Source: a virus. Taken from it: DNA of 64,000 nucleotides. Below, piece after piece: positions 1-64,000 of this stretch. The notes below the pieces were generated by a model that was not told the DNA's origin, made no database searches, and saw nothing but the letters and a program-made list of their open reading frames with translations. Within the stretch, counting starts at the first letter, position 1. Each line of letters begins with the position of its first letter. Both the position numbers and the translations under genes were made by a program. The stretch is taken from the IMG/VR virus record IMGVR_UViG_3300020045_002218, positions 43,579-107,578 of that record; one strand, given 5' to 3'.

Positions 1-286
1 ATTCAATTGCATCTGCTATAGCATCCCATAAAGGTGTCATATTATCTGCTTTCCAATCTTTAACTGGAAGTAGTACATGAGGATTAGAATTAACTACTGT
101 ACGTCTTACAGGGTTAAAGTTAAATCCAAAATCAATAACAGATACAATAGTATCTAATTTCTCTTGGTTTGCTGCATTTACTACTGCTTGAATATTTCTA
201 TTATAATCTTTAATAGCAGCAGTTTTTAAAGATTGCATACTACCTGAATGATCGTTAATAAAAACTATATATTGTTTATTTTGCAT
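1..286 (-). CDS. von Willebrand factor A domain protein (runs off the window start)
   Basis: Not in the ORF track. Translated by hand from ATG at 286: MQNKQYIVFINDHSGSMQSLK...TPLWDAIADAIE, giving a MIDAS DxSxS motif and TPLxDA. Confidence 0.8.
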   Translation of the reverse strand, partial: MQNKQYIVFINDHSGSMQSLKTAAIKDYNRNIQAVVNAANQEKLDTIVSVIDFGFNFNPVRRTVVNSNPHVLLPVKDWKADNMTPLWDAIADAIE

Positions 287-301
287 AAATTTTTCTCATA
301 A

Positions 302-326
302 AAAACTCCTATTTATTAGGAGTTTT
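302..326 (-). terminator. Rho-independent terminator downstream of the RNR gene
   Basis: AAAACTCCTA-tttat-TAGGAGTTTT inverted repeat flanked by A/T runs. Confidence 0.55.
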
Positions 327-357
327 ATTTGTTGGATGTTAGTGGTGGTACACCACA

Positions 358-2334
358 TTATTTAATAGGACACATACCACTTGCACAATCTTGAGAATCT
401 ATTTCATTATCATTAGAATCTAAATTAGGTAATACAAACTCTTTTAATGTTGATACATATTCTTCATAAGTTTCTTTAGTAACTACTTCTTGTGGAAGAT
501 AAGCATATCCTAAGTCTTGTGCAGTTTTAGTAGGATCAGCTTTATATAGAAAGCTTACTCCTACATAAATATCCCAATTATTAAGTAACCAGTTAATAAT
601 ATCTTTTACTTCATTTGGTTCATAAGAAATAGTACAAGATACATTCTGTTGACACCAATGTACTTGATATTTCTTATATCTTTCTAACTGTTCAATAGCT
701 GTTTCTTGGTTTACTTCTACAATACCATGTGAAGTCTTAACTTTAGTAAATGGTACATTTTCCCATTTAAGTGGAAAAGTAACCAACATACCTTCAGAGT
801 CTAATGGATTATTCCATACCTTATAACCAGCATCTTTCAATGCAGGTAGTAATGGATCATGTTTACCAAAGTTTACGTTATTAAAAATATATTTACCTAA
901 AGAAGTATGTAAACCTTCTTGACACATAAACACCTTAGATAAAGTACCACTTGGTTTAACTAAAGTAATGTTTTTAGGTCTTTGTAAACCTAATTCATCA
1001 GCCATAGAATATGCTGCTGATATAGCTTCACGTTTCATTATCTCTAAATCATATTCTGATAAATCAGGTCTTTGAGAAATACCTGTTAAGCCAATACCAC
1101 ATAATCTAAAGAATTCATTGTTAAGATGCCAAGCTTCTTGTAATACACCATCTTCAAGATTAACAAGAGTTTGTCTGTAGTTAGCTCTAGCAGCATAATA
1201 TATGGTTTTAAGTAAACCTGAAGTATCTCCAATAAACTTAGATACATCAATTTCAACAAGATTACAGAATCCTTTGTTAGGTAATAATACTTCCGCGCAC
1301 GGGTTGAGTAGATTAAACCAAGGTGCTTTAGTAAGTGCAGTAGCTCCATTAATGAATCCTGGTTCACTGCCACCTGAATCTTCCATAAGATTAAAAATAT
1401 GCTCTAATTCTTTTTTACTTGGCTTATCATAAAATATTAAAGAGTTATTGGATTGACTTCTTTGAGAGTTACCATTCCAAAATTCTCTTTTAGCTACAGC
1501 AAACTCTTCCCATTCAGGTTGATTGTACTCAAATAAGGCAATCTGAGCTGATCTACGGCTTGATAAGATTGTACCTAACCAATTAACTATATCCAGAATA
1601 TCAATGCGTGAGAGCAATTCTCCTGCCTTTTTATTCATGATATTAGCTATAGCTACAAATGCTTTACTAATAGCTTCATCACCTGAACTAATCCAACCAT
1701 ACCCTTTAAGTCTACTACCTGCTGGACGTAGTTCAGAGAAGTCAAATACAAGCTTATTTGCTGGATATTTACCTGCAAGAATCTTACCTATAGATTTACT
1801 CCAAGCTTCTGCACTATCACCTACTCTGATAGTCCATACACCTTTCTCAAATGTTTCTATATTTTTCTCTAATCCTCCTTTAGAGGTACGTTTAGTTCTA
1901 ATGACATCAATAGTAGGAATAGGTTTAAAGAAGCCATTAAGAGTACCTACCTTAGGCTTAAATCCTACGCCACATCCCTGCATTAAAAGCCAAAGTACAT
2001 CAACCATATCATATACAGTTTCAACAACAATACCTGAACAATTGAACATTGATGATTCTCTTACTTTAGATAAATCTGTACCACCTAACCACAATGTTCT
2101 TCCAGATACAGAACATTTCTTCTGTAACATTAAATTGTAAAAAGCAGATAACTCTAATTCTTCATCTATAGAAAGAGTTCTACCTAAAGCTCTTTCCCAT
2201 AACCATGCTTGATGATTTTGTACTCTAAAGCAAATATCTTCCCATGATTCGTATTGAGTTTCTTCCTCATTCAAAGGACGTGCATACGTCCTACGAACAA
2301 TTACATCACTTCTTGTTTGTAACGGATTATTCAT
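358..2334 (-). CDS. nrdJ: Class II (adenosylcobalamin-dependent) ribonucleoside-triphosphate reductase
   Basis: RRTYAR N-terminus, GRTLWLGG, FNC, NPCAE active site, VKPSGTLS, C-terminal CASGMCPIK; no beta subunit nearby. Confidence 0.93.
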   Translation of the reverse strand: MNNPLQTRSDVIVRRTYARPLNEEETQYESWEDICFRVQNHQAWLWERALGRTLSIDEELELSAFYNLMLQKKCSVSGRTLWLGGTDLSKVRESSMFNCSGIVVETVYDMVDVLWLLMQGCGVGFKPKVGTLNGFFKPIPTIDVIRTKRTSKGGLEKNIETFEKGVWTIRVGDSAEAWSKSIGKILAGKYPANKLVFDFSELRPAGSRLKGYGWISSGDEAISKAFVAIANIMNKKAGELLSRIDILDIVNWLGTILSSRRSAQIALFEYNQPEWEEFAVAKREFWNGNSQRSQSNNSLIFYDKPSKKELEHIFNLMEDSGGSEPGFINGATALTKAPWFNLLNPCAEVLLPNKGFCNLVEIDVSKFIGDTSGLLKTIYYAARANYRQTLVNLEDGVLQEAWHLNNEFFRLCGIGLTGISQRPDLSEYDLEIMKREAISAAYSMADELGLQRPKNITLVKPSGTLSKVFMCQEGLHTSLGKYIFNNVNFGKHDPLLPALKDAGYKVWNNPLDSEGMLVTFPLKWENVPFTKVKTSHGIVEVNQETAIEQLERYKKYQVHWCQQNVSCTISYEPNEVKDIINWLLNNWDIYVGVSFLYKADPTKTAQDLGYAYLPQEVVTKETYEEYVSTLKEFVLPNLDSNDNEIDSQDCASGMCPIK

Positions 2335-2343
2335 ATAACTCCT

Positions 2344-2772
2344 TTATAAAAGTGGTTTAGCCTTAATAATTAATTCTTTGTGGTTCTCTAAAAATCTATC
2401 TCTAATTTCTGCTGTTGGGAAAGCTAAAAAATAAGAAAATGTATAATACCAATTCTTAAGAATATTATCTTTATCAAACTGTATTACAAATTTTTTAACT
2501 TCTTCTGTCCAATCAGGAATCCAATCACCATTAACATCTTTCATTAACTGACTTAACATAGCTAAAGCAATGCAAGTTTCTGCTTGTTCTTTAGTAGCAA
2601 ATAATCTTTTTGTAGTAGTTCCTTTATCTATAAAATATCCATTAATAGTTTTTAATTCTTCCCAACAAGTAACTTGCTTCTTCTCCTCTTTCTTAAATTT
2701 AATACAAGTAAAAGATGAATTTTCTTCATCTACAATATACCCTTTAGGTACTTTAATATTTAATTCATTCAC
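2344..2772 (-). CDS. Hypothetical phage protein
   Basis: 142-aa ORF co-oriented with neighbours; AAGGT-type RBS region. Confidence 0.65.
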   Translation of the reverse strand: MNELNIKVPKGYIVDEENSSFTCIKFKKEEKKQVTCWEELKTINGYFIDKGTTTKRLFATKEQAETCIALAMLSQLMKDVNGDWIPDWTEEVKKFVIQFDKDNILKNWYYTFSYFLAFPTAEIRDRFLENHKELIIKAKPLL

Positions 2773-3448
2773 CTTATTTTCCTTTCTTAATAGTTACTGG
2801 TTTAAATTCTCTACAACTTGGTGACACAGAAGAGTTATTATTCAAAAATAAATAACATACTCGTTTAACTCCTGTATCACCTAATGTTTTAAAGAATGTG
2901 CATTCATTACAAGTTTGTTTCTTCACTCTTATCCTTATCTAATTTAGATCTTGCAAACCAAGCTTGTTCTGCTGAGCCTTCATCTAAATCATAATTACCC
3001 TCACAATCAAACCATTCTTTAAATAGCTTTAATTCTTTTGATTCTTGTTCTGTCATAATTAACCTACTAAAAATGTTTGTTGATATTCATCTAATACAAG
3101 AAGAAATTTTCTATATTCTTCTTTAAGTAAAAGATACTTTCTTTCAATTTCTAAAAGTTCTTGATGTACTTCAACTGGTATTTCTATCATTTCATTTGAT
3201 TTCATTTTGAGATCCCTTTATTAAGTCAAATCTAAAACATGTAGTTTCATTAGCATATCTTGGCTCACTACTATGTTTACATTTATTTAATGATGTAATA
3301 TTTGATTGAAAGAACTCACAATCTTTACATAAAAAAGTTCTTTCAAGTTTACGTTGTATATTTCTCTTCTTATTTAAGAGTCTACTTTTTTTACCTTTAC
3401 TCATAAAAGCACCTTTTATTTTTGGTAATTTAGTGGGCGTAGACCCCA

Positions 3449-4066
3449 TTAAGTTATCTCAATAACTGCATCTCTTGATAGTCCAGATCTACTCTTTACA
3501 ATTTGAGCAGTCATTTTTGATCCTGTTCTGTTGAAGATAAACCCACTTGAACATTGTTCTTCTAATGCTCTTGCACCATAGAAATGTTGCTCTGCTGATT
3601 TTAGTTGCTTGTTCTTGTATACATGATGAACTAAGATGATAGTACATTGTGTTTTCGTTACAATAGCTTTTAAGCTATTAATGATATTAAGAACATCTGC
3701 ATTGTTATCCGTATCCTTATTCATAAATGAAGCCATCATCTTAAATGAATCAATAATGATAATTGTACTTGGTTCACTGTCTTGTCTTAATGTACTGAAG
3801 AAGTCTTCATACTCTTCTTCATTTACAGGAACATTATACATTTCCTTATCATAGCAAGGAGCAGAATCAAAATTAAAGTGTACAATTTCGTACCCTTCTT
3901 TTCTCCATTCTTCAGATTTATTGTGTAAGAATGTGGTCTTTCCTGTACCTGCCAACGAAGCAATTACATTTATGTCTGCTTTGATAAACAGCTTATCCTT
4001 ATCTAAACACGTTACTGGTTTCAAGATACACTTCCCATATTTAGTTTCAACTGTTGGAATTAACAT
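3449..4066 (-). CDS. RecA/DnaB-superfamily P-loop ATPase (AAA_25-like)
   Basis: Walker A ASLAGTGKTT, Walker B IIIIDS, ILVHH, C-terminal KSR. Start moved from 4177 to ATG 4066, which has an AAGGA RBS; the extra upstream codons are a structured leader. Confidence 0.75.
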   Translation of the reverse strand: MLIPTVETKYGKCILKPVTCLDKDKLFIKADINVIASLAGTGKTTFLHNKSEEWRKEGYEIVHFNFDSAPCYDKEMYNVPVNEEEYEDFFSTLRQDSEPSTIIIIDSFKMMASFMNKDTDNNADVLNIINSLKAIVTKTQCTIILVHHVYKNKQLKSAEQHFYGARALEEQCSSGFIFNRTGSKMTAQIVKSRSGLSRDAVIEIT

Positions 4067-4222
4067 TAGTTTCCTTAGAGCATAAAAAAACCTCAATAAC
4101 TGTGAGTAGTGGTCACACCTAAAGAGGTTTAAAAGGATCACCTTTTGAGCTAAGTTCCCACTACGGACATACTTCAAAAGAAGATAGAATTTTAGTGGTT
4201 GTAACTAGAATTCTTCAGAAGA

Positions 4223-4251
4223 ATTCTAACATTTTTGTTAAGAAAAAGCAA
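4223..4251 (-). promoter_or_regulatory. Host sigma70 promoter of the AAA cassette
   Basis: TTGCTT-17 nt-TAGAAT with extended -10 TG on the minus strand. Confidence 0.65.
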
Positions 4252-4296
4252 TAGTTATTTTTATTTATGGGTGAATAGCGGTGGAACACCGCATTA

Positions 4297-4728
4297 TTAA
4301 GATATTCCTATAAATACTGTTTTAGCTTTTGAATGCTGAGTAATTAAACCATGCGTATTAAAGTCGTTGAAGGTATATAGCTTATTAACCTCTAAGATGG
4401 TTTCTTGTTCTTCTTTCCATAAAATAATGTTTGATGAACATTTGATGGGTATTAGTATACATCTCTTAGATACACCATCTGTATGACTATCAATTGTACC
4501 TTCTATAATTAGTATTTGTATTGATAAATCTGTTTTATAAAGGTGATTTGGGATAGCTTTTAAAACTTCTTCTTGATAAGGTAACATTACAGGGTAATCA
4601 TTTACAAAATATTGTTTACCTATACCATTAAAATAAAATGTATTTGATGCAACATTAGGTAAAGCTTTAACCAAGGTTAAGAATTTAGATATGTTTATTT
4701 TCTTTTTTAACTCATATTTTCTTATCAT
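4297..4728 (-). CDS. Putative 2OG-Fe(II) dioxygenase (Asp/Asn beta-hydroxylase-like cupin)
   Basis: IDSHTD (HxD), ILIPI, YTFNDFNTHG (distal His). Confidence 0.55.
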   Translation of the reverse strand: MIRKYELKKKINISKFLTLVKALPNVASNTFYFNGIGKQYFVNDYPVMLPYQEEVLKAIPNHLYKTDLSIQILIIEGTIDSHTDGVSKRCILIPIKCSSNIILWKEEQETILEVNKLYTFNDFNTHGLITQHSKAKTVFIGIS

Positions 4729-4833
4729 AATCTTTAGGTATCTTATAGTATGTTTTTGGTAAAAATGACTTTTTAACCTTTAGGTTTAGAAAAAATAAGA
4801 ACTTCCTACAATTAAGTAAGAAGTTCTATTTTA

Positions 4834-5841
4834 CTAGCTGATAAAATATTCAGCGTCTCTTATTTTACCTTCTAATGAGGTGTCGTATTGTTTATATTTG
4901 ATTGGTCTACCTAGAAGTTCTGAGATGATGTTAGACAAGTAATTCATCTTATAGAGTTCTATGCAAATATCTAAGTAGTGTTGTCTCATTGTATGTACAT
5001 TATTTGGATGACAATAGAATGCGTCATGAATGGTTAATATATTAAAACCACTCTTATAACATCTTCTAGTAAGTTCTCTACTAATACAAGCATCGCAACT
5101 TTGCACAACATTTGCAATGATAGGTATAGCATAATCAGTACATACACCTTGTTTCATGTACTCATAAGTGAATGAACTCTTAGTTCCATGAATATCTCTA
5201 ATACGGAGTGATGTATTCTCTGCTTCATGAGCTAATACTCTAGCAGTATGACCATCCCATAACGTCCATTGATATTCTCCTTTCTTAGGATTCCAAGCAG
5301 ACTTTAAGTCTTTAGCAATCTCAATAGTACAAGGAACTATTTCTTGTTGTGCAGCATAAAACTGTGTTAGTTCTGGAGTACCTTCACCAAACAATTCTTT
5401 TGGTATTCTTGTAGAACCATAGATTCCTCCTTTCATTAAAGCTGATTTAGCATCATCTCTAGCTACCTGAATTTCAGTATCTAAATGATTATTCATCTCT
5501 TGAGTAAGATTAGCATATACATCTTGTACTTTACCTGTGTTAATTAGATTGGTTTGAATAAGAGTTTTCTCACATCCGACTAACAAACCAGCAATACTGA
5601 TACCTGAAGCACTAGCATCAAGACCCATAATGAAGTTCGTTGGTTTACCAGCTTGAACTAAACGTAGTGCATTAACTGCCTTTGCAAATAATAAGCTTTT
5701 CTTTGCAATACCAATTCCATCCTCTAAGTAAGGCATATTGTCTTTTGTCCATTCTACACGCTCTTCCCATGTACATTTATCATGTCCAAACTGTGAAGCC
5801 ACATCTATCAACAAATACTCATAAGGTGTAATCTTTTGCAT
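4834..5841 (-). CDS. RNA polymerase II subunit 2 (N4 gp16-like, catalytic half of T7-type RNAP)
   Basis: YLLIDVASQFGHDK N-terminus, motif A GLDASASG, motif B RDDAK...YG, motif C IHDAF. Confidence 0.92.
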   Translation of the reverse strand: MQKITPYEYLLIDVASQFGHDKCTWEERVEWTKDNMPYLEDGIGIAKKSLLFAKAVNALRLVQAGKPTNFIMGLDASASGISIAGLLVGCEKTLIQTNLINTGKVQDVYANLTQEMNNHLDTEIQVARDDAKSALMKGGIYGSTRIPKELFGEGTPELTQFYAAQQEIVPCTIEIAKDLKSAWNPKKGEYQWTLWDGHTARVLAHEAENTSLRIRDIHGTKSSFTYEYMKQGVCTDYAIPIIANVVQSCDACISRELTRRCYKSGFNILTIHDAFYCHPNNVHTMRQHYLDICIELYKMNYLSNIISELLGRPIKYKQYDTSLEGKIRDAEYFIS

Positions 5842-5846
5842 AACCT

Positions 5847-6476
5847 TTACTCCACTAAATGAATTGTATTAGCTCTTTCAATCAGAGCATTCTTTAAACG
5901 TAAATCAGTTTGTTCTTCAGCTATCTCTTTGATTAGGTTAGCTTTATATGTGCAGTAAGCTTCATGTGCTTCTTGTTCTATAACATACCTTCCTAAGTTA
6001 ATGTCTTTATATCCGTTACTACACTGTGCTTTAAATTTTCCTGAAGCTTTTTCAAAGCTAACACCTAACTTGTACTTTCCTCGTCTACATTTAGATACAT
6101 TACAAAGCTTATTTAATTTTTGTGAAACAAAGATACATGTATTAGGCGAATACTCTTTATTACCCTTTACTAATAAATCTTTATCTAACTGTTTGTTCTG
6201 CCAGTCTTGTGTTTGCATCCATTTCTTAAAATTAGAGAATACTAACCATTCATTACAAACAGAACATCCTATATATGTAGGGTATTTATCTAACCATTCC
6301 TGTGCATAACACCTTTGTAACATACTTTGCCACACTTTATAGTATGGACAAGTTACTTGTTTATCTTTTCTTGGTACTACTTGATAAGTAGCATCATTAG
6401 TACCAACACCATAGACAGGTTTACGCATTGCTAAGCTTAATTTATTAACTGGTATCTCTTTAAATTCGTTAATCAT
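5847..6476 (-). CDS. Free-standing HNH-type (LDKD...N) endonuclease with AP2-like C-terminus, paralog 1
   Basis: YGVGTND, W.SMLQRCY, PTYIGC.VC.EW..FSNF, LDKD..VKGNK.YSP.TC.FV, LGRY...EAHEAY; start MINEFKEIP matches its paralogs. Confidence 0.85.
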   Translation of the reverse strand: MINEFKEIPVNKLSLAMRKPVYGVGTNDATYQVVPRKDKQVTCPYYKVWQSMLQRCYAQEWLDKYPTYIGCSVCNEWLVFSNFKKWMQTQDWQNKQLDKDLLVKGNKEYSPNTCIFVSQKLNKLCNVSKCRRGKYKLGVSFEKASGKFKAQCSNGYKDINLGRYVIEQEAHEAYCTYKANLIKEIAEEQTDLRLKNALIERANTIHLVE

Positions 6477-6605
6477 TTTATTTATTCCATAAAAAAAGAC
6501 GTACTTCAAACAGGGTGGAATTAGCAGAATATTGAGCTACCCATTTGAATACGTCTTTGTTTAAATACTCTTTTATGTGATTCCACTCACATGCTTATTG
6601 TATCA

Positions 6606-7529
6606 TTAATCTAATGCTATGTACTCCTCTTTTGCTATGTTTATGACACTTTTATCATACTCGGATGATTGGTAGTTAATACTATATCCACTTGAATATA
6701 ATCTACCTCTACTATCATAACGATGTAGTAAATAGAACTTATCTGGAAGTTCATTATACAAAGAGTATGTTTCAGCTTTAGCTAATTCAAACTGATGTTT
6801 GATTTCTTCTAACTGAAGTACAGTTTTATCTTTGTACTCATCTTTCATCTTAAATTCTTTATCCCACTCTAATACGAATGAATCTAAAGATAATTCAATA
6901 GCATTTTGTATGTTTAATATATCTAAAGATATTTTAAGATCATGATGATTATGTCTTTTCAAGACACAATGTTCTTTAAACGTTAAGAAACCGCAGTCAT
7001 CATTACTAACAACTTTGTTTGGTTTACATAACATAGGTGGTAAGAATTTGGTTCTGTTTATAGCTTGTAATGTTATTGGTTCAAGTTTGTACACACTTCT
7101 AATACATAGTTCTTTAGAACTATTATGGTAGATGTTATATAAGTCACTTGCACATAGTACAAATAAAATGTCTGCTGCTGTTTTAACACCGTCAATATCA
7201 TCTAAGTATTTCAAAGAAGGGTATATAGCTCCGCATACAGCTTGAATACTTTGACTATCTGAACTAAGACAAGCTATTAATACATCCATGACTAACTCAT
7301 CACCATCAATAAATCCATTATATAAATGATCTATCAAATGTGTTACTCTTGCTCCTCTTGAATAGAGATATTCTTTACTTAAGAAATCAGCAAGTAACTG
7401 TTTACATTGAGTAATCTTACCATCAAGATTACGTTCAATGTCTTCCCTGACAAGTCTTCTAATATTCTTTTTATTAAAAGATTCCTCATTATGAATCTGT
7501 TCTAATCTGTCTAACATACTGTTCACCAA
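6606..7529 (-). CDS. RNA polymerase II subunit 1 (N4 gp15-like)
   Basis: LPPMLCKP, FYLLHRYDSRGRLYSSGY..NYQ motif of T7-family RNAPs; upstream of subunit 2. Likely start 7517. Confidence 0.9.
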   Translation of the reverse strand: MVNSMLDRLEQIHNEESFNKKNIRRLVREDIERNLDGKITQCKQLLADFLSKEYLYSRGARVTHLIDHLYNGFIDGDELVMDVLIACLSSDSQSIQAVCGAIYPSLKYLDDIDGVKTAADILFVLCASDLYNIYHNSSKELCIRSVYKLEPITLQAINRTKFLPPMLCKPNKVVSNDDCGFLTFKEHCVLKRHNHHDLKISLDILNIQNAIELSLDSFVLEWDKEFKMKDEYKDKTVLQLEEIKHQFELAKAETYSLYNELPDKFYLLHRYDSRGRLYSSGYSINYQSSEYDKSVINIAKEEYIALD

Positions 7530-7672
7530 GATTTAGTTACACAACAAGCATCCATACTATTTTTGTAATAGTTATACCAATACTCTCTTGCTTCCAAGGT
7601 AGAGAATTCTTTAGTTGTTGGTTTAGATAATGGAGTCCAATATCTATATGTAATTGTGTACATGACTATCTC

Positions 7673-8011
7673 CTAAATACTTACATTAACATCTGCAATT
7701 GGGTATTTATGACAAGCTTCTAATAATTTTTCAAGCCAAGGAATAAATTGTTTATATGTTCCCCAACCATTAGAAGCATCAAATTGTTTGAAATACTCAG
7801 GCTGATTCTTCATTACTACTAAAGCATTAGATATTAATTCAATGTAATCTTCAGCTTTTGTAATACCTTGTGTATGCCACAAAGCTTCGTAAATACCTGC
7901 TTTTTCAGCCATAGTATTTAAGTTATGTGTAATATTTGCACTGAATACTTCGTGTTGAATTATCTCTTTTCCTGTATTTAAAGGTAATGTAAACCATATA
8001 TCTAAACTCAT
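7673..8011 (-). CDS. Conserved hypothetical phage protein
   Basis: 112 aa with NITHNL and NGWGTY motifs; GAGG RBS. Confidence 0.7.
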   Translation of the reverse strand: MSLDIWFTLPLNTGKEIIQHEVFSANITHNLNTMAEKAGIYEALWHTQGITKAEDYIELISNALVVMKNQPEYFKQFDASNGWGTYKQFIPWLEKLLEACHKYPIADVNVSI

Positions 8012-8153
8012 TTCACACCTCTTACATAATGAGCAATACCTGTCATATCAGATTCTTTTACTGCTTGTTGTCTATCACTCGTTGGTTTAGCAATTAAACC
8101 AGTACGAGAATTAATAACGTAGTACATAACACACCTCATGTTAAAGTTGATTA

Positions 8154-8176
8154 CCACCTCATAGAATGCCTTTAAA
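8154..8176 (-). promoter_or_regulatory. Early-region phage promoter motif, copy 5
   Basis: TTTAAAGGCATTCTATGAGGTGG, one of five similar intergenic copies. Confidence 0.6.
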
Positions 8177-8267
8177 CCAAATAAAACAAGTAGTTAAAGG
8201 TAAAGGACTATCTTTAGCTTTGGGAGTAAAGTGGACGTAAGTCCACTTTACTAATAAGAAAAACAAA

Positions 8268-8287
8268 GGACTCCATTTAAGGAGTCC
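8268..8287 (-). terminator. Rho-independent terminator
   Basis: GGACTCC-loop-GGAGTCC followed on minus strand by TTTGTTTTCTT, just after the 8295 stop. Confidence 0.75.
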
Positions 8288-8294
8288 AATAGTT

Positions 8295-8651
8295 TTAGAA
8301 ATTCAAGATGTCAGTAACATCATCAATCGGAGTGGCATCACTGAATACAGCAGTACCTGCATGAATTGCAAGTAATGTAGATGCACTGTAACCTGATAAA
8401 ATTCCAAGTACAACATCAGAAGGATTTCTGACAATTGCAAAAGCTTTACCATTCTTGTTTTTGCCTTCAACAACTTTTAATTTACGTTGTTTTTCAGGAT
8501 CATTTAACGCAACAAGAACACGTTGAAATTGTGATTCATTGATGTGGTTACTTAATGAGAAGAATCCCAATTGATCACCTGATTCAGAATTAATAAATGC
8601 TTGTTTTACAGTTGAGTTAGTTACTGCTGGAACTGTTTCTTGATATGCCAT
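8295..8651 (-). CDS. Early protein, monocistronic
   Basis: 118 aa, own promoter motif and terminator, acidic C-terminus ending in Phe. Confidence 0.75.
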   Translation of the reverse strand: MAYQETVPAVTNSTVKQAFINSESGDQLGFFSLSNHINESQFQRVLVALNDPEKQRKLKVVEGKNKNGKAFAIVRNPSDVVLGILSGYSASTLLAIHAGTAVFSDATPIDDVTDILNF

Positions 8652-8687
8652 TGTAATCACCATAATTGTTATTGTGGACGGAATTGT

Positions 8688-8711
8688 CCTACTACATAAA
8701 ATGCTTTTAAA
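8688..8711 (-). promoter_or_regulatory. Early-region phage promoter motif, copy 4
   Basis: TTTAAAAGCATTTTATGTAGTAGG. Confidence 0.6.
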
Positions 8712-9114
8712 ATTTGTAAACCAACAGTTAAATAAATAACTGCTGGTTCATGATTAAATTAAACCTAATTCTTTACATGCTTGAGTGTAAGCATTAGCTT
8801 CACGTTGCTTACGATCACGTTCTTCAGCTTCATAAGCTTTAAGAATCTCTTTTTGTTCACGAAAGAAGAGTCTACGATTTTCTTCACGCTCAGTTAATTC
8901 TTTTTTATACATTGACATGGATATTCTCCTAATCGTTGCTTAGAACGCATTTTCATGCGTATGAGAGGTATTCCCAAATAAAACCAATAACTAAGATTGA
9001 TAGTAATAGCCAACCTTCTTTTGGAAATTTGGGTTTATCACATTGAATGATGAGATTTTTATTAAATTTATATGACATAAATACTCCTAAAGCACATCCA
9101 TGTGCCATGTTAAG

Positions 9115-9645
9115 TTAATAAGAACAAGCTTCTATTTCACAAGCTTGTATTAATATATTCAAATCTGATTCCCAAGTAGGGTTAAACATATTAATAACTG
9201 GAATATCTTGTTGAATAGCTAATCTAATAGCTTGACCAGTACCGCCAGTGTTATAGTCTGTTTTGGTTTCAGCTCCATCAGGAGTCCAACACAATACAAA
9301 GTCAACAGGTGATTTAAGATCAACACCAAGAATTTGATGACAATTTCTAGCCATTAATTTTCTAGCACCTTGAGATAATCTATCCCAAGCTGGATGAAGT
9401 GATTTAGCTAATTCCATTGCTTCATTACTGACTGTTACAATGCCTGTAAAACAATCATTAAATCCCTTCCAAGGAATGAATTCAATTTTGTTAGTACAAC
9501 CACCACTGAATGCTTTATCAGCACCATCAGCAGCTCCTGAATACAATGTAAAACCAATTGACTCAAGTTCACCTGCTACATCAGACATAATAGCTAATAT
9601 GTCTATTGGTGTTTTACGACTACCAATTCCTGCATACGTTTTCAT
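9115..9645 (-). CDS. SLOG superfamily protein (DprA/Smf- or YspA-like)
   Basis: YAGIGSRKTP, LYSGAADGAD, ARNCHQILG, GGTGQA motifs. Confidence 0.8.
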   Translation of the reverse strand: MKTYAGIGSRKTPIDILAIMSDVAGELESIGFTLYSGAADGADKAFSGGCTNKIEFIPWKGFNDCFTGIVTVSNEAMELAKSLHPAWDRLSQGARKLMARNCHQILGVDLKSPVDFVLCWTPDGAETKTDYNTGGTGQAIRLAIQQDIPVINMFNPTWESDLNILIQACEIEACSY

Positions 9646-9673
9646 AACATATACTCCAAGTTAAGTTAATTTT

Positions 9674-9695
9674 CACTATATAGAATGCTTTTAAG
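9674..9695 (-). promoter_or_regulatory. Early-region phage promoter motif, copy 3
   Basis: CTTAAAAGCATTCTATATAGTG. Confidence 0.6.
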
Positions 9696-10465
9696 ATTGT
9701 ATAAAGACTTGTTAAGAAGTATTAGTAGTTACTTTCTAAGTCAGATATTTCTTCTTCAAGATCATAAACTTCATCTTTGAGTTGATTTATTTGTCGTTGA
9801 AGTGAAGGAATATCTAAGTTGTAAACATACTCTTTTAATTCTTCAAGAGTAAGAGAAGGAAGTTTAAGAACTTCATCAATGGTAAAATTTGAAGGTATCA
9901 TAATAGTTCTATAAGATTGTTAGTAGTATCTTAGTGGACGTTAGTCCACATTGTAATTAGTGTTTAGTGTAATTTTAGTTTTTTATTATTTGTAGATAGA
10001 ATGTTAAATTGTATAAAATTTACACAATAACAATATATAGACATATCCTGTATCTTGACTACTATATGTAGTATTAAGAGATAATATTTGTATAATATTT
10101 ATACAATATAAATATTCTTCCTATTAATAACTAAGGTTATTAGGACTAACTTATTGTTTTATATAACAACTAATAATTATATTGGTTCATTATTTTACTT
10201 TTACTCTAAAATATGGTATTAATACTACATTGTATTTGTATCATTCAAACACAAAGCCTTTATGACTTATATGTATTTACAGATGAACCATAACTGATTG
10301 GACTCTCTATAAGGCTTTGAACTGTTCTCATGATACAAACACAAAGTAGTATAAATACTTCAATTTAAGGATAGAGTTCTTTACTCAGACTATCTCTGCT
10401 GTGTGCTTTATGTGTAGCTTTAAAGCTTAAAGACTCAAACCAATTAAGGAATGAGTCTTTATTGT

Positions 10466-10648
10466 TTAGAATGGATCTTGACCTTCATCAATTAATGTGA
10501 TGTAACCATCAGATGTAAGAACACCTTTATATGGTTTTGGTTCATCTTCGAGTATTGCATCACAAGAGATGCAATGATGATAGTCATCAGCTGTTACAGT
10601 CTGAACTGTTTTACAAAGACGACAAGTAACTTCAATTGTTTCACACAT
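10466..10648 (-). CDS. Small zinc-ribbon early protein
   Basis: CRLC...CISC; start moved to ATG 10648 with AGGAG RBS. Confidence 0.6.
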   Translation of the reverse strand: MCETIEVTCRLCKTVQTVTADDYHHCISCDAILEDEPKPYKGVLTSDGYITLIDEGQDPF

Positions 10649-10683
10649 GGTAGTTCTCCTGATCAGGGAATAGACAACATTGT

Positions 10684-10706
10684 CTATTACATTAAATGCC
10701 TTAAAG
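10684..10706 (-). promoter_or_regulatory. Early-region phage promoter motif, copy 2
   Basis: CTTTAAGGCATTTAATGTAATAG. Confidence 0.6.
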
Positions 10707-10736
10707 AAAAAACATAAGCTACTCCGAAGAGTAGCT
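10705..10736 (-). terminator. Rho-independent terminator with UUCG tetraloop
   Basis: Minus strand AGCTACTC-TTCG-GAGTAGCT-TATGTTTTTTC. Confidence 0.8.
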
Positions 10737-10920
10737 ATTTGTTTAGTCTTCAGAATGTTCCTCATTCCAAGTATTTAACCATTCATTACCATTTTCAAGT
10801 GATAACTCTTCTTCATCGTAAGAAACTACTTCAATAGTTCCATCTGGATTAACTAAGTAAGTCATTGTATTCACCTTTATTATTGTTATTAAAAGAGACT
10901 CATCCATGAGTCAATAAGAT

Positions 10921-11292
10921 TTAACCTTCGTTAGCTTTATCCAAGTCATTAAGCTTTGAATTAACCTTGCGTTGCATCTCGAAACATTGTTCAAGATAAG
11001 CATCAAGTTCAACATCAGACATAGCTGAGATGTCCACTTTACCAAGTTTATCGGTAACACGAACAATTGCATCAAGTGATAGATTCAATGCAGCAGATTC
11101 AGCTTTCTGACGTTTAAGGATTGAATCCATTTCATTTGCACCATAAGCAAATGCACCATCAACCATGTCAATAGCATGTACAGTTGCTGATGCACCTTTA
11201 CTGATAACTAAACCTGCTGCTGTTGTCACTTGAGGTAACAATGCAATAGATTGTGATGCAGCTTGTAACAGTTCTTTAGTGAATGCACTCAT
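10921..11292 (-). CDS. First early gene, hypothetical helical protein
   Basis: Start at ATG 11292 (MSAFTKELLQ) with AGGAG RBS; first gene after the putative terminus. Confidence 0.75.
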   Translation of the reverse strand: MSAFTKELLQAASQSIALLPQVTTAAGLVISKGASATVHAIDMVDGAFAYGANEMDSILKRQKAESAALNLSLDAIVRVTDKLGKVDISAMSDVELDAYLEQCFEMQRKVNSKLNDLDKANEG

Positions 11293-11355
11293 TGTAATAC
11301 TCCTAATAGGATTAACACCATGTTCATGACACATGATGAGACACATGAATTGTAT

Positions 11356-11376
11356 CTACTACATTGAATGCTCTTC
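11356..11376 (-). promoter_or_regulatory. Early-region phage promoter motif, copy 1
   Basis: GAAGAGCATTCAATGTAGTAG. Confidence 0.6.
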
Positions 11377-11722
11377 ATATATAGCTCTATATGCTACGAG
11401 AATGACGTATAAGCAACGATAAGACATAAGTAATGCAATCGTGTACGTTATGACTAATGGTGGGGTGTATATTCAAATATGGTATTCATAGACTCTATAG
11501 GGGGGGTATCTTAGGTTTGTGACTGAACTGAGGTAGTGTAATGGATTAGTACATAAATTATGTAAATTCTTAAAACTTTTTGTTCCAAAAAATTTTCAAT
11601 AGACTTATACACAATTTATATTTTTCTTGAAAAGTTTTTGTTTACCAAAAAATATTAAAATACTGGACTATCTCTTTCTCTTAGATTTATACTATTAGAA
11701 ACCTAAACCATAAGAGATTGTT

Positions 11723-12094
11723 ATGTATTCATTAAGTGAAAAATCAATAAACAGATTGGAAGGAGTTAATTCTTCCTTGGTTCAAGTAGTTAAAAGAGCT
11801 ATAGAATTAACCACTATAGACTTTGGTGTTACTGAAGGATTAAGAACAGTAGAGAGACAAAAAGAATTATTTGCTACTGGTAAGTCTCAAACCATGAAAT
11901 CTAAACATATTGTAGGTAGAGCTGTAGATTTAGTAGCTATGCCTAATGGTAGAGTATCTTGGGAATGGAAATACTATATTCATATTGCTACTGCTATGAA
12001 ACAAGCTGCTAAAGAGTTAGGTGTAGATATTGAATGGGGTGGTGATTGGACTACTCTTAAAGATGGTGTTCACTTTCAATTAAAGGATAAATAA
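11723..12094 (+). CDS. Endolysin, M15 family L-Ala-D-Glu peptidase
   Basis: EGLRT.ERQ, SKHIVGRAVD, WGGDW...DGVHFQL zinc-peptidase motifs. Confidence 0.92.
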   Translation: MYSLSEKSINRLEGVNSSLVQVVKRAIELTTIDFGVTEGLRTVERQKELFATGKSQTMKSKHIVGRAVDLVAMPNGRVSWEWKYYIHIATAMKQAAKELGVDIEWGGDWTTLKDGVHFQLKDK

Positions 12095-12712
12095 TGAGAA
12101 TTACATTAGATTTTGAACATTCACATGAGTTAATAGATTTACTTAAATCACTTGGTTCAAGTCTTAAAAAAGATGAACCATGTATAGAGTTACAAGAAAC
12201 ATATCCAAGAGAATTTGAAGATTCTTTTTCTCCTTTAAATACATTTGGATATATGGATGACTTAACATGAATACAAATACAGCAATTAAAATTTGTAGCA
12301 ATCATCTTCAATGGAGTAAGACAGGTAATCATATTAAATATGAAGAATTAAATACTACTTTATTTCAGATAGCTTTAGAACATTTAATTACTTTGGCTCA
12401 ATCTGTTGAGAAAGAAGGTAATGGACTAGGTGACAAGTGATTTGTAATCATGATTGGTTTAAAACTAATCAAACTAAAAGAGAGTGTAATAAGTGTTCTT
12501 GTACGGAATTTTTAATACATAATATTTGGGTTAAAGGGGTAAATAATGGAAAATATTTTTTATAGATTTTACTGGTTTTCAAAAAAAAAAAAAAAGTTAT
12601 ATGTATATAAATAATCTACATGATTTTATTATAGGGTAATTACCTGCTTAAAAAGCTTTTAATAAAAATTATAAATTATAAATAATGAACACACACACTA
12701 TAATTTTCTGGA

Positions 12713-12737
12713 AGTAACTGGCTGAAAGCCAGTTACT
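12713..12737. terminator. Strong intergenic hairpin (terminator-like)
   Basis: AGTAACTGGCT-GAA-AGCCAGTTACT, 11-bp stem. Confidence 0.45.
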
Positions 12738-12759
12738 AAATAATAAAATAGGAATATAA

Positions 12760-12990
12760 ATGAAAATATTTGATGTATTAAAAATAGGTAATAGCTTATC
12801 TGATCCTTCTTGGTGGAAGAAAGTTCAATCTTTTATTAACTTAATTTCTGGTACTGCACCATTAATTATTATTACTGTACCTATTACAAAAAATTTACTT
12901 ACAGTAGATAACATACTGGCACTTAGTTCAAGTGTTGCAGCTTTGAATGTTTATTTTACAGTAGCTACGTCTAAAAAAATAGGATTATGA
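12760..12990 (+). CDS. Putative holin
   Basis: 76 aa, two hydrophobic segments, basic C-terminus, near endolysin. Confidence 0.5.
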   Translation: MKIFDVLKIGNSLSDPSWWKKVQSFINLISGTAPLIIITVPITKNLLTVDNILALSSSVAALNVYFTVATSKKIGL

Positions 12991-13886
12991 ATCTTTTTTA
13001 TATTTGCGGAAATACTGGTCATATCGTTAATTCTGATTTAGCTTGCAATATTTCAGATTTTCAAGGTAATACACTTGATGGAATAAGTGTAGAAGGTAAT
13101 ATTTTATGGATTATAGGTGATGACTCTGATGGTAATTACTGTTTAAATGGTACAGTAAATCCATTAGGGATTGATTTAATAAATCCTATTAGATCTTTTC
13201 TCTGGAAATATACTGATATATGTAGCAATGGTATAAATGTCTGTGCTGTAGGATTACAAAATAATGATCCTATCGGATTATTTACTTTTACAATGGAAAG
13301 TTATCGATTAGAATCGTCTACAACAAGTTGGAATAGTGTAGTGTATGGTAAAAATAAATTTATAACTGTTGGAATAAATATAGATAATAAATTAGAAATT
13401 GCAATAAGTTTAGATGGATTTACTTATGATAGTTTTAATGAGATTACAGAAACATCTGTATTACCAAAAATAACTTTTGGTAATGATATTTTTATTATTT
13501 GTAGTAATGCTTTATATAAATCTATAGATGGTGATATTTGGGAAAGCATATATAATAATTTTACTTCATGGATAGATGTTAATTATAACAGTAATGGATT
13601 TTTAGCTATTAATGGTACACAAAGTGCTTCATCTATAGACGGTATTACTTGGGAAATACGCATATTACCTACAATATCTGGTGTAACATGGCAAAAATTA
13701 ACATCTAACGGGGATGTTATTTGTATGAGTTTTTATGATGGTATACAGACTATGGTAGTAATTTTTTCACAAGATAATGGTGTAACATGGAGTAACTCAC
13801 AAACACTTACAAATGTTAATGGTAATATATTTGCTTTACATTCAGCTAAATTTTGGAATCTTTTTAAACAATCTTATGAAACATGA
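12987..13886 (+). CDS. Beta-propeller (Asp-box/BNR repeat) protein, probably virion-associated
   Basis: Repeated S-x-D-G-x-T-W boxes (SLDGFTY, SIDGDIW, SIDGITW, SQDNGVTW). Confidence 0.65.
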   Translation: MNLFYICGNTGHIVNSDLACNISDFQGNTLDGISVEGNILWIIGDDSDGNYCLNGTVNPLGIDLINPIRSFLWKYTDICSNGINVCAVGLQNNDPIGLFTFTMESYRLESSTTSWNSVVYGKNKFITVGINIDNKLEIAISLDGFTYDSFNEITETSVLPKITFGNDIFIICSNALYKSIDGDIWESIYNNFTSWIDVNYNSNGFLAINGTQSASSIDGITWEIRILPTISGVTWQKLTSNGDVICMSFYDGIQTMVVIFSQDNGVTWSNSQTLTNVNGNIFALHSAKFWNLFKQSYET

Positions 13887-14575
13887 ACAATTTAACCTTA
13901 GAACAGTTTAAAGAAGTTTTACCTAAGCATGTAAGAGGAAGTCTTACTCAAGAAATTGTAGATGAAATTAATACTAATATTACTGATCCTATTTTAGGTA
14001 AAGTATATAGAGATAATTTACTAAGTTATACTTCAGTAATGAATGAAGGTAGATTTAAAACTACTGATTACATTAATGCTGTTAGGTATGTCAGTAATAG
14101 GATGATGAGTGATAGTAATGTATCCGCTTACTTAAAGACATTTCCTGATAAACATCAATGGTTTATTGAAGAGGGTACTTCTGCTAAAGATATTAGTAGT
14201 TATGTTGCTATGTTTGTTAAGGGTAAGTTAGTTCAAGCTATTATGGCACAAACTCTTACTCCCTTTCATATCTTAAATCAGGAATATCATCAGAAAGCTT
14301 TAAATGTTTTAGTTGAGTTAATGTTTAATGCTAAATCTGAAAAAGTTAGATGTGATTCTGCAAAAAATGTTATGGATGCTCTTAAACCACCAGAAGATAC
14401 TAAAATAGAAATTAATGTTGGTTTAAAAGAAGATAGTAAATTACAAGAAATAAAACAATATATGCTAGAATTAGCAGCATTACAACATAGAAACATAGAG
14501 CTAGGAATTACCTCTGCTAAAGAAGTTGCTCACAGTACATTAACTGTTATTGAAGGTGAGTTTACAGATATTTAA
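13883..14575 (+). CDS. N4 gp69-like protein (putative small terminase)
   Basis: YINAVRYVS, AY.KTFP, SEKVRCDSA, LKPPE motifs typical of the N4 gp69 family; upstream of terminase. Confidence 0.8.
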   Translation: MNNLTLEQFKEVLPKHVRGSLTQEIVDEINTNITDPILGKVYRDNLLSYTSVMNEGRFKTTDYINAVRYVSNRMMSDSNVSAYLKTFPDKHQWFIEEGTSAKDISSYVAMFVKGKLVQAIMAQTLTPFHILNQEYHQKALNVLVELMFNAKSEKVRCDSAKNVMDALKPPEDTKIEINVGLKEDSKLQEIKQYMLELAALQHRNIELGITSAKEVAHSTLTVIEGEFTDI

Positions 14576-14613
14576 TATTATGATAGTCTATATTTATTTT
14601 CAAAGGAATTAGT

Positions 14614-14979
14614 ATGGCAACTGATTTAAAAGATTTTAGACGTGGTGATACATTTCTTTTAAAATTTAATTTTGGAACTGGAATAAACATTACTGATTGG
14701 AATATTACATTTTCTTTAAGAGATACTTTTACTTCAGCTTTAGTTACATCAGTTAAACGTACTGCTGGTGATTATCCATTAGATGAAGTATTAAATGGCA
14801 TTTTTTATTACTTTTATGATTCAGAATCTTCTCAATTATTAGTACCTAAAAAGTATAAATATGATTTACAATTAGTAATTCCTGGTATACATAAACAAGT
14901 TCATACATTACTTCCTAAAGATGAAAATTATAATGAACCCTTAATAATACTTCCTGATGTTACTTGGATTGATATATAA
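14614..14979 (+). CDS. Putative tail-associated Ig-like (BppU N-terminal-like) protein
   Basis: RRGDT start and YKYDLQL pattern. Confidence 0.5.
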   Translation: MATDLKDFRRGDTFLLKFNFGTGINITDWNITFSLRDTFTSALVTSVKRTAGDYPLDEVLNGIFYYFYDSESSQLLVPKKYKYDLQLVIPGIHKQVHTLLPKDENYNEPLIILPDVTWIDI

Positions 14980-15455
14980 TGGATAATTATACTGTTGAGT
15001 ATGTTGATATAGTTCCTATTAATGTAAATGAAGGTACTCAATCTTTTATTTTTGAAGAAATTCAAACATTTAATATTATTCCTACAGAAACTTTAGTCGT
15101 AAATAACGGTTCAATATCAATAAATTCTTTTAAGCAAATAGCTATAAGAGATATTGGAGGATTAAGAGTTTTACTTGCAGATCAATCTTATGCAGATCAA
15201 TCAGATATTTCTTCTTACGGAAAAGTTATTGGATTTTCTAAAGGAGCAGTAGTTACAGGAGATTTATTAGAAATAGTAACTGCTTCTAAATTAGATGGAT
15301 TTACAGGACTTATTCCTAATGGACAAATATATCTTGATTTAAATGGATTAATTACTCAAACAGTTCCTATATCAGGATTTATACAACAATTAGGTGTTGC
15401 TTTAACATCTACAACTATTTTGGTAAATATAAATTTACCTTTTTTACTTTCTTAA
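14979..15455 (+). CDS. Putative virion decoration/fibre protein
   Basis: C-terminal GL.P...YL...G...P..G..Q.LG.A domain shared with the next gene. Confidence 0.55.
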   Translation: MDNYTVEYVDIVPINVNEGTQSFIFEEIQTFNIIPTETLVVNNGSISINSFKQIAIRDIGGLRVLLADQSYADQSDISSYGKVIGFSKGAVVTGDLLEIVTASKLDGFTGLIPNGQIYLDLNGLITQTVPISGFIQQLGVALTSTTILVNINLPFLLS

Positions 15456-15464
15456 GGATTTCAA

Positions 15465-16061
15465 ATGGCAGTTAATAAATATTTTACAAATAATGCAGGT
15501 GTACTTACAGAAGTAATTGCTCCTACTACATCTACTGGTGCAGGTGATTCAGGTAAAATTGTAGCTCTTAATGCTTCAGGTATTTTAGATCCAACTATTG
15601 TAAATAGTAAAACAACTTCAGCAGGTGCAGGTGACAGTGGTAAATTACCTGCATTAGATGGATCAGGTAAATTAGATACCTCATTTATGCCTACAGGTAT
15701 TGGTGCAGATACAGCTTCAATTGCTACTTCAGAAACTTTAGCAGCAGGAGATTTAATTAATGTTTGGAACAATGCTGGCACAGCAGCTGTACGAAAAGCT
15801 GATGCTACCACTTCTGGGAAGGAAGCACATGGATTTGTTCTTGCAGCATTTACTCATCCTACAAATGCTACAGTATATTTTGAAGGTTCAAATTCAGCTA
15901 AAACTGGATTGACTCCAGGTAAGCAATTTTTATCTACTACAGCAGGTGGATGTACGACTACTGCCCCAGAAGGATCAGGCAACGTGGTTCAGAGAGTCGG
16001 ATTTGCTACCAGCGCGACATCGATAAACTTTCAATCAAACGAGCCATTGACACTAGCATAA
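15465..16061 (+). CDS. Putative virion decoration/fibre protein
   Basis: Two TS.GAGDSGK..AL..SG.LD repeats, then GLTPG...L...G..TT.P...G..VQRVG.A domain. Confidence 0.65.
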   Translation: MAVNKYFTNNAGVLTEVIAPTTSTGAGDSGKIVALNASGILDPTIVNSKTTSAGAGDSGKLPALDGSGKLDTSFMPTGIGADTASIATSETLAAGDLINVWNNAGTAAVRKADATTSGKEAHGFVLAAFTHPTNATVYFEGSNSAKTGLTPGKQFLSTTAGGCTTTAPEGSGNVVQRVGFATSATSINFQSNEPLTLA

Positions 16062-16065
16062 TCCG

Positions 16066-16659
16066 ATGGCAGATAGAAAGCCTATTGTAAATTCAAATGG
16101 AACAAAGTCAGAGTTGTCTTTGGGCGATTATATGGATTTGTTTGGCTTAAAGTTACGCAATACAGCCAACACGTTTAGCTCTACATTCGTTAGCGCAGCA
16201 ACCGCAAACCGCACAATCACAATACCCGACAAAGATTTCACAATTGCTGGGCTGGATGATTTAACGGCTTTAGCGAGCATGTTAAACCCCGTCGGTACTA
16301 TACGAGAGTTTAGCGTATCGACGAATCCCGCGTCTTTGCTTGGGTTTGGGACGTGGACGGAATTTGGAACAGGAAGAGTCACAGTCGCAATTGACGCTGG
16401 ACAAGTCGAATTTGACACGAATGGCGAAACGGGCGGTGAGAAAGCTCATTTATTGACTAGCGCGGAAAGCGGTGTTCCCGCCCATACACATTCTATTGCT
16501 AATGTTGGTCTAGTGTCAGGCAGTCAATATGCAGGAGGAGCAAGCATTTCGCAAACTGGCAGTAGAATTACTGCAGCGAATACCGCAGCTAATGCGGCAT
16601 CGGCACATAATAACTTGCAGCCGTATATCGTTGTTTATCGCTGGGTAAGAACGGCTTAA
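16066..16659 (+). CDS. Tail fibre/baseplate protein with T4 gp10-like C-terminal collar domain
   Basis: PVGTI, NP..LLGFGTW..FG.GRV, TGGEK.H.LT..E.P.H.H, AHNNLQPYIVVYRWVRTA. Confidence 0.8.
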   Translation: MADRKPIVNSNGTKSELSLGDYMDLFGLKLRNTANTFSSTFVSAATANRTITIPDKDFTIAGLDDLTALASMLNPVGTIREFSVSTNPASLLGFGTWTEFGTGRVTVAIDAGQVEFDTNGETGGEKAHLLTSAESGVPAHTHSIANVGLVSGSQYAGGASISQTGSRITAANTAANAASAHNNLQPYIVVYRWVRTA

Positions 16660-17000
16660 CTCTCCATCGTTCAGATTCAACTATTGAAATTGAGGCAATA
16701 GTTACACTAAGTTCAAGTACTATTGTAAACATAATAAGTGGTTTGTTTACAAATTTAAGTTCTGATGCTATAAGTGTTGGATATTTAACTGTAGAAGGAG
16801 TAAACCGAATAGAACAATGTACATTAAAAGGTATTATTCCAGCAAATACACATGGAACTAATACTATAAATCTTTCAGTGATGTCTGGCGGATATTCTGT
16901 AAGCACAACGTACTTTAATAGACGTTTTTCAGATAGTGCAACAGTGCCTATGTTTGGTGGACTTCTAGCAAGTACAATCATAGTACGAGAATATGTATAA
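16659..17000 (+). pseudogene. Headless C-terminal tail-fibre domain remnant
   Basis: Frame open from 16614 to the stop at 17000 with no ATG/RBS at its 5' end; SDSTIEIEAIV...FGGLLASTIIVREYV resembles beta-sandwich fibre tips. Confidence 0.5.
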
Positions 17001-17025
17001 CTATAATTAAGTAGAATATATTTAT

Positions 17026-17379
17026 ATGATAGAACCAATTTCAGTAATTTCAGAAGCAAAAGACGGTTATCAATTATCTTTAGGTATGCTAACAATTCTA
17101 ATATTAGGATTTTCTTGGTTTATTATTAAATATTTTGAAATTACAAAAAATCAAGATATTAAAGATACTGAGAATAATATAAGAATTGATAAAATTAATA
17201 AAGAGCATACTGATCAAGTTGATAAAATTCATTTAGAACATAGCAATAGGATAGAAAGATTAATTGAATCACATAGAGCAGAAGTTTCCACTACTCTTGA
17301 TAAACTTACTTCTACACTACATGACTTACATATTGCACTTGAAAAACGTGTAGTTTCATTTAGAAATAATGAATCCTAA
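17026..17379 (+). CDS. Membrane protein (one TM plus coiled coil), possible holin/antiholin
   Basis: LSLGMLTILILGFSWFIIKYF followed by charged helical region. Confidence 0.5.
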   Translation: MIEPISVISEAKDGYQLSLGMLTILILGFSWFIIKYFEITKNQDIKDTENNIRIDKINKEHTDQVDKIHLEHSNRIERLIESHRAEVSTTLDKLTSTLHDLHIALEKRVVSFRNNES

Positions 17380-18949
17380 AACAGTTGTAGAATATTTAAA
17401 TAATATTTCATATAAAGAAGATACTAATTATGTACCTTCTTTATTTGCACTTGAATTTATTAATTTTATTAAGCTTGTTAATGGTGAGACAGGAGAAGAA
17501 CACAAAACTCCTGTAATTCATTTTAAGATGTTAGATACAATCCAAGGTAAAGAAACAGATATTATCAATATGCTATTTAGAGGTAGTGCTAAAACTACGA
17601 TAATGGCTGAGTATTTAATTCTTTATATTGGTACTTATGGTTCAATACCTAATTTTGGTAAAATATCTTTAGGGCTTTATGTTTCAGATTCCATTGAAAA
17701 TGGTGTTAAAAACATGAGAAAGAACTTAGAGTATAGGTGGCAAAATAGTTCTTTCTTACAGGAATACATACCTTCTACAAGGTTTACAGATGTAAGGTGG
17801 GAGTTTGTTAATGCTGATGGAATACAAACTGTATTCAAAGGATACGGTGCAAAAACGGGAGTGAGAGGAGCTAAGGAAATGGGTCAAAGACCTTACTTAG
17901 CAATATTAGATGACTTAGTTTCAGATGAAGATGCAAGGTCAGTAACAGTTATTGCAAGCATAGAAGATACTGTTTATAAAGCTATCGACTATGCACTACA
18001 CCCAACTAGAAGAAAAGTAGTTTGGAACGGTACACCATTTAATTCAAGAGATCCTTTATACAAAGCAGTAGAATCTGGTGCATGGAAAGTAAATGTATTT
18101 CCTGTGTGTGAACATTTTCCCTGTACCAAAGAAGAGTTTAATGGTGCATGGGAAGATAGGTTTACTTATGAATATGTTCAAGAGAAATATATTAAAGCAC
18201 TTAAAGCAGGAAAAATAGATACATTTAACCAAGAATTAATGTTAAGGATTATGAGTGATGAAGATAGGCTTATTACTGATTCAGATATTAGATGGTTTAA
18301 AAGAGAATCGGTATTAAAGAATAAAGGAATATTTAATTTCTATATTACAACTGACTTTGCAACAAGTGAAAAGACTTCTGCTGACTTTAGTGTTATCTCT
18401 GTATGGGCTTATAATGCTAATGGTGACTGGTTCTGGGTTGATGGAATATGTAAGAAACAAACTATGGAAAAGAATGTAGATGAATTATTTCGTTTATCTC
18501 AAATGTATAAACCACAACAAGTAGGTATAGAAGTTACAGGTCAACAAGGAGGATTCATTCAATGGATTGAAGGAGAAATGATGAATAGAAATATTTGGTT
18601 TACTATTGCTAGTGATAATAATTCTTCTAAACCTGGAATAAGACCTAACACTAACAAAATGCAGAGATTCAATATTGTTGTACCTTGGTTTAAGACTCAT
18701 AAGATTTACTTTCCAGAAGAGTTAAAACTAGAACCAGCAATAGTAGAGTGTATGGATGAATTAAAATTAGCTAGTGCTGGAGGATTCAAATCTAAACATG
18801 ATGACTTTATAGATACTATTAGTATGCTTAGTTCAATAACTCCTTGGAAACCAAGTCAAGATATTCCTGTTAAAGATACTACACAAACTTCTATATGGGA
18901 ACTTGACATACCAGAAGAAAGAAACTACATTAGCTCATATATTGTATAA
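17369..18949 (+). CDS. terL: Terminase large subunit (N4 gp68-like)
   Basis: Walker A FRGSAKT, Walker B LAILDD, GTP coupling motif, nuclease TTDFA and HDDFID. Confidence 0.96.
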   Translation: MNPKTVVEYLNNISYKEDTNYVPSLFALEFINFIKLVNGETGEEHKTPVIHFKMLDTIQGKETDIINMLFRGSAKTTIMAEYLILYIGTYGSIPNFGKISLGLYVSDSIENGVKNMRKNLEYRWQNSSFLQEYIPSTRFTDVRWEFVNADGIQTVFKGYGAKTGVRGAKEMGQRPYLAILDDLVSDEDARSVTVIASIEDTVYKAIDYALHPTRRKVVWNGTPFNSRDPLYKAVESGAWKVNVFPVCEHFPCTKEEFNGAWEDRFTYEYVQEKYIKALKAGKIDTFNQELMLRIMSDEDRLITDSDIRWFKRESVLKNKGIFNFYITTDFATSEKTSADFSVISVWAYNANGDWFWVDGICKKQTMEKNVDELFRLSQMYKPQQVGIEVTGQQGGFIQWIEGEMMNRNIWFTIASDNNSSKPGIRPNTNKMQRFNIVVPWFKTHKIYFPEELKLEPAIVECMDELKLASAGGFKSKHDDFIDTISMLSSITPWKPSQDIPVKDTTQTSIWELDIPEERNYISSYIV

Positions 18950-18958
18950 GGAATATAA

Positions 18959-19588
18959 ATGTTAGTTAGTGATTTTTTAAATATTGTTAAATCAGGTAAT
19001 TTATCTGAAACTAAAGTTACAGATGCTAGTCTTCTTAATTTTTTAAACTTAGGTTTAAATGAATTATATGGTAAATATAGTCTTAATATAAAAGAAGAAA
19101 ATTATGTTTTAACTTCAGATACAGAATATGATTTACCAGATGATTTTATTTCATGTATTAAAGTAACATCCCCTTCTGAATATCATAGAGATACTAATGG
19201 TAATATAGCTAAACTATCAGATTCGTTATTTGAATTATCTATTAATGTGTATGGTGATTGGAATAGTTTATTAATTACTGAATTTGGTATGTTAAAAATA
19301 GATAAGCCTATTGTAGGACAATCTATTAGATTAATTTATAAAGCATCTCCAAAACAACTTACATCTTCTAATTTAACTTCTAAACTTAAAATAGGTAATC
19401 AATACTTAGAAGCATTATCTATGTATATGACTTATCTTGGATTTATGCAGAATGGTGGTGGTACTCAAGGAGATTCAAATACTTATCTTAATAGATATGT
19501 AATGGCTTGTAATAATTTAGAAACTAATGGAGATACAAGTAAAATATCTAATGTAAATAATAAATTTAATGAAAGAGGATTTGTATAA
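18959..19588 (+). CDS. Head-tail adaptor (N4 gp67-like)
   Basis: LNLGL.EL N-terminus and KFNERGFV C-terminus; follows terminase as in N4. Confidence 0.75.
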   Translation: MLVSDFLNIVKSGNLSETKVTDASLLNFLNLGLNELYGKYSLNIKEENYVLTSDTEYDLPDDFISCIKVTSPSEYHRDTNGNIAKLSDSLFELSINVYGDWNSLLITEFGMLKIDKPIVGQSIRLIYKASPKQLTSSNLTSKLKIGNQYLEALSMYMTYLGFMQNGGGTQGDSNTYLNRYVMACNNLETNGDTSKISNVNNKFNERGFV

Positions 19589-20850
19589 TGCCAACTCCAG
19601 AAGATTATGCTTTATCTGCTGCATCCTCTGCTAATGATGCTTTATTAAGTGCATTATTAGCTACTGCTAAATCTGTTCTTACAAGTGAAGATCAGGTAGC
19701 TGCTGCTCAGTGGGCTGCTGATGCTTATACTTATATGCTTAATTGTCAAAATGGCGTAAGTATTGTAAATAATAATTCTTCTATTGAAGCTACTATATTA
19801 GCTTTAGCTACAGATTTTGCTACAAAGTACCTTGGCTCACATTCTACTGCCCCTGTATCAGCACAAATTGGAGCACAATATTGGAATAGTACAGATATAA
19901 CAATGTATACTTGGGATGGTACATCTTGGATAATTCCTAGATCTTTATTTGATGGAAATATTAATGCAGGAACATCAAGTGTTTCTGAAGGTAAAGTTCA
20001 ATTACGAAGAGATTTAGCAGGTTTATGGACAGTATCTAATCCTATATTATCTATAGGTGAGTTAGGTATTGAAACAGATACTGGATTTATAAAGATAGGT
20101 GATGGAGCATCTCCTTGGGTAGATTTGCTATATTCAGGATCTCCTAAAAGTGTTATTACAGGAATTGAAAATGTAAATAATACTTCTGATGTTAATAAAC
20201 CTGTATCTACTTTACAAGCTACTGCTATTCAAACAGCTTTAAATACTGCTAAAGCATATACAGATACTTCTAGGTTAGGACATTTAATTGATGTAGGTGA
20301 ATATTCTGTAGCAATATCTAATGCTTATCCTATATCAGGAGGTTCAGGTATTTCAGGAACTATTCTAAAAGGAAATGTATTTAATTGCACTGGTTCAGGT
20401 ACTATTAACTCTTTATCTATAACAGATGGATTTTCATTAAGAGCTTTAGTAGATAATCCTACACAATCTGATACAGATTGGCTTATTACAGCTAAACCTA
20501 TATTACATGATAAACCTTATATAATTGTTTTATATATCCCAGGATTAGTAATTAATGCTTATACTTACCCTTCTCATATATTTACTATACCTGTATCCTT
20601 TGCAGTAAATTTTGAATTAAGTAAAGCTAGCAGTAAAATTTATGCAACAGATACATATACTTTAAATATTTTAAAAGGAGGATTAATTATAGGTACTATT
20701 GTATTTAATGTAGGTTCAACTACAGGGGTATTTAGTACACCTTACATAACAACATGTAATGCAGGCGATACGATTGAAATAAGATCTCAGGATAATCCTG
20801 ATGCTTCTCTTTCAGATGTATCTATATCACTTTATGGTACAAGAATTTAA
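19588..20850 (+). CDS. Tail fibre/appendage protein with Mtd N-terminal-like domain
   Basis: VQLRRD...W..SNPIL..GELGIETDT...KIGDG...W..L.Y and G.ENVNNTSD.NKPVST motifs. Confidence 0.75.
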   Translation: MPTPEDYALSAASSANDALLSALLATAKSVLTSEDQVAAAQWAADAYTYMLNCQNGVSIVNNNSSIEATILALATDFATKYLGSHSTAPVSAQIGAQYWNSTDITMYTWDGTSWIIPRSLFDGNINAGTSSVSEGKVQLRRDLAGLWTVSNPILSIGELGIETDTGFIKIGDGASPWVDLLYSGSPKSVITGIENVNNTSDVNKPVSTLQATAIQTALNTAKAYTDTSRLGHLIDVGEYSVAISNAYPISGGSGISGTILKGNVFNCTGSGTINSLSITDGFSLRALVDNPTQSDTDWLITAKPILHDKPYIIVLYIPGLVINAYTYPSHIFTIPVSFAVNFELSKASSKIYATDTYTLNILKGGLIIGTIVFNVGSTTGVFSTPYITTCNAGDTIEIRSQDNPDASLSDVSISLYGTRI

Positions 20851-20862
20851 TTAGGAAATATA

Positions 20863-21309
20863 ATGGCAAAAATAAGTGAATCACTTAGAAATCATCTATT
20901 AAATAATGCAGTAGCATCAGGACTTACACCATTTGCAGTAACATTTTTTAATGGAGCAGTACCTTCACTTCCTTCAGATGCTGTAACAGGAGCTACTTTA
21001 GTTATGTTTACTGTTAATAATGACGGTATAACAGGTGCAACATGGGGAACTGCTGTTGCTGGTATTCTTTCAAGAACACCCTCAGAAGCTATGAGTGGTA
21101 CTTGTTTAATTGGAGGATCACCAACATTTTATCGAGTACATAATATTACTGAAAGTCCTTCTGCGGCAAATACGACATTTTATAGAACACAAGGTACACT
21201 TGGAGCAGCAAATACAGATGGTATATTAGATACCTCCTTTTTTCCTATGATTTTAGGTACAGTATATAACTTAGGTAATGTTGTTATTCCTTCATATATG
21301 GGAAGTTAA
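20863..21309 (+). CDS. Putative structural (tail) protein
   Basis: KISESLRN.LL start, G..P...D.A.TG..L and G..TFYR patterns seen in phage tail proteins. Confidence 0.55.
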   Translation: MAKISESLRNHLLNNAVASGLTPFAVTFFNGAVPSLPSDAVTGATLVMFTVNNDGITGATWGTAVAGILSRTPSEAMSGTCLIGGSPTFYRVHNITESPSAANTTFYRTQGTLGAANTDGILDTSFFPMILGTVYNLGNVVIPSYMGS

Positions 21310-21314
21310 TTTTA

Positions 21315-22799
21315 GTGAATAATCTGATTAAAGATGCTAAATATTATATGTTTTATCCTCCACCTGTATTGCAGAAAGTACCTGCATATAGCTATGAAGA
21401 AATAAGATATGTAACATCTGAATCAGATGCTTATACGGTAAATGATGTAATTGTATTTAAAATTATTCCTCGTAAAATAAAGCAACCAAATACAGATAGA
21501 GTTGTTGTTTTTACAGAAAATATACCAGGAAAAACTTTAGAAATTTTAAAAACATCTATATCTAATAATGGAAATAGAGCTATTAAAGTCGTTGTTAAAG
21601 TTCCTGAGAGTTATTCTTGGTTTACTCCTGTACCCTATATAAAAGAATTTAATATTGTTGGATGGAATGGCGGAGCAGTATCTAAACAATATTTTATTAA
21701 TTATGGTGAAGCAGAGTTTTCTATTGATGAAACTGCTGTAGGAGTAATTGCTGGTTTAACATCTACAAATAATGCAGTAGAAAATGCTCATTATAGTTTA
21801 ATTAAATATGCTTTTTATGGTACTTTAGGAAAGTATTCTATTTTTATAAATGGATCAGATATAGGTTTATTAAGTAAAAATTATAATTCAACTACTAAAT
21901 TTAAAATTATTGTAGGTTTTTCTGGTATAAAATTTTTAGTAAATAATGTAGAAGAATACTCATATTCCGTTAAGCCAGAAATATCTACATATAATTTAGA
22001 TACAAGTTTATATAATAGTTTTGATAGAGTTCTTAATGCTTCTATAAAACAAGTATCTTATGCAGAAATTGGTGTTATATCTTCTGTATTAAATTATATA
22101 ATTATGAATGGTGTAAAATATCAATTACATAATAATAATATTTTAATAAATAATATTTGGTATAGTGCAATAACTAACGGATATGTAATTATAAATGGCT
22201 TACTTTATAATGTAGACGATAATAAAATATTTTATAATGGTTTAATTATTCCAGTTATAAATAATACAGTAACTGTTTCAGGTGTACCTGAAAGTATTTA
22301 TAATATTTCGTATGACACCATAATAGTTATTAACGCTAATATATATTCTGTATTTACTGAAATAGTAAATATTAATAATCAAAAATATCCTACAGGATAT
22401 TGGGTAGTAGGTTTAGATTGTAATTTAATAAGTAAAGATTATTCTAGTAGTATAAATTTATGTAACATTGGATGTAACTTAGAACCTTACTATGATTTAA
22501 CATCAACAATATTATTAGAGTCTTCTTTAATTTATTTAGGAGGAACATATATATCTTCACAAATAAATATAGATAATTCAATATATACAGAATATGTATT
22601 AAATAATAAAATAAATTTAGGTAACGTTTTATATTATGTAGGTTATTCATATATATCTAATGAATTAAAATTTAATAATTATTTATTTGCTGGTGGACTT
22701 ACACCTACAATACCTCCAAAACTTGTAAATGGTTTTGAATTAAATTGTTCTTTAAGAAATTATTTTATTGAAGATCCTTCACTGTTTGTTATTTTATAA
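21315..22799 (+). CDS. Putative tail protein with lectin-like domain, Asn/Ile/Tyr-rich
   Basis: GWNGGAVS motif, structural-cluster position, very AT-rich. Confidence 0.5.
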   Translation: MNNLIKDAKYYMFYPPPVLQKVPAYSYEEIRYVTSESDAYTVNDVIVFKIIPRKIKQPNTDRVVVFTENIPGKTLEILKTSISNNGNRAIKVVVKVPESYSWFTPVPYIKEFNIVGWNGGAVSKQYFINYGEAEFSIDETAVGVIAGLTSTNNAVENAHYSLIKYAFYGTLGKYSIFINGSDIGLLSKNYNSTTKFKIIVGFSGIKFLVNNVEEYSYSVKPEISTYNLDTSLYNSFDRVLNASIKQVSYAEIGVISSVLNYIIMNGVKYQLHNNNILINNIWYSAITNGYVIINGLLYNVDDNKIFYNGLIIPVINNTVTVSGVPESIYNISYDTIIVINANIYSVFTEIVNINNQKYPTGYWVVGLDCNLISKDYSSSINLCNIGCNLEPYYDLTSTILLESSLIYLGGTYISSQINIDNSIYTEYVLNNKINLGNVLYYVGYSYISNELKFNNYLFAGGLTPTIPPKLVNGFELNCSLRNYFIEDPSLFVIL

Positions 22800-22808
22800 A
22801 AAGAAATT

Positions 22809-25070
22809 ATGATTAAAAATATAGAACTTAATAATGATGATAATGAAAATTTTAAAGTATCTAAATTAGTTAAATGGAAGAATCCTCCTAAACTGGATGA
22901 CTTAAAAACTGATCTAACTACTGCATTATCAGATCATAATAAACATATATCTAAAGTAAATACTTGGTTAGATAACTTAAATATAACAGGTTCAGCTAGG
23001 ATTGATAATGGTAAGAAAAGAAGTAATATTCAACCTAAACTTATCCTTAAACAAGCTGAATGGAGAAAAGCTGCATTAACAGAACCTTTCTTCTCTACAG
23101 ATGATTTATTTAATGCTGAACCAATAACCTATGAAGATAAGAAATCAGCAGTACAAAATGCTTTAGTATTAAATAAACAATTTAATACAGATATTGATAA
23201 GAATAAATTTATTACGGACTATGTACACACATTGGTTGAAGAAGGTACTGCTATTGTTCGTACTGGGTGGGAATATATTGAAGAAGTAGTAGAAGAAGAA
23301 GTACAAGACTTTGAATTTATTCCTTCACAAGATCCATCTTACATACAGAAATTACAAACATTGGCTCAAGGTAAACAAGATGATCCAATTAACTTTAGTC
23401 AAACAGTACCACAAGAGTTTCAACAAGCTTTAGAGTTAAGTATGCAGTATAGCACACCTATGTTTCCACAAAATATAGGTTCACATATTGAAACTAAAGA
23501 AAAAATAATTAAGAATTGTCCTACAGTAGAAGTACTTAATTTTAATGATACTATTATAGATCCATCATGTAGAGGAGATATTGATAAAGCTAGATTCTTT
23601 ATTTATAGATTTGAAACAGATATGTCTGATTTACAAAAAGCAGGTATATACTCCAATTTAGATAAAATTGATACTGAGTTTTCAGAAAATATAACTACTG
23701 ATAGTTATAACAGAGAACAATATACATTTAATTTTAAAGACAAACCAAGACAAAAATTAGTAGCTTATGAGTATTGGGGATATTGGGATATTGATGGATC
23801 AGGTATAGTTAAACCTATTGTAGTTACTTGGGTTAATAATATTATTATTAGACAAGAAGATAATCCATTTCCTCATAAAAAATTACCTTTTGTTTTAGTA
23901 CAATATATACCCGTTAGACAGTCTATTTATGGTGTACCTGATGGTGAATTTTTAGAAGATAATCAAAAAATTGTAGGTGCTGTTACTAGAGGTATGATTG
24001 ATCTTATGGGTAGATCAGCTAATGCTCAACAAGGTATTAGAAAAGATGCTTTAGATGTAACTAATAAAAGAAAATTTGATAAAGGTGAAGATTATGAATT
24101 TAATCCTACTACCCATCCTAGTGAAGCATTTCACATGTCTGTATTTCCAGAAATTCCACAATCTGCTCAATATATGCTTAACTTGCAAAATATGGAAGCT
24201 GAATCTATTACAGGAGTTAAATCCTTTTCACAAGGAATTGGTGGACAATCTTTAGGTAATGTTGCTGTAGGTATTAGAGGAGCACTAGATGCTGCTTCTA
24301 AAAGAGAATTATCTATTGCTAGAAGATTAGCTGATGGTTTGGTTAAAGTAGCTAGGCAGATAGTTTCTATGAATTCAGAATTCTTATCTGAAGAAGAAGT
24401 AATTAGAATTACTAATGAAGACTTTGTTACTGTAAGAAGGGATGACTTAGCAGGTAATATTGACATTAGAATTAGTATTTCTACTGCTGAAGTAGATGAA
24501 CAGAAAGCTCAAGAATTAAGTTTTATGCTTCAAACTATGGGTAATACAATGCCACAAGATTTCAGTCAAATGATTCTTGTAGAAATTGCTAAATTAAGAA
24601 AGATGCCAGACTTAGCTAAGAAGATTGAGAAATATGTTCCTGAACCTCCACAACCAGATCCTTTAGTAGAAGCACAATTAGCGTTGTTACAAGCTCAAAC
24701 CCAAGAGATACAAGCTAAGATAGCTGAACACCAAGCACAAACAGAATTAGAATATGCTAAGATTGCTGTAGAACAAGCTAAAGCTAAACAAATGAATAGT
24801 CTTACTGATAAGACAGATTTAGACTTCATAAACGATGAATCAGGTGTATCACATCAAAGAGCTATAGAAACTGTACAGGCTCAAGCTAAAGGTAATATTG
24901 CTTTAGAACAAACTAAACATCAACAAAAGATTGAAAAAGGTTTATTTGATCATGAACTAAATAAAAATTTAGAAGCCAGTAAGCATCAAATGAATTTACA
25001 AAACAAAATGTTAGATCATGCTTCAAGTATGGATCAACTTCAAGCTAAACCTAAATCAGGAGTTAAATAA
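22809..25070 (+). CDS. Portal protein (N4 gp59-like)
   Basis: WKNPP.L.DLK.D, QPKLI.KQAEWR, AVTRGMIDLMGRSAN, ELSFMLQTMG. Confidence 0.95.
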   Translation: MIKNIELNNDDNENFKVSKLVKWKNPPKLDDLKTDLTTALSDHNKHISKVNTWLDNLNITGSARIDNGKKRSNIQPKLILKQAEWRKAALTEPFFSTDDLFNAEPITYEDKKSAVQNALVLNKQFNTDIDKNKFITDYVHTLVEEGTAIVRTGWEYIEEVVEEEVQDFEFIPSQDPSYIQKLQTLAQGKQDDPINFSQTVPQEFQQALELSMQYSTPMFPQNIGSHIETKEKIIKNCPTVEVLNFNDTIIDPSCRGDIDKARFFIYRFETDMSDLQKAGIYSNLDKIDTEFSENITTDSYNREQYTFNFKDKPRQKLVAYEYWGYWDIDGSGIVKPIVVTWVNNIIIRQEDNPFPHKKLPFVLVQYIPVRQSIYGVPDGEFLEDNQKIVGAVTRGMIDLMGRSANAQQGIRKDALDVTNKRKFDKGEDYEFNPTTHPSEAFHMSVFPEIPQSAQYMLNLQNMEAESITGVKSFSQGIGGQSLGNVAVGIRGALDAASKRELSIARRLADGLVKVARQIVSMNSEFLSEEEVIRITNEDFVTVRRDDLAGNIDIRISISTAEVDEQKAQELSFMLQTMGNTMPQDFSQMILVEIAKLRKMPDLAKKIEKYVPEPPQPDPLVEAQLALLQAQTQEIQAKIAEHQAQTELEYAKIAVEQAKAKQMNSLTDKTDLDFINDESGVSHQRAIETVQAQAKGNIALEQTKHQQKIEKGLFDHELNKNLEASKHQMNLQNKMLDHASSMDQLQAKPKSGVK

Positions 25071-25697
25071 TGACTTCATTTACAGAATGGTTAAAACAAA
25101 AGAATTCTGCTGCTTATGATACACTATCTGGTTTTGGTACTAAACCTGGGGCAGGAGGTGCAGCAATGCAAGGATTATGGAATGGAGTAGCTGATGTAGT
25201 AAGATTTCCTGCACAGATAGCAAATGAAGCAGGTAGAGAAATAGGTTTAAGAACTAATGAAGAAGCTGCCTTAGCAGCTCAACAAATAAATAATACAATA
25301 CAAACCAATCCCTTTATATCTCCTCAAACTCAAGAAGTATTTACTGAATCAGCTAAACAGTATCCTATTACAGAGACGGTAAACAATATTCTTCCTTCAT
25401 TAGTTGCTGGACAAGCATTATTAAAATCAGGTATAAAAGGTGTAGGAGTACCCTTAGCAGCAAGATTTCAAAATGCAAAGAAAATAGGCTCATTTAATGG
25501 CTTATCTCAATATTTAGATTCACTTAATAACAAATAAGAAAATGATATGAAAAGTAAAGATAATAAACCAACACCTAAACCAAAGAAATGTTAAAGAACT
25601 AATATGACCTGTAAAACAGAAACAGAACAAAGTATTAGATCATGCCTCAAATATGGATCAAATTAAAGCTAAACCTAAGCCAGGAGTTAAATAATGA
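25002..25697 (+). repeat. 72-nt direct repeat (25002-25073 and 25626-25697) of the portal 3' end plus RBS
   Basis: Aligned by eye, 8 mismatches in 72 nt. Confidence 0.9.
25070..25537 (+). CDS. Cys-free Gly/Ala-rich protein, possible internal virion protein (paralog A)
   Basis: GLWNGVADVVRFPAQ, shared with the 25694 gene. Confidence 0.7.
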   Translation: MTSFTEWLKQKNSAAYDTLSGFGTKPGAGGAAMQGLWNGVADVVRFPAQIANEAGREIGLRTNEEAALAAQQINNTIQTNPFISPQTQEVFTESAKQYPITETVNNILPSLVAGQALLKSGIKGVGVPLAARFQNAKKIGSFNGLSQYLDSLNNK

Positions 25698-26323
25698 ATC
25701 CTAGACAGTATTTAAAAGATTATTACTCTAATTCTCCTAATGACAATATACTAAATCAATTAAGTAACTTTGGTTCTGAAGTTGGTGGAGGTAAATCTTT
25801 TATTAATGGATTAGCTAATGGAGTTTCTGATATAGTAAGATTACCTGCAAAAGGATTTGCTACATTAGGTTCTTTAGCGGCAGGTCAAGATCCTACAAGA
25901 CGACAGAATCAAATTGATGATTTCTTTAAAATAGACGCATTACAACCTTCAGTTAAAGAATACCCTACAATAAATACTTTAGGAAATACTACTACTATAT
26001 TAGGTGGTGGAACATTAGGAGGAATATCTAAAACAAAACCTTTAGTATCTAAAGCATTAGAACAAGTAGCAGGAACTCTTAAAAATACTTTAGTAGGTAA
26101 CATATTACAAACAACAAATGATAATCTTAAAAATTCTACTAATAATTCTATACAAAACTATGGTAAAGCATTTATTAATGGTTTAGGTTCAACAATAGCT
26201 AAACCTGTCACTATAGTTAATAATGGATTAGGTTCTTTTGCAGATTATATAAATAATACAGATCATTCTGCTTTACGAGATAAACAGAATAAAAATATAA
26301 ATAATTTTTTTAACTATTCTTAA
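25694..26323 (+). CDS. Cys-free Gly/Asn-rich protein, possible internal virion protein (paralog B)
   Basis: GLANGVSDIVRLPAK. Confidence 0.7.
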   Translation: MNPRQYLKDYYSNSPNDNILNQLSNFGSEVGGGKSFINGLANGVSDIVRLPAKGFATLGSLAAGQDPTRRQNQIDDFFKIDALQPSVKEYPTINTLGNTTTILGGGTLGGISKTKPLVSKALEQVAGTLKNTLVGNILQTTNDNLKNSTNNSIQNYGKAFINGLGSTIAKPVTIVNNGLGSFADYINNTDHSALRDKQNKNINNFFNYS

Positions 26324-26333
26324 GGAATTTAAA

Positions 26334-26699
26334 ATGGAAACACGACAAAGTATCGCGTTAAAACAAAAACAAAATGGAGTAGATAATATTGAAAACAATA
26401 TTACTGCTCATGCTGGAGGTACACAAGCTGCTGCATTAGCTTTAAATTCATCTAAAACTGTACATAATGTAACTACAGTTGCTACTGCTGCTGATTCAGT
26501 TAAATTACCCTTAGCTGTAGGTTCAGGTGTACAACATCTAGTAAATAACTCAGGAGCTAATTCTATGAAGTTATTTGGTGATGGTACAGATACTATTGAT
26601 GCAGTTGCTACTGCTACAGGTGTAAGTATTGCTGCTGGTAAAGCTAGATTACTTACAGATATTGCTGTAGGTAAATGGATTAGTTTGTTAGGTGCTTAA
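26334..26699 (+). CDS. Putative capsid decoration protein
   Basis: Ala/Gly/Thr-rich; ITA.AGGTQA.A, V.TVAT..DSVKLP pattern; head gene cluster. Confidence 0.55.
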   Translation: METRQSIALKQKQNGVDNIENNITAHAGGTQAAALALNSSKTVHNVTTVATAADSVKLPLAVGSGVQHLVNNSGANSMKLFGDGTDTIDAVATATGVSIAAGKARLLTDIAVGKWISLLGA

Positions 26700-26730
26700 T
26701 TAATAATTATCTCATAAGAGGACACAAGAA

Positions 26731-27048
26731 ATGCGTAAAGAAATTGAAGAACAAATTAAAGAATTAAAAGAAGTAACAGCTTTAAGAGATTCACTAACTA
26801 AGTTAGAAAAGAATAAAGATTTTCAAAAGGTAATCTTTCAAAACTATTTTGATAAAGAACCTACTCGTTTAACTATGATTAGACCTTCTATTAAAACTGA
26901 AAATCTACCTCATATTGATGATGCTTTTAAAGCAATAGGTTTATTAAAATTATTCTTTGATATGGTTCTAAATAAAGGTGAACAAGCAGAGACTGAGATA
27001 GCTAAACTTACTGAAGAGTTAAATAACTTAGATGGAGAAGAAATCTAA
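26731..27048 (+). CDS. N4 gp58-like protein
   Basis: L.KL.KN.DF.KVI...YF..E..RL; position between portal and scaffold. Confidence 0.75.
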   Translation: MRKEIEEQIKELKEVTALRDSLTKLEKNKDFQKVIFQNYFDKEPTRLTMIRPSIKTENLPHIDDAFKAIGLLKLFFDMVLNKGEQAETEIAKLTEELNNLDGEEI

Positions 27049-28067
27049 TGAGTGAAGAACAAGATATTCAAGTTGAAGATGTTCCAGATGAACAAGACTT
27101 CCTTAATATGTCTGATGAAGAATTAGCTGCTGTTGATGTTAATTCTTTAGGTAAACCTATTCAAGAAGATACTTCAGAAGACACTCAGGAAGACACCTCA
27201 GAGGCTAATACAGTCGATTCTATAGAAGAGGAAGCTCCTAGTGAGGAAATAGACTATAAGGCTGAATATGAACGTATTACAGCTCCCTTTAAAGCTAATG
27301 GAAAACAAGTGCAAGTTGCAACTATTGAGGATGCACTAACACTTATGAAGATGGGTGCTAACTATCAAGAAAAGATGGTTGCTATTAAACCTCATCGTAA
27401 AACAAGTCAAAAACTAGCAGATAATGGTATTGATGAGGAACAGCTTAATTACTTGATTGATCTCAAGAATAAGAATCCTCAAGCTATACAAAAGTTATTA
27501 AAAGAAAGTGGTATTGATCCATTAGATATAGATACTTCAGAAGAAGTAAATTATAAACCAAACAACTACCAAGTAGATGATAAAACAATTGAGTTGAATG
27601 ATGTACTGGAATCTATCCAACATACTCCTCAGTTTGATACTACAGTAAAGATTCTTGGTTCACAGTGGGATCAACAAAGTAAAGAATATTTAAGTTCTAA
27701 TCCTCAAACAATAGCTGTTTTGAATGAACAAATTGGTAATGGTATTTATGACACTATTGCTAAAGAAGTTTCAAACCAACGTATGTTAGGAAGACTTAAT
27801 AATGTATCTGATTTAGATGCTTATAGAACTGTAGGCGATTGGCTTAATGAGCAAGGTGTATTTAATAAAATACAACCTCAACAACAACCTGTTACTACAA
27901 CTATACCTACTAAACCAGTACAAGATAATAAACAACGTAAACAAGCAGCAAGTATTACTAATAGTAAACCATCTACACCTAAAAAAGATTTAACAAATGT
28001 AGATTGGTTTAATTTAAGTGATGAAGACTTTGCTGCTTTGGAAAAACAATTATTAAAACAGGTATAA
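27048..28067 (+). CDS. N4 gp57-like scaffold protein (often annotated tape measure)
   Basis: Acidic N-terminus, APFKANG, LM.MGANY..KM..IKP, C-terminal LSDEDF. Confidence 0.85.
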   Translation: MSEEQDIQVEDVPDEQDFLNMSDEELAAVDVNSLGKPIQEDTSEDTQEDTSEANTVDSIEEEAPSEEIDYKAEYERITAPFKANGKQVQVATIEDALTLMKMGANYQEKMVAIKPHRKTSQKLADNGIDEEQLNYLIDLKNKNPQAIQKLLKESGIDPLDIDTSEEVNYKPNNYQVDDKTIELNDVLESIQHTPQFDTTVKILGSQWDQQSKEYLSSNPQTIAVLNEQIGNGIYDTIAKEVSNQRMLGRLNNVSDLDAYRTVGDWLNEQGVFNKIQPQQQPVTTTIPTKPVQDNKQRKQAASITNSKPSTPKKDLTNVDWFNLSDEDFAALEKQLLKQV

Positions 28068-28070
28068 AAA

Positions 28071-29489
28071 ATGACGCAAGTTTATGGTAACGGAACAAAC
28101 TCCTCTATTGGAGAACAACTTGTCACAGAACATTATGCAGAAGCACTTGTTCTAAAAGAGGTAGCTAAAAAAGAAGTATTTGGTAAATTAGCAAATACAT
28201 TTAGAATGCCTAAAAATAAAGGTAAAACTATTGAGTTTTACCATTATATGCCTTTGTTAAGTGACATTAATATTAACGATCAAGGTATTGATGCAAATGG
28301 TTTAACTACCAGTTTTGAATCTACTATTGAGATTAAAGATCCTGCATTGAAAAATGTAGGTAATGAATGGGTATCTTATTGGGCAGTAGGTAATCATGCT
28401 TCAGTAGATGCTACAGCTATTGTCAATGCAAAAGCTAAAGCAGTAGATATTTTTAAACGCTTAGGTGTATTTAATACTGACTATGCTACTACTAAAGCGG
28501 CATTACTAGCATTAACACCTCCTTGGGTTATTACAGAGAATGCTTCTGTTAATGGTTCAGGTAATCTTTATGGTAGTTCTAAAGATCCTACATATATTAC
28601 CTCTAAAATGCCTGTATTGGGTGAATTAGGTGGGTATGTAAATAGAGTTGGGTCTAAACGTATTAAACTTACAGGTACATTTGCTAAATATGGTTTTTAT
28701 ACTCAGTGGAGTGAAGAATCAGAGTTGTTTGATACGGATGCTCAGTTAGCTGTACATCGTAGACGTGAAGTAATGTATGCTGCAAATGAGATTCAAGAAG
28801 ATTTATTACAAATTGACTTGTTGAACTCTGCTGGTGTAGTTATCTATGGTGGTAGTGCAACATCTAAAGCTACTATTACAGGTGAAGTTGGTTCAGTATC
28901 TACATTAACTTATGATGATTTTGTTAAGTTAGATATTCAATTAGATATTAATAGATGTCCTCGTAATACTACTGTTGTTACTGGTAGTAAAATGACTGAT
29001 ACTAAAACTATTAACTCAGCTAGATTTATGTATGTAGCTCCTCAAGTAGTTTCTCAATTGACGAAGATGGTAGATAATTTTGGTTTACCTGCATTGACTG
29101 AGTATCGTCATTATGCAGATAGAGTTACTGAAGTAGGTGATGAGTTAGGTAGTATCAGAGGTTTCAGAATCATTGTACATCAAGAAATGATGGTATTTGA
29201 GGGTGCAGGTGCAACTGTATCTAATAATGCTGGTTATATGCAAACTGGTGGTAAATATGATGTATATCCTCTGTTAGTAGTTGGAGATGAATCATTTACT
29301 ACTATTGGTTTCAAAACTGGTGGTAAAGGTAGTAAAGTTGAGATTCATACATTTGAACCTAAATCACAAGTAAGTTTTGCTAATGATCCTTATGGCTCAT
29401 CTGGTTTCACTAGCCTCCAGTGGTATTATGGTTTTTGCTGTTTCAAACCAGAACGGATAGCGATGCTTTTGACAGTGGCAGAGTATTGA
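28071..29489 (+). CDS. Major capsid protein (N4 gp56 family)
   Basis: MPKNKGKTI, NDQGIDA.G, GNLYGSSKD, GGYVNRVG, DLLQIDLLN, DPYG..GF.S.QWYYG. Confidence 0.96.
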   Translation: MTQVYGNGTNSSIGEQLVTEHYAEALVLKEVAKKEVFGKLANTFRMPKNKGKTIEFYHYMPLLSDININDQGIDANGLTTSFESTIEIKDPALKNVGNEWVSYWAVGNHASVDATAIVNAKAKAVDIFKRLGVFNTDYATTKAALLALTPPWVITENASVNGSGNLYGSSKDPTYITSKMPVLGELGGYVNRVGSKRIKLTGTFAKYGFYTQWSEESELFDTDAQLAVHRRREVMYAANEIQEDLLQIDLLNSAGVVIYGGSATSKATITGEVGSVSTLTYDDFVKLDIQLDINRCPRNTTVVTGSKMTDTKTINSARFMYVAPQVVSQLTKMVDNFGLPALTEYRHYADRVTEVGDELGSIRGFRIIVHQEMMVFEGAGATVSNNAGYMQTGGKYDVYPLLVVGDESFTTIGFKTGGKGSKVEIHTFEPKSQVSFANDPYGSSGFTSLQWYYGFCCFKPERIAMLLTVAEY

Positions 29490-29578
29490 TCAGTAAGGAA
29501 TTGTAAATCTATTTAGGGTTTACTCTTACAAAGATAATATGGTACTATACCCTTTTCTAAACAACTAGGTATAGTATC

Positions 29579-30196
29579 ATGTTTCTAATCCAAAAATTAC
29601 CATCAAAAGAAGTAACCAGTAAAACTGGTATTGTTAAAATGAGATCACAAGGACTGTTCAAATGTCCTGTATGTAAGAAAGAAGTTATCAAAGATATTGA
29701 TAATGGAAGAAAGATAGAAACATGTAGTAAACAATGTAGAATATACCCAGATCTTAAACATGGAATGTGTGGTACTCCACTTCATAATATATGGAGAAGT
29801 ATGAAAGGTAGATGTGACAGTAACTCTGTAAACTCTATTAATTATAAATACTATGCTGGTAAAGGGATTACATACCAAGAATCTTGGAAAGAATTTAATA
29901 ATTTTTTAGTTGATATGGGAGGTTCTTATAAACCAGGATTATCAATTGATAGAATAGATCCAAAAGGTAACTACACAAAAGAGAACTGCCAATGGATTAC
30001 ATTAGAAGAGAATTTGCGAAAAGATCAGATTAGACCTATATATAAATACACTAAAGAAGGTGCTTATGTATGTTCTTATGAATCAGTAGCAGAAGCAGTA
30101 TTAGCAGGTGAAGCTCCATTTAGTTCTAGTCTCTCAAGAGTAGCAAGAGGGGAAAGAACTCATTATAAGGGTTACGTCTGGAAATACGAAGAGTAA
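29579..30196 (+). CDS. Free-standing HNH endonuclease with N-terminal Zn finger and C-terminal NUMOD1-like domain
   Basis: CPVC...CSKQC, HGM..T..H.IW.SMK.RC, SIDRID..GNY.KENCQW, YES..EA...GY.WKY. Confidence 0.88.
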   Translation: MFLIQKLPSKEVTSKTGIVKMRSQGLFKCPVCKKEVIKDIDNGRKIETCSKQCRIYPDLKHGMCGTPLHNIWRSMKGRCDSNSVNSINYKYYAGKGITYQESWKEFNNFLVDMGGSYKPGLSIDRIDPKGNYTKENCQWITLEENLRKDQIRPIYKYTKEGAYVCSYESVAEAVLAGEAPFSSSLSRVARGERTHYKGYVWKYEE

Positions 30197-30331
30197 TACA
30201 AAGTATAGACTCAACAGAGAAAGTGCCTAGAATCGAAGATTTGATGCCTCTCTGTTAATGTTTATAGATAGTCAGGATATTCGTATCCATTGCCGTAGGA
30301 ATGACCTACATAATTTAAAGAGAATTAAACC

Positions 30332-30892
30332 ATGACAGAAATAGAACAAGAAGAGCTTACCCTATTAAAAGAGAGAGCTAATTTAATGGGTATTCAGTAT
30401 CATCCTAGTATTGGGTTAGGTACTTTAAGGGACAAAGTAAAAGCTGCATTAGATTTAGATGCTTCATCTAAACCACAAGATACAACATCAGTTGATATGT
30501 CTGAGTTTGTAGAAACACTAGGACAAAAGAAAGCAAGACTTAAGAAGGAAGCAGAGAAATTAGTTAGAATTAGAATCTCTTGTATGAATCCTTCTAAAGC
30601 AGAAATTCCAGGTGAAGTTGTTTGTGTAGGTAACAAGTTCATAGGACAAATTACTCAATATGTACCCTTTAACAATGAACCAATTCATGTAAGAAAAATT
30701 ATTTTAGATAGATTACAAGAAAGAACATATACACATCATTACACAGCACAAGGTAAATCTGGTAAAGATGAAAGTAAAAACAAACAAGTAAGAGAATTTA
30801 ATATTGAAATTCTTTCTTTCTTAACAGAAGAAGAAATTAAAGATTTAGCTCATCAACAAGCTATTACAGATAGATTGAAAGACGGAGATTAA
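30332..30892 (+). CDS. N4 gp55-like protein
   Basis: LKERA.LMGI.YHP.IG, KLVR.RI.CMNP.K...GE. Confidence 0.85.
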   Translation: MTEIEQEELTLLKERANLMGIQYHPSIGLGTLRDKVKAALDLDASSKPQDTTSVDMSEFVETLGQKKARLKKEAEKLVRIRISCMNPSKAEIPGEVVCVGNKFIGQITQYVPFNNEPIHVRKIILDRLQERTYTHHYTAQGKSGKDESKNKQVREFNIEILSFLTEEEIKDLAHQQAITDRLKDGD

Positions 30893-30893
30893 A

Positions 30894-31934
30894 ATGACTA
30901 TTTTAGCAGCAGAAGTAACTGCTTTATTTGATCCATTAATGGCTTCTATTAAAGAGAAGCTTGATGTACTTGCAACTGAAAATCATTTAAAAGGAGTTGC
31001 GTATGATACTGTGTATTCAGAAGCTCTTTCTAATGCTTTACAACAAGTAGTTCAGTTAATTATTGGTACAGATCAAAGAGCATTAACTGCTGCTAAAGTT
31101 CTTACAGAGAATCAAACCAAGTTAAATCTTATTGCAGAGCATGACGGTATTGTAGCTAGTACAGCTAAGACAGATGCTGAAAGAATTAAAGTTGAGGCAG
31201 AAACATTACTTGTACCTAAACAAGGAGCATTATTAGATCAAGAACTACTTAATGCAGTTGCTGAAAAAGCAAGTATTCAAGCTAAAACAGCTACTTTAGT
31301 TGCTGAGTTAGAAAATATACCTAAACAAGGGAGATTAATAGAATCTCAAATTATTGGTTCAGGATACGAAAATCAATTAAAGCATCAACAAGGCTTAAAT
31401 TTAGCTGCTGAAGCTATCTTAATACCTAAACAAGGAAATCTATTAGATCAACAAGTTTTACAGAGTAAAGGTGAAGTATCCTTAATTCCTAAGAAATCTC
31501 AATTAATGGATGCACAAATAGTAGAATTACTTAATAGAGGACAAAATTTAGCTCTTGAAGCAATTAAATTAGGATATGAAGGGGATAATTTAAAATTGCA
31601 AGGGGATAATTTAAAGATACAAGGAGATATAGCTACACAAGAACTTGCCCTTAAAAAATTAGAAGAGCAAAATATTGGTGCAGAACGTAAACAAATTCTT
31701 ACAAATGCAGAAGTAAATAGAGCTAATGCTAAGAGAATAACAATGGAAACAAATCAAAGGAAACAAGAAAGTGCAGTAAAAGCGTTCGACATAGTATCAC
31801 AAAGTCATAACGTTTTCTTAGCACATACACCAGGAGCTATTTCAGGATTTACAGATCAAACATTAACTATGTATGCTAATAAGGCTTTTGAGTTAATAGA
31901 TGAAGATAGTATAAAACTACAATTATTTACATAA
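30894..31934 (+). CDS. N4 gp54-like tail/structural protein
   Basis: FD.LM, I/LKG..Y..VY, repeated IPKQG.L helical units; N4 synteny. Confidence 0.75.
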   Translation: MTILAAEVTALFDPLMASIKEKLDVLATENHLKGVAYDTVYSEALSNALQQVVQLIIGTDQRALTAAKVLTENQTKLNLIAEHDGIVASTAKTDAERIKVEAETLLVPKQGALLDQELLNAVAEKASIQAKTATLVAELENIPKQGRLIESQIIGSGYENQLKHQQGLNLAAEAILIPKQGNLLDQQVLQSKGEVSLIPKKSQLMDAQIVELLNRGQNLALEAIKLGYEGDNLKLQGDNLKIQGDIATQELALKKLEEQNIGAERKQILTNAEVNRANAKRITMETNQRKQESAVKAFDIVSQSHNVFLAHTPGAISGFTDQTLTMYANKAFELIDEDSIKLQLFT

Positions 31935-31935
31935 T

Positions 31936-34900
31936 ATGTCATCCTTAGCTGTAGCAATAAATTTAATAAATAATCCAAGAGATTTCTTTAAAGATGCTAT
32001 TTTAAGAGGTCAATCTGGTTATGGAATAAATAATGCACTATTATTTTCTACCGTAACCAGATTTACTAATAAATTAAATAAAGTATATTCATTAATTAAA
32101 AATAAAAATAATGAAACAGTAAATCAATTTCCTTATGGTATGTGTAATGCTTATATTTCTGATTCTTATATTGATTTTGCTGAATTAGAGAAAGATTGTC
32201 GTAAATTTATTAAAGATCAAAAGATAGAAGTATTAGATTACCTTAAACAATTAGATAAGTTTTTATCTAAAGCTTATGCTGATAGAAATGGTGAAGCATT
32301 ACAAACTGAATTAAATAATATTAATGCTATGCCTGATGATCCTGAACCAAGTGAAGGTAATCCTAATCCTTCACATCCTAAAGCTGATGCTTTAAAAGTG
32401 TTCTATGATAAATTAGAGAATGAAGATAATTCTTATATGATTAAAGAATTAGAATCTTTAGAAGATGCTTATTTTTTAGAATTAGAAATAGCTAAACTAC
32501 AAGTTGATTTGGAAATATTATCTGATCCTAAAAATCAAAAAGAATTACAAAATAAACAAAAAAAGTATGACAAAATTAAAGATGATAATCCAGATAATAG
32601 TATACTTAAAACTTTATATTTAGATCAATTAAAATTAATTACTGAAAACGAAAAAAAATATTCAGATACAATTTATAAATTATCTAGTATAGATGAACAA
32701 AAATTTACTATAGTTAAAGATGCAGAATATCTATCTGAACAAGATTATCAAAAAAAAATAAATGCTATAAATCAACAAAAAATAATACATGAATCATTTA
32801 TATTAGAAAATAAAAAAGAATATAAAAAATTATATGATTTACTTATGATTTATCGTGTAGCTAATACTGGCATTTTATCATTAAAAATGTTTGATACTGA
32901 AGGACATCCAATAATATTAGAAGGAATAGAACAAGGAATAATTTCTAAAAATAAAGAAGATATTAAAAAACAAGAAGAATTTATTAATGAACCTTATCTT
33001 GAAATATCGTATGTATCTCTTAATACACATACTGAAAACATTATCCATAATATAAAACAAAGAAAATATGGTAATTCTATGTTTTGGGCTATTCGTATGC
33101 ACAAAATATTTGCTAATAAAGATTGCTTATATGCAGGTTTTAGTAGAAATATAAAGAATATTAATATATCTAAAGTGTTTTTAGCTAAACATAGGGATAT
33201 ATATGAAATAGATCCTAATGTATTTTTTGAAGAAGTATATGTTTCAGATGATCCTAAAATATCAGTCTTATGTCATATAAAAAAAAATACTAATCCAACT
33301 CAATATGGCATATTTATGCTAACAAAAGATGATAGTCCATATTTAAAAATCCTATCAGAAAAAAAAGAAAAAATACTAAAAGATAAAAATACAAATAAAC
33401 CTTTAGAATTTTATCCAATGATTCCTATTAGAGAATTAAATAAAAATTTAATTGAAAAAGAATCTAAACTCAAAAATTCTTGTGAAGAATTATTAAGAAA
33501 TTTATATATAAATATTAATGCTATATCATCTGCAATAGATAAAATAGGAAAACAAAAAATATCTATAATTTGTCATGGAACATTTATAATGAATTACCTT
33601 AAAGAAAGATACAAGGTATATAGTAATATGCTCCTAAGATCTTATTTTAGTAAAAATGATTCAACACAAATTTTCTTAGATTACTTTGAAAATCTTCCAG
33701 ATAAAAATAATAGAATCAATACAAAAAATACAGATGTAGATTCTATTTTAAAGGATATTTATTTAGCTTTTGGAATATCTATAGATAATTTTGATTTAGC
33801 CAGTACAAAATATCTTTACACTTTTTTTGAAACAGTAGCATTGCAATGTAACATAGATAAAGAAAAATTTTTAAAATATGTAGATGATCAAGAAAAAAAT
33901 AACATACATAAAAATGCAAATTGTTATTTTTTACAAAATTTCTTATCAATTAGAAATACACATTTTAAAACTGATCTATGTTTTAATTATATTGAAAAAG
34001 AGACATTTTCTGGTGTATTAGATAAATTTAATACGACATATATAATAATGAATCCGCCTGCTAATACATATAACAAGTTTTATGATATTTGGGATACTGC
34101 ATCACAAGAATTTCATGGTAAAAATTCAGATCATTTTACTGCACATTTTAAGATAGATTATTCTAATAATATACTAAAAATTTATCTTCAAATAGATTCA
34201 CAAACATATTCAGTAATATCTGTTCACGGGTTATACATAGTATATAGTAGAAGATATACTAAACCTTTAGAATATATAAAAGAAACTGATAGAGCTACAG
34301 GATATTATTCTAAAGATATAAAAAATAGATCATATAGAGCTAAAAGTGATAGAATATTTTATCATTTAGGGTACTATTCTTTTAAAAAAGATACACAAAT
34401 AGCTCAAGTAAATGGTATTGTACCTAAAGAAAATAAAGATTTGAGTAATTTTATTATTCCTTTATGGCATCATGATATTACTGAACCTAGTTATGTACAA
34501 AAAGATACTTTATATTCTGTTAATGATGTAAACAATACACTTCAAAAATCTATAAATTTACTTATATTTGGTGATTTACAACCAAATCAAATAGCAAATG
34601 TACCTGAAAAAACAGATTACTTTGTTCCAGAAGAGCATCAAGTCGAAGTTATTCAATCTTGTTTAGATTCATTTGTAAGTAAATTTAATAAATTTGAAAC
34701 ATATAATAACTTTATGTCAAACTCTTCAAATATAGATAAACAAAGTTATAATGATCTATTTTTTAATATAGGAATTAATCCTAATGTATCAGCGTATTGT
34801 AATGTACCTCCTACAGCAAATAATGCAACATATATGGTAGGTCAAAGTAAAGTATCTTTTAATATATCATCACAATTAATGAATAATAAATATACCTTTT

Positions 34901-34971
34901 ATTTTGAAACTCTAAGCCAAGAGAATAGAATATTTGGAAATATAAAAAACAATAAATTTAATTTTAATTAA
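31936..34971 (+). CDS. Large virion protein at the N4 gp53 position
   Basis: 1011 aa, FYPMIPIR and IYLAFGI motifs, between gp54-like and ejection genes; very AT-rich. Confidence 0.6.
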   Translation: MSSLAVAINLINNPRDFFKDAILRGQSGYGINNALLFSTVTRFTNKLNKVYSLIKNKNNETVNQFPYGMCNAYISDSYIDFAELEKDCRKFIKDQKIEVLDYLKQLDKFLSKAYADRNGEALQTELNNINAMPDDPEPSEGNPNPSHPKADALKVFYDKLENEDNSYMIKELESLEDAYFLELEIAKLQVDLEILSDPKNQKELQNKQKKYDKIKDDNPDNSILKTLYLDQLKLITENEKKYSDTIYKLSSIDEQKFTIVKDAEYLSEQDYQKKINAINQQKIIHESFILENKKEYKKLYDLLMIYRVANTGILSLKMFDTEGHPIILEGIEQGIISKNKEDIKKQEEFINEPYLEISYVSLNTHTENIIHNIKQRKYGNSMFWAIRMHKIFANKDCLYAGFSRNIKNINISKVFLAKHRDIYEIDPNVFFEEVYVSDDPKISVLCHIKKNTNPTQYGIFMLTKDDSPYLKILSEKKEKILKDKNTNKPLEFYPMIPIRELNKNLIEKESKLKNSCEELLRNLYININAISSAIDKIGKQKISIICHGTFIMNYLKERYKVYSNMLLRSYFSKNDSTQIFLDYFENLPDKNNRINTKNTDVDSILKDIYLAFGISIDNFDLASTKYLYTFFETVALQCNIDKEKFLKYVDDQEKNNIHKNANCYFLQNFLSIRNTHFKTDLCFNYIEKETFSGVLDKFNTTYIIMNPPANTYNKFYDIWDTASQEFHGKNSDHFTAHFKIDYSNNILKIYLQIDSQTYSVISVHGLYIVYSRRYTKPLEYIKETDRATGYYSKDIKNRSYRAKSDRIFYHLGYYSFKKDTQIAQVNGIVPKENKDLSNFIIPLWHHDITEPSYVQKDTLYSVNDVNNTLQKSINLLIFGDLQPNQIANVPEKTDYFVPEEHQVEVIQSCLDSFVSKFNKFETYNNFMSNSSNIDKQSYNDLFFNIGINPNVSAYCNVPPTANNATYMVGQSKVSFNISSQLMNNKYTFYFETLSQENRIFGNIKNNKFNFN

Positions 34972-34980
34972 GGAAAAGAA

Positions 34981-35592
34981 ATGGATACTAATTACTCATG
35001 GTTTACACAGCCATCAACACGAAACAGAGGTTCTTCTAAACCTAATCCAGATGAAATATCTCTAATAGATTCTTTAAGTAGTTGGTTTCTAAATCCAGCA
35101 CAGAATAATAGAGGTATGTCTACACAAGAAGCTAATCAACAATATAATCCTCCATCAATTCAAAATGGTAAACTTGTAGCAGGAACTCCTATGGAAGGAT
35201 CTATTCCTCAATTACAACCTCAAATAGCTAATGCTTTTGATGGTGTAGCACAAATGAATTTAGATCATCAACAACTACAAAATACTAATGATCCTTTTTC
35301 TTCTCAAGCTTTAAAACAATTATCTCAACAAGAAATTACTCAAAGGTTATTTCCTAATTCACAAACACAACAACTTAAAACAAATATCTTAGGTGAACAA
35401 ATACCTATGAATCAATTACCTAAAGGTTCGGGTTATGTTAATGGTAAATTATTTGATTCTAACAAACAATCTCCTCAAGGAATGTTTACTGGATATAGTA
35501 AAGAAAGAGATGCTTCTTTAGATAGTTATGGTAAAGTAGATAAAAATTCTGATTTCTATAAAAGAAATAAAAAAGCTATGGAGAATCTGTAA
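34981..35592 (+). CDS. Putative ejection/internal virion protein
   Basis: Cys-free, Gln/Asn-rich, two genes upstream of vRNAP. Confidence 0.55.
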   Translation: MDTNYSWFTQPSTRNRGSSKPNPDEISLIDSLSSWFLNPAQNNRGMSTQEANQQYNPPSIQNGKLVAGTPMEGSIPQLQPQIANAFDGVAQMNLDHQQLQNTNDPFSSQALKQLSQQEITQRLFPNSQTQQLKTNILGEQIPMNQLPKGSGYVNGKLFDSNKQSPQGMFTGYSKERDASLDSYGKVDKNSDFYKRNKKAMENL

Positions 35593-36518
35593 TGAGAAGA
35601 AATAATGTAATTATGCAACCTTCAGCAATGCCTTTTACTACTCAACAACCTGAATATGTACAAGACTTAAGTCAAATATTTGCAGAACAAAATGCTAGAA
35701 ATCAACAAGCAAATGCTGTTAATAATAAAATAGATCAACAACAAAGAAGAGGTTCTGACTTAACTCAGTTAGATGAATTGATTGCTATTCAAGATAGGTA
35801 TAAAGCAAGAAAGAATGCTGAAATGCAAACACCTATGTATAAAGAAGATCAAGCTAAAGAATTAGCACAAGCTCTTCTAGGCACGAAACAGGTTGAGTCT
35901 ATGAGTTATGGTGGTAATCCCATTAAACAGTCTCCTGATGGAAAATATTGGCTTGAGAACGGACAGGAAGTAACTGACGTAGCAAACATTCAAACTAATA
36001 ATAAATATGATCCTATTACAGGATCATTAGAAGCTTTAAAATCTGGTAATCCTTTAGCTCTTCAAGCATTACAAGAACAAATGAAACCTAAAGCAGGTAT
36101 GGATTTAGCAGATAGAATGTTATTAGCACAACAACAAGCTAACTATAAAAAAGATATTGCGGATGCTAAACCAAAGAAAGATACTGATCTTAAGCCCAAA
36201 CAAATAGGGGATATGCTTACTAATCTTTTAGGTAAAAATCCTACAGATGAAGATAGAAGTATTTTAACTACACAACTCCAAAATGCAGATTCACCAGAAG
36301 CAAGAGATGCAATACTATCTGCTGCACAACAGTCAATAATAGAGCCATCATGGGGTAACAGTTTTAGAGGTGCATTAGCTGGAGCAGGTGTAGGTGGAGC
36401 AGCTACATTAGGAAATCCTTTAGGATTTTTAGGAGGAGGATTAATTGGAGCTACATTACCCTTAATGTCTAAAAGACACTTAAATCAAGATAAATTTACA
36501 CAAGCAATGAAGGAATAA
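35592..36518 (+). CDS. Putative ejection/internal virion protein (N4 gp51 position)
   Basis: Cys-free, Gln/Ala-rich, C-terminal glycine-zipper GALAGAGVGG...GGLIGA. Confidence 0.6.
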   Translation: MRRNNVIMQPSAMPFTTQQPEYVQDLSQIFAEQNARNQQANAVNNKIDQQQRRGSDLTQLDELIAIQDRYKARKNAEMQTPMYKEDQAKELAQALLGTKQVESMSYGGNPIKQSPDGKYWLENGQEVTDVANIQTNNKYDPITGSLEALKSGNPLALQALQEQMKPKAGMDLADRMLLAQQQANYKKDIADAKPKKDTDLKPKQIGDMLTNLLGKNPTDEDRSILTTQLQNADSPEARDAILSAAQQSIIEPSWGNSFRGALAGAGVGGAATLGNPLGFLGGGLIGATLPLMSKRHLNQDKFTQAMKE

Positions 36519-36519
36519 T

Positions 36520-39500
36520 ATGTCTTCTACATTTAGGGGTTCAACTTTTGATAGTTCTTCTTTTGATAACAATACTGACTTGGTACATCAAAAGAAAACA
36601 AGTCTATTAGATAAAGTATTTCAAAAGAGAACTGATTTAGGATTCAGTTCAGCTAATTTAAAGGATAGATCTGTAGAAGCATTGGATGCTGATACAGTTA
36701 GAATTAATCCTAGTGTAGCAGATAAAGCTTTTGATCCTATGGTTAAACCAGTAGATGTAAGACTTAAAAGTAATAACTTTGGTGAATCATTTAATGCTTT
36801 TGAGACTTCTCATGATAATGAAGATGATCCTGAAGTAGCTGCTAGATTACAAAAACAAAGAGATACTATTGATAATGAATGGACTCATGGTTGGTTTAAT
36901 CCAGCTACAAACCAAGATGTATATGATAGAGGTAATGCTAGTAAACAAGTATTAACAGATAAGCTTAAAACAGTCAATGAAGGTAAAACTGGATTAGACT
37001 TTGCTTTAGGTGAAAAAATTCAATTAGACAAATTTGGTAGACCATTAGGTGATATGAAATTCTCTAATGAGGATGTATCTGCTATTGATGCTATGAATAC
37101 TCCTGAGTTAAATGCTTCCTATAACACACCATATAACTTTGCTAAAGTAAACAAAGATGGTGGTGGATTAATAGATACAGCTAAAGACTTTGCAGGTACT
37201 CTTTTAACTAAAACACCTACCGTATTAGGTAACATAGCTGTTGGTACTCATGGTTTAGCTTCTGCAATGGTTAATGCACCTACACAGGCACTAGGAAATA
37301 TTGTAGGTGGTGATACTGGAGACAGCATTAAAAAGTTTGGTGATATAGCTAGTACCTATGAGTTACAAAATATTCTTCAAAATAGAACTCATTATGCTAA
37401 ACCTTTAGTAGATGCTTTACCTATATCGGATGAGGCAAAAGACACCTTAAACAATCTTAAATATGAACCAAATAGATTAGATGCTACTACTGATAAGCTA
37501 TATCAATCTGATGCTTTAGCTAAGTCAAGACAGGATTCTGAATACAGATCAAACCAAACACAAAGATTAAGGGATGAATTAGGGTATAAACCAAAAGGTG
37601 TATATGAGAGTGCTATGGCACTCTCTTCTGATGTAGTGGATTCATTACAGGCATTTGTAGAGAATCCTAGAGCAACACTTACACATGATTTACCTGCTAA
37701 CATAGCTCAATTAGCTGTACCTATTGGAGTTACAGGAAGAATTGTAGATAACATAGCTATGAAAATTGCATCTAAAACTTCTGGAGGAGTTGTTGATGGT
37801 GTAATTACCCAAGTAGGTAAAGATGCAGCAACTAAATATATTAGTTCTGCTCCTGTACAAAAACAGTTATTAGCTATAGGTGGTTTAACTGAAGGTACTC
37901 AAGCAGCATCTTCTATTGTAAATCAGGCAGAAGAAGCTAATGTATCTCCTAGTCAGTATTTAGCACCAGCTATTGTAGGAGGTGTTGTTACAGGTCTTAT
38001 TGGTACTGGTTCAAATAAATTACTTGGTGCTACAGCAGCAGATGCTCTAGTTGGTGTAAACAGAGTTAAAGGATCTGCATTTACTAAAGCTCTTAAAGCG
38101 TTTACATCAGAAGGGATAGTAGAAGAATTTCCACAATCGGTAAATGAACAGTTAGCTACAAATATTGCATTAGGAAAAGAAAATGTAATAGAAGGTGTAG
38201 GTCAAGCAGGTGGTTCAGGAGCTATTGTTGGTGGTCTATTAGGTGGAGGTATGCACACACCTATATTGTTACAGGATGTTCTACAAGCTCGAAAAACACC
38301 TTCAGTTGAACCAACATCCGTCTCAGAAGAGAAACCTTCTACAATCGAAGATTTGACACCTTCTAAGGTAGATATTAAAGCTTATGAAGATTCAGTTAAT
38401 AACATTACAGATGACAACAGACAAGAAGTTATAAACCAAGGTATTAAAGATTATCCTGTTGACGGTACTTTACCTGAAAAGATTCAAATGGCTGTAGCCA
38501 TTGGTAAAGCTAGAGATGGGTTTAATTCACCAGAGCATGATGCAATATATAGACAAATTAATGCAGAAATTCAATTACAGAATTTTGCTAAAGGAATGCC
38601 TAACTTCAATGATGTAATTTCTGATCCAAATACTTCAATTGAAGATATTCAAGATAATCTTATTACAGGTGCAGTAGATTCTACATCAGAGAATACTGGC
38701 TCATTATTTAATGATATTGGTAGAACTAAAGATGAGGATACATTAAATATTCTTAAAGATATTTCTATAGCTAAACAAAAAGAGTATGCTGAAAGTGATA
38801 CAGTAAATGATCCTTATGTATTAGTTACTACAGGTATTGAAACTAAAAACTTACCTAAAGAATCTTCTGAAGTATTCTCATCTATTACAAGGAATGAATA
38901 TACAGACTTAAATCAAGGATTAACTTTATTATCTAGTCATGTTAAATCAGCTACAACACCAGAACAAAAGAATACTGGTATATCAGCATTAACTAAAACT
39001 ATCTCTAAAGTATATTCAGATAAAGTAGATATTACTTCTGCTACAGAAAGATCAGTTAAACAAGCATTAAATACTATTAATGGTTTAGTTAATAACAAAG
39101 GTACTATTACTATTGAACCAAGTGATACATTAGAACAGATTCACAATAAGATATTACCTACATTTGGTTCAACTCCTATTAAAGGTAGTTCTAGTAATCC
39201 TAAAGCAAATGCTTTTATAAAAGCTACTAATAAAGTATTACAAGGCGCACAAACATTATCTAAATTCTTAACACAAAAATATGTAAATGATAAAACCACA
39301 GGTGAAGTACATCAAGAAATAATTGATGGTAAAGGTGAGAAATTAAGTGTACTAGACCATGCTACTATTATTTCTGGAAAGATTGCAGATACAAATTCTG
39401 ATGAAGAATCAGTAAATAGGGCATTTAATAGATTTACTAACTGGGTAGACTTTCATACACAAAAAGCAGAATTATCTACTGCACTAGGAGCTATTCCAGA

Positions 39501-42500
39501 ATCTAATAAGAAAGCTCAACAAATAATTGAAACAGCATTAGAAACTTTACAAGGACAAGATACTTTTAAAGAATTTAAGAGTAATCCAATTATATGGACT
39601 AAAGGATTATCTAGTTTAGCTGAGACAATGAATGCTGAAGTATTTTTCATGCAGAATACTCTTGATACTTTACAAGAATTAAAAGATGCTAGGTTTGGTT
39701 CTAAAAATACTGCTACACAAGTAACCTCTACTGCTGAAAGTATCTCTCAGACTGATGAGAATGCCCTAGATTTAACGAATGTAAATCAGGAAGATACTAT
39801 TGAAGAAATCAATATGGATGATATTCCTGAGAAATCAGTAACCTCTAAAGAATCTTCATTTAATGAAGAACAAGAAAAAATTTATCAAGATTATGAAGCT
39901 GAACAAGATTCACAACAACAAGCTCAAAATGAGCCTACAAGCAACGAAATAAGTAAATCTGAAGAAGTTATTACCTCAGAAAAGAAAGCTTCTGTAACAG
40001 TATCTACAGAGCTTACAGAGGTATCTTTGGATAATGAACAGACTCAAGATTTACTTGAAGTACCTTTACCACCTGAAGATACTAAAAATTATTCAGAGTT
40101 AATTAATAGAACGTATTTCCCCTTTAGTACAGAAGAACAACTTAAAAGTATTAGAATATTTTTCTTTGCTAATGCTCTAAAAAATAAGATACCTGAAGCA
40201 AAAGCTAGATTTTTGTACTTACAAGAGTTAGCTACAAATAATAAAGATACTATTAATGAGACATTTGATTTACCTATCTGGCGTTTTGATATTATAAGAC
40301 CATATTCTTTAACTCATAAATGGAAAGATGGTAAGTTAGTATCTAAAACTAGAGCAGTAATTACTTCCTTAATAGATAACACAAAGCAATTCTTTAGTGA
40401 TTTATTTAATATTAAAAATGATAATTTATTTAACAGAATTCCTAATTTATTGGAACATATCCAACAAAATAAATTAGTAAATAATGATAGCTTAGATGCA
40501 ATAGTTAAGTTTCATACTGATTTTGTTAAAACATTTGAAGCTAATATTAACCCTGAATTACTTAAAGAAAGTTTATCTGATAATGCTGCATCATCATTAT
40601 TTGTATATGATCCTAAAAAAGGTAAAACATACCTAGAACCAAATACTTTATTTGCTATGAGTCTTGGTTCAATACAGTTTTTACAAACAGCACTATCTAC
40701 GGTTTATAATGATGATGATGCTATTAGAAGTATTGTTGGTTTAAAAGAAGGTGACAACTTACCCGCTTATGTAAGAGATTTATTAAGTGATAAAGGTTCT
40801 GTAGCTAACATAATGAAGAATCAATTAGGAGCTTCTTTATCTAAGTTGTTAGGTGTAACATATAAACCAGATACTACATTACCTCAAATCGAAGGATTTG
40901 AAGCTTCATTAGGTGCTTATGCTTTAAGAACTCTTATTGATATAAAATTACTCGAAGAAACTCAAATTGAGAAATCTACTATTAATGCTATGAAGAATCA
41001 ACTTGAAGAAGGAACTCTTCCAGGAAACCAAAAGACACAAGATATAGTAAATAAACTTTACATTGGTGCAACAACCTTTGTAAGAGTAGCTGCACAAAAG
41101 AATATTGAAACAGGAAGACCTGAAGTAAAATCTGAAATTAAAGAACTACTTGAAGCTATTAAACCAGCAAGTAAAGAATTAGATGATTTACTTAATACAA
41201 CATTTTCAGAAGCATTACCTTCAGGTAGTAAAACTTCCTTGAAGGCTTTAAAAAAATGGTTAGGTAAAACTTGGCAAGGTTCTAATGCTGAATATACAGA
41301 AGCAGAATACAAAGCAATAAAGAAGTATAACGATACTGCATATACAGCAGAAACTAAAGCTATGAATGCTGCTTTAATATTAGATGAAGAATTTATTAAA
41401 CAAGTAGCTTTAGGTGAACAGTATACTGATGTAGTTCAAAAACATTTTGAAAAGACTAGAGCAGGTAAAGAATTACAAGCAGAGAATGAGTACAAGTATT
41501 TGATGGATTCCTTTGATGTATTTAAAGAACATGGTTCACTTTACTTCTTATCTAAGTTTTGGAAACAAGGAAGAGTAGGTATGGAGAAAGGACCGCAAAA
41601 CAGTAAAATGATGAGATGGTTATTTGCTCCTAAAGGTGTTGAATATGAAGTTAACTTATCTAACAAAGAATCCTCTAAATTCTTTAAATTAGCTGTTGTA
41701 GCAGCATTTGGTACAAAGATAGATCAAATATTAGATACAGCCTTAGATAAAGAATTTGATGCCTTACTGGTCAAATATAAAGATGTCCTAGAAGACTACT
41801 CTAAAACTAAAGGATATACAGAAAATGTAACACAAGAAATGAAAGATACTCTTCTTGATGCTATATATGCTGGTAAAGAAGGATTTCATAGTTATGCTGG
41901 ATTACTTGAATTAGCCCATTACAATGAGAATAAAGATAAAGGTAAATTTACTTCTCAGTTAATGAGAGAAGATGATGGTATTACTAATGGTCCAGCAATA
42001 GGATGGTTACTCTTTAATGGTGGAGATAATAAAAGAGTATTAGATGGATTTGCTATCTTTACAGATAGTCATGAAGATACATTTACTACTCACATGGCTA
42101 AAGAAGGTAGTGCAGATAATTACAATCTTATGGGTCAAAAAGCTAAAGAGAACCAAGTAATTGTTAATAATAAATTAGAAGAGTTAAACACTTACTTAAC
42201 AGAGAATCCAACTGTAAGATCTTCTATATTTAGAATTAAATATTATGATAAAAAGAACGGAACAGACTCTTTTAATGCTTGGTTCTATAAACAAGGTTTA
42301 GGGGATATGTTTGCTACAAATTCTTATGAGTTTGGTTTATTACTTAATGTTATTGAAGAATCTAAAACTCTTATAGATACCAACGAAGGTAAGAAGAAAG
42401 CTAATTATAAAGAGAATTTACAACCTACTCTAAATGCAATTCATTCTATGGTAGGGGAGTTAAATAGATCATTTGCTAAGATGCCTTTAATGACGCTTAT

Positions 42501-45500
42501 CTTTGGTTCGGGTATTAATAAGATTGCTAGTAATATTGGATATATTGCTATTGATTCTATGTATGAAAAGATTCAAAAGGTTATTAGAAGTAAACCAAAG
42601 AACCAAGAAGAAATAGATGCACAGAGAATATTACTTAAAGAAATAGAAGATAATATTATTGAGCTTACAGGATATGATATTCCTTTACCTTTAAACGAAG
42701 ATAAAGAAGAAGATGCTTCTCTTTATTCTAATTCTGTTGCAGAAGATTACGATTCAACATTAGCTGCATATTCTATTGAAGCTCTTAAGAATTTTAAATT
42801 ACCTATTTATGTAGAAAAGAAATTAGCTAAACAAATAGCTAATGTTTATGTACCTATTATTAGAGCTTCTGTTAATGCTAACTTTCAAACATTTATTGAT
42901 AACAGAAAAGCTATAAACCAAATATATGATATAGGTAATACTGTACTTAAAACACATATAGAACATGAAGTATCTCTTGTTCTTAAAGATGGTTTAACTA
43001 AACAGAAGTTATTAGATATTTTTGAGAAAGCAGTTAAGCTAATGCCTTCAATGAAAGTACCTAATTTTGATGGTACTGAGAGAGAAATATTCTATTGGAA
43101 TAAAGATGAATCTAGTTCTACTATGCCTGAATTTAAGGTACAAGTAAAACGTAAAAAGAATAAAGAAATACTGTCTTTTTCTTATTTAGATGATAACGGT
43201 GAGGTACATACAAGTAAACCAGTAATACTTAACAGTTCAACTGATACAGGTCATGCAGTAGGTATATTACTTGAAGCTATAGGTGTAAGAACACCTATTA
43301 TGACTATTCACTATACAGATTCTTTACCTGTTAAAGAAATAATGAACAGTAACTTAATATCTACTATGGTTCATGATGCTAGAATTGGTGCAGCAAATAC
43401 TTCTGATGAAGGAAGTTATTTGATGAATAAGAAGTTGCTTGAAAGCATTAATTTACTTAATCCATTTAAACAAGCAACAGATTATTTACAACAAGTATTT
43501 GATAACTTACCTAAAGGAGATTCTAAACTATCTAGTAAATTAAAAGATGCTTTAGAGAAACCTTTAAAAGAAGCATTTAAGAATAAACAAACTGTTCCTC
43601 ATGTACAACAAGGTAAAAGAAAGGTAAGTCCTTTAGTCTATAACAAAGAAAATTCAGGTAAACAATTTAAAGATTATTTAGGCTATTTAAATGAATGGGT
43701 GAAATACCAAACAGGTGTAAAAAATGAGATAGCTAAGTCTATTAAAGCATTTGGTAACTATGGTGGTAATGCTACATTTAAACCTCAAATGGTTGAAGCT
43801 GTTAAACAAGACAATTTCAGAGAATTAGTAGCAGAAGAGTTTAAAGATGTACTAAAGAATATCTCTTTAGGTAAAGGAAATAAACCGTTAAACGATATAA
43901 CAGATAAGCTTATAAATCTATATACACAAGTAAATGTTGTAGAAACACTGCAAGAGTTTATTAATAGAATAGATACTCTTGGTTTAACTATTGAGCAATT
44001 CAAACAACATCAAACCAATATTGAGAATAAAATATTAGGTACTTCTAAACAAGAAACTAAAACTAAACCAAATAAATCTAATAAAGAAGAAGTAACTAAT
44101 TCAACAACTCAAACTAATGGGGATAAATTAGTAATATTACCTATAGGTACTTCTGGTTCAGGTAAATCTACTTGGATTAAAAGTCTTAAAGGTGAGTATG
44201 TAATTATTTCTCCTGACGAAATGAGAGTTGAATTCACAGGAAGTATGGATGATAAGTCTCAAGATAAAGAAATTTATGAAGCTGTAAAACAAAGAACTAT
44301 TAAAGCTATAAATCAAGGCAAACAGGTAATTATTGATAGTACAAATCTTCAAAGAGATAGAAGAAGAGACTTTACTAATGCTATTTTACAAGCTATTCCT
44401 GATGCTAACGTTGTTTATAAATTACTTCCCTTAAATCCAGAATTAGCTAAACAAAGAATTAAAGCTCAAATAGATAAAGGTGAAAATAGAGCAAATGTTC
44501 CAGATAGTTCAATTGATAGACATGCGGAATTATATAAGGAAATGCTTAATGATATTAAAGATGAGCCTATAAAAGAATTCAAAGAACAAACCAATGAAGA
44601 TATTCCTTTTATTTTAACTAAAGATAAAGTACAAAAATTAAAAGAATTTCTAACTAAATACATAAACCAATCGTCTACATATTCTATAAAAGAGGTTCTT
44701 ACTTTAGTAAATACTAAAGCTCCAGACTTTAAAGATATGGATATTGTAAAGTATATGTATGGACAGTTACTGTCTACATATTATTCTGATACAAAACAAA
44801 AAGAAGATTTTGAAAAAGGTAATAATACTCCAGATCAATTTTATGCACATAAAAATTATTGGAATACTAGAAAAGAATATGGACTTAGATTAGTTAAAGA
44901 CAATCAGTCTGGTAAAGTAAAATTACAGAATATTAATAAACAACTTAATGAAAATAATAAACCTCTTGGTTCAACACCTGATGCTAAAGATTTACTTACC
45001 GATATAGAAGATTTAAAGAAAGATATTACTACTGAGAATATAGTATCTGAATTTGATGCTATGCCTAAAGGTGATGATGAAACACATAACACATTCTTAA
45101 GAAATTTTGTGTCTCAAGTAATAGCTCCAGTAGTAGAAGCAACTGAATTACTTCTGTTTAGTAAAGCTACATATACCTATGGACAGTATTCTGCTGAGTT
45201 AAAGAAAGTAGCTATTAACTTAGGTCAAGCATTACAAGAACAATACTCTCCATTTAAGATGTCTGCTCAAGAAGTATTTGCCCATGAATTCTCTCATGCT
45301 GTTACTTGGACTGCATATCAAATGCCTAAGAATGGTACCCTTAAAAGAAAGATTGATAGTTTATTTTATAATGTAAGAAGAGAGTTTAATAAAGCTAAAT
45401 TAATAGATACATCTTTAGCTAATTGGGATTATGTATTTAATAATGCTGATACTATAAAAGTAGATAATGCTCCTAATTCTTTAGGAGAAGTAACAACTAC

Positions 45501-48438
45501 TTCATACGACAGAGGTATTCAAGAGTTTATTGCTTTTGGTACTACTAACAAGGAATTTAGAAATCTAATTAAAAGACTTCAACCTAAACAATTAAAAGTA
45601 AATCAAGTATATGAAGGTACTGGTTCAGATGTAATTAAAGAAGCTTCTTGGTTAGAAACAATAACTAATATTTTTAAAAAAATATTAGATTCATTTATGA
45701 GAATAGCTAAAGGTAATGATTACCTTGAACCATTAACTCAGTTTGATACTAATGTAAGGCTTATATTAGCTGCTAATATAGATAAACCTTTTATTAATAT
45801 TACTGCTATTACAGATAAAGTAGAAGCTGAAGTAGCTAAAAAGACTAATGAAGGTTTTAAAAAAGGACTTAGAATCATTGCTAAAGGTAGAAATTCTAAA
45901 GTTCAAGCTATTAGAAGTGCCGCTAAATTAGCTGATGCTGTACCTGCTATTGGAGGATTTCAAACTAATCAAGTAGTAAGACAAACTCTTAAATTAATTA
46001 CTAATCCAACAGCTAGACAATTTGCTTTAGACTTAGTTAAAGATATTGCTGATGTAAATGAAAATAGTAAACCAATAACTAATACAACTATTCAGCAGAA
46101 GACAGCAGATGCTGATAGAAATAAAGCTACAGATTCTGATGAGAATAACTGGAGTAAACGAGTTACATTAAACCATGAACAAGATATAGCTTATAATAGT
46201 GTTCTTGTTAGAGGAGATTATGAGAGTCTTAATGATGCTTACGGTAATGATGCTATTAAGCTATTAAAGGATAAATCTTTTAGAGATAAAGAGATTAAAC
46301 TTATTGAAGATCAAATATATAACTTAAAAAGTAAAGCTCTTAACTTAGCTAATCTAATGGTTCATGGTAAGAATATGTTTAATGGTATGACAGAACATAA
46401 TGCTGTACTTATTGCTAAACAAGGTAGAAGTATCTCTCAAGATAAGTATCAAAAAGAAATAGATTTAGTAACTAAACTAAGCAGACTTTATGCTATTGGT
46501 TTACAGGATGAAAACCAAGTAAACCAAATAATATCTTTATTAGAAAGTAATTTTGATGGTATGAAACAAATGCTTAAAGTTCATAAAGAACTTAAGAAAC
46601 AGCAGTTATCTGAAATAGATGCTCTTACTGTTATTGATGGTAAAACTCATACGACATTAGATCCAAACAAAACAATATTTTTAGGTACTAAAGAAGATGA
46701 AAAACATTTAGTATCTGATTGGAAAGCTAAAGTAATAGGTAGATTAGAAAGAGATCCTAATGATCCATTATCTACTGAAGGTATTTTGTATTTAGTAGAT
46801 GTTAAAATGCAAAATGATTGGGATGCTAAAGCTATGGCTACTACTGATATTACACCTGGCTCAAGTAATTTTCAGTCTGGTATAGTTAAAACCGATAGAT
46901 TTAAAGCAGAAGAAAATAGAGAGAAAGCTAAACTTAAAGAAGATGGTACTAACACTAAAAATCATATATTTACAAGAAATAATTCTAATGTATCACGAGT
47001 AGCTATTCATAATGCTCAAGGTAAAATTATTAGATATGAATATATTCTTGATAGAGAAACACAAGAAAAATATCTTAATCCAAGAATAAATGTATTAAGG
47101 GACTTAGCTGCACAAAAGAATGGTACTGCATATAGAGCTAAAGCTTATGAGTTAAATCATAAGTTAGTGGATGCTCTTTTTGATTACTGGAAGAAATTAG
47201 GACATGATGCTAGAAAGGATATGATTTGGGTTGGTTCAGATAGTAAGTATAGTGATTTATATAACACTATTCCTACGGAAACTAAAGAATATATTACTAA
47301 AATATTTGGTACTAAAAATGGATTTTATATGGCAGAAGAAGAACTGCGAGAAGTATTTGGATACAGAAAACAATCTATAACTAATTGGATTCAACCTGTA
47401 CAAGCTGATAATTTGAAAAAAACTATAGGAAACATGATCTATGAGCAAGCTAAAAGATTTGGTTTAAACCAAGCTAATATTAAAGCTATAGAAACTATGT
47501 GGATTGAAGGTATAGCAATAGCTAAAGATACTATTGTTGTTAAATCTGGTGTTGTATCAGCAGCTAATGAATCAAGTAACTTTATGACTGCTAAGTTAGC
47601 TGGTGTTCCTATTGGATTCTATTATAAAAATAAAATATCTGCTATGAAAGCAGAACAGGAATACAGAAGAAATTCTCATGCTTACTTATCTCATTTAAGT
47701 AATGCTTATGGTAATCCAGAATATATTACTAAAGAGATAGCTCAAGAAATGAGTATTCTTGAATCTGCATTATCAACTAATGAAATGAGTTATTTACATG
47801 ATGAAGGATTAGCTTCAACAGTAGCTGAAGAAGGTTCTTATAAAGATAAACATCAAACCATGTTATTTAATAAAACTGAGAGAGCTAGAAACATATTTGA
47901 TAAATTACCTAAAGTAGTTAAAGATACTCTTAAAATAGCATCAATATCTGAAGGTACTAAGATATATAAACTATTAGATGAGATAGCTCAAATGGGTGAT
48001 ATTACATCACGTCATGTATTAGTTAAATGGGAAGAAGAGAAAGCTAGACAACAAGGTAAAGAGTTTGATAAGAATAAAGCTATAGACTTATCTAAATTCT
48101 TATTTATCCAATATCACACAGTTACTAATGACTTGGTTCAATATGGTAATGATATTGGTTTGTTAATGTTTACTAAATTTGCTGTTAAGACACTCAAAGT
48201 CTTAACTTATATGGTAGGACAACACCCTGCTAGATTATTAGCACTAGGTATCTTTGAAGAGTTATTTGCTACTACAGAGTGGATATGGCATACAAGTATG
48301 AATAAGTTAGCTAATCCAATTACATCTGCTTTAGCTACTATTGATGCAAATCCAATAGTAAACTTATTAGTAACTCCTCCTGCTTATATGCCACAAGAAG
48401 TATTAGGGGCATTAAGTACACTTCCATTAGTACCATAG
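36520..48438 (+). CDS. Virion-encapsidated RNA polymerase (N4 gp50-like), multidomain
   Basis: 3972 aa, no Cys seen; motif A EDDGITNG (~41970), motif B RSFAKMPLMTLIFG (~42466), motif C VHDA (~43370), zincin HEFSH (~45283) with EFIAFG, AKD.IVVKS, Y.ND.GL.MFTKF. Confidence 0.95.
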   Translation: MSSTFRGSTFDSSSFDNNTDLVHQKKTSLLDKVFQKRTDLGFSSANLKDRSVEALDADTVRINPSVADKAFDPMVKPVDVRLKSNNFGESFNAFETSHDNEDDPEVAARLQKQRDTIDNEWTHGWFNPATNQDVYDRGNASKQVLTDKLKTVNEGKTGLDFALGEKIQLDKFGRPLGDMKFSNEDVSAIDAMNTPELNASYNTPYNFAKVNKDGGGLIDTAKDFAGTLLTKTPTVLGNIAVGTHGLASAMVNAPTQALGNIVGGDTGDSIKKFGDIASTYELQNILQNRTHYAKPLVDALPISDEAKDTLNNLKYEPNRLDATTDKLYQSDALAKSRQDSEYRSNQTQRLRDELGYKPKGVYESAMALSSDVVDSLQAFVENPRATLTHDLPANIAQLAVPIGVTGRIVDNIAMKIASKTSGGVVDGVITQVGKDAATKYISSAPVQKQLLAIGGLTEGTQAASSIVNQAEEANVSPSQYLAPAIVGGVVTGLIGTGSNKLLGATAADALVGVNRVKGSAFTKALKAFTSEGIVEEFPQSVNEQLATNIALGKENVIEGVGQAGGSGAIVGGLLGGGMHTPILLQDVLQARKTPSVEPTSVSEEKPSTIEDLTPSKVDIKAYEDSVNNITDDNRQEVINQGIKDYPVDGTLPEKIQMAVAIGKARDGFNSPEHDAIYRQINAEIQLQNFAKGMPNFNDVISDPNTSIEDIQDNLITGAVDSTSENTGSLFNDIGRTKDEDTLNILKDISIAKQKEYAESDTVNDPYVLVTTGIETKNLPKESSEVFSSITRNEYTDLNQGLTLLSSHVKSATTPEQKNTGISALTKTISKVYSDKVDITSATERSVKQALNTINGLVNNKGTITIEPSDTLEQIHNKILPTFGSTPIKGSSSNPKANAFIKATNKVLQGAQTLSKFLTQKYVNDKTTGEVHQEIIDGKGEKLSVLDHATIISGKIADTNSDEESVNRAFNRFTNWVDFHTQKAELSTALGAIPESNKKAQQIIETALETLQGQDTFKEFKSNPIIWTKGLSSLAETMNAEVFFMQNTLDTLQELKDARFGSKNTATQVTSTAESISQTDENALDLTNVNQEDTIEEINMDDIPEKSVTSKESSFNEEQEKIYQDYEAEQDSQQQAQNEPTSNEISKSEEVITSEKKASVTVSTELTEVSLDNEQTQDLLEVPLPPEDTKNYSELINRTYFPFSTEEQLKSIRIFFFANALKNKIPEAKARFLYLQELATNNKDTINETFDLPIWRFDIIRPYSLTHKWKDGKLVSKTRAVITSLIDNTKQFFSDLFNIKNDNLFNRIPNLLEHIQQNKLVNNDSLDAIVKFHTDFVKTFEANINPELLKESLSDNAASSLFVYDPKKGKTYLEPNTLFAMSLGSIQFLQTALSTVYNDDDAIRSIVGLKEGDNLPAYVRDLLSDKGSVANIMKNQLGASLSKLLGVTYKPDTTLPQIEGFEASLGAYALRTLIDIKLLEETQIEKSTINAMKNQLEEGTLPGNQKTQDIVNKLYIGATTFVRVAAQKNIETGRPEVKSEIKELLEAIKPASKELDDLLNTTFSEALPSGSKTSLKALKKWLGKTWQGSNAEYTEAEYKAIKKYNDTAYTAETKAMNAALILDEEFIKQVALGEQYTDVVQKHFEKTRAGKELQAENEYKYLMDSFDVFKEHGSLYFLSKFWKQGRVGMEKGPQNSKMMRWLFAPKGVEYEVNLSNKESSKFFKLAVVAAFGTKIDQILDTALDKEFDALLVKYKDVLEDYSKTKGYTENVTQEMKDTLLDAIYAGKEGFHSYAGLLELAHYNENKDKGKFTSQLMREDDGITNGPAIGWLLFNGGDNKRVLDGFAIFTDSHEDTFTTHMAKEGSADNYNLMGQKAKENQVIVNNKLEELNTYLTENPTVRSSIFRIKYYDKKNGTDSFNAWFYKQGLGDMFATNSYEFGLLLNVIEESKTLIDTNEGKKKANYKENLQPTLNAIHSMVGELNRSFAKMPLMTLIFGSGINKIASNIGYIAIDSMYEKIQKVIRSKPKNQEEIDAQRILLKEIEDNIIELTGYDIPLPLNEDKEEDASLYSNSVAEDYDSTLAAYSIEALKNFKLPIYVEKKLAKQIANVYVPIIRASVNANFQTFIDNRKAINQIYDIGNTVLKTHIEHEVSLVLKDGLTKQKLLDIFEKAVKLMPSMKVPNFDGTEREIFYWNKDESSSTMPEFKVQVKRKKNKEILSFSYLDDNGEVHTSKPVILNSSTDTGHAVGILLEAIGVRTPIMTIHYTDSLPVKEIMNSNLISTMVHDARIGAANTSDEGSYLMNKKLLESINLLNPFKQATDYLQQVFDNLPKGDSKLSSKLKDALEKPLKEAFKNKQTVPHVQQGKRKVSPLVYNKENSGKQFKDYLGYLNEWVKYQTGVKNEIAKSIKAFGNYGGNATFKPQMVEAVKQDNFRELVAEEFKDVLKNISLGKGNKPLNDITDKLINLYTQVNVVETLQEFINRIDTLGLTIEQFKQHQTNIENKILGTSKQETKTKPNKSNKEEVTNSTTQTNGDKLVILPIGTSGSGKSTWIKSLKGEYVIISPDEMRVEFTGSMDDKSQDKEIYEAVKQRTIKAINQGKQVIIDSTNLQRDRRRDFTNAILQAIPDANVVYKLLPLNPELAKQRIKAQIDKGENRANVPDSSIDRHAELYKEMLNDIKDEPIKEFKEQTNEDIPFILTKDKVQKLKEFLTKYINQSSTYSIKEVLTLVNTKAPDFKDMDIVKYMYGQLLSTYYSDTKQKEDFEKGNNTPDQFYAHKNYWNTRKEYGLRLVKDNQSGKVKLQNINKQLNENNKPLGSTPDAKDLLTDIEDLKKDITTENIVSEFDAMPKGDDETHNTFLRNFVSQVIAPVVEATELLLFSKATYTYGQYSAELKKVAINLGQALQEQYSPFKMSAQEVFAHEFSHAVTWTAYQMPKNGTLKRKIDSLFYNVRREFNKAKLIDTSLANWDYVFNNADTIKVDNAPNSLGEVTTTSYDRGIQEFIAFGTTNKEFRNLIKRLQPKQLKVNQVYEGTGSDVIKEASWLETITNIFKKILDSFMRIAKGNDYLEPLTQFDTNVRLILAANIDKPFINITAITDKVEAEVAKKTNEGFKKGLRIIAKGRNSKVQAIRSAAKLADAVPAIGGFQTNQVVRQTLKLITNPTARQFALDLVKDIADVNENSKPITNTTIQQKTADADRNKATDSDENNWSKRVTLNHEQDIAYNSVLVRGDYESLNDAYGNDAIKLLKDKSFRDKEIKLIEDQIYNLKSKALNLANLMVHGKNMFNGMTEHNAVLIAKQGRSISQDKYQKEIDLVTKLSRLYAIGLQDENQVNQIISLLESNFDGMKQMLKVHKELKKQQLSEIDALTVIDGKTHTTLDPNKTIFLGTKEDEKHLVSDWKAKVIGRLERDPNDPLSTEGILYLVDVKMQNDWDAKAMATTDITPGSSNFQSGIVKTDRFKAEENREKAKLKEDGTNTKNHIFTRNNSNVSRVAIHNAQGKIIRYEYILDRETQEKYLNPRINVLRDLAAQKNGTAYRAKAYELNHKLVDALFDYWKKLGHDARKDMIWVGSDSKYSDLYNTIPTETKEYITKIFGTKNGFYMAEEELREVFGYRKQSITNWIQPVQADNLKKTIGNMIYEQAKRFGLNQANIKAIETMWIEGIAIAKDTIVVKSGVVSAANESSNFMTAKLAGVPIGFYYKNKISAMKAEQEYRRNSHAYLSHLSNAYGNPEYITKEIAQEMSILESALSTNEMSYLHDEGLASTVAEEGSYKDKHQTMLFNKTERARNIFDKLPKVVKDTLKIASISEGTKIYKLLDEIAQMGDITSRHVLVKWEEEKARQQGKEFDKNKAIDLSKFLFIQYHTVTNDLVQYGNDIGLLMFTKFAVKTLKVLTYMVGQHPARLLALGIFEELFATTEWIWHTSMNKLANPITSALATIDANPIVNLLVTPPAYMPQEVLGALSTLPLVP

Positions 48439-48474
48439 AACGCACGAGAATGTGATTTTAGAGAGATAACAATT

Positions 48475-48506
48475 AAGAGTCATATTCATTAATGAATATG
48501 ACTCTT
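48475..48506. repeat. 32-bp perfect palindrome at the end of the late operon
   Basis: AAGAGTCATATTCATT|AATGAATATGACTCTT. Confidence 0.9.
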
Positions 48507-48804
48507 TAAGAGGCTTATATGAAGAAATGGACTAAAGAGTTTAAGAAGAAGAATAGTGAAAAAGATAACATACATAGACAGTTTTATATTGACTATGGGC
48601 ATAACCCTATCATAAAAGATGATGGTAAAGACCATACACCTAAATTACCTAAGAGAGTTTAAATATAATTCAAGTTTCTTTTGTAATGATAAAAATGTTT
48701 TAGATTCATTAAATCCTGCTATAAAAGCATCCTTAATGTATTGTTCTGTAAATACTTTTGGCTTATCTAAAGGTAAGAATCTATCCTTTGAATCTCTTGA
48801 TTGT

Positions 48805-49296
48805 TTACGCATTTTCTTCCTTCATAACAGTATTCACAACTATTTCTTTACCTAAAGCTGTATATTTCATTGTAAGCTCAATATATTCAATGCGTTGTTT
48901 CTGTACCTCAAACCAAGCTCCTTTAGCAAAGTAATGAGGATTGAGCTGATACATCCCTGTATCAATTCTAAATAAGATGTTTTTCTTGATCAATTGACTT
49001 ATATTATTAGCAAAAGATTGTGGTTTAATATCAAGTTCTTTAACAATAACTTTCTTGTCTCCAGCAGATATTGAAATTGTACCTGTGTAATTTACACGTT
49101 TAACAAGTTCCCAGAGTAACTCACTACAACTGTGTTGTAACTTAGCTAAGTCACTTAAATCATCAATATAGAGTTTCACAAAATTAGGCTCTCTTTCAAC
49201 TTTACTAACACTATGGGAAATTGTCTTGTATATTTCACCTGTTTCAAAGTCTACATGAGTGTCTGTTTGTTGGTAAATATTGGTTTTCAAAAGCAT
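48805..49296 (-). CDS. RepL-like replication initiator (winged HTH)
   Basis: DFETGEI, EPNFVKLY, N.IS.L.KK.IL.RI..G.YQLNP.YF.KG.W signature of plasmid/phage RepL proteins. Confidence 0.7.
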   Translation of the reverse strand: MLLKTNIYQQTDTHVDFETGEIYKTISHSVSKVEREPNFVKLYIDDLSDLAKLQHSCSELLWELVKRVNYTGTISISAGDKKVIVKELDIKPQSFANNISQLIKKNILFRIDTGMYQLNPHYFAKGAWFEVQKQRIEYIELTMKYTALGKEIVVNTVMKEENA

Positions 49297-49353
49297 ACTC
49301 CAATTAGATGTATAAACAGTATATAAATATATACTCTAATGAAAGTATAACAC

Positions 49354-49414
49354 ATAAGTTGGGAGCTTATCAAGTATAAGTTGGGAGCTTATAAGTTATA
49401 AGCCTAGGGCGTAT
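49354..49414. repeat. Iteron-like direct repeats, 22-bp period
   Basis: ATAAGTTGGGAGCTTAT at 49354 and 49376; degenerate ATAAGCCTAGGGCGTAT at 49398. Confidence 0.8.
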
Positions 49415-49557
49415 TGAATAATGAAGATACTTCATATAAATCAAAGACATAAATGAACACTCTCTTCTATTATATTTAGGTAGATTTTTAATTATGTGCT
49501 ACGCACATTGCGTAAGCAGACTTCGTCCGCTTCCACGCTCCAATCTAATATACATGA

Positions 49558-49890
49558 TTAGTTACAATCTCTAAGAAAATCTATCTCAGCATCTGTAAGT
49601 TCACCTATAACTAACTCTGATTCTGATTCATTAGTAAATATATGTCCTTCAATTTCAATAGCAGTAATTTCTACTACATTAAGTAAAGCTCCTTTAATAC
49701 TTTCAAACCCCATACCTGAATCTATTGAACCATCATCTAATGCTTTATTAGCTTTAAGTTCTATTTCTTCTACTGTATCTCCGTAGAAGTTAATTGAAGA
49801 ATAAATTCCTCTACCTCCACCCCAATATAATCCATAAACTAAACCAGTAGCTCTAAAGTATTCTGTTGTCTTATGGTTTTGTAATTTCAT
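49558..49890 (-). CDS. Hypothetical protein
   Basis: 110-aa ORF with AGGA RBS, co-oriented. Confidence 0.6.
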   Translation of the reverse strand: MKLQNHKTTEYFRATGLVYGLYWGGGRGIYSSINFYGDTVEEIELKANKALDDGSIDSGMGFESIKGALLNVVEITAIEIEGHIFTNESESELVIGELTDAEIDFLRDCN

Positions 49891-50649
49891 TTAGTTTATC
49901 CTGCTTATTTTGGTTAATATGCTCAATAAGCTCCTTTTCATTATAATTAGCTTTAGAAGGTTCTGTTTTATATGTCTTTTGATACAAAGGATTAGTATCC
50001 CAATCATCTGGTTTACTAACACTAACTGTTTTTATATTATTCATAAAAACATACTCTTTCTAATATCAGCTTCTTTTTTAAGAATTTCATGTAAGAAACA
50101 TTTCATTGCATAGCGTTCTACATTACAAAAAGGTAAATCTTGTGGTTTTGCTGTGTGTAAATTTATAAAGAATTGATCTACTTCTGTTATATATTCTCTT
50201 GTTTCAGTAACTTTTGTACCCTTAACTTTAGCTTGAGCTATAAGTAGTTCTTCTAATGTATCAAATTCAAGTATGTATTTCATGTTAAATTATCCTCATT
50301 CTTATCTTCTATACAAAAAGTATCAAAAACAATTTCAGGAAATTTTTGAATAACATATTCTTGGAGTTTACTTTCTACTTCCTTATATTTTTCATAGGCA
50401 TCGGTTTTACAGTAAACACCTTGTAAGGGTAATATAAGTTCAATTCTAGCCTGTTTCATAATAAATCCTTTCTAATTCCTGTCAAAGATTCGCACTTAAG
50501 TATCTTAACCTCAACAGGTGTTATGTTATAGTGTGTGAACCATGAAGTATTCTTGAGTTTATTCAGAAACTCATTAGCTTCTTCAGAAGAAGAAAACATT
50601 GCACAAATACATTCTTTAAACCAACAAGATTCTTTTACACAGTAAATTT

Positions 50650-50970
50650 TCATTTTAATTTATTCTCTTGATGAATTTCAGCAAATACTATTTCGACTTC
50701 AGGAATTCTTTTTACTGTTGAATCACCCTTAAGAAAGTAATCTTCAAAATACTTGGGATCTACACCAATTCTGATACATGCAGAAACACCATCCTTAATG
50801 TTTTGTTCACTTCTGTTAGGGTATTTTTCCATAAGTTCTAATATATAAGCAAATTCAAACCTGTTATTTGCTTCTTCTTGGTTTAATATTTTGATACTCG
50901 AAGCATCATACATAGCGTTTAAAGCTCCTACAGTGCGATATTTGAGGGGTAAGTAAATGAGCCAATACAC
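50650..50970 (-). CDS. Hypothetical protein
   Basis: ORF track; true start probably MYDASS near 50913. Confidence 0.5.
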   Translation of the reverse strand: MYWLIYLPLKYRTVGALNAMYDASSIKILNQEEANNRFEFAYILELMEKYPNRSEQNIKDGVSACIRIGVDPKYFEDYFLKGDSTVKRIPEVEIVFAEIHQENKLK

Positions 50971-50997
50971 TTTAATGTGTAAAGGCTCTATATAGGC

Positions 50998-51162
50998 TTA
51001 TTTAGAAGAATCTTCTTCTTCGTCTTTCATTCCAATCATTAGAGCAACTATCCATATTCCTCCTAAACCTATCATAAGTGGAATTATCATAGCTCCAATA
51101 GCAAATAAAATAAAACCTAACACTATTATTGCTGTTGCTTTTAAGATGTCAGTAAAACTCAT
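50998..51162 (-). CDS. Small membrane protein
   Basis: Hand-translated MSFTDILKATAIIVLGFILFAIGAMIIPLMIGLGGIWIVALMIGMKDEEEDSSK; not in track. Confidence 0.6.
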   Translation of the reverse strand: MSFTDILKATAIIVLGFILFAIGAMIIPLMIGLGGIWIVALMIGMKDEEEDSSK

Positions 51163-51165
51163 AGA

Positions 51166-51462
51166 TTAACCAAATACAGCAGTATCATCATTAATCTCAG
51201 ATTCTATTTCTACAAGAACATCTTCATCAATACCATCTTGAATTGATCTTACTTCTGTAACAATATTAGGTACTTTTTCTTGTTTAGAACCATCTTTAAT
51301 ATTTTTAGGTTCTAAAGTAATTACTGCATATAAACCTCTTTCACCTCTACCTGCAATTACTTCTGTTTTATGACTCATACCTAAGAAGTTTACTTGTTTT
51401 GAAGCATACTCGTAAATAGCGTCATAAATTTCTTTTTCATTTAGTGTTGCTGTTTGTTGCAT
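51166..51462 (-). CDS. Conserved N4-like hypothetical protein
   Basis: L.E.EI..AI..Y and IAGRG..G pattern, downstream of resolvase as in N4-like phages. Confidence 0.6.
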   Translation of the reverse strand: MQQTATLNEKEIYDAIYEYASKQVNFLGMSHKTEVIAGRGERGLYAVITLEPKNIKDGSKQEKVPNIVTEVRSIQDGIDEDVLVEIESEINDDTAVFG

Positions 51463-51638
51463 TGATTACTCTCCTAAAAATGAACCTGTGTTACAAAAGT
51501 TTACTAATGACTCTAGCATTAATTCTTCTGTATATTTAATTACTTCAAGACATTCTTCAAGTGTTTCTTGAATACTTTGTGTAATGAATTCTGCTTTCTC
51601 TTCTGCTGAACTATAAAAAGTATCTTTTAATTCTATTA

Positions 51639-52019
51639 TCATGTTACCTCTGTTATTTGTACTAAACATCGTGGGTTATTCTTAGATATACCACCAAATG
51701 AATTACTGGATTCAATAATTATTGTGTAGTTATCGTCTTCAATGATACCTGCCCCAACAAGACTATCTTGTAGAAATTTAGCTATTACACTAACAATATT
51801 ATCTAAATCAAATTTACGTTTATCTCGATAGTAAACTGTGTAATGAATCTTAATTTTACTCATTTGGGGTAAAGCAAATACTTGTTGTTGTATTTCTTTC
51901 TGAAATTGTATTTTAGCTTGGTTCAGAATATGATAATTCATGTTCCGATAATGATTTAAGTTTAACCTAACTACCTTTTTACCAACTAAAATGTGTAAAG
52001 GTACGTTTAGTTCATACAT
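51639..52019 (-). CDS. rusA: RusA-like Holliday junction resolvase
   Basis: LNLN.YRN, DLDN....KF.QD.LV.AG.I.DDN; start moved to MYELNVP at 52019. Confidence 0.8.
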   Translation of the reverse strand: MYELNVPLHILVGKKVVRLNLNHYRNMNYHILNQAKIQFQKEIQQQVFALPQMSKIKIHYTVYYRDKRKFDLDNIVSVIAKFLQDSLVGAGIIEDDNYTIIIESSNSFGGISKNNPRCLVQITEVT

Positions 52020-52491
52020 GATTCTTCCAATCCCAAGTAATAATACTTGGTTTAATTTTCTTATCGAAAACAATAAGCATACTTGGAAAAGGAGGGCTGT
52101 TTTTATCAGGATTCTCAGGGTCAATAAACTTAACCCTACCTTTTAATAATAGAATTTTTCCTTTACAAGCAATGTTATGAAACCATTTAGTATCTGTTCT
52201 TGCTGGAACTAAACATACTACTCTTTCACAATAATCTTTTTGAGATTCTTCATAAGCCTTATTAAGCCATATAGGTAAAGCAGTTGCATAAGGCGGATTC
52301 ATCCATACAGATCCTCTCCATTCTTGAATTAAAGCATTATCTGCTTCTGTATAGAAGTTAGTACATTTAGTATTTTCAGGATAAGCACAAGCATCTAAGT
52401 CAAATTGATAAGGTATTTTGTTAAAGAATTCCCAAGGAGTTTCCCAATCTTGTTTATCACTAGACATTACACCTTTATTTATTTTAGCCAT
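52012..52491 (-). CDS. Phage DNA N6-adenine methyltransferase (Dam-like)
   Basis: WETP..FF, FDLDACA, WMNPPY, LVPARTDTKWFH, GRVKF. Confidence 0.92.
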   Translation of the reverse strand: MAKINKGVMSSDKQDWETPWEFFNKIPYQFDLDACAYPENTKCTNFYTEADNALIQEWRGSVWMNPPYATALPIWLNKAYEESQKDYCERVVCLVPARTDTKWFHNIACKGKILLLKGRVKFIDPENPDKNSPPFPSMLIVFDKKIKPSIITWDWKNHV

Positions 52492-52645
52492 AAAGCTCCG
52501 TAAAGGCTCATTTAAGAGCCTTTAATTAAAAGTAAACTAATTATAGCCAAGTAAATAATTTTTGAAAAATATCACTTAAAATAGAAATTAGTATTGCATC
52601 AAAGATGGAAAGTCTAATTTCTGTTAAATATTTCCACATAATTAC

Positions 52646-53350
52646 TTACTCAAATTTGTTTTCAGTAGCTACAGGAGAACCACTTACAGCTCCACCAGCA
52701 ATAGCTTTAAACTTATCTTGAAGCTTACCTTCAAACTTCTCTTTCCAAGCATCAATGAACACAGGTGTAGTTAATTTCTTATCTAATTCTTCTTTAGTAA
52801 AACCTTCATTAGAGAAGATTTTAGAAATAGTATTCTCAATACGTTCTTCATTAATAGAAACATATTTTCCTGTACTATCTTGAGCTTGTTTATTAACTCT
52901 AGTTTCTAAGATACCTAAAGTAATTTTCTTACCAATTACATTCATATACATATCAACTTGAATCTTTTCATCTTTAGTAAACTGTTTAATAACAGTTTTC
53001 TTTTCTTCAGATGCTGATACTTCAACGAGAGATTTACCTACTGCCATACGGCAGATAGCATCTAATTGTTGCTTACCGAAGGTATCAACTTTTTTACCTT
53101 TAGCTTCACCATAAGAAGCAATTGTGGTCATAGAACCATCTTTATCCATAAAGTAAATACATGGATTAAATGTTTTCTTATCAACAGTTTCTAGTACAAG
53201 CTGCATAGATGTACTACCACCTTTATTCTTTACTGGATACATAGATTTAATAGTAAATTCATATACACCAGAATCTAATGTAAATTTACCACCCCCTAAT
53301 GTATCTTTTTCTATTACTTTTGTTACACTTGTATCTTCAACGAGAGCCAT
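52646..53350 (-). CDS. ssb: Single-stranded DNA-binding protein (N4 gp45-like)
   Basis: EKD.LGG...LDSGVY...I..Y, NKQ......Y....E.R.EN.I.K.F; synteny after Sak4-like gene. Confidence 0.82.
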   Translation of the reverse strand: MALVEDTSVTKVIEKDTLGGGKFTLDSGVYEFTIKSMYPVKNKGGSTSMQLVLETVDKKTFNPCIYFMDKDGSMTTIASYGEAKGKKVDTFGKQQLDAICRMAVGKSLVEVSASEEKKTVIKQFTKDEKIQVDMYMNVIGKKITLGILETRVNKQAQDSTGKYVSINEERIENTISKIFSNEGFTKEELDKKLTTPVFIDAWKEKFEGKLQDKFKAIAGGAVSGSPVATENKFE

Positions 53351-53383
53351 AATTTTCCTTTTTATTTAATTAACGTATTTTAT

Positions 53384-54013
53384 TTAAGATTTAAATTCTG
53401 TGTAAGCTATATTAATTAAAGCTTTCTTTAATTTTTCATCTTTTTGTTGGTTTGCCACATTGATAATGTGTTGTTGTTTAAATTGAATGTATACCATTTG
53501 AGCTTCAAGTAGAGTGGTAAAATAACCTAAATGAACTCTTTTACTAAATACACTACATTGTGCTTGATATTTGTTACTTCTTTTATTGTAATGAATTCCT
53601 AACGGTAACAAACCTCTAGCTTTCTTTTTATCTAATAAAAGTTTATTTATTTCTTGAGTCACAAAAATACAAGTATCTTTAGAATAGAGTTTATTTCCTC
53701 TAACTAGAATATCTTTATCTAAATCTTTGTTTTCCCAATCTTGAGTCTGCATCCACTCTTTAAAATTACTAAATGTATGCCAAGATTTTTCAGTAATACA
53801 TCCTTTATATGTTGGGTGTCTTGCTTGAAAAGATGTACTATAACATCTCTCTAACATGTGTACCCAAACACGAAAATATGGACAAATATAACGTTTATTT
53901 GAAATATTTATCTCTATTTTATATGGGGAATCATTAATACCAATATTAAATATTGGTTTACGTTTAGCTACACTTCTATTATTAGAAGGAATTTCTTGAA
54001 ACATAATCATCAC
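53384..54013 (-). CDS. HNH/AP2 endonuclease, paralog 2
   Basis: FQEIP...RKP...IGIND, MLERCY, LDKDILVRGNKLYS.DTCIFV, LGYF.T..EA...Y. Confidence 0.85.
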   Translation of the reverse strand: MMIMFQEIPSNNRSVAKRKPIFNIGINDSPYKIEINISNKRYICPYFRVWVHMLERCYSTSFQARHPTYKGCITEKSWHTFSNFKEWMQTQDWENKDLDKDILVRGNKLYSKDTCIFVTQEINKLLLDKKKARGLLPLGIHYNKRSNKYQAQCSVFSKRVHLGYFTTLLEAQMVYIQFKQQHIINVANQQKDEKLKKALINIAYTEFKS

Positions 54014-54131
54014 CTTTGATTATAAACACCATAAGAAGGTGTGGAAAATTGATGGTGTATCAATCTTTCGGAGCAACCCTATCCACAAATTTATTATATC
54101 AAATAAAGATGACTAATGCCATTTGTTTTCC

Positions 54132-54851
54132 TTATTTATAATATTCATTTAATCTATCTAATACCAATTGCACATCATTATCAATGTACGTTTCTTCTTT
54201 ACTCCATAAACCAAGTTTACTCCTAATACGTTCATTAACAGTATCTTTGGTTAGCTTGGTTTGAAATATGTATTTCAAACCAAGTAACTCATCATCTTCT
54301 GATATATTTAACATAGTGTTTGAGTATGCTTGAACTTTTGTTAATGGTAATTTCTTAGCTGCAATTACTGTACAAAACCAACTTTCAATTCCACTATTCA
54401 TTAATGAACCTTTAACTTTAACTAAGGTTTCATTAACCATTTCTGCTTCATTAAGAACATCTGAAGTATGCGCTAAGAATATAATATTCTTAGATGACTT
54501 AGCAACTTGATCTTGCATTAATCTCTTAAAGAATTGTGCATATTCTCCCCACATCTTCATAGAATTTGAAGAAGTGAGGACATACTGTGATTCATACTGA
54601 TCCATCATGAAATCTAATGTATCAACAACAATAGTATGAATTTCTGGTTTAGATTCCCATGATGCAATATATCCAGGAACAGCTAATGGATCTGTAATTA
54701 CTCTTGCATTAAAGTTATGATTGAACGGGAGATCTTTATTACTTTCGCAATTCAAATATAATACACCTCCTTGATCTTTAATATTTCTAAGACTTGCACT
54801 TTTACCTGTAGCAGACTTACCTGCTATAAGAGCTACATTATTTTTACTCAT
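54132..54851 (-). CDS. Sak4-like/AAA ssDNA annealing ATPase (N4 gp44-like)
   Basis: GKSATGKSASL, YLNCE, IVVDTL, VKGSL, ERIRS. Confidence 0.88.
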   Translation of the reverse strand: MSKNNVALIAGKSATGKSASLRNIKDQGGVLYLNCESNKDLPFNHNFNARVITDPLAVPGYIASWESKPEIHTIVVDTLDFMMDQYESQYVLTSSNSMKMWGEYAQFFKRLMQDQVAKSSKNIIFLAHTSDVLNEAEMVNETLVKVKGSLMNSGIESWFCTVIAAKKLPLTKVQAYSNTMLNISEDDELLGLKYIFQTKLTKDTVNERIRSKLGLWSKEETYIDNDVQLVLDRLNEYYK

Positions 54852-54859
54852 TTTGCTCC

Positions 54860-57004
54860 TTAATTATCTCGTTTAGCTATTGCTTTAAATACAGATTTCA
54901 TAATAGTAATATGAATTTCTGTTTCATCAAGCTTGTTAGGTAATTTACTATTTAATTCAAGTACCTTAGCTTGAATAACATCTTCACTTAATCCAGAATC
55001 TACTAACATAAGTGCATACTTAATTAATTGATTGGATCTATTACCTTCTTGAATTTTTGATACAAACCATCTTTCCATATTTGTAAGAGATTGTGTATCT
55101 AAAATAACTTTCTTTTGTTCTTCAGCTTTAACAGTCTTAGGAATAAATTGTAAAGCATCTAAAAGTACACCATCATTATATTGATATGAACCTTTATGAC
55201 TTAACCACTTTCTACTTCTTTGAGCTGTCTGATCATCTACCTTAAACGGAAGCCAAGCATAAATATTTTGCATAAATTCAGTAAAATCTTCTGCATTTAA
55301 TTTAAGTTCATGGCTTATAGGAAATACTATTCTAAAGCGATTCTCCTTGTCTGTATGACGTTTAGTTGTATAAATGAGGTAAGTGTATTCCTTTAACAAT
55401 AACTGAGCTGTAGCAAGAGAAATACCTCCATCTACATCTATCACAACCATGTTGAATCCAGGTATAGCATTCTTCTCTAATCTATAATTATCTATCATGT
55501 GATGGTTAATCCAATGATACCCATCCATTTGAGTAAGAATGTGTAAATCTTTCCATGAAGTATTTTTAATTACAGGATTGTATCCTTCAGCTAATTGAGT
55601 AGAACAAGCCAAGATAAGTTTATCTAAGTTAGTTTCTTTTAATGATTCTCCTTTAAGGAATTCAATACCATCAATAAATAATTTCTTAATAATAATATTA
55701 TTTTTATAACCATAAGCTGTAGCTAAAGTAATTAATTCTCTTTTTTGAGACTCACTACCTTTAAGTACATTGGCTTCAATAAGATCAACTTGAGTTACTT
55801 CTGTATTAGTTGATGCTAAATACTTAGCTAATCTTACATAAGGTCTTTCTCTAGTAAGGATCTTATCAAATGCTTTACCAGAATCTTCTACAAGTTTCAT
55901 AGCTGCATGTAAATGATACATAGTAACTTTAGCTGAATCATCAATAAAAGCATAAGCTCCAGCTAATTTAAGAACCTTAAAATATCTATGTGTTACTTCT
56001 GCTTTACGAATAGTTTCATGTTCACCAAGGTTTGAACCAATCTCTTCACAATCAAGTTTATATTGAAGTAACTCAATACTTACTTCATCTGACATATAGA
56101 CGGTATTGTTAAAGTTTGCTACATCAGCTAATGTACTTAATCTATCCGAGATAACTTTAAGATTTTCTTCATGTGTCGTATCCTTAAGTAAATGAAATAA
56201 TTCAATAGCTGTAAGTTTCGTAGCTTCTTCATTTACTTGACCATATCCAAATAAACATCTTCTTGCATATCCAGTAGCTAACATCTTATCAAATTCTTCT
56301 TCATTCTTAGAACCATCTAATAATTTAGTTGGTTCACCAAAGAGAAGCATATTAGCAGGTACTCTACCAATAATTTCTTTACTTCTTACATTGTCTTTAG
56401 TATGTTTAATAAGCTTTTCACTTATTTCACCAGTATCATAAGACTCAAGATATGCAGCAAATAATTCAGCATTAGCTGATAAATTAGAAGCAATCTCATC
56501 CATGATAAAGTTAAGACTCCCAGCTTTAATCATTAGAAGAGATCTCCTAAATTGCTTATATGCTGGACTTGTACCACTATCAAAAGAAAATAAGTAAGGA
56601 CACTCAATTTCCTTTTCTACTTTCTTTACTTCATCTTCAAGTTCTGTACTATTTTTAATACTTCGTTTAGTAGCAATATCCATAATTGCAATATCTGTTA
56701 CATAAGGAAGAGTTTCCTCAATAAATTTGTATCTAAATTGGTTTATTACTTTATCTTTAATAATAGCTAAAGACTTATTCTTTGAGAATCCACTAGGTGC
56801 GAGGTTAATTACATAAGAATTAATAGGAATAATTCCTCTATCTTGTGTAAAAATATTTATTCTCATTGATGAAGCAATTTGACATAAAGAGAATGCTACT
56901 AGGTTACGAAAGAATGCTCTATCAGATACTTGAGTTAAGATACATTGAGCATCAACAATAGTTTCTGCTAAAGCAAAATGAGGTTTGTCACTAAGATCTA
57001 TCAT
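54860..57004 (-). CDS. DNA primase (N4 gp43-like)
   Basis: NLAPSGFSK, FDSGT.PA.KQ, DEI.SNL, VIDVDGG, YTTKRH, FRI.FP, PriCT GNRSNQL. Confidence 0.92.
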   Translation of the reverse strand: MIDLSDKPHFALAETIVDAQCILTQVSDRAFFRNLVAFSLCQIASSMRINIFTQDRGIIPINSYVINLAPSGFSKNKSLAIIKDKVINQFRYKFIEETLPYVTDIAIMDIATKRSIKNSTELEDEVKKVEKEIECPYLFSFDSGTSPAYKQFRRSLLMIKAGSLNFIMDEIASNLSANAELFAAYLESYDTGEISEKLIKHTKDNVRSKEIIGRVPANMLLFGEPTKLLDGSKNEEEFDKMLATGYARRCLFGYGQVNEEATKLTAIELFHLLKDTTHEENLKVISDRLSTLADVANFNNTVYMSDEVSIELLQYKLDCEEIGSNLGEHETIRKAEVTHRYFKVLKLAGAYAFIDDSAKVTMYHLHAAMKLVEDSGKAFDKILTRERPYVRLAKYLASTNTEVTQVDLIEANVLKGSESQKRELITLATAYGYKNNIIIKKLFIDGIEFLKGESLKETNLDKLILACSTQLAEGYNPVIKNTSWKDLHILTQMDGYHWINHHMIDNYRLEKNAIPGFNMVVIDVDGGISLATAQLLLKEYTYLIYTTKRHTDKENRFRIVFPISHELKLNAEDFTEFMQNIYAWLPFKVDDQTAQRSRKWLSHKGSYQYNDGVLLDALQFIPKTVKAEEQKKVILDTQSLTNMERWFVSKIQEGNRSNQLIKYALMLVDSGLSEDVIQAKVLELNSKLPNKLDETEIHITIMKSVFKAIAKRDN

Positions 57005-57621
57005 TATTTCTCCAAATGAATAGTATTTGCTCTTTCAATTAGAGCATTTTTTATACGAACATCTTCTTGTAGATTTGCTAATGTTAGTAATAATTCAGCT
57101 TTATGTAAACAGTATGCTTCATGAGCATCACTTTCTAAAGAAAAATAACCTAGATTAACACCACAACAACTTGCACCATATTTCTTGTTGTGTTTGTGCC
57201 AGGATACCCCTAACAAATACTTACCTCTTGTTTTAAGTGAAGTTAGAAGTAATGTATTTATAAATTTAGTTACAAATACACATGTATCTGGAGAATAAAC
57301 TTTATTACCTTTAATAAGAATATCCTTATCTAATTGTCTATTTTTCCAATGTTGTTTTTCCATCCAAGATCGAAAATTGGAGAATGTTAGCCATTCTTCA
57401 CAGACGGTACATCCTATGTATGTAGGAAACTTTTCATGTTTTTTTGGTGAGTAACATCTCTCTAACATACTTTTCCATGTCTGATAGTAAGGACAGGGAA
57501 TTCTTTTACCGTCTACTTTATATTCAATTAAGTATGGTGCATCATTAATTGCTATACCATAAATAGGTCTTCTAATTGATAAGCTATGAGTGTTTACTGG
57601 GATTTCTTGAAATGTATTCAT
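57004..57621 (-). CDS. HNH/AP2 endonuclease, paralog 3
   Basis: Same motif series as paralogs 1, 2 and 4; ends NALIERANTIHL like paralog 1. Confidence 0.85.
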   Translation of the reverse strand: MNTFQEIPVNTHSLSIRRPIYGIAINDAPYLIEYKVDGKRIPCPYYQTWKSMLERCYSPKKHEKFPTYIGCTVCEEWLTFSNFRSWMEKQHWKNRQLDKDILIKGNKVYSPDTCVFVTKFINTLLLTSLKTRGKYLLGVSWHKHNKKYGASCCGVNLGYFSLESDAHEAYCLHKAELLLTLANLQEDVRIKNALIERANTIHLEK

Positions 57622-57730
57622 TAATAATATTCCTAATTACTGCACTTACACTTCTATTTTCAGTGTTGGCAATCTGTTTAAGTGTTTTGAGTTGGTCTTC
57701 AGAAAGACGTACTGCAAAGGTTTGTTTCAT
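57584..57730 (-). CDS. Ribbon-helix-helix (CopG/Arc-like) DNA-binding protein
   Basis: Not in track. MKQTFAVRLSEDQLKTLKQIANTENRSVSAVIRNIINEYISRNPSKHS with GGAG RBS; alternating beta strand then two helices with R-S-x-S-x-x-I-R. Confidence 0.85.
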   Translation of the reverse strand: MKQTFAVRLSEDQLKTLKQIANTENRSVSAVIRNIINEYISRNPSKHS

Positions 57731-57787
57731 ATTAGTCTCCTGTTATGAAGATATATTATTACATAAAACGTATTACGATGCAATACA

Positions 57788-58117
57788 TTAAAAAGGGACT
57801 TGATATTCTATTCCTTCAAGTAATTTAGAACTGTCAAAATTTGAAGACCATACTTTTGAAATTTTACTTCTACTAAAATTTGTTCCAAAAACCATATTTA
57901 TATAATCACATAAATCTTGCGTTGTTTCATAAGCATGATCACCATCTTTTCCATAAAATTCGTTATGATCTTCTTGCAACTTTTTCATTTCTAAAATAAA
58001 TTTAACCATACCTTTAGTTAAAGGTGTAGTATCACTTGGTTTACGATAAAGTTTTTCAGGCAATATTGAATATGTAGGTTCATCTTGTATGAACCATGCT
58101 TTAATTCTATCCCACAT
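57788..58117 (-). CDS. Hypothetical protein
   Basis: 109-aa ORF; C-terminal L..YIN..FG.N.S.S.I..VW could be helix-turn-helix-like. Confidence 0.6.
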   Translation of the reverse strand: MWDRIKAWFIQDEPTYSILPEKLYRKPSDTTPLTKGMVKFILEMKKLQEDHNEFYGKDGDHAYETTQDLCDYINMVFGTNFSRSKISKVWSSNFDSSKLLEGIEYQVPF

Positions 58118-58172
58118 GTTTCTATCTCTTAGATACTTTAGACGATAGTGGCGTAAGCCACCATGAAGAGTT

Positions 58173-58243
58173 TAAGCTAGATTGGACTCAAACCAATGCT
58201 CTCTATGAATGTCGAGTGTACTTGTCTATTATACGACTAGCTT
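58173..58243 (-). ncRNA. Degenerate tRNA / tRNA-like element
   Basis: AAGCTAG-TC-GTAT[AATAGACAA]GTAC-A-CTCGA[CATTCA]TAGAG-AGC-ATTGG[TTTGAGT]CCAAT-CTAGCTT-A folds as a cloverleaf; 6-nt anticodon loop, no CCA. Confidence 0.6.
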
Positions 58244-58250
58244 AAATTTA

Positions 58251-59201
58251 TTAAATAAGACCTTGGTTTAAAAGCTCTTTATATTGACTGCAAACAGTAG
58301 ATGCTGAACAGTATCCACATCTAACTGCTTTACCTTTAACTTCAGTTACATATCCACCTTTAGATGTTTCTTTATGAGCATCATAAGCATTATCAAAGTT
58401 CTTAGTAGAACGTGATTGTCCTTGAGATTTGTAATACTTAAATACAGATTTACCCATCCATAAATCTTCATCACTACACAAAGGTAATTCTAATTCAGGT
58501 GAATTAATATACTGGTTTATCAAACCAAGTTTATTATTAAGATATTGTTCTGTCTCTTGAACACTAAGTAACTTAAACTTCTGTTCTAACCACCTTTGTT
58601 TAGGGTATAAAGGATTCTTTAATGCTTCAAGACTATTCCAGTCTGTAAAGAGCCAGAGAATACTAAAGTCTTCTTCTGTTATTTTATCTTGGTTTAACCA
58701 CTTATAAATGCTAGCTTGAAGAATATCTTTCTTATTATTAGATGAATTAAGGTATGCCCATACTTTTCTATTCTTTAAGTCATTAAGTCTTCCATCAATA
58801 ACTAAGTCAAATTTACCTGATACATTCCATCCAGCTATTTGTTTAGCAGCCCTTTGTTCTACATATATAGGTATAAACGAACCTACTTTTGCTTTAGGAT
58901 TAATATCAAATTTTTGTATTGTAGTTCGTGGATAACCTAACTCTTCTAAAGCTTTATAAGGATCTAACCAAGCTTGTTCTAAGGCACTATGGAGCGCAGT
59001 ACCATAACAACTAGCTACCATATCAGATACATCTTTAGTACCTTCACCAGTAGCTCTCATACCTAATATGATTTGTCTTACAGAATCTAGTAACGTAGTA
59101 ACTGAAATAGTATTTGGTTCATCTGAATGATCGTATAAATCATTAACGAATAATACAGCTAATGCTAAAGGAATACCTGTTTCATTAGTATATTTTGTCA
59201 T
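58251..59201 (-). CDS. PD-(D/E)xK nuclease (N4 gp42-like exonuclease)
   Basis: IS.T.LL...RQI.L, GTALH, EQR, SGKFDLV.DG.L.DLK, Q.SIY.WL, C..C...C C-terminus. Confidence 0.88.
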   Translation of the reverse strand: MTKYTNETGIPLALAVLFVNDLYDHSDEPNTISVTTLLDSVRQIILGMRATGEGTKDVSDMVASCYGTALHSALEQAWLDPYKALEELGYPRTTIQKFDINPKAKVGSFIPIYVEQRAAKQIAGWNVSGKFDLVIDGRLNDLKNRKVWAYLNSSNNKKDILQASIYKWLNQDKITEEDFSILWLFTDWNSLEALKNPLYPKQRWLEQKFKLLSVQETEQYLNNKLGLINQYINSPELELPLCSDEDLWMGKSVFKYYKSQGQSRSTKNFDNAYDAHKETSKGGYVTEVKGKAVRCGYCSASTVCSQYKELLNQGLI

Positions 59202-59431
59202 TTAACAGGCTGTCCTTTTGTTAAATTTACTCCTTGTAAATAACCTGCATCAAATACATCTTGAAAGGAGATAGATAGATCTTTTACTAAAGTTCGTATA
59301 TCTTGACCTAAAAATACATTCCAAACTTCATCTTCGTCTGTAAGTTTATCTTGCATTAATCTATCCCATAAACCTTCTGTAATAGGGTCATAAAATACAA
59401 ATTCTAGTGTTTTTTGTTGAATTATATTCAT

Positions 59432-60052
59432 TTAAAAATCCTCATTTGCTGTATGTATTAGTGCATTCTTAAGTCTTAGATCAAGTTGTTCATTTGCTAT
59501 TTCTAAAATATGGTTCTTTTTAAAATATTTGTAAACTTTTTCTGCTTCTTCTTCGGTATTAAAATAACCTAAAGTTTTTCGTACACCTCTTACACTACAC
59601 TGTGCTATAAACTTTTTATCTCTAGTAGACCAACATATTCCCGTGACGTATTTGCCTCTTGATGCAGCGTGGTTACCTAATAAACTATTTACAGCCCTAG
59701 TAACAAAAATACATGTTTCTGGAGAATAAACTTTGTTTCCTTTAAGTAATAAGTCTTTATCTAATTCTTTTCCTTCCCAATCCTGTGATTGCATCCACTC
59801 CTTAAAATTAGAGAACGTAAGCCATTCTTTACATACGGTACACTCTATATACGTTGGTTGATTTCTCTGATACTGAATACAATAACATCTTTTAAGCATA
59901 TTACGCCAAACGCTATAGTATGGGCAAAATATTGTCTTACCATTAACTTTAGGTGATACTTGATAATTTACATCATTAATCCCTATTCCAAGAATTAATT
60001 TACGTTTAGCTATGCTATAAGCATTGGCAGGTAATTCTTCAAAAGTATTCAT
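59432..60052 (-). CDS. HNH/AP2 endonuclease, paralog 4
   Basis: MNTFEELP, MLKRCY, LDKDLLLKGNKVYSPETCIFV, LGYFNTEEEA. Confidence 0.85.
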   Translation of the reverse strand: MNTFEELPANAYSIAKRKLILGIGINDVNYQVSPKVNGKTIFCPYYSVWRNMLKRCYCIQYQRNQPTYIECTVCKEWLTFSNFKEWMQSQDWEGKELDKDLLLKGNKVYSPETCIFVTRAVNSLLGNHAASRGKYVTGICWSTRDKKFIAQCSVRGVRKTLGYFNTEEEAEKVYKYFKKNHILEIANEQLDLRLKNALIHTANEDF

Positions 60053-60065
60053 AGTAATTTTTCAT

Positions 60066-60395
60066 TTAATAATCAAGTATGATTGATGTTTCATCATCTA
60101 CTTTAATTACAGTAGTGTTATTCTCTAATTCTTCCATAGAATCTAAATTATAATTAGATAAATGATTTTCATTTGAATCTTCTGTAAAGTCACAACATAT
60201 AGCTATTACATCTAATTCAATTGTGCTTTCAGATTCTCTTTCTAGTTCACCAAGATACGCATATAAAGCATCTAAACCTTTATAACTAAAATTATCAGGT
60301 CTTACAGCATTAAAAGCATCATGAAAGCTTGATTTACTTACCTGAGTGTACATCCAAATTCTCCAAAATATACTTAGGTAAAACTTCTTTATCAA
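60066..60395 (-). CDS. Conserved hypothetical phage protein
   Basis: F.DAF...R..NFSY.GL.AL..YL..E...ELDVIAICC.F.E; likely start MYTQVS near 60353. Confidence 0.65.
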   Translation of the reverse strand: MIKKFYLSIFWRIWMYTQVSKSSFHDAFNAVRPDNFSYKGLDALYAYLGELERESESTIELDVIAICCDFTEDSNENHLSNYNLDSMEELENNTTVIKVDDETSIILDY

Positions 60396-60654
60396 AACAC
60401 GTTAATACAAAAGACATAGCAGAAAAGTATTGTTCTGCTAAAGCAGCTTCAATAGTAAAACCTTGGTCTTTTCTCTCTTCCCAATAAGTCTTTGCTCTTG
60501 TATATTCAGAGCATATACTATGAATACCTTCTTCATAGGATTCGTTTAAAGTCTCTATGAATATTTCAGAATTAAAGTCTCTTAAAGTAGAATCTAACTC
60601 GTCTAATTTGTTTCTTGTATCACTAATACAATTTTCTAATCTATGCTTTGGCAT
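60334..60654 (-). CDS. Hypothetical protein
   Basis: 106-aa ORF overlapping both neighbours. Confidence 0.55.
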   Translation of the reverse strand: MPKHRLENCISDTRNKLDELDSTLRDFNSEIFIETLNESYEEGIHSICSEYTRAKTYWEERKDQGFTIEAALAEQYFSAMSFVLTCFDKEVLPKYILENLDVHSGK

Positions 60655-61021
60655 TTAATAATCCTTGAATATCTTTCATCATTTCTTGTTTTCTTGCTAT
60701 AGATTCTGGACTTTTCAAAATCTTCCCATTTTCATCTTTAACAATAGTATCTTTATTTGAAACTTTGCTTATGTTATTTCTATGAACAAGTTCCCATGCT
60801 TTATGTACATCAATACCCATACTTAAAAGTAAACCCAATGTAACGACAAGTACATCACAAGCTTCTTTAATAATTTCTTCAGGAGATTCTGTATTTATTA
60901 GTTCTTGAAATTCTTCTTTAATTAACGATTTATATAATTCTATCTGTCCTTGATTATATGTAGTTGTACTCTGATTACCTAGGTACATAAAACTCTTTTG
61001 ATCAATAATCATATCAGTCAT
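60641..61021 (-). CDS. MazG-like nucleoside triphosphate pyrophosphohydrolase
   Basis: LIKEEFQEL, KEACDVLVV..G, VH.NN.SK, GKILK. Confidence 0.82.
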   Translation of the reverse strand: MTDMIIDQKSFMYLGNQSTTTYNQGQIELYKSLIKEEFQELINTESPEEIIKEACDVLVVTLGLLLSMGIDVHKAWELVHRNNISKVSNKDTIVKDENGKILKSPESIARKQEMMKDIQGLLNAKA

Positions 61022-61240
61022 TACATTTTACCTCTTGTGTTTTTAATAAAATACCTAATGTAGAAGTATCTAAATTAAGTACAAAACAATAATTATCCAT
61101 ATCATGCCATTCATCTAAATGAGTAATTTTAAAGTTATCTTCATTAGGACTAATAGTTAAATAATTACCTTCTGTGGAAAATATATCTGGATAACTATAA
61201 TCTCTTTTAATGGAGAATTTATCTCCAATGTTTAAATCTT

Positions 61241-62038
61241 TTAATTGCATTCTTCTATTTCCTGACGATATTGAATCCATCCTTTTAAATTACCCTTACC
61301 TATTCCTGGTGTACAGACATGCTCAAATGGACTTGCATGGATTGGGGTTGATTTAGACAAAGCATCTGTAATACGAATAGCTTTATCAATTGATGTATCA
61401 TTAGTCCTATAACTTACTTGAGCGCAACAACTAACAGATACTTTTTTTAATTCTTCTAATATATGAGGATACTCGTTCCAATTAGGAACATAAGGTAAGT
61501 GCCATTCACCTTTTTTAAGTAATATTGGTTTAGAATCAGTTAAAGCACCTTTAATCTTATAAGCTAAATCAGCTATTTCAGGTTGTGCATCTGGGTGTAA
61601 CCTAAGAGAGATGAAATTATCAAAATCAGTGCTTGTAACAATAGTCTTAATATAAGACGCATAATCGCTATTCCTGTTTGCTAGTTGTTTATGTAATTTT
61701 GCTTTTGCATGTAACCATGAACCAGTTAAATTAATGCACACTCCTATATGCCATAACCATAAGTTAATTGTTCTATATGGTTCAGGAAGCTCTCTTGATG
61801 CTTGCATTCCTGGTTCATTCATTCCAAAATACCAAGGAATAAATTTATTATTCCAAATATTTTTAATCATTGTGAGAACTGGAATAGCTCTTGATGATGC
61901 AGCATTTCTACTAAAAACCCTATGAGTTAATAGTTCTGCATGTACAATTCGAGGATATTCTAATTCAAGAGTTGTTACTCTATCCCCAGATTCATTAATA
62001 GAATCTGCTATTACTGTTGCTGATGTATTATTTGACAA
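61241..62038 (-). CDS. thyX: FAD-dependent thymidylate synthase
   Basis: YPR.VHAE.LTHRVFSRNAASSRAIP, HKQ.ANR, LR.HPDAQPEI, HASPFEH. Confidence 0.9.
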   Translation of the reverse strand: MSNNTSATVIADSINESGDRVTTLELEYPRIVHAELLTHRVFSRNAASSRAIPVLTMIKNIWNNKFIPWYFGMNEPGMQASRELPEPYRTINLWLWHIGVCINLTGSWLHAKAKLHKQLANRNSDYASYIKTIVTSTDFDNFISLRLHPDAQPEIADLAYKIKGALTDSKPILLKKGEWHLPYVPNWNEYPHILEELKKVSVSCCAQVSYRTNDTSIDKAIRITDALSKSTPIHASPFEHVCTPGIGKGNLKGWIQYRQEIEECN

Positions 62039-62222
62039 ACTTTATACTCCTTATCAGATATTTTCTCTAATTCTGTATTTACACTTAAATGTAAAATACA
62101 TCCTAAACCATTAGTACAATAAGAATATGCTCCATCTAAATGATGAAAAGTGAAAAGTATGTACTTTAACTTATTAGGATCCCAAATATGAATGATGGAT
62201 TCTTTAGGTATTTCATATAGTT

Positions 62223-62591
62223 TCAAAAGTGATTCCTGAAATGTAATTTATGATGTCCTGAAAAGTATATCAAATTGCTCCTCACAGGCTGTTTATGATG
62301 CGCTACAAACAAAGTAATCTCTTTGTATAGCTCAACCTCTTTAATACGCTTAAATCGAGCTGTAGTATATTGAGGGCTACGAACTATGTCACATAAATGA
62401 GACGACTTAGCTCCATATTTCTTTGGATGTTGTTTACGGTTGTTAGCAACCTGTAATACCTTAAACCAAGATGATCTATCTCCTCTGGCTTCAAAATAAA
62501 TATTCTGTGCAGCACAAGTTTGTTCAGATTTAGTTAGTGCTTGAGTATGAAAAGGTAAAAGCAATAATGTTATAAATATTAAATTATTCAT
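62223..62591 (-). CDS. SleB-like cell wall hydrolase (Hydrolase_2)
   Basis: Signal peptide, CAAQNIYFEARG, V..VANNR, LC.IV...QY. Confidence 0.78.
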   Translation of the reverse strand: MNNLIFITLLLLPFHTQALTKSEQTCAAQNIYFEARGDRSSWFKVLQVANNRKQHPKKYGAKSSHLCDIVRSPQYTTARFKRIKEVELYKEITLFVAHHKQPVRSNLIYFSGHHKLHFRNHF

Positions 62592-62907
62592 TCTGTTTAA
62601 ACCATATTAAGAATAATAAGCAACAACAACAGTGTGCTGCATGAGGTAATTGAGATTCTTTATCTAACCATTCACCTTCAAATATTGCTACTAAATGTCT
62701 CATAGCAGCATCTTTATATCTTTGAGATTCTATCTTCTGCCAATTATTTATAGCGTATTTCTTAGCACCAAACTCTAATACTTTAACTACTTCTTTTAAA
62801 GCAATCCAAGGTAATAAAGAATATCTTAACTTATCAGAATCATGTTTAATACCTTCTCTCTGTTTGATATATTTTCTTCCTAATTCACATATTTCTTCTC
62901 TAGTCAT
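62584..62907 (-). CDS. dATP/dGTP diphosphohydrolase-domain protein (DUF5664)
   Basis: GIKHDSDKLRYSLLP..AL..V..VL.FGA.KY...NW, AAMRHL, D.ES.LPH.AH; start moved to MTREE at 62907. Confidence 0.8.
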   Translation of the reverse strand: MTREEICELGRKYIKQREGIKHDSDKLRYSLLPWIALKEVVKVLEFGAKKYAINNWQKIESQRYKDAAMRHLVAIFEGEWLDKESQLPHAAHCCCCLLFLIWFKQNE

Positions 62908-63121
62908 CTTCATCCCAATCTTTTTGCTGTACACATTTACTGCATTGATCAGCATTTAATAATTTAAGTCTTACTTCTTCAATTAACTTGCCACAAGATT
63001 TACATTGTCTTGGATTACCATCCCATTCAGAATATTTAATTCTATTAGCTAATCTCATTTCTAAATGTTTATTTTCAAAATAAGAACCTTGATCTGCATC
63101 AACCATATCTTCAAATGACAT
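62900..63121 (-). CDS. DksA/TraR-type C4 zinc-finger protein
   Basis: D.VD.D N-terminus, CKSCG..I...RL......CSKC. Confidence 0.72.
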   Translation of the reverse strand: MSFEDMVDADQGSYFENKHLEMRLANRIKYSEWDGNPRQCKSCGKLIEEVRLKLLNADQCSKCVQQKDWDEDD

Positions 63122-63398
63122 TCCAACCTTCTTTCATTTCTGATCCATTAAGATACCAAACACCTTTCTTTTGTATAATAGACACTCCAGGTAAGCCATT
63201 AAGACGTTCTTTGGTTGTATTAGTTAAATATCCTTGATGGTTAATTGATAATCCTTGTGAATCAATTTTAGCTATACAATGTCCATAAAGTTCCATACAC
63301 CACCAACCAGAAGAATTAATAAATACTTCTATATTATTTTGTTTAAAGTGGTATTTACCGTATAAAGCATTAACTGCTTGTTGTGTAATCTTACGCAT
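63111..63398 (-). CDS. Conserved hypothetical phage protein
   Basis: MRKIT, LYGHCIA, G..TNTTKERLNGL. Confidence 0.65.
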   Translation of the reverse strand: MRKITQQAVNALYGKYHFKQNNIEVFINSSGWWCMELYGHCIAKIDSQGLSINHQGYLTNTTKERLNGLPGVSIIQKKGVWYLNGSEMKEGWNVI

Positions 63399-63880
63399 AT
63401 TCTTTTTCAGGTAAAGGTTGATTAAATAGAAACTGTTGTAATTCTTGTTTCTTGGTTTGAATTACTGTTTCATTTGTTGAATTTACAGGAAGATAAATTT
63501 CACATCCTGAATGATCTATCCCCATAACAAACACTTTTTTAGTATTTAAAGGTACATTATTAAATGGATTCATTTTTATTTTCTCTTATGTATCCGTAAC
63601 CGTGACATAACTTACAGTTAGGATTTCTATTACATGAACATGGTTTAAGCTTTATTACATTAAAATAATGTAAAGGAGCATTCCATAAATTTATTGGATT
63701 ATTCATCTTTTTTAGATACTCTTACCAAGATCTGTTATTATTCCTAGTATTAACTAATCACTTTCATACCCTCAATAAGATTAGCAGTCTTATCTACTCT
63801 CTGCTTATCGCGCACACCTTCCGTATTGCTATACGCAGGTGTTCTTGCTTACCTCTTTTAACCATTTAGGAGTAAAAATA

Positions 63881-64000
<120 letters not shown>

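Follow-up and report, generated by a model that had tools for sequence, protein, structure and literature searches.

The stretch of DNA analysed here is a 64-kb window of viral sequence, in which a single open reading frame (ORF) on the plus strand encodes a protein of 3972 aa (Table 1). The product matches the PHROG 2206 'virion RNA polymerase' profile with an E-value of 6e-209, residues 173–3949 aligning to profile positions 36–3404 of 3406, and the profile of its clade matches residues 1321–3445 of N4 gp50 with an E-value of 1e-76. These matches identify the product as an N4-type virion RNA polymerase (vRNAP). The window has the gene order of N4, with genes for N4-like RNAPII subunits, primase (phrog_2135), exonuclease, Sak4, SSB, portal (phrog_1216), major capsid protein (phrog_1357) and terminase, and these markers place the vRNAP gene in the virion module. 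The phage is an uncultured, AT-rich, N4-like podophage, and a megablast search of the whole gene against cultured phages gave zero matches. Three virion genes lie upstream, among which a PHROG match (phrog_2220) is found for the 1011-aa product only; their position suggests that they encode ejection proteins. By analogy with N4, the vRNAP is probably a packaged virion protein that is ejected into the host.

Table 1. Features of the vRNAP gene and its upstream neighbours (nucleotide positions are those of the window; SNase, staphylococcal nuclease; NTD and CTD, N- and C-terminal domains)
Feature	Residues	Position	Strand	Basis
Three virion genes (1011, 203 and 308 aa) where N4 has gp53/gp52/gp51		31936..36518	+	gene order relative to N4; upstream of vRNAP
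Whole gene, N4-type virion RNA polymerase		36520..48438	+	single ORF; PHROG 2206; N4 gp50 structures 11gp/9pnr
SNase-fold domain (predicted)	~45–210	36652..37149	+	AF2 model, Foldseek, VIA, motifs; no profile match
Gly/Ala-rich, moderately hydrophobic NTD segment	213–600	37156..38319	+	composition, hydropathy
Acidic, Ser/Thr-rich low-complexity linker between NTD and polymerase	~1061–1185	39700..40074	+	composition
T7-like single-subunit RNA polymerase module	~1251–2421	40270..43782	+	PDB 2po4/3c2p mini-vRNAP matches; HMM mapping; invariant columns
Motif B, RSFAKMPLMTLIFG		42466..42507	+	Phe1995 at N4 Tyr position
Conserved part of RNAP-CTD slot	2422–2534	43783..44121	+	90% identity to P0005
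Inserted cassette (277 aa)	2535–2811	44122..44952	+	clean indel relative to closest relative P0005, flanks conserved
PNK-family P-loop kinase (predicted)	2538–2690	44131..44589	+	Pfam AAA_33, PHROG 505, TIGR04075, Foldseek
Small helical module and disordered tail	2691–2811	44590..44952	+	AF2 model m424c4bd64a3b
CTD-C1, zincin-like domain (putative)	2812–3200	44953..46119	+	HEFSH 2922–2926 (45283–45297), invariant Glu3002
CTD-C2, helical domain	3201–3972	46120..48435	+	aligns to N4 gp50 2744–3446

The protein follows the plan of N4 gp50 (PDB 9PNR, 9PNQ, 11GP and 2PO4), with the same order of NTD, linker, T7-like RNAP, C1 domain with HExxH and C2 domain, the same catalytic motifs A, B and C, and the same setting of adjoining virion genes and N4-like replication and RNAPII genes. 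Unlike N4 gp50, which has 3500 aa and is at most ~25% identical where the two can be aligned, it carries an extra SNase-fold head, a Phe for Tyr in motif B, and a 396-aa slot between RNAP and CTD in place of a 23-aa linker. The Gly-rich hydrophobic region pointed out in an earlier note on this DNA is borne out by composition and hydropathy; this NTD segment is weakly homologous to residues 320–569 of the N4 gp50 NTD (clade HMM, E 1e-6) and probably membrane-associating, and the N4 NTD has been shown to insert into nanodiscs (PMC13434306). The low-complexity linker that follows has its analogue in N4 residues 907–1006 (PMC13434306).

The RNAP module maps by HMM to N4 residues 1321–2013 and contains the catalytic residues of motif A (D1819), motif B (R1983, K1987, F1995 and G1996; Rx3Kx7FG) and motif C (H2285 and D2286), all of them invariant in the clade. 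The earlier reading of a T7-type core with a Tyr-to-Phe change in motif B thus agrees with the motifs found, F1995 (codon TTT, 42502–42504) occupying the position of the N4 Tyr. The change is clade-wide and occurs in 10 of the 23 vRNAPs sampled, making it common and not peculiar to this protein, and a natural case was already noted in 2010 (PMC3715699). The substitution Y678F is reported to affect the use of dNTPs (PMC3715699).

In the CTD, the C1 domain carries the HEFSH motif that had been singled out as a zincin site. H2922, E2923, H2926 and E3002 are invariant in 23/23 vRNAPs examined, indicating that HEFSH is the conserved C1 HExxH of vRNAPs and no special addition. Pfam gives sub-threshold matches only on the motif (SprT-like, E 0.033; Peptidase_M4, E 0.13), and we regard C1 as a putative zincin-like metallopeptidase domain, a fusion already published for vRNAPs (PMC5512222, PMC13434306). 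The C2 domain matches 457 cultured N4-like phage records by tblastn.

At the extreme N-terminus, the structural model points to a domain with the fold of staphylococcal nuclease. The AF2 model of residues 1–215 (m1c818910b44d) has a mean pLDDT of 61, with a core at 70–86. In a Foldseek search of the PDB with this model, the top 50 matches are all staphylococcal nuclease, the best having an E-value of 5e-3 and a TM(target) of ~0.5. In a VIA all-against-all comparison, SNase 1sta comes first (Z 7.0, 100 residues, rmsd 3.3, 17% identity), followed by Tudor-SN and extended-Tudor SN-like folds (Z 4.6–6.3) and then by LEF-3 (4.3), ranks 1–15 being SN-like folds throughout, and the Atlas lead is an SNase cluster with a score of 0.88. 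The head also contains the motifs DADT (56–59), VRL (80–82), NAFE (92–95) and DKFGRPL (170–176), which we take to correspond, in SNase numbering, to D19/D21/T22, R35, D40/E43 and R87. At the level of motifs, rather than of mapped structures, D58, R81, E95 and R174 would be equivalents within the SNase set of catalytic and Ca residues (D21, D40, T41, R35, E43 and R87), and ~six residues are inserted relative to SNase between the Arg and the D40 position. Sequence and profile searches of the head (Pfam with PF00565 included, NCBIfam and PDB) give no match even at an E-value of 10, and the nuclease-like call therefore rests on fold and motifs. The medium-confidence model and the motifs together argue for an SNase-fold, nuclease-like domain, as had been proposed, though the profile searches are empty.

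This head appears limited to a small uncultured clade. A phmmer search of the N-terminus against 1.84 billion representatives returns six clade members only and no stand-alone nuclease, tblastn against 50,697 cultured phage records returns none, and N4 residues 1–1320 contain no counterpart. In an alignment of ten members, which share 40–80% identity, all ten keep the DxDT, Arg, Glu-x2-His and GR motifs unchanged, whereas the position of the Ca ligand D40 is occupied by Asn (Asn92 here) in seven close members and by Asp in three distant ones. The head thus resembles staphylococcal nuclease (PF00565) as its best fold match and in the putative motif-level equivalents of D19/D21/T22, R35, E43 and R87, but differs from it in the nil profile-level similarity, in the Asn at D40, and in being joined to the membrane-associating segment of a 3972-aa protein.

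Another reading, which we take seriously without favouring it, is that the head is a non-catalytic OB-fold, which binds nucleic acid or protein in the manner of the SN-like domains of Tudor-SN and cuts nothing; such a head could grip the leading end of the genome or serve for docking at the ejection channel. The Asn in 7/7 close members, the missing SNase profile match and the many non-catalytic SN-like domains among the structural neighbours are all in keeping with it. SNase, moreover, requires millimolar Ca2+, which the cytoplasm does not offer, and N4 vRNAP is needed for bringing in the first DNA. The invariance of the DxDT, Arg, Glu-x2-His and GR motifs, however, suggests that an active site is preserved, and the more distant members have kept Asp at the D40 position.

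The second departure from N4 lies between RNAP and CTD. This slot has a length of 42–484 aa in eight clade members and of 13–110 aa in other vRNAPs, and the N4 linker consists of 23 disordered residues (PMC13434306). The closest relative, P0005, has neither the 277-aa cassette nor its kinase, and the flanks on either side are ~87–90% identical; we therefore interpret the cassette as a recent insertion into the flexible RNAP-CTD linker. The C-terminal part of the cassette is modelled as helices with pLDDT of ~70–77, falling below 50 thereafter, and gives no Pfam match. The same helical module stands at the end of the slot in P0220, at 64% identity and without the kinase, and in P0004 the slot is occupied by DUF7831; no significant Pfam domain is found in the slots of P0220, P0002 and P0007. 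Judged from these sequences, the RNAP-CTD linker of the clade is a hypervariable cargo slot, implying that an N4-type polymerase tolerates large insertions at this linker. The differing cargo of the relatives provides a natural record of where insertions are permitted in a beads-on-a-string protein that has to thread a ~30–35 Å channel.

The N-terminal part of the cassette is identified by sequence and by structural comparison as a PNK-family P-loop kinase, in line with what had been suspected from the letters. Pfam AAA_33, with a cut-off of 27, scores 66.9 bits on residues 2538–2672 and 71.6 bits when the segment is searched by itself; PHROG 505 'polynucleotide kinase' matches with an E-value of 3e-13, and the kinase part of NCBIfam TIGR04075 (bacterial Pnkp) with an E-value of 1e-11. 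The TIGR04075 score is far under the whole-protein cut-off because a single domain of that family is present. The top Foldseek match is the CthPnkp kinase 4gp6 (E 3.6e-8), and the fold neighbours are CthPnkp, Pnkp1, mammalian PNKP and T4 Pnk. Specifically, the domain contains a Walker A motif (GTSGSGKST, 2543–2551), D2566-x2-R2569, IIDSTN (2604–2609) followed by R2615, with D2606, T2608, N2609 and R2615 forming DxTN...R, and lid residues K2644 and R2646, a set that is conserved in 80–95% or more of 210 homologues and whose roles we presume by analogy with T4 Pnk and CthPnkp. The domain is thus like the kinase of bacterial Pnkp (Clostridium thermocellum, PDB 4GP6/4JST) and T4 polynucleotide kinase, its best matches, in fold and in the Walker A, DxxR and DxTN...R motifs. 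It is unlike them in that identity is only ~20–24%, that it has neither a phosphatase nor a ligase-like domain fused to it and lacks an RNA ligase gene in its vicinity, and that the kinase sits within an injected polymerase. A 3′-phosphatase or RNA ligase partner of the kind known from T4 Pnkp or bacterial Pnkp-Hen1 is absent from the protein and from the window ORFs of at least 150 aa, and the classic heal-and-seal pathway is therefore incomplete.

The kinase is widespread, ~210 other large phage proteins (490–5900 aa) sharing it at roughly 45–80% identity, most of them at 50–78%. Co-domains in these homologues include ART-PolyVal, NADAR, DUF7831, AlkB-like, CCA-adding-type nucleotidyltransferase, NUDIX, HD and helicase domains. 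In at least five homologues the kinase occupies the N-terminal third of a protein that also has an N4-type C2 domain, and in the kinase-bearing giants P0103 and P0105 PHROG annotation matches nothing except the kinase. In cultured phages, tblastn finds the kinase in 41 records; among the matches listed none lies in a vRNAP, and those listed are stand-alone kinase genes of large Bacillus, Vibrio, Streptomyces and jumbo phages.

The isolated segment also scores above the cut-off of Pfam Zeta_toxin (PF06414; 24.3 bits against 22.3, E 2.4e-5), and a small-molecule substrate is therefore possible; in place of polynucleotide ends, it could be a precursor of the cell wall, as with zeta toxins, or a nucleotide, including one used in defence signalling. 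A kinase of this kind would ease entry or dull an immune signal. A KTI12 match (E 4e-5), the NADAR, ART, NUDIX and HD co-domains, which hint at nucleotide chemistry, the lack of a ligase or phosphatase partner, and the occurrence of zeta-toxin-like kinases in polyvalent and MuF-fused proteins (PMC5512222) all lean the same way. AAA_33, however, which belongs to the same clan as Zeta_toxin, is far ahead at 71.6 bits, a polynucleotide kinase heads the named matches in every library, and the PNK-typical DxxR is conserved. Furthermore, the twelve best distinct structures are of the PNK family, with PSTK, adenylate, UMP/CMP and thymidylate kinases behind them and no zeta toxin among the top structural matches listed. 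We accordingly rank the zeta-toxin reading below PNK and consider a small-molecule substrate unlikely.

Taken as a whole, we propose, with a probability of roughly 0.6, that the gene encodes a virion-packaged, host-injected RNA polymerase in which a standard N4 chassis carries two independent accessory modules. The chassis would consist, in order, of a membrane-associating NTD, a low-complexity linker, a T7-like polymerase, C1 with HExxH and a helical C2. The accessory modules would be the SNase-fold domain at the extreme N-terminus and the 277-aa cassette, with its PNK-family kinase and small helical module, in the RNAP-CTD linker. N4 vRNAP is delivered as a single chain, for which a beads-on-a-string model has been put forward (PMC13434306, PMC13492108); because both modules are a covalent part of such an ejected protein, they would enter along with the first DNA, ahead of phage gene expression. 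There the kinase may phosphorylate 5′-OH ends of RNA or DNA, and may thereby heal ends cut by host defence RNases or tag 5′-OH RNA for 5′-phosphate-dependent decay. T4 Pnk has been reported to mark RNA for 5′-phosphate-dependent decay after RegB cleavage. The SNase-like domain, for its part, may bind or cut nucleic acid near the entry site; head and kinase would be separate cargoes with no coupled pathway. It is an outside chance that the linker slot is a dedicated recombination-prone site at which pre-packaged counter-defence enzymes are swapped, the kinase countering RNA-cutting immunity within the first minute or triggering host-RNA decay and the SNase-like head making its 5′-OH ends.

The earlier note had gone further and joined the domains into one toolkit, in which the SNase-like head leaves 5′-OH ends for the kinase to phosphorylate, the polymerase works with the products and the zincin possibly frees the domains. 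Both domains do lie on one injected chain, and the HExxH site and the Glu downstream of it are intact. In addition, SNase chemistry yields 5′-OH ends, which PNK-type kinases accept, and T4 RegB and Pnk provide a nuclease-kinase precedent. A survey of co-occurrence nevertheless finds the two together in 1/10 head-bearing and 1/211 kinase-bearing proteins, this protein being the sole overlap; of the two, nine relatives carry just the head and about 210 proteins just the kinase. The cassette is recent and missing from P0005, head and kinase are ~2300 residues apart with the membrane-associating segment between them, and the D40 position holds Asn in the seven close clade members. Release of domains by the zincin likewise finds no support, since N4 vRNAP is reported to be injected unprocessed (PMC5512222) and the recombinant N4 protein has its full length in mass spectrometry and on immunoblots (PMC13492108, PMC13434306). 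The zincin, moreover, occurs in all vRNAPs examined and is unlinked to head or kinase. We regard such an integrated toolkit as very improbable and prefer the reading of a chassis with two independent modules. It is scarcely credible that the cassette arose in assembly through chimeric joining of a metagenomic contig: the record is 107,578 nt long against 70–77 kb for relatives and the architecture is found in one sequence only, but the insertion is in frame and exactly within the linker with both flanks kept, its C-terminal module stands in the same slot in P0220, and the same kinase occurs in other N4-type proteins.

The framing of the protein as a polyvalent injected protein holds, in that SNase-fold, RNAP, PNK-like kinase and HExxH domains, several of them unrelated enzymes, are found within one ORF. 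The concept of polyvalent proteins is due to Iyer, Burroughs, Anand, de Souza and Aravind (2017; PMC5512222), and the present protein shares with that class a giant virion-delivered chain, an N4-like RNAP, a zincin MPTase and shuffled effector domains, while the kinase homologues bear the class-typical ART-PolyVal, NADAR and helicase domains. The partners of N4-like RNAP described there are ART, lysozyme and PBECR, and the kinases are of the Ser/Thr and zeta-toxin-like types only; the paper makes no mention of an SNase-fold domain or of a kinase of the PNK type (PMC5512222). In the searchable literature, we found no description of a nuclease-like head and PNK module in vRNAPs, nor of a PNK-like kinase shared by >200 giant phage proteins. 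The novelty that the earlier note had suspected thus stands for the two accessory domain types, the SNase-like head and the PNK module, but does not extend to the principle. The zincin fusion, a natural Tyr-to-Phe change and the polyvalent theme have all been published before, and the giant injected polymerase conforms to what is known of multi-tool injected phage proteins rather than being a new type of machine. The polyvalent injected principle having been known since 2017, the surprise is limited. Injected phage proteins act ahead of phage gene expression and are therefore prime candidates for immediate counter-defence. The substrate of the kinase, once found, would explain a module spread over >200 giant phage proteins, and the SNase-fold head provides a second candidate activity.

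The window protein, a 3972-aa product of a single uninterrupted ORF, is an N4-type virion RNA polymerase (vRNAP). [quoted passage not shown] The T7-type core proposed in the earlier note is borne out by motifs A (D1819), B (R1983/K1987/F1995/G1996) and C (H2285/D2286). Motif B carries Phe, whereas N4 gp50 carries Tyr. By sequence comparison, this Phe is not special to the window protein, being present in 8/8 members of its clade, a small uncultured set of vRNAPs with a staphylococcal nuclease (SNase)-like head, and in 10/23 sampled IMG/VR N4-like vRNAPs, the other 13 having Tyr. Phe reaches lineages outside the clade (IMG/VR loci L008, L009, L014, L020, L024 and L026), and Tyr is kept in cultured-type sequences (N4-like and Vibrio phage contigs). 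The natural Y678F change was noted by Ceyssens et al. 2010 in an alignment of N4-like phage polymerases (PMC3715699). The zincin motif HEFSH is likewise present, at residue 2922; HExxH and a Glu ~76 residues downstream (E3002) are invariant in 23/23 vRNAPs (the window protein, N4 and 21 IMG/VR loci), and the local context MSxQEVFxHExxH is common to the vRNAPs examined. Iyer et al. [quoted passage not shown]

The PNK-like kinase of the earlier note is identified concordantly by profiles and structure. Pfam AAA_33 scores 66.9 bits (cut-off 27), PHROG 505 'polynucleotide kinase' gives E 3e-13, the kinase part of NCBIfam TIGR04075 (bacterial Pnkp) is matched at E 1e-11, and phmmer with the window protein retrieves the C. 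thermocellum Pnkp kinase domain. The AF2 model has a pLDDT of 80-94 in the kinase part, and its twelve best distinct structural matches are PNK-family kinase domains (CthPnkp, E 3.6e-8, then Pnkp1 and mammalian PNKP), followed by PSTK and, lower, by T4 Pnk among adenylate, UMP/CMP and thymidylate kinases. Motif conservation across 210 kinase homologues covers Walker A, D2566-x2-R2569, D2606-x-T-N...R2615 and lid residues K2644/R2646.

Alignment with P0005, the closest relative (polymerase 87% identical), shows the kinase to be an inserted cassette: residues ~2535-2811 of the window protein form a single, cleanly bounded block that P0005 lacks, and the linker sequence is conserved on either side. 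At the same position, clade member P0220 has the helical module of the cassette (64% identity) without the kinase. The insertion site is the linker between the RNAP module and the CTD, here measured as a slot from motif B + 439 to HExxH - 105, the N4 domain borders. Between these borders N4 has 23 aa (PMC13434306), and six other vRNAPs from IMG/VR have 13-110 aa. Among eight clade members the slot measures 42, 117, 146, 252, 338, 396, 449 and 484 aa and its content is a mosaic shared only in part, showing a slot that varies in both length and content within the clade. In P0004 it holds a DUF7831 domain (E 1.5e-28, residues 2598-2714), and in P0006, P0220 and P0002 it comprises 250-480 aa with no Pfam match, save a faint methyltransferase-like match in P0220.

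The kinase itself behaves in these comparisons as a mobile, promiscuous module, abundant in giant phage proteins of metagenomes. Kinase-bearing proteins include 91 of 486-2000 aa and 119 of 2184-6951 aa, the homologues being mostly 50-78% identical over ~150 residues (range 39-78%). Their co-domains include ART-PolyVal, NADAR, DUF7831, PD-(D/E)XK, RecD/Pif1-like helicases, LysM, NUDIX, HD, AlkB-like dioxygenase and poly(A)/CCA-type nucleotidyltransferase. Five homologues (P0108, P0204, P0206, P0210 and P0212) have an N4-type C2, the helical domain of the CTD, and carry the kinase within their N-terminal third; in two further giants tested, the kinase was the sole PHROG match. The vRNAP C2 domain was matched in 457 cultured phage records; of the kinase matches listed for cultured phages, none lay in a vRNAP. 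P0192, P0191/P0202 and P0108/P0190/P0217 are kinase giants with, variously, poly(A)/CCA-type nucleotidyltransferase together with HD, an AlkB-like dioxygenase, or NADAR.

Residues 1-240, at the N-terminus that the earlier note called thermonuclease-like, were unrecognised by every profile library tried, and PDB profile searches were also blank. Modelling by AF2 from nine clade sequences (mean pLDDT 61, core 70-86) nevertheless supports, with moderate confidence, an SNase fold that is possibly active. With this model, Foldseek returned staphylococcal nuclease as all top 50 PDB matches (best E 5e-3). A separate all-against-all VIA search placed SNase 1sta at rank 1 (Z 7.0, rmsd 3.3 over 100 residues, 17% identity) and Tudor-SN and extended-Tudor SN-like domains at ranks 2-15 (Z 4.6-6.3), followed by LEF-3 (Z 4.3), all lower rows being at most 3.2. 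A protein-language-model search gave an SNase cluster at a score of 0.88, as a lead only. The motifs DxDT, [VI]RL, [ND]xxExxH and D-x-x-x-R-x-L are invariant in ten clade members and presumably correspond to SNase D19/D21/T22, R35, D40/E43/H46 and R87, respectively; the D40-equivalent is Asn in seven close members and Asp in three more distant ones. Sequence surveys show the head to be rare and independent of the kinase. Relatives are a handful among 1.84 billion representatives and in a 5.8-billion-protein set, and among the ten head-bearing proteins, including P0220, the kinase is confined to the window protein. The polyvalent character proposed in the earlier note stands; the coupled injected toolkit is not supported, head and kinase co-occurring in 1/10 head-bearers.

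The head sits N-terminal to a probably membrane-associating segment, the Gly-rich hydrophobic region already noticed, which occupies residues 213-600, is rich in Gly/Ala and moderately hydrophobic, and aligns weakly in a clade HMM with N4 NTD 320-569 (E 1e-6). Membrane-spanning helices are predicted in the N4 NTD, which inserts into nanodiscs (PMC13434306). N4 vRNAP, present in few copies per virion, exits via the gp52/gp51 channel with its domains loosely joined, is then anchored by its NTD at the inner membrane and transcribes the early genes; the recombinant protein is full-length and autoinhibited by its CTD (PMC13434306, PMC13492108). A flexible linker between two such 'beads' would be a permissive site for adding another, and an enzyme placed there would arrive ahead of any phage gene expression.

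The most likely substrates of the kinase are 5'-OH ends of nucleic acids. In the window, ARAGORN finds no tRNA genes and none of the ORFs of at least 150 aa encodes an RNA ligase, so that an obvious phage-encoded RNA-repair partner is lacking there; with no phosphatase or ligase partner among these ORFs, the kinase alone would be incapable of full T4-style tRNA repair, and it may cooperate with host enzymes. Alternatively, it may render 5'-OH RNA degradable by 5'-monophosphate-dependent RNases, as T4 Pnk reportedly does after RegB cleavage. In homologues, the NADAR, AlkB-like, CCA-type transferase and HD co-domains fit, circumstantially, a theme of nucleic-acid damage reversal, and their repair or de-modification flavour may hint at the role of the kinase.

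Polyvalent proteins were defined by Iyer et al. 2017 with N4 gp50 as a worked example, further N4-like RNAP partners being ART, lysozyme and PBECR RNase; PNK-type kinases, thermonuclease and SNase are unmentioned, and the sole P-loop kinase is zeta-toxin-like (PMC5512222). No description of such domains came up in full-text searches that combined vRNAP or N4-like with thermonuclease, staphylococcal nuclease, polynucleotide kinase or AAA_33. Given this and the silence of PMC5512222, the SNase-like head and PNK-type kinase in vRNAPs, and the linker as cargo slot, are absent from the literature searched. The suspected novelty therefore holds for both accessory domain types but not for the polyvalent principle, the zincin fusion or the Tyr-to-Phe change, which are already known; the architecture recurs in metagenomes but is not annotated and appears in no paper found.

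Features of the window, of the cassette and of other clade slots (nt for genes and L loci; residues for the cassette, P0006 and P0220)
Feature	Position	Strand	Remark
vRNAP gene	36520-48438	+	
Terminase, portal, major capsid protein	upstream of vRNAP gene		phrog_1216 (portal), phrog_1357 (capsid)
Three virion genes	upstream of vRNAP gene		at N4 gp53/gp52/gp51 position
Two N4-type RNAPII subunits	4837-5841, 6609-7529	both -	flanks within window; two separate genes, as in N4
Primase, exonuclease, Sak4, SSB	flanks within window		phrog_2135 (primase)
RusA, ribonucleotide reductase, thymidylate synthase	flanks within window		
HNH endonucleases	5850-6509, 53387-54013, 57007-57621, 59435-60052	all -	phrog_953
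Cassette	kinase 2538-2690		then small helical module, then disordered tail
P0006 slot	2134-2617		
P0220 slot	2726-3174		L004:4813-6156
P0002 slot	L005:4723-5733		

Around the vRNAP gene, the window has the content of an N4-like genome; its GC content is ~30%. No close cultured phage is apparent from sequence: megablast of the vRNAP gene against cultured phages gave no match, and the best tblastn identity of its C-terminal domain to cultured phages is at most 28%. The parent sequence is 107,578 nt (107.6 kb) long, compared with 70-77 kb in relatives, a difference for which window content alone does not account. Dispersed in the replication module are four HNH endonuclease genes, paralogues of one another (phrog_953, E 1e-79 to 1e-87); one stands between the two RNAPII subunit genes, and all four look like homing endonucleases.

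Follow-up and report, generated by a model that had tools for sequence, protein, structure and literature searches.

The 64,000-nt stretch of DNA analysed here (the window), which has a GC content of about 30%, is the structural module of a phage of the N4-like (schitovirus) type. Among cultured phages the nearest major capsid proteins are those of N4-like phages of marine Alteromonas, Vibrio and Pseudoalteromonas (44-48% identity). Genes for terminase, portal and major head proteins lie upstream of, and on the same (plus) strand as, a gene encoding a giant protein of 3972 amino acids. This protein matches phrog_2206, 'virion RNA polymerase', over residues 173-3949 (E 6.4e-209), leaving residues 1-172 outside the PHROG profile match, and its Pfam match is PF21894 (N4_RNAP_helical). 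An N4-type RNA polymerase (RNAP) module is thus found in a giant protein encoded among late virion genes, as in the polyvalent virion RNA polymerases (vRNAPs). The start at position 36520 is sound since the ATG directly follows the stop codon of the preceding open reading frame and since conservation in six full-length homologues extends to the N-terminus. The features of the gene, in the coordinates of the window, are as follows; SNase denotes staphylococcal nuclease, whose residue numbers are used for the equivalences.

36520 to 48438, plus strand: virion RNA polymerase gene (3972 amino acids), last gene of the structural operon, from the list of open reading frames
36520 to 36651, plus strand: N-terminal leader (residues 1-44), basic helix predicted at 19-39, outside the SNase fold, from AlphaFold2 secondary structure
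36652 to 37134, plus strand: SNase-like OB-fold domain (residues 45-205), from hhalign, VIA-align (trimmed model, Z 7.1) and BFVD
36682 to 36696, plus strand: LDADT (residues 55-59), equivalent to SNase D19-G-D21-T22, from alignment with the DGDT that is invariant in 45 SNases
36757 to 36765, plus strand: VRL (residues 80-82) with R81 equivalent to R35, every hhalign path pairing it with the invariant R-L of SNases
36790 to 36807, plus strand: FNAFET (residues 91-96), probable equivalent of I-D40-A-P-E43 (N92 and E95), from conservation and spacing
36808 to 36921, plus strand: conserved insert of about 38 residues (residues 97-134) containing HGWFNPATNQDV, where SNase has its omega loop, from the hhalign gap against SNases
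36922 to 36978, plus strand: helix alpha-1 equivalent (residues 135-153, beginning YDRGNASKQVL), aligned to the SNase G-x-x-A-x-x-x-L helix, pLDDT 83-89
37027 to 37050, plus strand: DKFGRPLG (residues 170-177), equivalent to D83-K-Y-G-R87, aligned to SNase D-R-Y-G-R in all comparisons
37189 to 38283, plus strand: Gly/Ala-rich, weakly hydrophobic segments (residues 224-253, 391-417, 475-507 and 556-588), from a Kyte-Doolittle scan
45283 to 45297, plus strand: HEFSH zincin-type motif (residues 2922-2926), from a motif scan

A sequence-only reading had placed an SNase-like domain at the N-terminus of the vRNAP, at 36660-37110, which corresponds to residues 47-197. In the translation of 36520-37719 the motifs on which that reading was founded do occur in SNase order: VEALDADTVRI (52-62), VRL (80-82), FNAFET (91-96), GNASKQVL (138-145) and DKFGRPLG (170-177). 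An extra stretch of six residues, KSNNFG (83-88), precedes FNAFET and so lies between the equivalents of Arg35 and Asp40. Conservation among eight relatives extends beyond the motifs, with K25, K26, S28, L29, L30, V33, K36 and R37 invariant in the leader and H98, G124-N127, A129-N131, D133 and V134 invariant in the insert. The Gly/Ala-rich segments that follow the SNase-like head are probably the part of the vRNAP N-terminal domain (NTD) that interacts with membranes. Far downstream, an HExxH motif like the HEFSH of the window protein is found at a comparable place in all six vRNAP homologues, and on this motif evidence alone it is a candidate processing peptidase of the polyvalent protein. 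The window protein also carries an insert resembling a PNK-like kinase. A functional coupling between this kinase and the SNase-like head is not supported, as the kinase occurs in the window protein only and is absent from the relatives P0003-P0008, all of which have the head.

Searches with single sequences and standard family libraries gave no assignment for the head. The Pfam SNase model (PF00565, gathering score 21 bits), which the sequence-only reading had put forward as a check, gave no match even at E<=10 in the 3972-residue protein, in its first 250 residues or in three homologues (P0005, P0008 and P0009), and on this point its expectation failed. Likewise, Pfam and PHROGs returned no family for the first 250 residues, phmmer against PDB sequences returned nothing for the module at E<=10 and a feature search of the ESM Atlas gave no usable match.

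Comparison at the level of profiles gave a different result. A reference set of SNases was assembled by picking genes from bacterial genomes with a degenerate DNA pattern for DGDT...GIDAPE and extracting their open reading frames, of which 102 were used; 44 of 45 sampled members (A4) belong to PF00565. An eight-member alignment of the N-terminal region, compared with the 102 SNases by hhalign, matched over query residues 38-185 with a probability of 94.2, an E-value of 1.2e-7 and a score of 53.0. As controls, the reversed alignment scored 18.1, none of 30 column shuffles exceeded 17.8, and 30.6 was the ceiling of 30 block shuffles, in which blocks of eight columns were permuted so that motifs were kept while their order was scrambled. 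The distance of the true score from all three kinds of control shows that the order of the motifs and the regions between them contribute to the match. A second hhalign comparison, of the full-length alignment A2 against A4, gave an E-value of 1.4e-4 and a probability of 52.6; a two-sequence profile (A3) was too thin for profile comparison. An HMM built from the 102 SNases gave the window protein 4.0 bits and P0009 17.9 bits, the latter in two colinear blocks. With 4.0 bits against a model of SNases the head is so diverged that Pfam misses it. The head therefore shows homology to genuine SNases at the profile level while falling short of the Pfam gathering score.

The same relationship was seen in predicted structures. 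Two AlphaFold2 models were made from the eight-sequence alignment, one covering residues 1-250 (mean pLDDT 56) and one trimmed to residues 36-210 (mean pLDDT 65, pTM 0.62). The core is alike in both, with block-mean pLDDT of about 65-89, and is made up of strands at 52-56, 59-62 and 78-82, a long helix at 131-153 and strands at 159-163 and 175-181. The insert has low pLDDT in both models, and values below 50 fall exactly around the loop of the D40/E43 equivalents and this insert. The five-stranded OB-fold barrel with the SNase helices can be recognised in the prediction, which is itself of moderate confidence. Against 48,161 representative chains VIA-align, used without Foldseek, placed SNase (1sta_A) first for both models. 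The longer model gave Z 6.5, rmsd 3.7, 100 aligned residues and 17% identity and the trimmed model Z 7.1, rmsd 4.5, 105 aligned residues and 19% identity, Z-values that lie in the 'middling' range of the program's own scale; in the superposition residues 42-202 of the model correspond to residues 7-141 of 1sta_A. Ranks 2-15 were taken up entirely by SN-like domains from Tudor-SN and extended-Tudor proteins, beyond which Z falls to 3.4, and other OB folds (SSB, RPA, toxin B subunits) reached a Z of 4.0 at most. The best 50 Foldseek matches in the PDB were all SNase variants (E about 1.5e-2, probability 0.9-1.0), and the best 18 in BFVD were all viral SNase/TNase-like proteins (best E 3.4e-4). 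The endonuclease of Synechococcus phage S-RIM2 (BFVD M4PY29, E 3.4e-4) was among the best viral matches, and the fold is common in phages. SNase and SN-like domains are thus the best matches of the two models in three libraries, which agrees with the OB fold anticipated from sequence, and this result together with the significant profile-profile match upholds the placing of an SNase-like domain at the vRNAP N-terminus.

SNase carries out divalent-cation-dependent hydrolysis of DNA and RNA to give 3'-phosphate products. Its metal ligands are Asp21, Asp40 and Thr41 (through the backbone), and the catalytic residues are Arg35, Glu43 and Arg87. In the head, D56, D58 and T59 (equivalent to D19, D21 and T22), R81 (R35), D170 (D83) and R174 (R87) are invariant in the eight relatives, the two arginines being aligned on every path. 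The DxD motif and both arginines are thus kept, as had been read from the single sequence, and D58 is a predicted metal ligand and R174 a predicted phosphate-binding Arg. The key residues are kept in relatives down to 46% identity. Y201, possibly one of the nucleotide-binding tyrosines, is also invariant, and the equivalents of K84 and Y85 are not conserved.

The equivalents of D40 and E43 are less straightforward to assign. The path chosen by hhalign itself aligns N86 and P104-E105 with the D40/E43 motif. When residues 88-103 were looped out, which corresponds to this path, the score was 58.8, and when residues 83-88 were looped out, which brings N92 and E95 into register, it was 56.1. In spite of its comparable score the N86...P104-E105 mapping is disfavoured, as E105 is Lys in three relatives. 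We prefer N92 and E95 because E95 is invariant in all eight relatives, because removal of KSNNFG (83-88) restores the exact R-L-x-G-I-D-A-P-E spacing and because the N86/E105 path splits the tight D40-E43 turn by 16 residues. E95 is therefore the probable counterpart of E43 and N92 that of D40, on an alignment which is ambiguous at this point. The claim that the catalytic Glu is kept stands as far as the invariance of E95 goes, but its equivalence to E43 is based on spacing and conservation while hhalign offers another path. Similarly, the Asn noted at the D40 position holds for seven of the eight relatives but not for P0009, the most distant, which has Asp there together with a canonical LDGDT. 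The Asn found in most members could mean weaker metal binding. Asn can still bind metal via its carbonyl oxygen. Some SNase homologues, for example MAG_5040, prefer Mg2+ over Ca2+ (PMC3585158). Taken together, these two points make nuclease activity of the head plausible.

The module has a narrow distribution. Six relatives came out of a word-indexed search of 5.8 billion proteins; each is a vRNAP of 3642-4267 amino acids from an uncultured source. An exhaustive phmmer search of 1.84 billion representatives with residues 30-200 gave five matches, four full-length vRNAPs and P0009, a protein of 443 amino acids at 46% identity that probably represents part of a vRNAP; this search matched neither an SNase nor a form of the module that clearly stands alone. 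There was no match by tblastn in 50,697 GenBank phages with residues 1-250 or 173-600. Scans for DNA copies of the module gave a single locus (L001) in viral sequences and no further copies in metagenomes. The SNase-like module thus belongs to a small clade of uncultured vRNAPs only. Within that clade, identity to the window protein across P0003-P0007 is 78-86% in the head, whereas it is 23-26% in the RNAP core (but 91% in P0006) and 22-31% over residues 206-600 (but 89% in P0003). These giant vRNAPs are strongly mosaic and the SNase-like head is their most constant piece. Such constancy across mosaic polymerases indicates strong constraint or modular exchange, and is compatible with either an enzyme or a docking interface.

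The head shares with S. aureus Nuc and PF00565 the motif order D-x-D-T; R-L; [DN]-A-x-E; G-x-x-A-x-x-x-L helix; D-x-x-x-R and, in prediction, the OB barrel with its flanking helices. It differs from SNase in having Asn for Asp40 in most members, six extra residues, an insert of 38 residues instead of the omega loop and a reduced third helix, and in having no signal peptide. Whereas SNase is a small secreted enzyme, the head forms the N-terminus of a virion protein of 3972 amino acids, and whereas stand-alone phage SNase/TNase-like proteins are small and free, the head is part of an ejected giant. Among the best 80 viral SNase loci all were free genes of at most 388 amino acids, with no canonical SNase fused to a giant phage protein.

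In overall design the window protein resembles the polyvalent N4-like vRNAPs described by Iyer et al. (PMC5512222), in which a giant virion-packaged chain encoded among late structural genes combines an N4-type RNAP and an HExxH motif with extra effector-type domains. The extra domains reported on RNAP-bearing polyvalent proteins are MPTase, ART, lysozyme/transglycosylase and a PBECR RNase (PMC5512222). Neither 'SNase' nor 'staphylococcal nuclease' occurs in that paper, where the only DNase given for polyvalent proteins is ParB-like; a cargo with the SNase fold is not described there, and no paper listed by our literature search pairs a vRNAP term with an SNase term. An SNase-type head on a vRNAP is a new domain architecture, in which a very diverged subfamily of the known SNase fold is joined to a polyvalent vRNAP of known kind. 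The position of the head is like that of the NTD of coliphage N4 gp50, upstream of membrane-interacting segments, and ejection to an inner-membrane complex is expected. In the N4 gp50 NTD, membrane-spanning helices are predicted at 224-278, and this domain inserts into nanodiscs (PMC13434306). In contrast to the head, it is predicted to fold as two helical subdomains, and a nuclease fold is not mentioned (PMC13434306).

It is very likely that residues 45-205 or thereabouts of the vRNAP are a very diverged SNase-fold homologue, since the sequence profile, three structure libraries and the prior sequence-based prediction agree, each with numbers that are modest. Whether catalysis has been retained is, in our estimate, evenly balanced. 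The reading that best explains the data as a whole is of a diverged SNase head on an injected vRNAP that acts as a metal-dependent nuclease, to which we assign a probability of about 0.55. Along with its DNA, the phage probably brings in either a nuclease or a nucleic-acid clamp that descends from one.

The strongest competing explanation, which we regard as tentative, is that the SNase fold is present but does not cut. In the manner of the eukaryotic Tudor-SN and extended-Tudor binding scaffolds, the head would then be a clamp for nucleic acid, such as one that keeps hold of the leading DNA end, or of promoter DNA in single-stranded form, at the exit of the channel, or else a module onto which the other ejection proteins or the tail channel dock. 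The replacement of the D40 metal ligand in all relatives but P0009 and the loss of the K84 and Y85 equivalents fit this explanation, as does the disruption of the poorly modelled catalytic loop region by the six-residue stretch and the 38-residue insert. Against this, D56, D58, T59, R81, E95, D170 and R174 do not vary at all, at overall identities of 46-58%, and the D40 position is occupied only by Asn or Asp, either of which is able to bind metal. Such residues are normally lost in inactivated SN-like domains. Non-catalytic SN-like scaffolds fill the structural ranks 2-15, but it is SNase itself that is the top match and has the highest identity (17-19%). An active nuclease would also be dangerous in a capsid filled with DNA (PMC7697877), here a packed genome of 30% GC, and the very high conservation of the head across mosaic polymerases would suit an interface with conserved virion partners. 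Docking in particular has a parallel in the N4 NTD, which interacts with gp51 during ejection (PMC13434306).

A chance resemblance of motifs on a generic OB fold or some other fold, with unreliable models and no SNase homology at all, would fit the failure to match the module in Pfam, PHROGs, PDB sequences or the Atlas, the shallow alignment of eight sequences, the moderate pLDDT and modest Z and Foldseek E-values, and the choice of the SNase set by a DGDT...GIDAPE pattern that sharpens the very motifs in question, but it is very improbable given that the hhalign score stands far above every control, that the helix-alpha1, beta4 and D-x-x-x-R block aligns to SNases independently of the selection pattern, that two programs and three structure libraries place SNase-type domains first and ahead of other OB folds (Z<=4), and that the family was predicted from sequence before any of the profile and structure tests.

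If the head is indeed a metal-dependent nuclease, the following sequence of events may be envisaged. An SNase domain would have been added as an N-terminal 'head' ahead of the membrane-interacting part of the NTD, an event limited to one small, uncultured clade of marine N4-like phages. By analogy with N4 and DEV (PMC13434306) the window vRNAP would be packaged in the virion and ejected, and the head, as a metal-dependent phosphodiesterase, would travel with the polymerase through the tail at infection. The N4 vRNAP is ejected and its NTD is found at the inner membrane, where it has been suggested to make up the ejectosome's inner-membrane complex (PMC13434306). As the weakly hydrophobic segments after the head are the counterpart of the membrane-spanning stretch of the N4 NTD, the head would reach the envelope together with the proteins that are ejected first. 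It could then cut host or competing DNA or RNA at or just inside the cell envelope, and through it the polymerase would count among the 'polyvalent' effector proteins as Iyer et al. (2017) use the term. It has been shown that SNase placed in the filled T4 head digests the packaged DNA (PMC7697877), from which it follows that a natural encapsidated SNase must be silent in the virion. Silence might be achieved through an unfolded, beads-on-a-string state, through autoinhibition by the insert or through a changed metal requirement due to Asn92, with the nuclease being switched on only after ejection.

A bolder version of the metal-dependent nuclease reading, which we consider unlikely, is that SNase heads are a recurrent, undescribed cargo of podovirus ejection proteins and that the head seen here is a periplasmic, metal-gated nuclease at the entry port, switched by Ca2+ after ejection. 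Its position N-terminal to the membrane-spanning segments would put the head on the periplasmic side of the ejectosome, where Ca2+ at seawater levels would activate it once ejected. If this were true, a nuclease at the entry port could destroy DNA that enters the cell, from superinfecting phages or from elsewhere, or could process the end of the phage's own DNA.

The NTD is the least understood part of N4-type vRNAPs and was unresolved in both 2026 cryo-EM studies. The module described here exemplifies a family that has diverged beyond detection by Pfam, and its conservation, about 80% in the head as against about 25% in the catalytic cores, points to strong selection or modular exchange. A head with a nuclease fold adds a new type of injected cargo beside the peptidase, ART, lysozyme and RNase. 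It also raises the question of how a non-specific nuclease stays silent beside packaged AT-rich DNA and is then released at infection, a question that is directly testable since the module, at about 160 residues and at the extreme N-terminus, is easy to express.

Segment-by-segment comparison of the virion RNA polymerase (vRNAP) encoded at window positions 36520-48438 with six full-length relatives from uncultured sources (P0003-P0008) shows strong mosaicism among the polymerases of this clade. Depending on the segment, a relative is between approximately 20% and more than 90% identical to the window protein, and the pattern is different for each of them. The RNAP core of P0006, for example, is 91-93% identical to that of the window protein while identity across residues 206-600 is only 27%, whereas P0003 displays the opposite pattern, with high identity in residues 206-600 and low identity in the RNAP core. 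The features in and next to the gene considered here are as follows (window coordinates, vRNAP residues).

34981-36518: two ORFs, of 203 and 308 aa, directly upstream of vRNAP (PHROG search)
42466-42507, + strand: RNAP motif B, residues 1983-1996 (regular-expression scan)
44131-44535, + strand: AAA_33/polynucleotide-kinase-like P-loop domain, residues 2538-2672 (Pfam and PHROG matches)
45283-45297, + strand: HEFSH, a motif of the zincin type towards the C-terminus, residues 2922-2926 (motif scan)

Motif B of the window protein was recovered by the regular expression as R-x3-K-x7-F-G. The motif of T7-type RNAPs carries a Tyr, which discriminates rNTPs from dNTPs, whereas the window vRNAP has a Phe at that position. 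The P-loop domain, which matches Pfam AAA_33 (E 3e-18) and phrog_505, 'polynucleotide kinase' (E 3e-13), is an insertion C-terminal to the polymerase core. Since this kinase-like domain is present in only one of the seven related vRNAPs, the window protein itself, and a different domain, DUF7831, occupies roughly the same site in P0005 (residues 2598-2714), the site after the polymerase core looks like a variable cargo slot. An HExxH motif was found at a comparable position in all six homologues. A metallopeptidase has been described as present on all N4-type RNAPs (Iyer et al., 2017; PMC5512222), and HEFSH fits as a candidate counterpart.

The 203-aa and 308-aa ORFs were without a PHROG family in the PHROG search, and the sole PHROG match of the 1011-aa ORF that precedes them is to a family of unknown function. 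Judged by position, the pair could be the counterparts of the N4 ejection proteins gp51 and gp52. Related contigs are 72-78 kb in length and an N4-type genome is roughly 70 kb. The contig of the window, at 107,578 bp, may hold more than one genome length, or be a join of two related phages.

An HMM of the SNase-like N-terminal domain was run against 100 bacterial SNases, and five of the six best scorers (loci L013, L042, L017, L079 and L065) came from Pelagibacteraceae genomes. This may simply reflect a shared AT-rich composition; it could also be a clue to the lineage of the donor or of the host of this phage, whose GC content is 30%.

Follow-up and report, generated by a model that had tools for sequence, protein, structure and literature searches.

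The window, the whole 64,000-nucleotide stretch of viral DNA analysed here, encodes a giant virion RNA polymerase (vRNAP) with phenylalanine (F1995) at the motif B position that is tyrosine in N4 and T7. Judged from its sequence, this position belongs to motif B of an intact N4-type single-subunit vRNAP from an uncultured and very divergent N4-like phage. The phenylalanine is fixed throughout its lineage and is the residue most often found in the family, not a private mutation. Its close association with a histidine further along the polymerase core leans towards compensation or tolerance and away from an adaptive use of dNTPs.

A giant vRNAP in an N4-like genome

The long open reading frame (Table 1) matches the N4 mini-vRNAP in the PDB (2po4_A, E 1.6e-13) and Pfam N4_RNAP_helical, and its C-terminal part matches PHROG 2206 'virion RNA polymerase' (3.3e-99). 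The predicted product contains no cysteine, and giant Cys-free vRNAPs (about 3500 aa) have been described for N4, roseophages and DEV. The catalytic residues R1685, D1819, R1983, K1987 and D2286 are all present and collinear. The T/D position of the T/DxxGR motif is occupied by Trp, and the spacing from the GR motif to motif A is 134 aa, compared to 135 aa in the N4-type sequence. A regular-expression survey for T/DxxGR matched just 30 of 145 sequences and was left out of the results. The motif C Asp is conserved in 100% of 143 homologues, and in the window this motif reads VHDA. An HExxH in the C-terminal domain has been described for N4 (PMC13434306).

Table 1. Positions of the vRNAP gene and its features in the window.
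Feature	Coordinates	Strand	Basis
Virion RNA polymerase (vRNAP) gene, 3972 aa	36520..48438	+	ORF; PDB, Pfam and PHROG matches
T/DxxGR-type motif, W-K-Q-G-R; R1685 = N4 R424	41560..41574	+	HMMER: fwkqgr opposite mtrvgr of 2po4_A
Motif A, DGITNGP; D1819 = N4 D559	41974..41994	+	Aligned to N4 DGVTNGP; recurs across homologues
Motif B, R1983-x3-K1987-x7-F1995-G1996	42466..42507	+	PDB and family-profile alignment; contig comparison
H2264-Y-T-D2267, candidate equivalent of T7 H784-S-Q-D787	43309..43320	+	Column statistics, local motif, spacing
Motif C, H2285-D2286; D = N4 D951 / T7 D812	43372..43377	+	Aligned to T7 IHDS
In-frame insertion of 278 aa, Pnkp-type polynucleotide-kinase-like P-loop domain	44119..44952	+	Pfam, PHROG, PDB
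HExxH (HEFSH), C-terminal C1-like domain	45283..45297	+	Found in 144/154 homologues

The surrounding genome is of the N4-like (Schitoviridae) type. Its portal shares 54.7% identity with those of Schitoviridae (511 records matched), and there are PHROG matches to an N4-type portal, a major head protein, a terminase and a primase; no tRNA genes were found in the window. The best-known relative is gp50 of coliphage N4 (mini-vRNAP 998-2103; PDB 2PO4, 3C2P, 3Q22), which is also a giant Cys-free virion protein. As an enzyme of this type, the window vRNAP would be carried in the capsid, injected, and initiate at hairpin promoters on a single-stranded template. The T7-like core of gp50 has the GR motif and motifs A, B and C in the same order and with the same spacing, and N4 shares the HExxH-bearing C-terminal domain and the neighbourhood of portal, major head protein and primase genes. 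There are departures nonetheless: the cores are only about 22-27% identical, the window vRNAP differs from gp50 in its 3972 aa length and in having a kinase-like insertion, and N4 combines Y678 with Gly at the histidine site, whereas the window combines F1995 with H2264.

Motif B and its equivalents in N4 and T7

The plus-strand sequence at 42466-42507 is AGA TCA TTT GCT AAG ATG CCT TTA ATG ACG CTT ATC TTT GGT, which translates as RSFAKMPLMTLIFG in frame with the vRNAP reading frame; the longer interval to 42513 also takes in two further codons, TCG GGT (S-G). Re-reading the codons bears out the R-x3-K-x7-F-G motif described in the earlier note, together with its numbering of F1995, and R1983, K1987 and G1996 are likewise numbered correctly. 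The F1995 codon, TTT, occupies 42502-42504, with 42503 its middle T. The pattern R-x3-K-x7-[YF]-G occurs a single time among window ORFs of at least 150 aa, and no second polymerase carrying it (e.g. a homologue of N4 RNAPII) was found in this set. Motif A precedes motif B by 164 aa and motif C follows it by 291 aa, an arrangement collinear with N4, and this placement of motif B together with its uniqueness among the window ORFs argues that the match is not due to chance. A blastn search with the motif B region found nothing among 50,697 phage records, and relatives were found at the protein level only.

The same note had equated F1995 with N4 mini-vRNAP Y678 and T7 RNAP Y639, and two alignments agree with this. 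HMMER comparison with PDB sequences places ELNRSFAKMPLMTLIFGSG opposite ELKRGIAKNPLTITIYGSG of 2po4_A, with chain residues R666, K670 and Y678, and the family profile puts motif B onto T7 R627..Y639-G640. The window vRNAP thus has F1995 where the published motif B consensus, Rx3Kx7YG, has its Tyr (Y678). The hydroxyl of T7 Y639 bonds the ribose 2'-OH, the Y639F mutant takes dNTPs and 2'-F/2'-NH2 NTPs, and H784 has a further effect on 2' selectivity (PMC4551944; PMC6535458). The substitution in T7 Y639F and in N4 mini-vRNAP Y678F is identical and at the homologous residue, but these are laboratory mutants with a measured loss of 2'-OH discrimination, whereas the Phe in the window is the natural residue.

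Distribution of Tyr and Phe in the vRNAP family

An exhaustive HMMER protein search identified 229 homologues at E<=1e-3, almost all of them 3000-4000 aa long, and was used in place of a word-seeded search that recovered six proteins only. Clustering at 50% identity gave 145 representatives with a readable motif B, and aligning them, as the earlier note had proposed, reveals Phe at the Y678 position in 94 and Tyr in 51, although these are the best matches to an F-type query and the share of Phe may be somewhat inflated. Tyr is therefore not a defining residue of the family. At least 11 changes between Tyr and Phe are required on the tree, of which at least seven are forced by supported branches. 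All six members of the window clade (SH-like 96) have Phe, in keeping with the suggestion that it might be clade-wide.

Phe is also present in cultured, viable phages. Pseudomonas phages PEV2 and 98PfluR60PP both have RNVIKKPLTAMMFG, and a natural 'Y678F' was remarked upon by Ceyssens et al. in 2010 (PMC3715699); the Pseudomonas N4-like phages LIT1, PEV2 and LUZ7 (PMC3715699) and 98PfluR60PP all resemble the window in this respect. They differ in motif context, which is KKPLTAMMFG in the Pseudomonas phages and KMPLMTLIFG in the window, and in location, since the Pseudomonas F-types fall within a large F-rich half of the tree and the window clade is in the mostly-Tyr half together with N4. The Phe of the window clade may represent an independent gain or a retained state; on this unrooted tree both are about equally parsimonious, so we make no claim of independent origin. 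The notion that the Phe is a notable exception does not hold up, as it is the majority residue, it has toggled many times, and it occurs in cultured phages. Being the commonest residue at the site and noted in print since 2010, F1995 is an ordinary family trait, and its presence in this window carries little weight in itself.

A histidine that accompanies Phe

A second position varies together with motif B. The column of H2264 contains His in 92 of 93 F-types and in 20 of 50 Y-types (26 of the Y-types have Gln); only one of the 143 sequences combines Phe with a residue other than His, and 30 of the 50 Y-types lack His. The Phe and His pair, with His in an I-H-x-x-D-S segment before motif C, is present in the window and in all six members of its clade. 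This association is confounded by descent. Among seven independent contrasts, His goes with Phe in 3.7 and in the opposite direction in none, and a sign test on these pairs, which has little statistical power, is not significant (median p about 0.125). In the F-rich half of the tree, lineages that have regained Tyr often carry Gln in place of His.

We infer that H2264 is equivalent to T7 H784 from the resemblance of I-H-x-x-D-S to V-H-S-Q-D-G and from the spacing, the distance to the motif C Asp being 22 aa for H2264 and 28 aa for H784. Local hhalign of the family profile to T7 and a comparison with a short profile both recovered motifs B and C and did not recover the H784 region. The pairing of Phe with His suggests a backup sugar contact.

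Possible consequences for sugar selectivity

The near-constant pairing of Phe with His at an H784-like site tilts the sequence data towards compensation or tolerance, and we consider it probable that the F-type enzyme is a normal RNA polymerase in which Tyr and Phe are both tolerated while His, carrying the remaining sugar check, is kept. Such a vRNAP would lack the Tyr hydroxyl that touches the ribose 2'-OH in T7, and part of the sugar check would be lost with it; what remains would be borne by the partner H2264. Within the cell it could be helped by rNTP pools far above dNTP pools and by the shortness of the early transcripts that vRNAP makes. The Tyr/Phe difference would then be a tolerated polymorphism, conditional upon retention of His. 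A literature search found no biochemistry for any natural F-type vRNAP.

A competing explanation, which we regard as rather unlikely but deserving of consideration, is neutral relaxation without compensation, in which F-types discriminate less at no cost in vivo and the link to His reflects shared ancestry. Near-neutrality fits the repeated toggling on the tree and the lack of significance once phylogeny is taken into account, and T7 Y639F is active and has lost discrimination although H784 is present (PMC6535458), so His alone need not compensate. It does not readily account for the near absence of Phe without His (1/93) when Tyr without His is the majority state of Y-types (30/50), for the frequent change of His to Gln where Tyr returned, or for the lack of any opposite contrast.

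It is improbable that the F-types, about two-thirds of the family with the window included, are naturally permissive and build dNMPs or nucleotides modified at the 2' position into early transcripts or into primers for replication, with His as the sole remaining sugar check. More doubtful again is that Phe was selected so that the vRNAP could insert deoxy or modified nucleotides, as in primers or mixed transcripts. Incorporation of dNTPs and 2'-modified NTPs is known for engineered Tyr-to-Phe mutants (PMC3715699; PMC4551944; PMC6535458), and N4 vRNAP is also required for DNA replication, as stated in a passage of Zhao 2009 citing Kazmierczak and Rothman-Denes (PMC2784036). However, there is no sign in the window of modified nucleotide use tied to the vRNAP, literature searches gave no report of deoxy- or modified-nucleotide products, and the residue flips back and forth among close relatives whose genomes are otherwise alike, unlike what is expected of a specialised function.

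An artefact, whether a base wrongly sequenced or assembled at 42503 or gene decay, can be discounted almost entirely: TTT is indeed, as had been pointed out, one base from TAT, the difference being a transversion at 42503, but the independent IMG/VR contig 3300020045_000442, whose protein is 90% identical, also has TTT amid nearby synonymous differences and the F1995 codon is thus not a sequencing error, Phe is in every member of the clade, and the 3972-codon frame is open with all catalytic residues kept.

Knowing whether natural F-types discriminate sugars less well or whether the conserved His takes over would refine the textbook view of the motif B Tyr as the ribose sensor of T7-like RNA polymerases, and F-type vRNAPs could be a natural source of enzymes with which to produce 2'-modified RNA on single-stranded templates.

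A kinase-like insertion

The same protein contains a further feature that is separate from the motif B finding. The kinase-like insertion (Table 1) matches Pfam AAA_33 (3e-18) and PHROG 505 (2.4e-15) and aligns to PDB 4jst, and it is missing from a close relative (P0002). This polynucleotide-kinase-like insertion is a more unusual feature of the window vRNAP than is F1995.

The phenylalanine in motif B

The Phe at residue 1995 of the virion RNA polymerase (vRNAP) is an unexceptional polymorphism, spread across the family and published before, that turns up here in a new divergent member. The sole long ORF over motif B (36520..48438, + strand, 3972 aa) has the motif codons in frame, reading AGA TCA TTT GCT AAG ATG CCT TTA ATG ACG CTT ATC TTT GGT, and the F1995 codon is TTT (42502-42504), in which base 42503 alone distinguishes it from TAT. 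Among PDB chain sequences, HMMER pairs the protein with chain 2po4_A, N4 mini-vRNAP (E 1.6e-13), and aligns ELNRSFAKMPLMTLIFGSG opposite ELKRGIAKNPLTITIYGSG, that is R666, K670 and Y678 in chain numbering, which is also the published catalytic numbering of N4 mini-vRNAP (PMC2784036). As a numbering check, N4 gp50 and T7 gene 1 were taken from their genome records; gp50 R1663 corresponds to mini-vRNAP R666, and the T7 gene 1 product contains RSVTKRSVMTLAYGS, including Y639. The family profile places the window motif on T7 R627..G640. The pattern occurs once among window ORFs of 150 aa or more, and is collinear with the GR motif (R1685), motif A (DGITNGP, D1819) and motif C (VHDA, D2286), whose Asp is 100% conserved across 143 homologues. 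The codons, frame and alignment to 2po4_A confirm the Phe claimed in the earlier note, and because the motif also aligns with T7, is unique among those ORFs and is collinear with the other motifs, the claimed homology of the site to N4 Y678 and T7 Y639 is right. At the first position of the T/DxxGR motif, Trp is the most frequent residue among 30 homologues caught by a simple pattern.

Coordinates of features in the window vRNAP gene and of the vRNAP gene of phage Pylas
Feature	Position	Strand	Basis
T/DxxGR motif, W-K-Q-G-R, Trp replacing the name-giving Thr/Asp	41560-41574	+	sequence
Motif B residues R1983, K1987, F1995, G1996	42466-42507	+	in-frame translation
In-frame 278-aa insertion, aa 2534-2811	44119-44952	+	comparison with close relative P0002
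HExxH, H2922-E-F-S-H2926, downstream of polymerase core (C-terminal C1 domain)	45283-45297	+	pattern in sequence
vRNAP of Klebsiella phage Pylas (locus L013, NC_049444)	12440-23899	-	translated gene

By its sequence, the protein is an N4-type vRNAP. Pfam N4_RNAP_helical covers residues 1980-2038, and over the C-terminal 1161 aa there is a match to PHROG 2206 'virion RNA polymerase' (3.3e-99). None of the 3972 residues is cysteine (0/3972), and cysteine-free vRNAPs are reported for N4, roseophages and DEV. HExxH, which has been described for the C1 subdomain of the N4 enzyme (PMC13434306), is found in 144 of 154 vRNAP homologues. Because the neighbouring genes are N4-type (portal, major head protein, terminase and primase, with the portal 54.7% identical to Schitoviridae portals), no DNA-level match was found among phage records, and the vRNAP core is <30% identical to that of any cultured phage, the source is, on these comparisons, a divergent uncultured N4-like phage. 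The vRNAP-bearing contig (a single genome or concatemer) is 107,578 bases, well over the 66-77 kb of the cultured N4-like phage records compared here. A ribonucleotide reductase gene lies at 358-2334 (-), and G+C is ~30% all along the window.

Distribution of Phe and Tyr in the family

We searched 1.84 billion cluster representatives exhaustively with HMMER and obtained 229 homologues (E<=1e-3); motif B is recognisable in 145 of the 154 proteins analysed, with Phe at the Y678 site in 94 and Tyr in 51. On an unrooted FastTree phylogeny of the core region there are at least 11 Y/F changes, at least 7 of them forced by well-supported branches. The window vRNAP groups with P0002 (92% identical), P0008, P0003, P0010 and P0011 (SH-like 96), and all six have Phe, bearing out the guess that it is clade-wide. 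On the tree, this clade falls with the N4-type sequences in a half where Tyr prevails (41 Y, 10 F); in the opposite half Phe does (84 F, 10 Y). Since the tree is unrooted, Phe in this clade may be either its own gain or a retention.

We also fetched and translated vRNAP genes of cultured phages to read motif B. Pseudomonas phages PEV2 (Litunavirus) and 98PfluR60PP are F-types, each with RNVIKKPLTAMMFG; N4, G7C, KP8, JA-1, Philippe, Alteromonas PT15-A5, Vibrio 1.238.A, PhiImVa-1 and Pylas are Y-types. A natural 'Y678F' was already pointed out by Ceyssens et al. in 2010 (PMC3715699). With these counts, cultured examples and prior report, the trait is common and published, and the interpretation that had been offered keeps its homology to Y678/Y639 and loses the special status given to the Phe. 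Pylas, the cultured phage with the portal closest to that of the window, has motif B RGLLKNPVTVTVYS, in which Y-S replaces Y-G, so the 'YG' in the consensus as published varies as well.

A partner histidine and the role of the Phe

The alignment columns lying between motif B and motif C were ranked by association with the Y/F state, and one was singled out on biological grounds: the His of I-H-x-x-D-S (H2264), which precedes the motif C Asp by 22 residues. Of the 93 F-types, 92 have His here; Y-types have His in 20 of 50 and Gln in 26 of 50. At this site N4 has Gly and Pylas has Gln. Phe without His occurs in 1 of 143 sequences, and the Y/His, Y/Gln and F/His combinations are all common. Every F-type placed among Y-type relatives has His, and several Y-types nested among F-types have changed to Gln. 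In seven independent pairs on supported branches, His goes in the same direction in a mean of 3.7 and the opposite in 0 (sign test on these few pairs, median p ~0.125). The T7 stretch V-H784-S-Q-D787-G, 28 residues before D812, resembles the vRNAP motif, and on this resemblance we infer that H2264 is a candidate equivalent of H784; profile alignments of the family to T7 recover motifs B and C and nothing else.

Cellular rNTP pools exceed dNTP pools. In T7 RNAP, the Y639 hydroxyl contacts the 2'-OH of the incoming NTP, directly or through water, Y639F takes dNTPs and 2'-F/2'-NH2 NTPs, and changes at H784 broaden 2' tolerance further (PMC4551944; PMC6535458). Combining this literature with the F/His pattern, it is most likely that vRNAPs would need at least one of two polar contacts (the motif B Tyr or the His), with F-types, including that of the window, depending on His and the rNTP excess; Y/F would then be a tolerated polymorphism. 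The chief caveat is that T7 Y639F loses discrimination although H784 is intact (PMC6535458), so the His may preserve a function other than sugar choice. We found no biochemistry of any natural F-type vRNAP in the literature. Pure neutrality of the exchange, with no compensation, is a weaker possibility that we consider rather unlikely. That Phe was selected so that the enzyme could use deoxy or modified nucleotides is quite improbable; nothing in the analysis supports it. A read or assembly error is practically excluded, since IMG/VR contig 3300020045_000442 (L012), with a protein 90% identical in the motif B region, keeps TTT at the same codon despite differing at four nearby synonymous sites.

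A kinase-like insertion and the N-terminal region

The insertion follows the polymerase core and precedes the HExxH domain. P0002 (87-91% identical) lacks it, the junction there being QTN-K-NNKPLGST, and none of the other 153 homologues compared has it at that place. Its first ~135 residues form a Pnkp-type polynucleotide 5'-kinase-like P-loop domain, with matches to Pfam AAA_33 (3e-18) and PHROG 505 'polynucleotide kinase' (2.4e-15); alignment to the Clostridium thermocellum Pnkp kinase domain matches the P-loop, D-x-x-R and D-x-T-N motifs (GTSGSGKST, ISPDEMR and DSTNLQ). The last ~140 aa of the insertion have no match. The kinase-like domain would enter the host together with the injected polymerase; compared with the Phe, that would be the more unusual feature, and it merits separate study.

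The first 1400 aa of the vRNAP (36520-40719, +) match no PHROG family, and among the BLAST segments displayed, high-identity alignment to the closest relative starts at about residue 1140. An acidic, serine/glutamate-rich stretch lies near aa 1090-1180.
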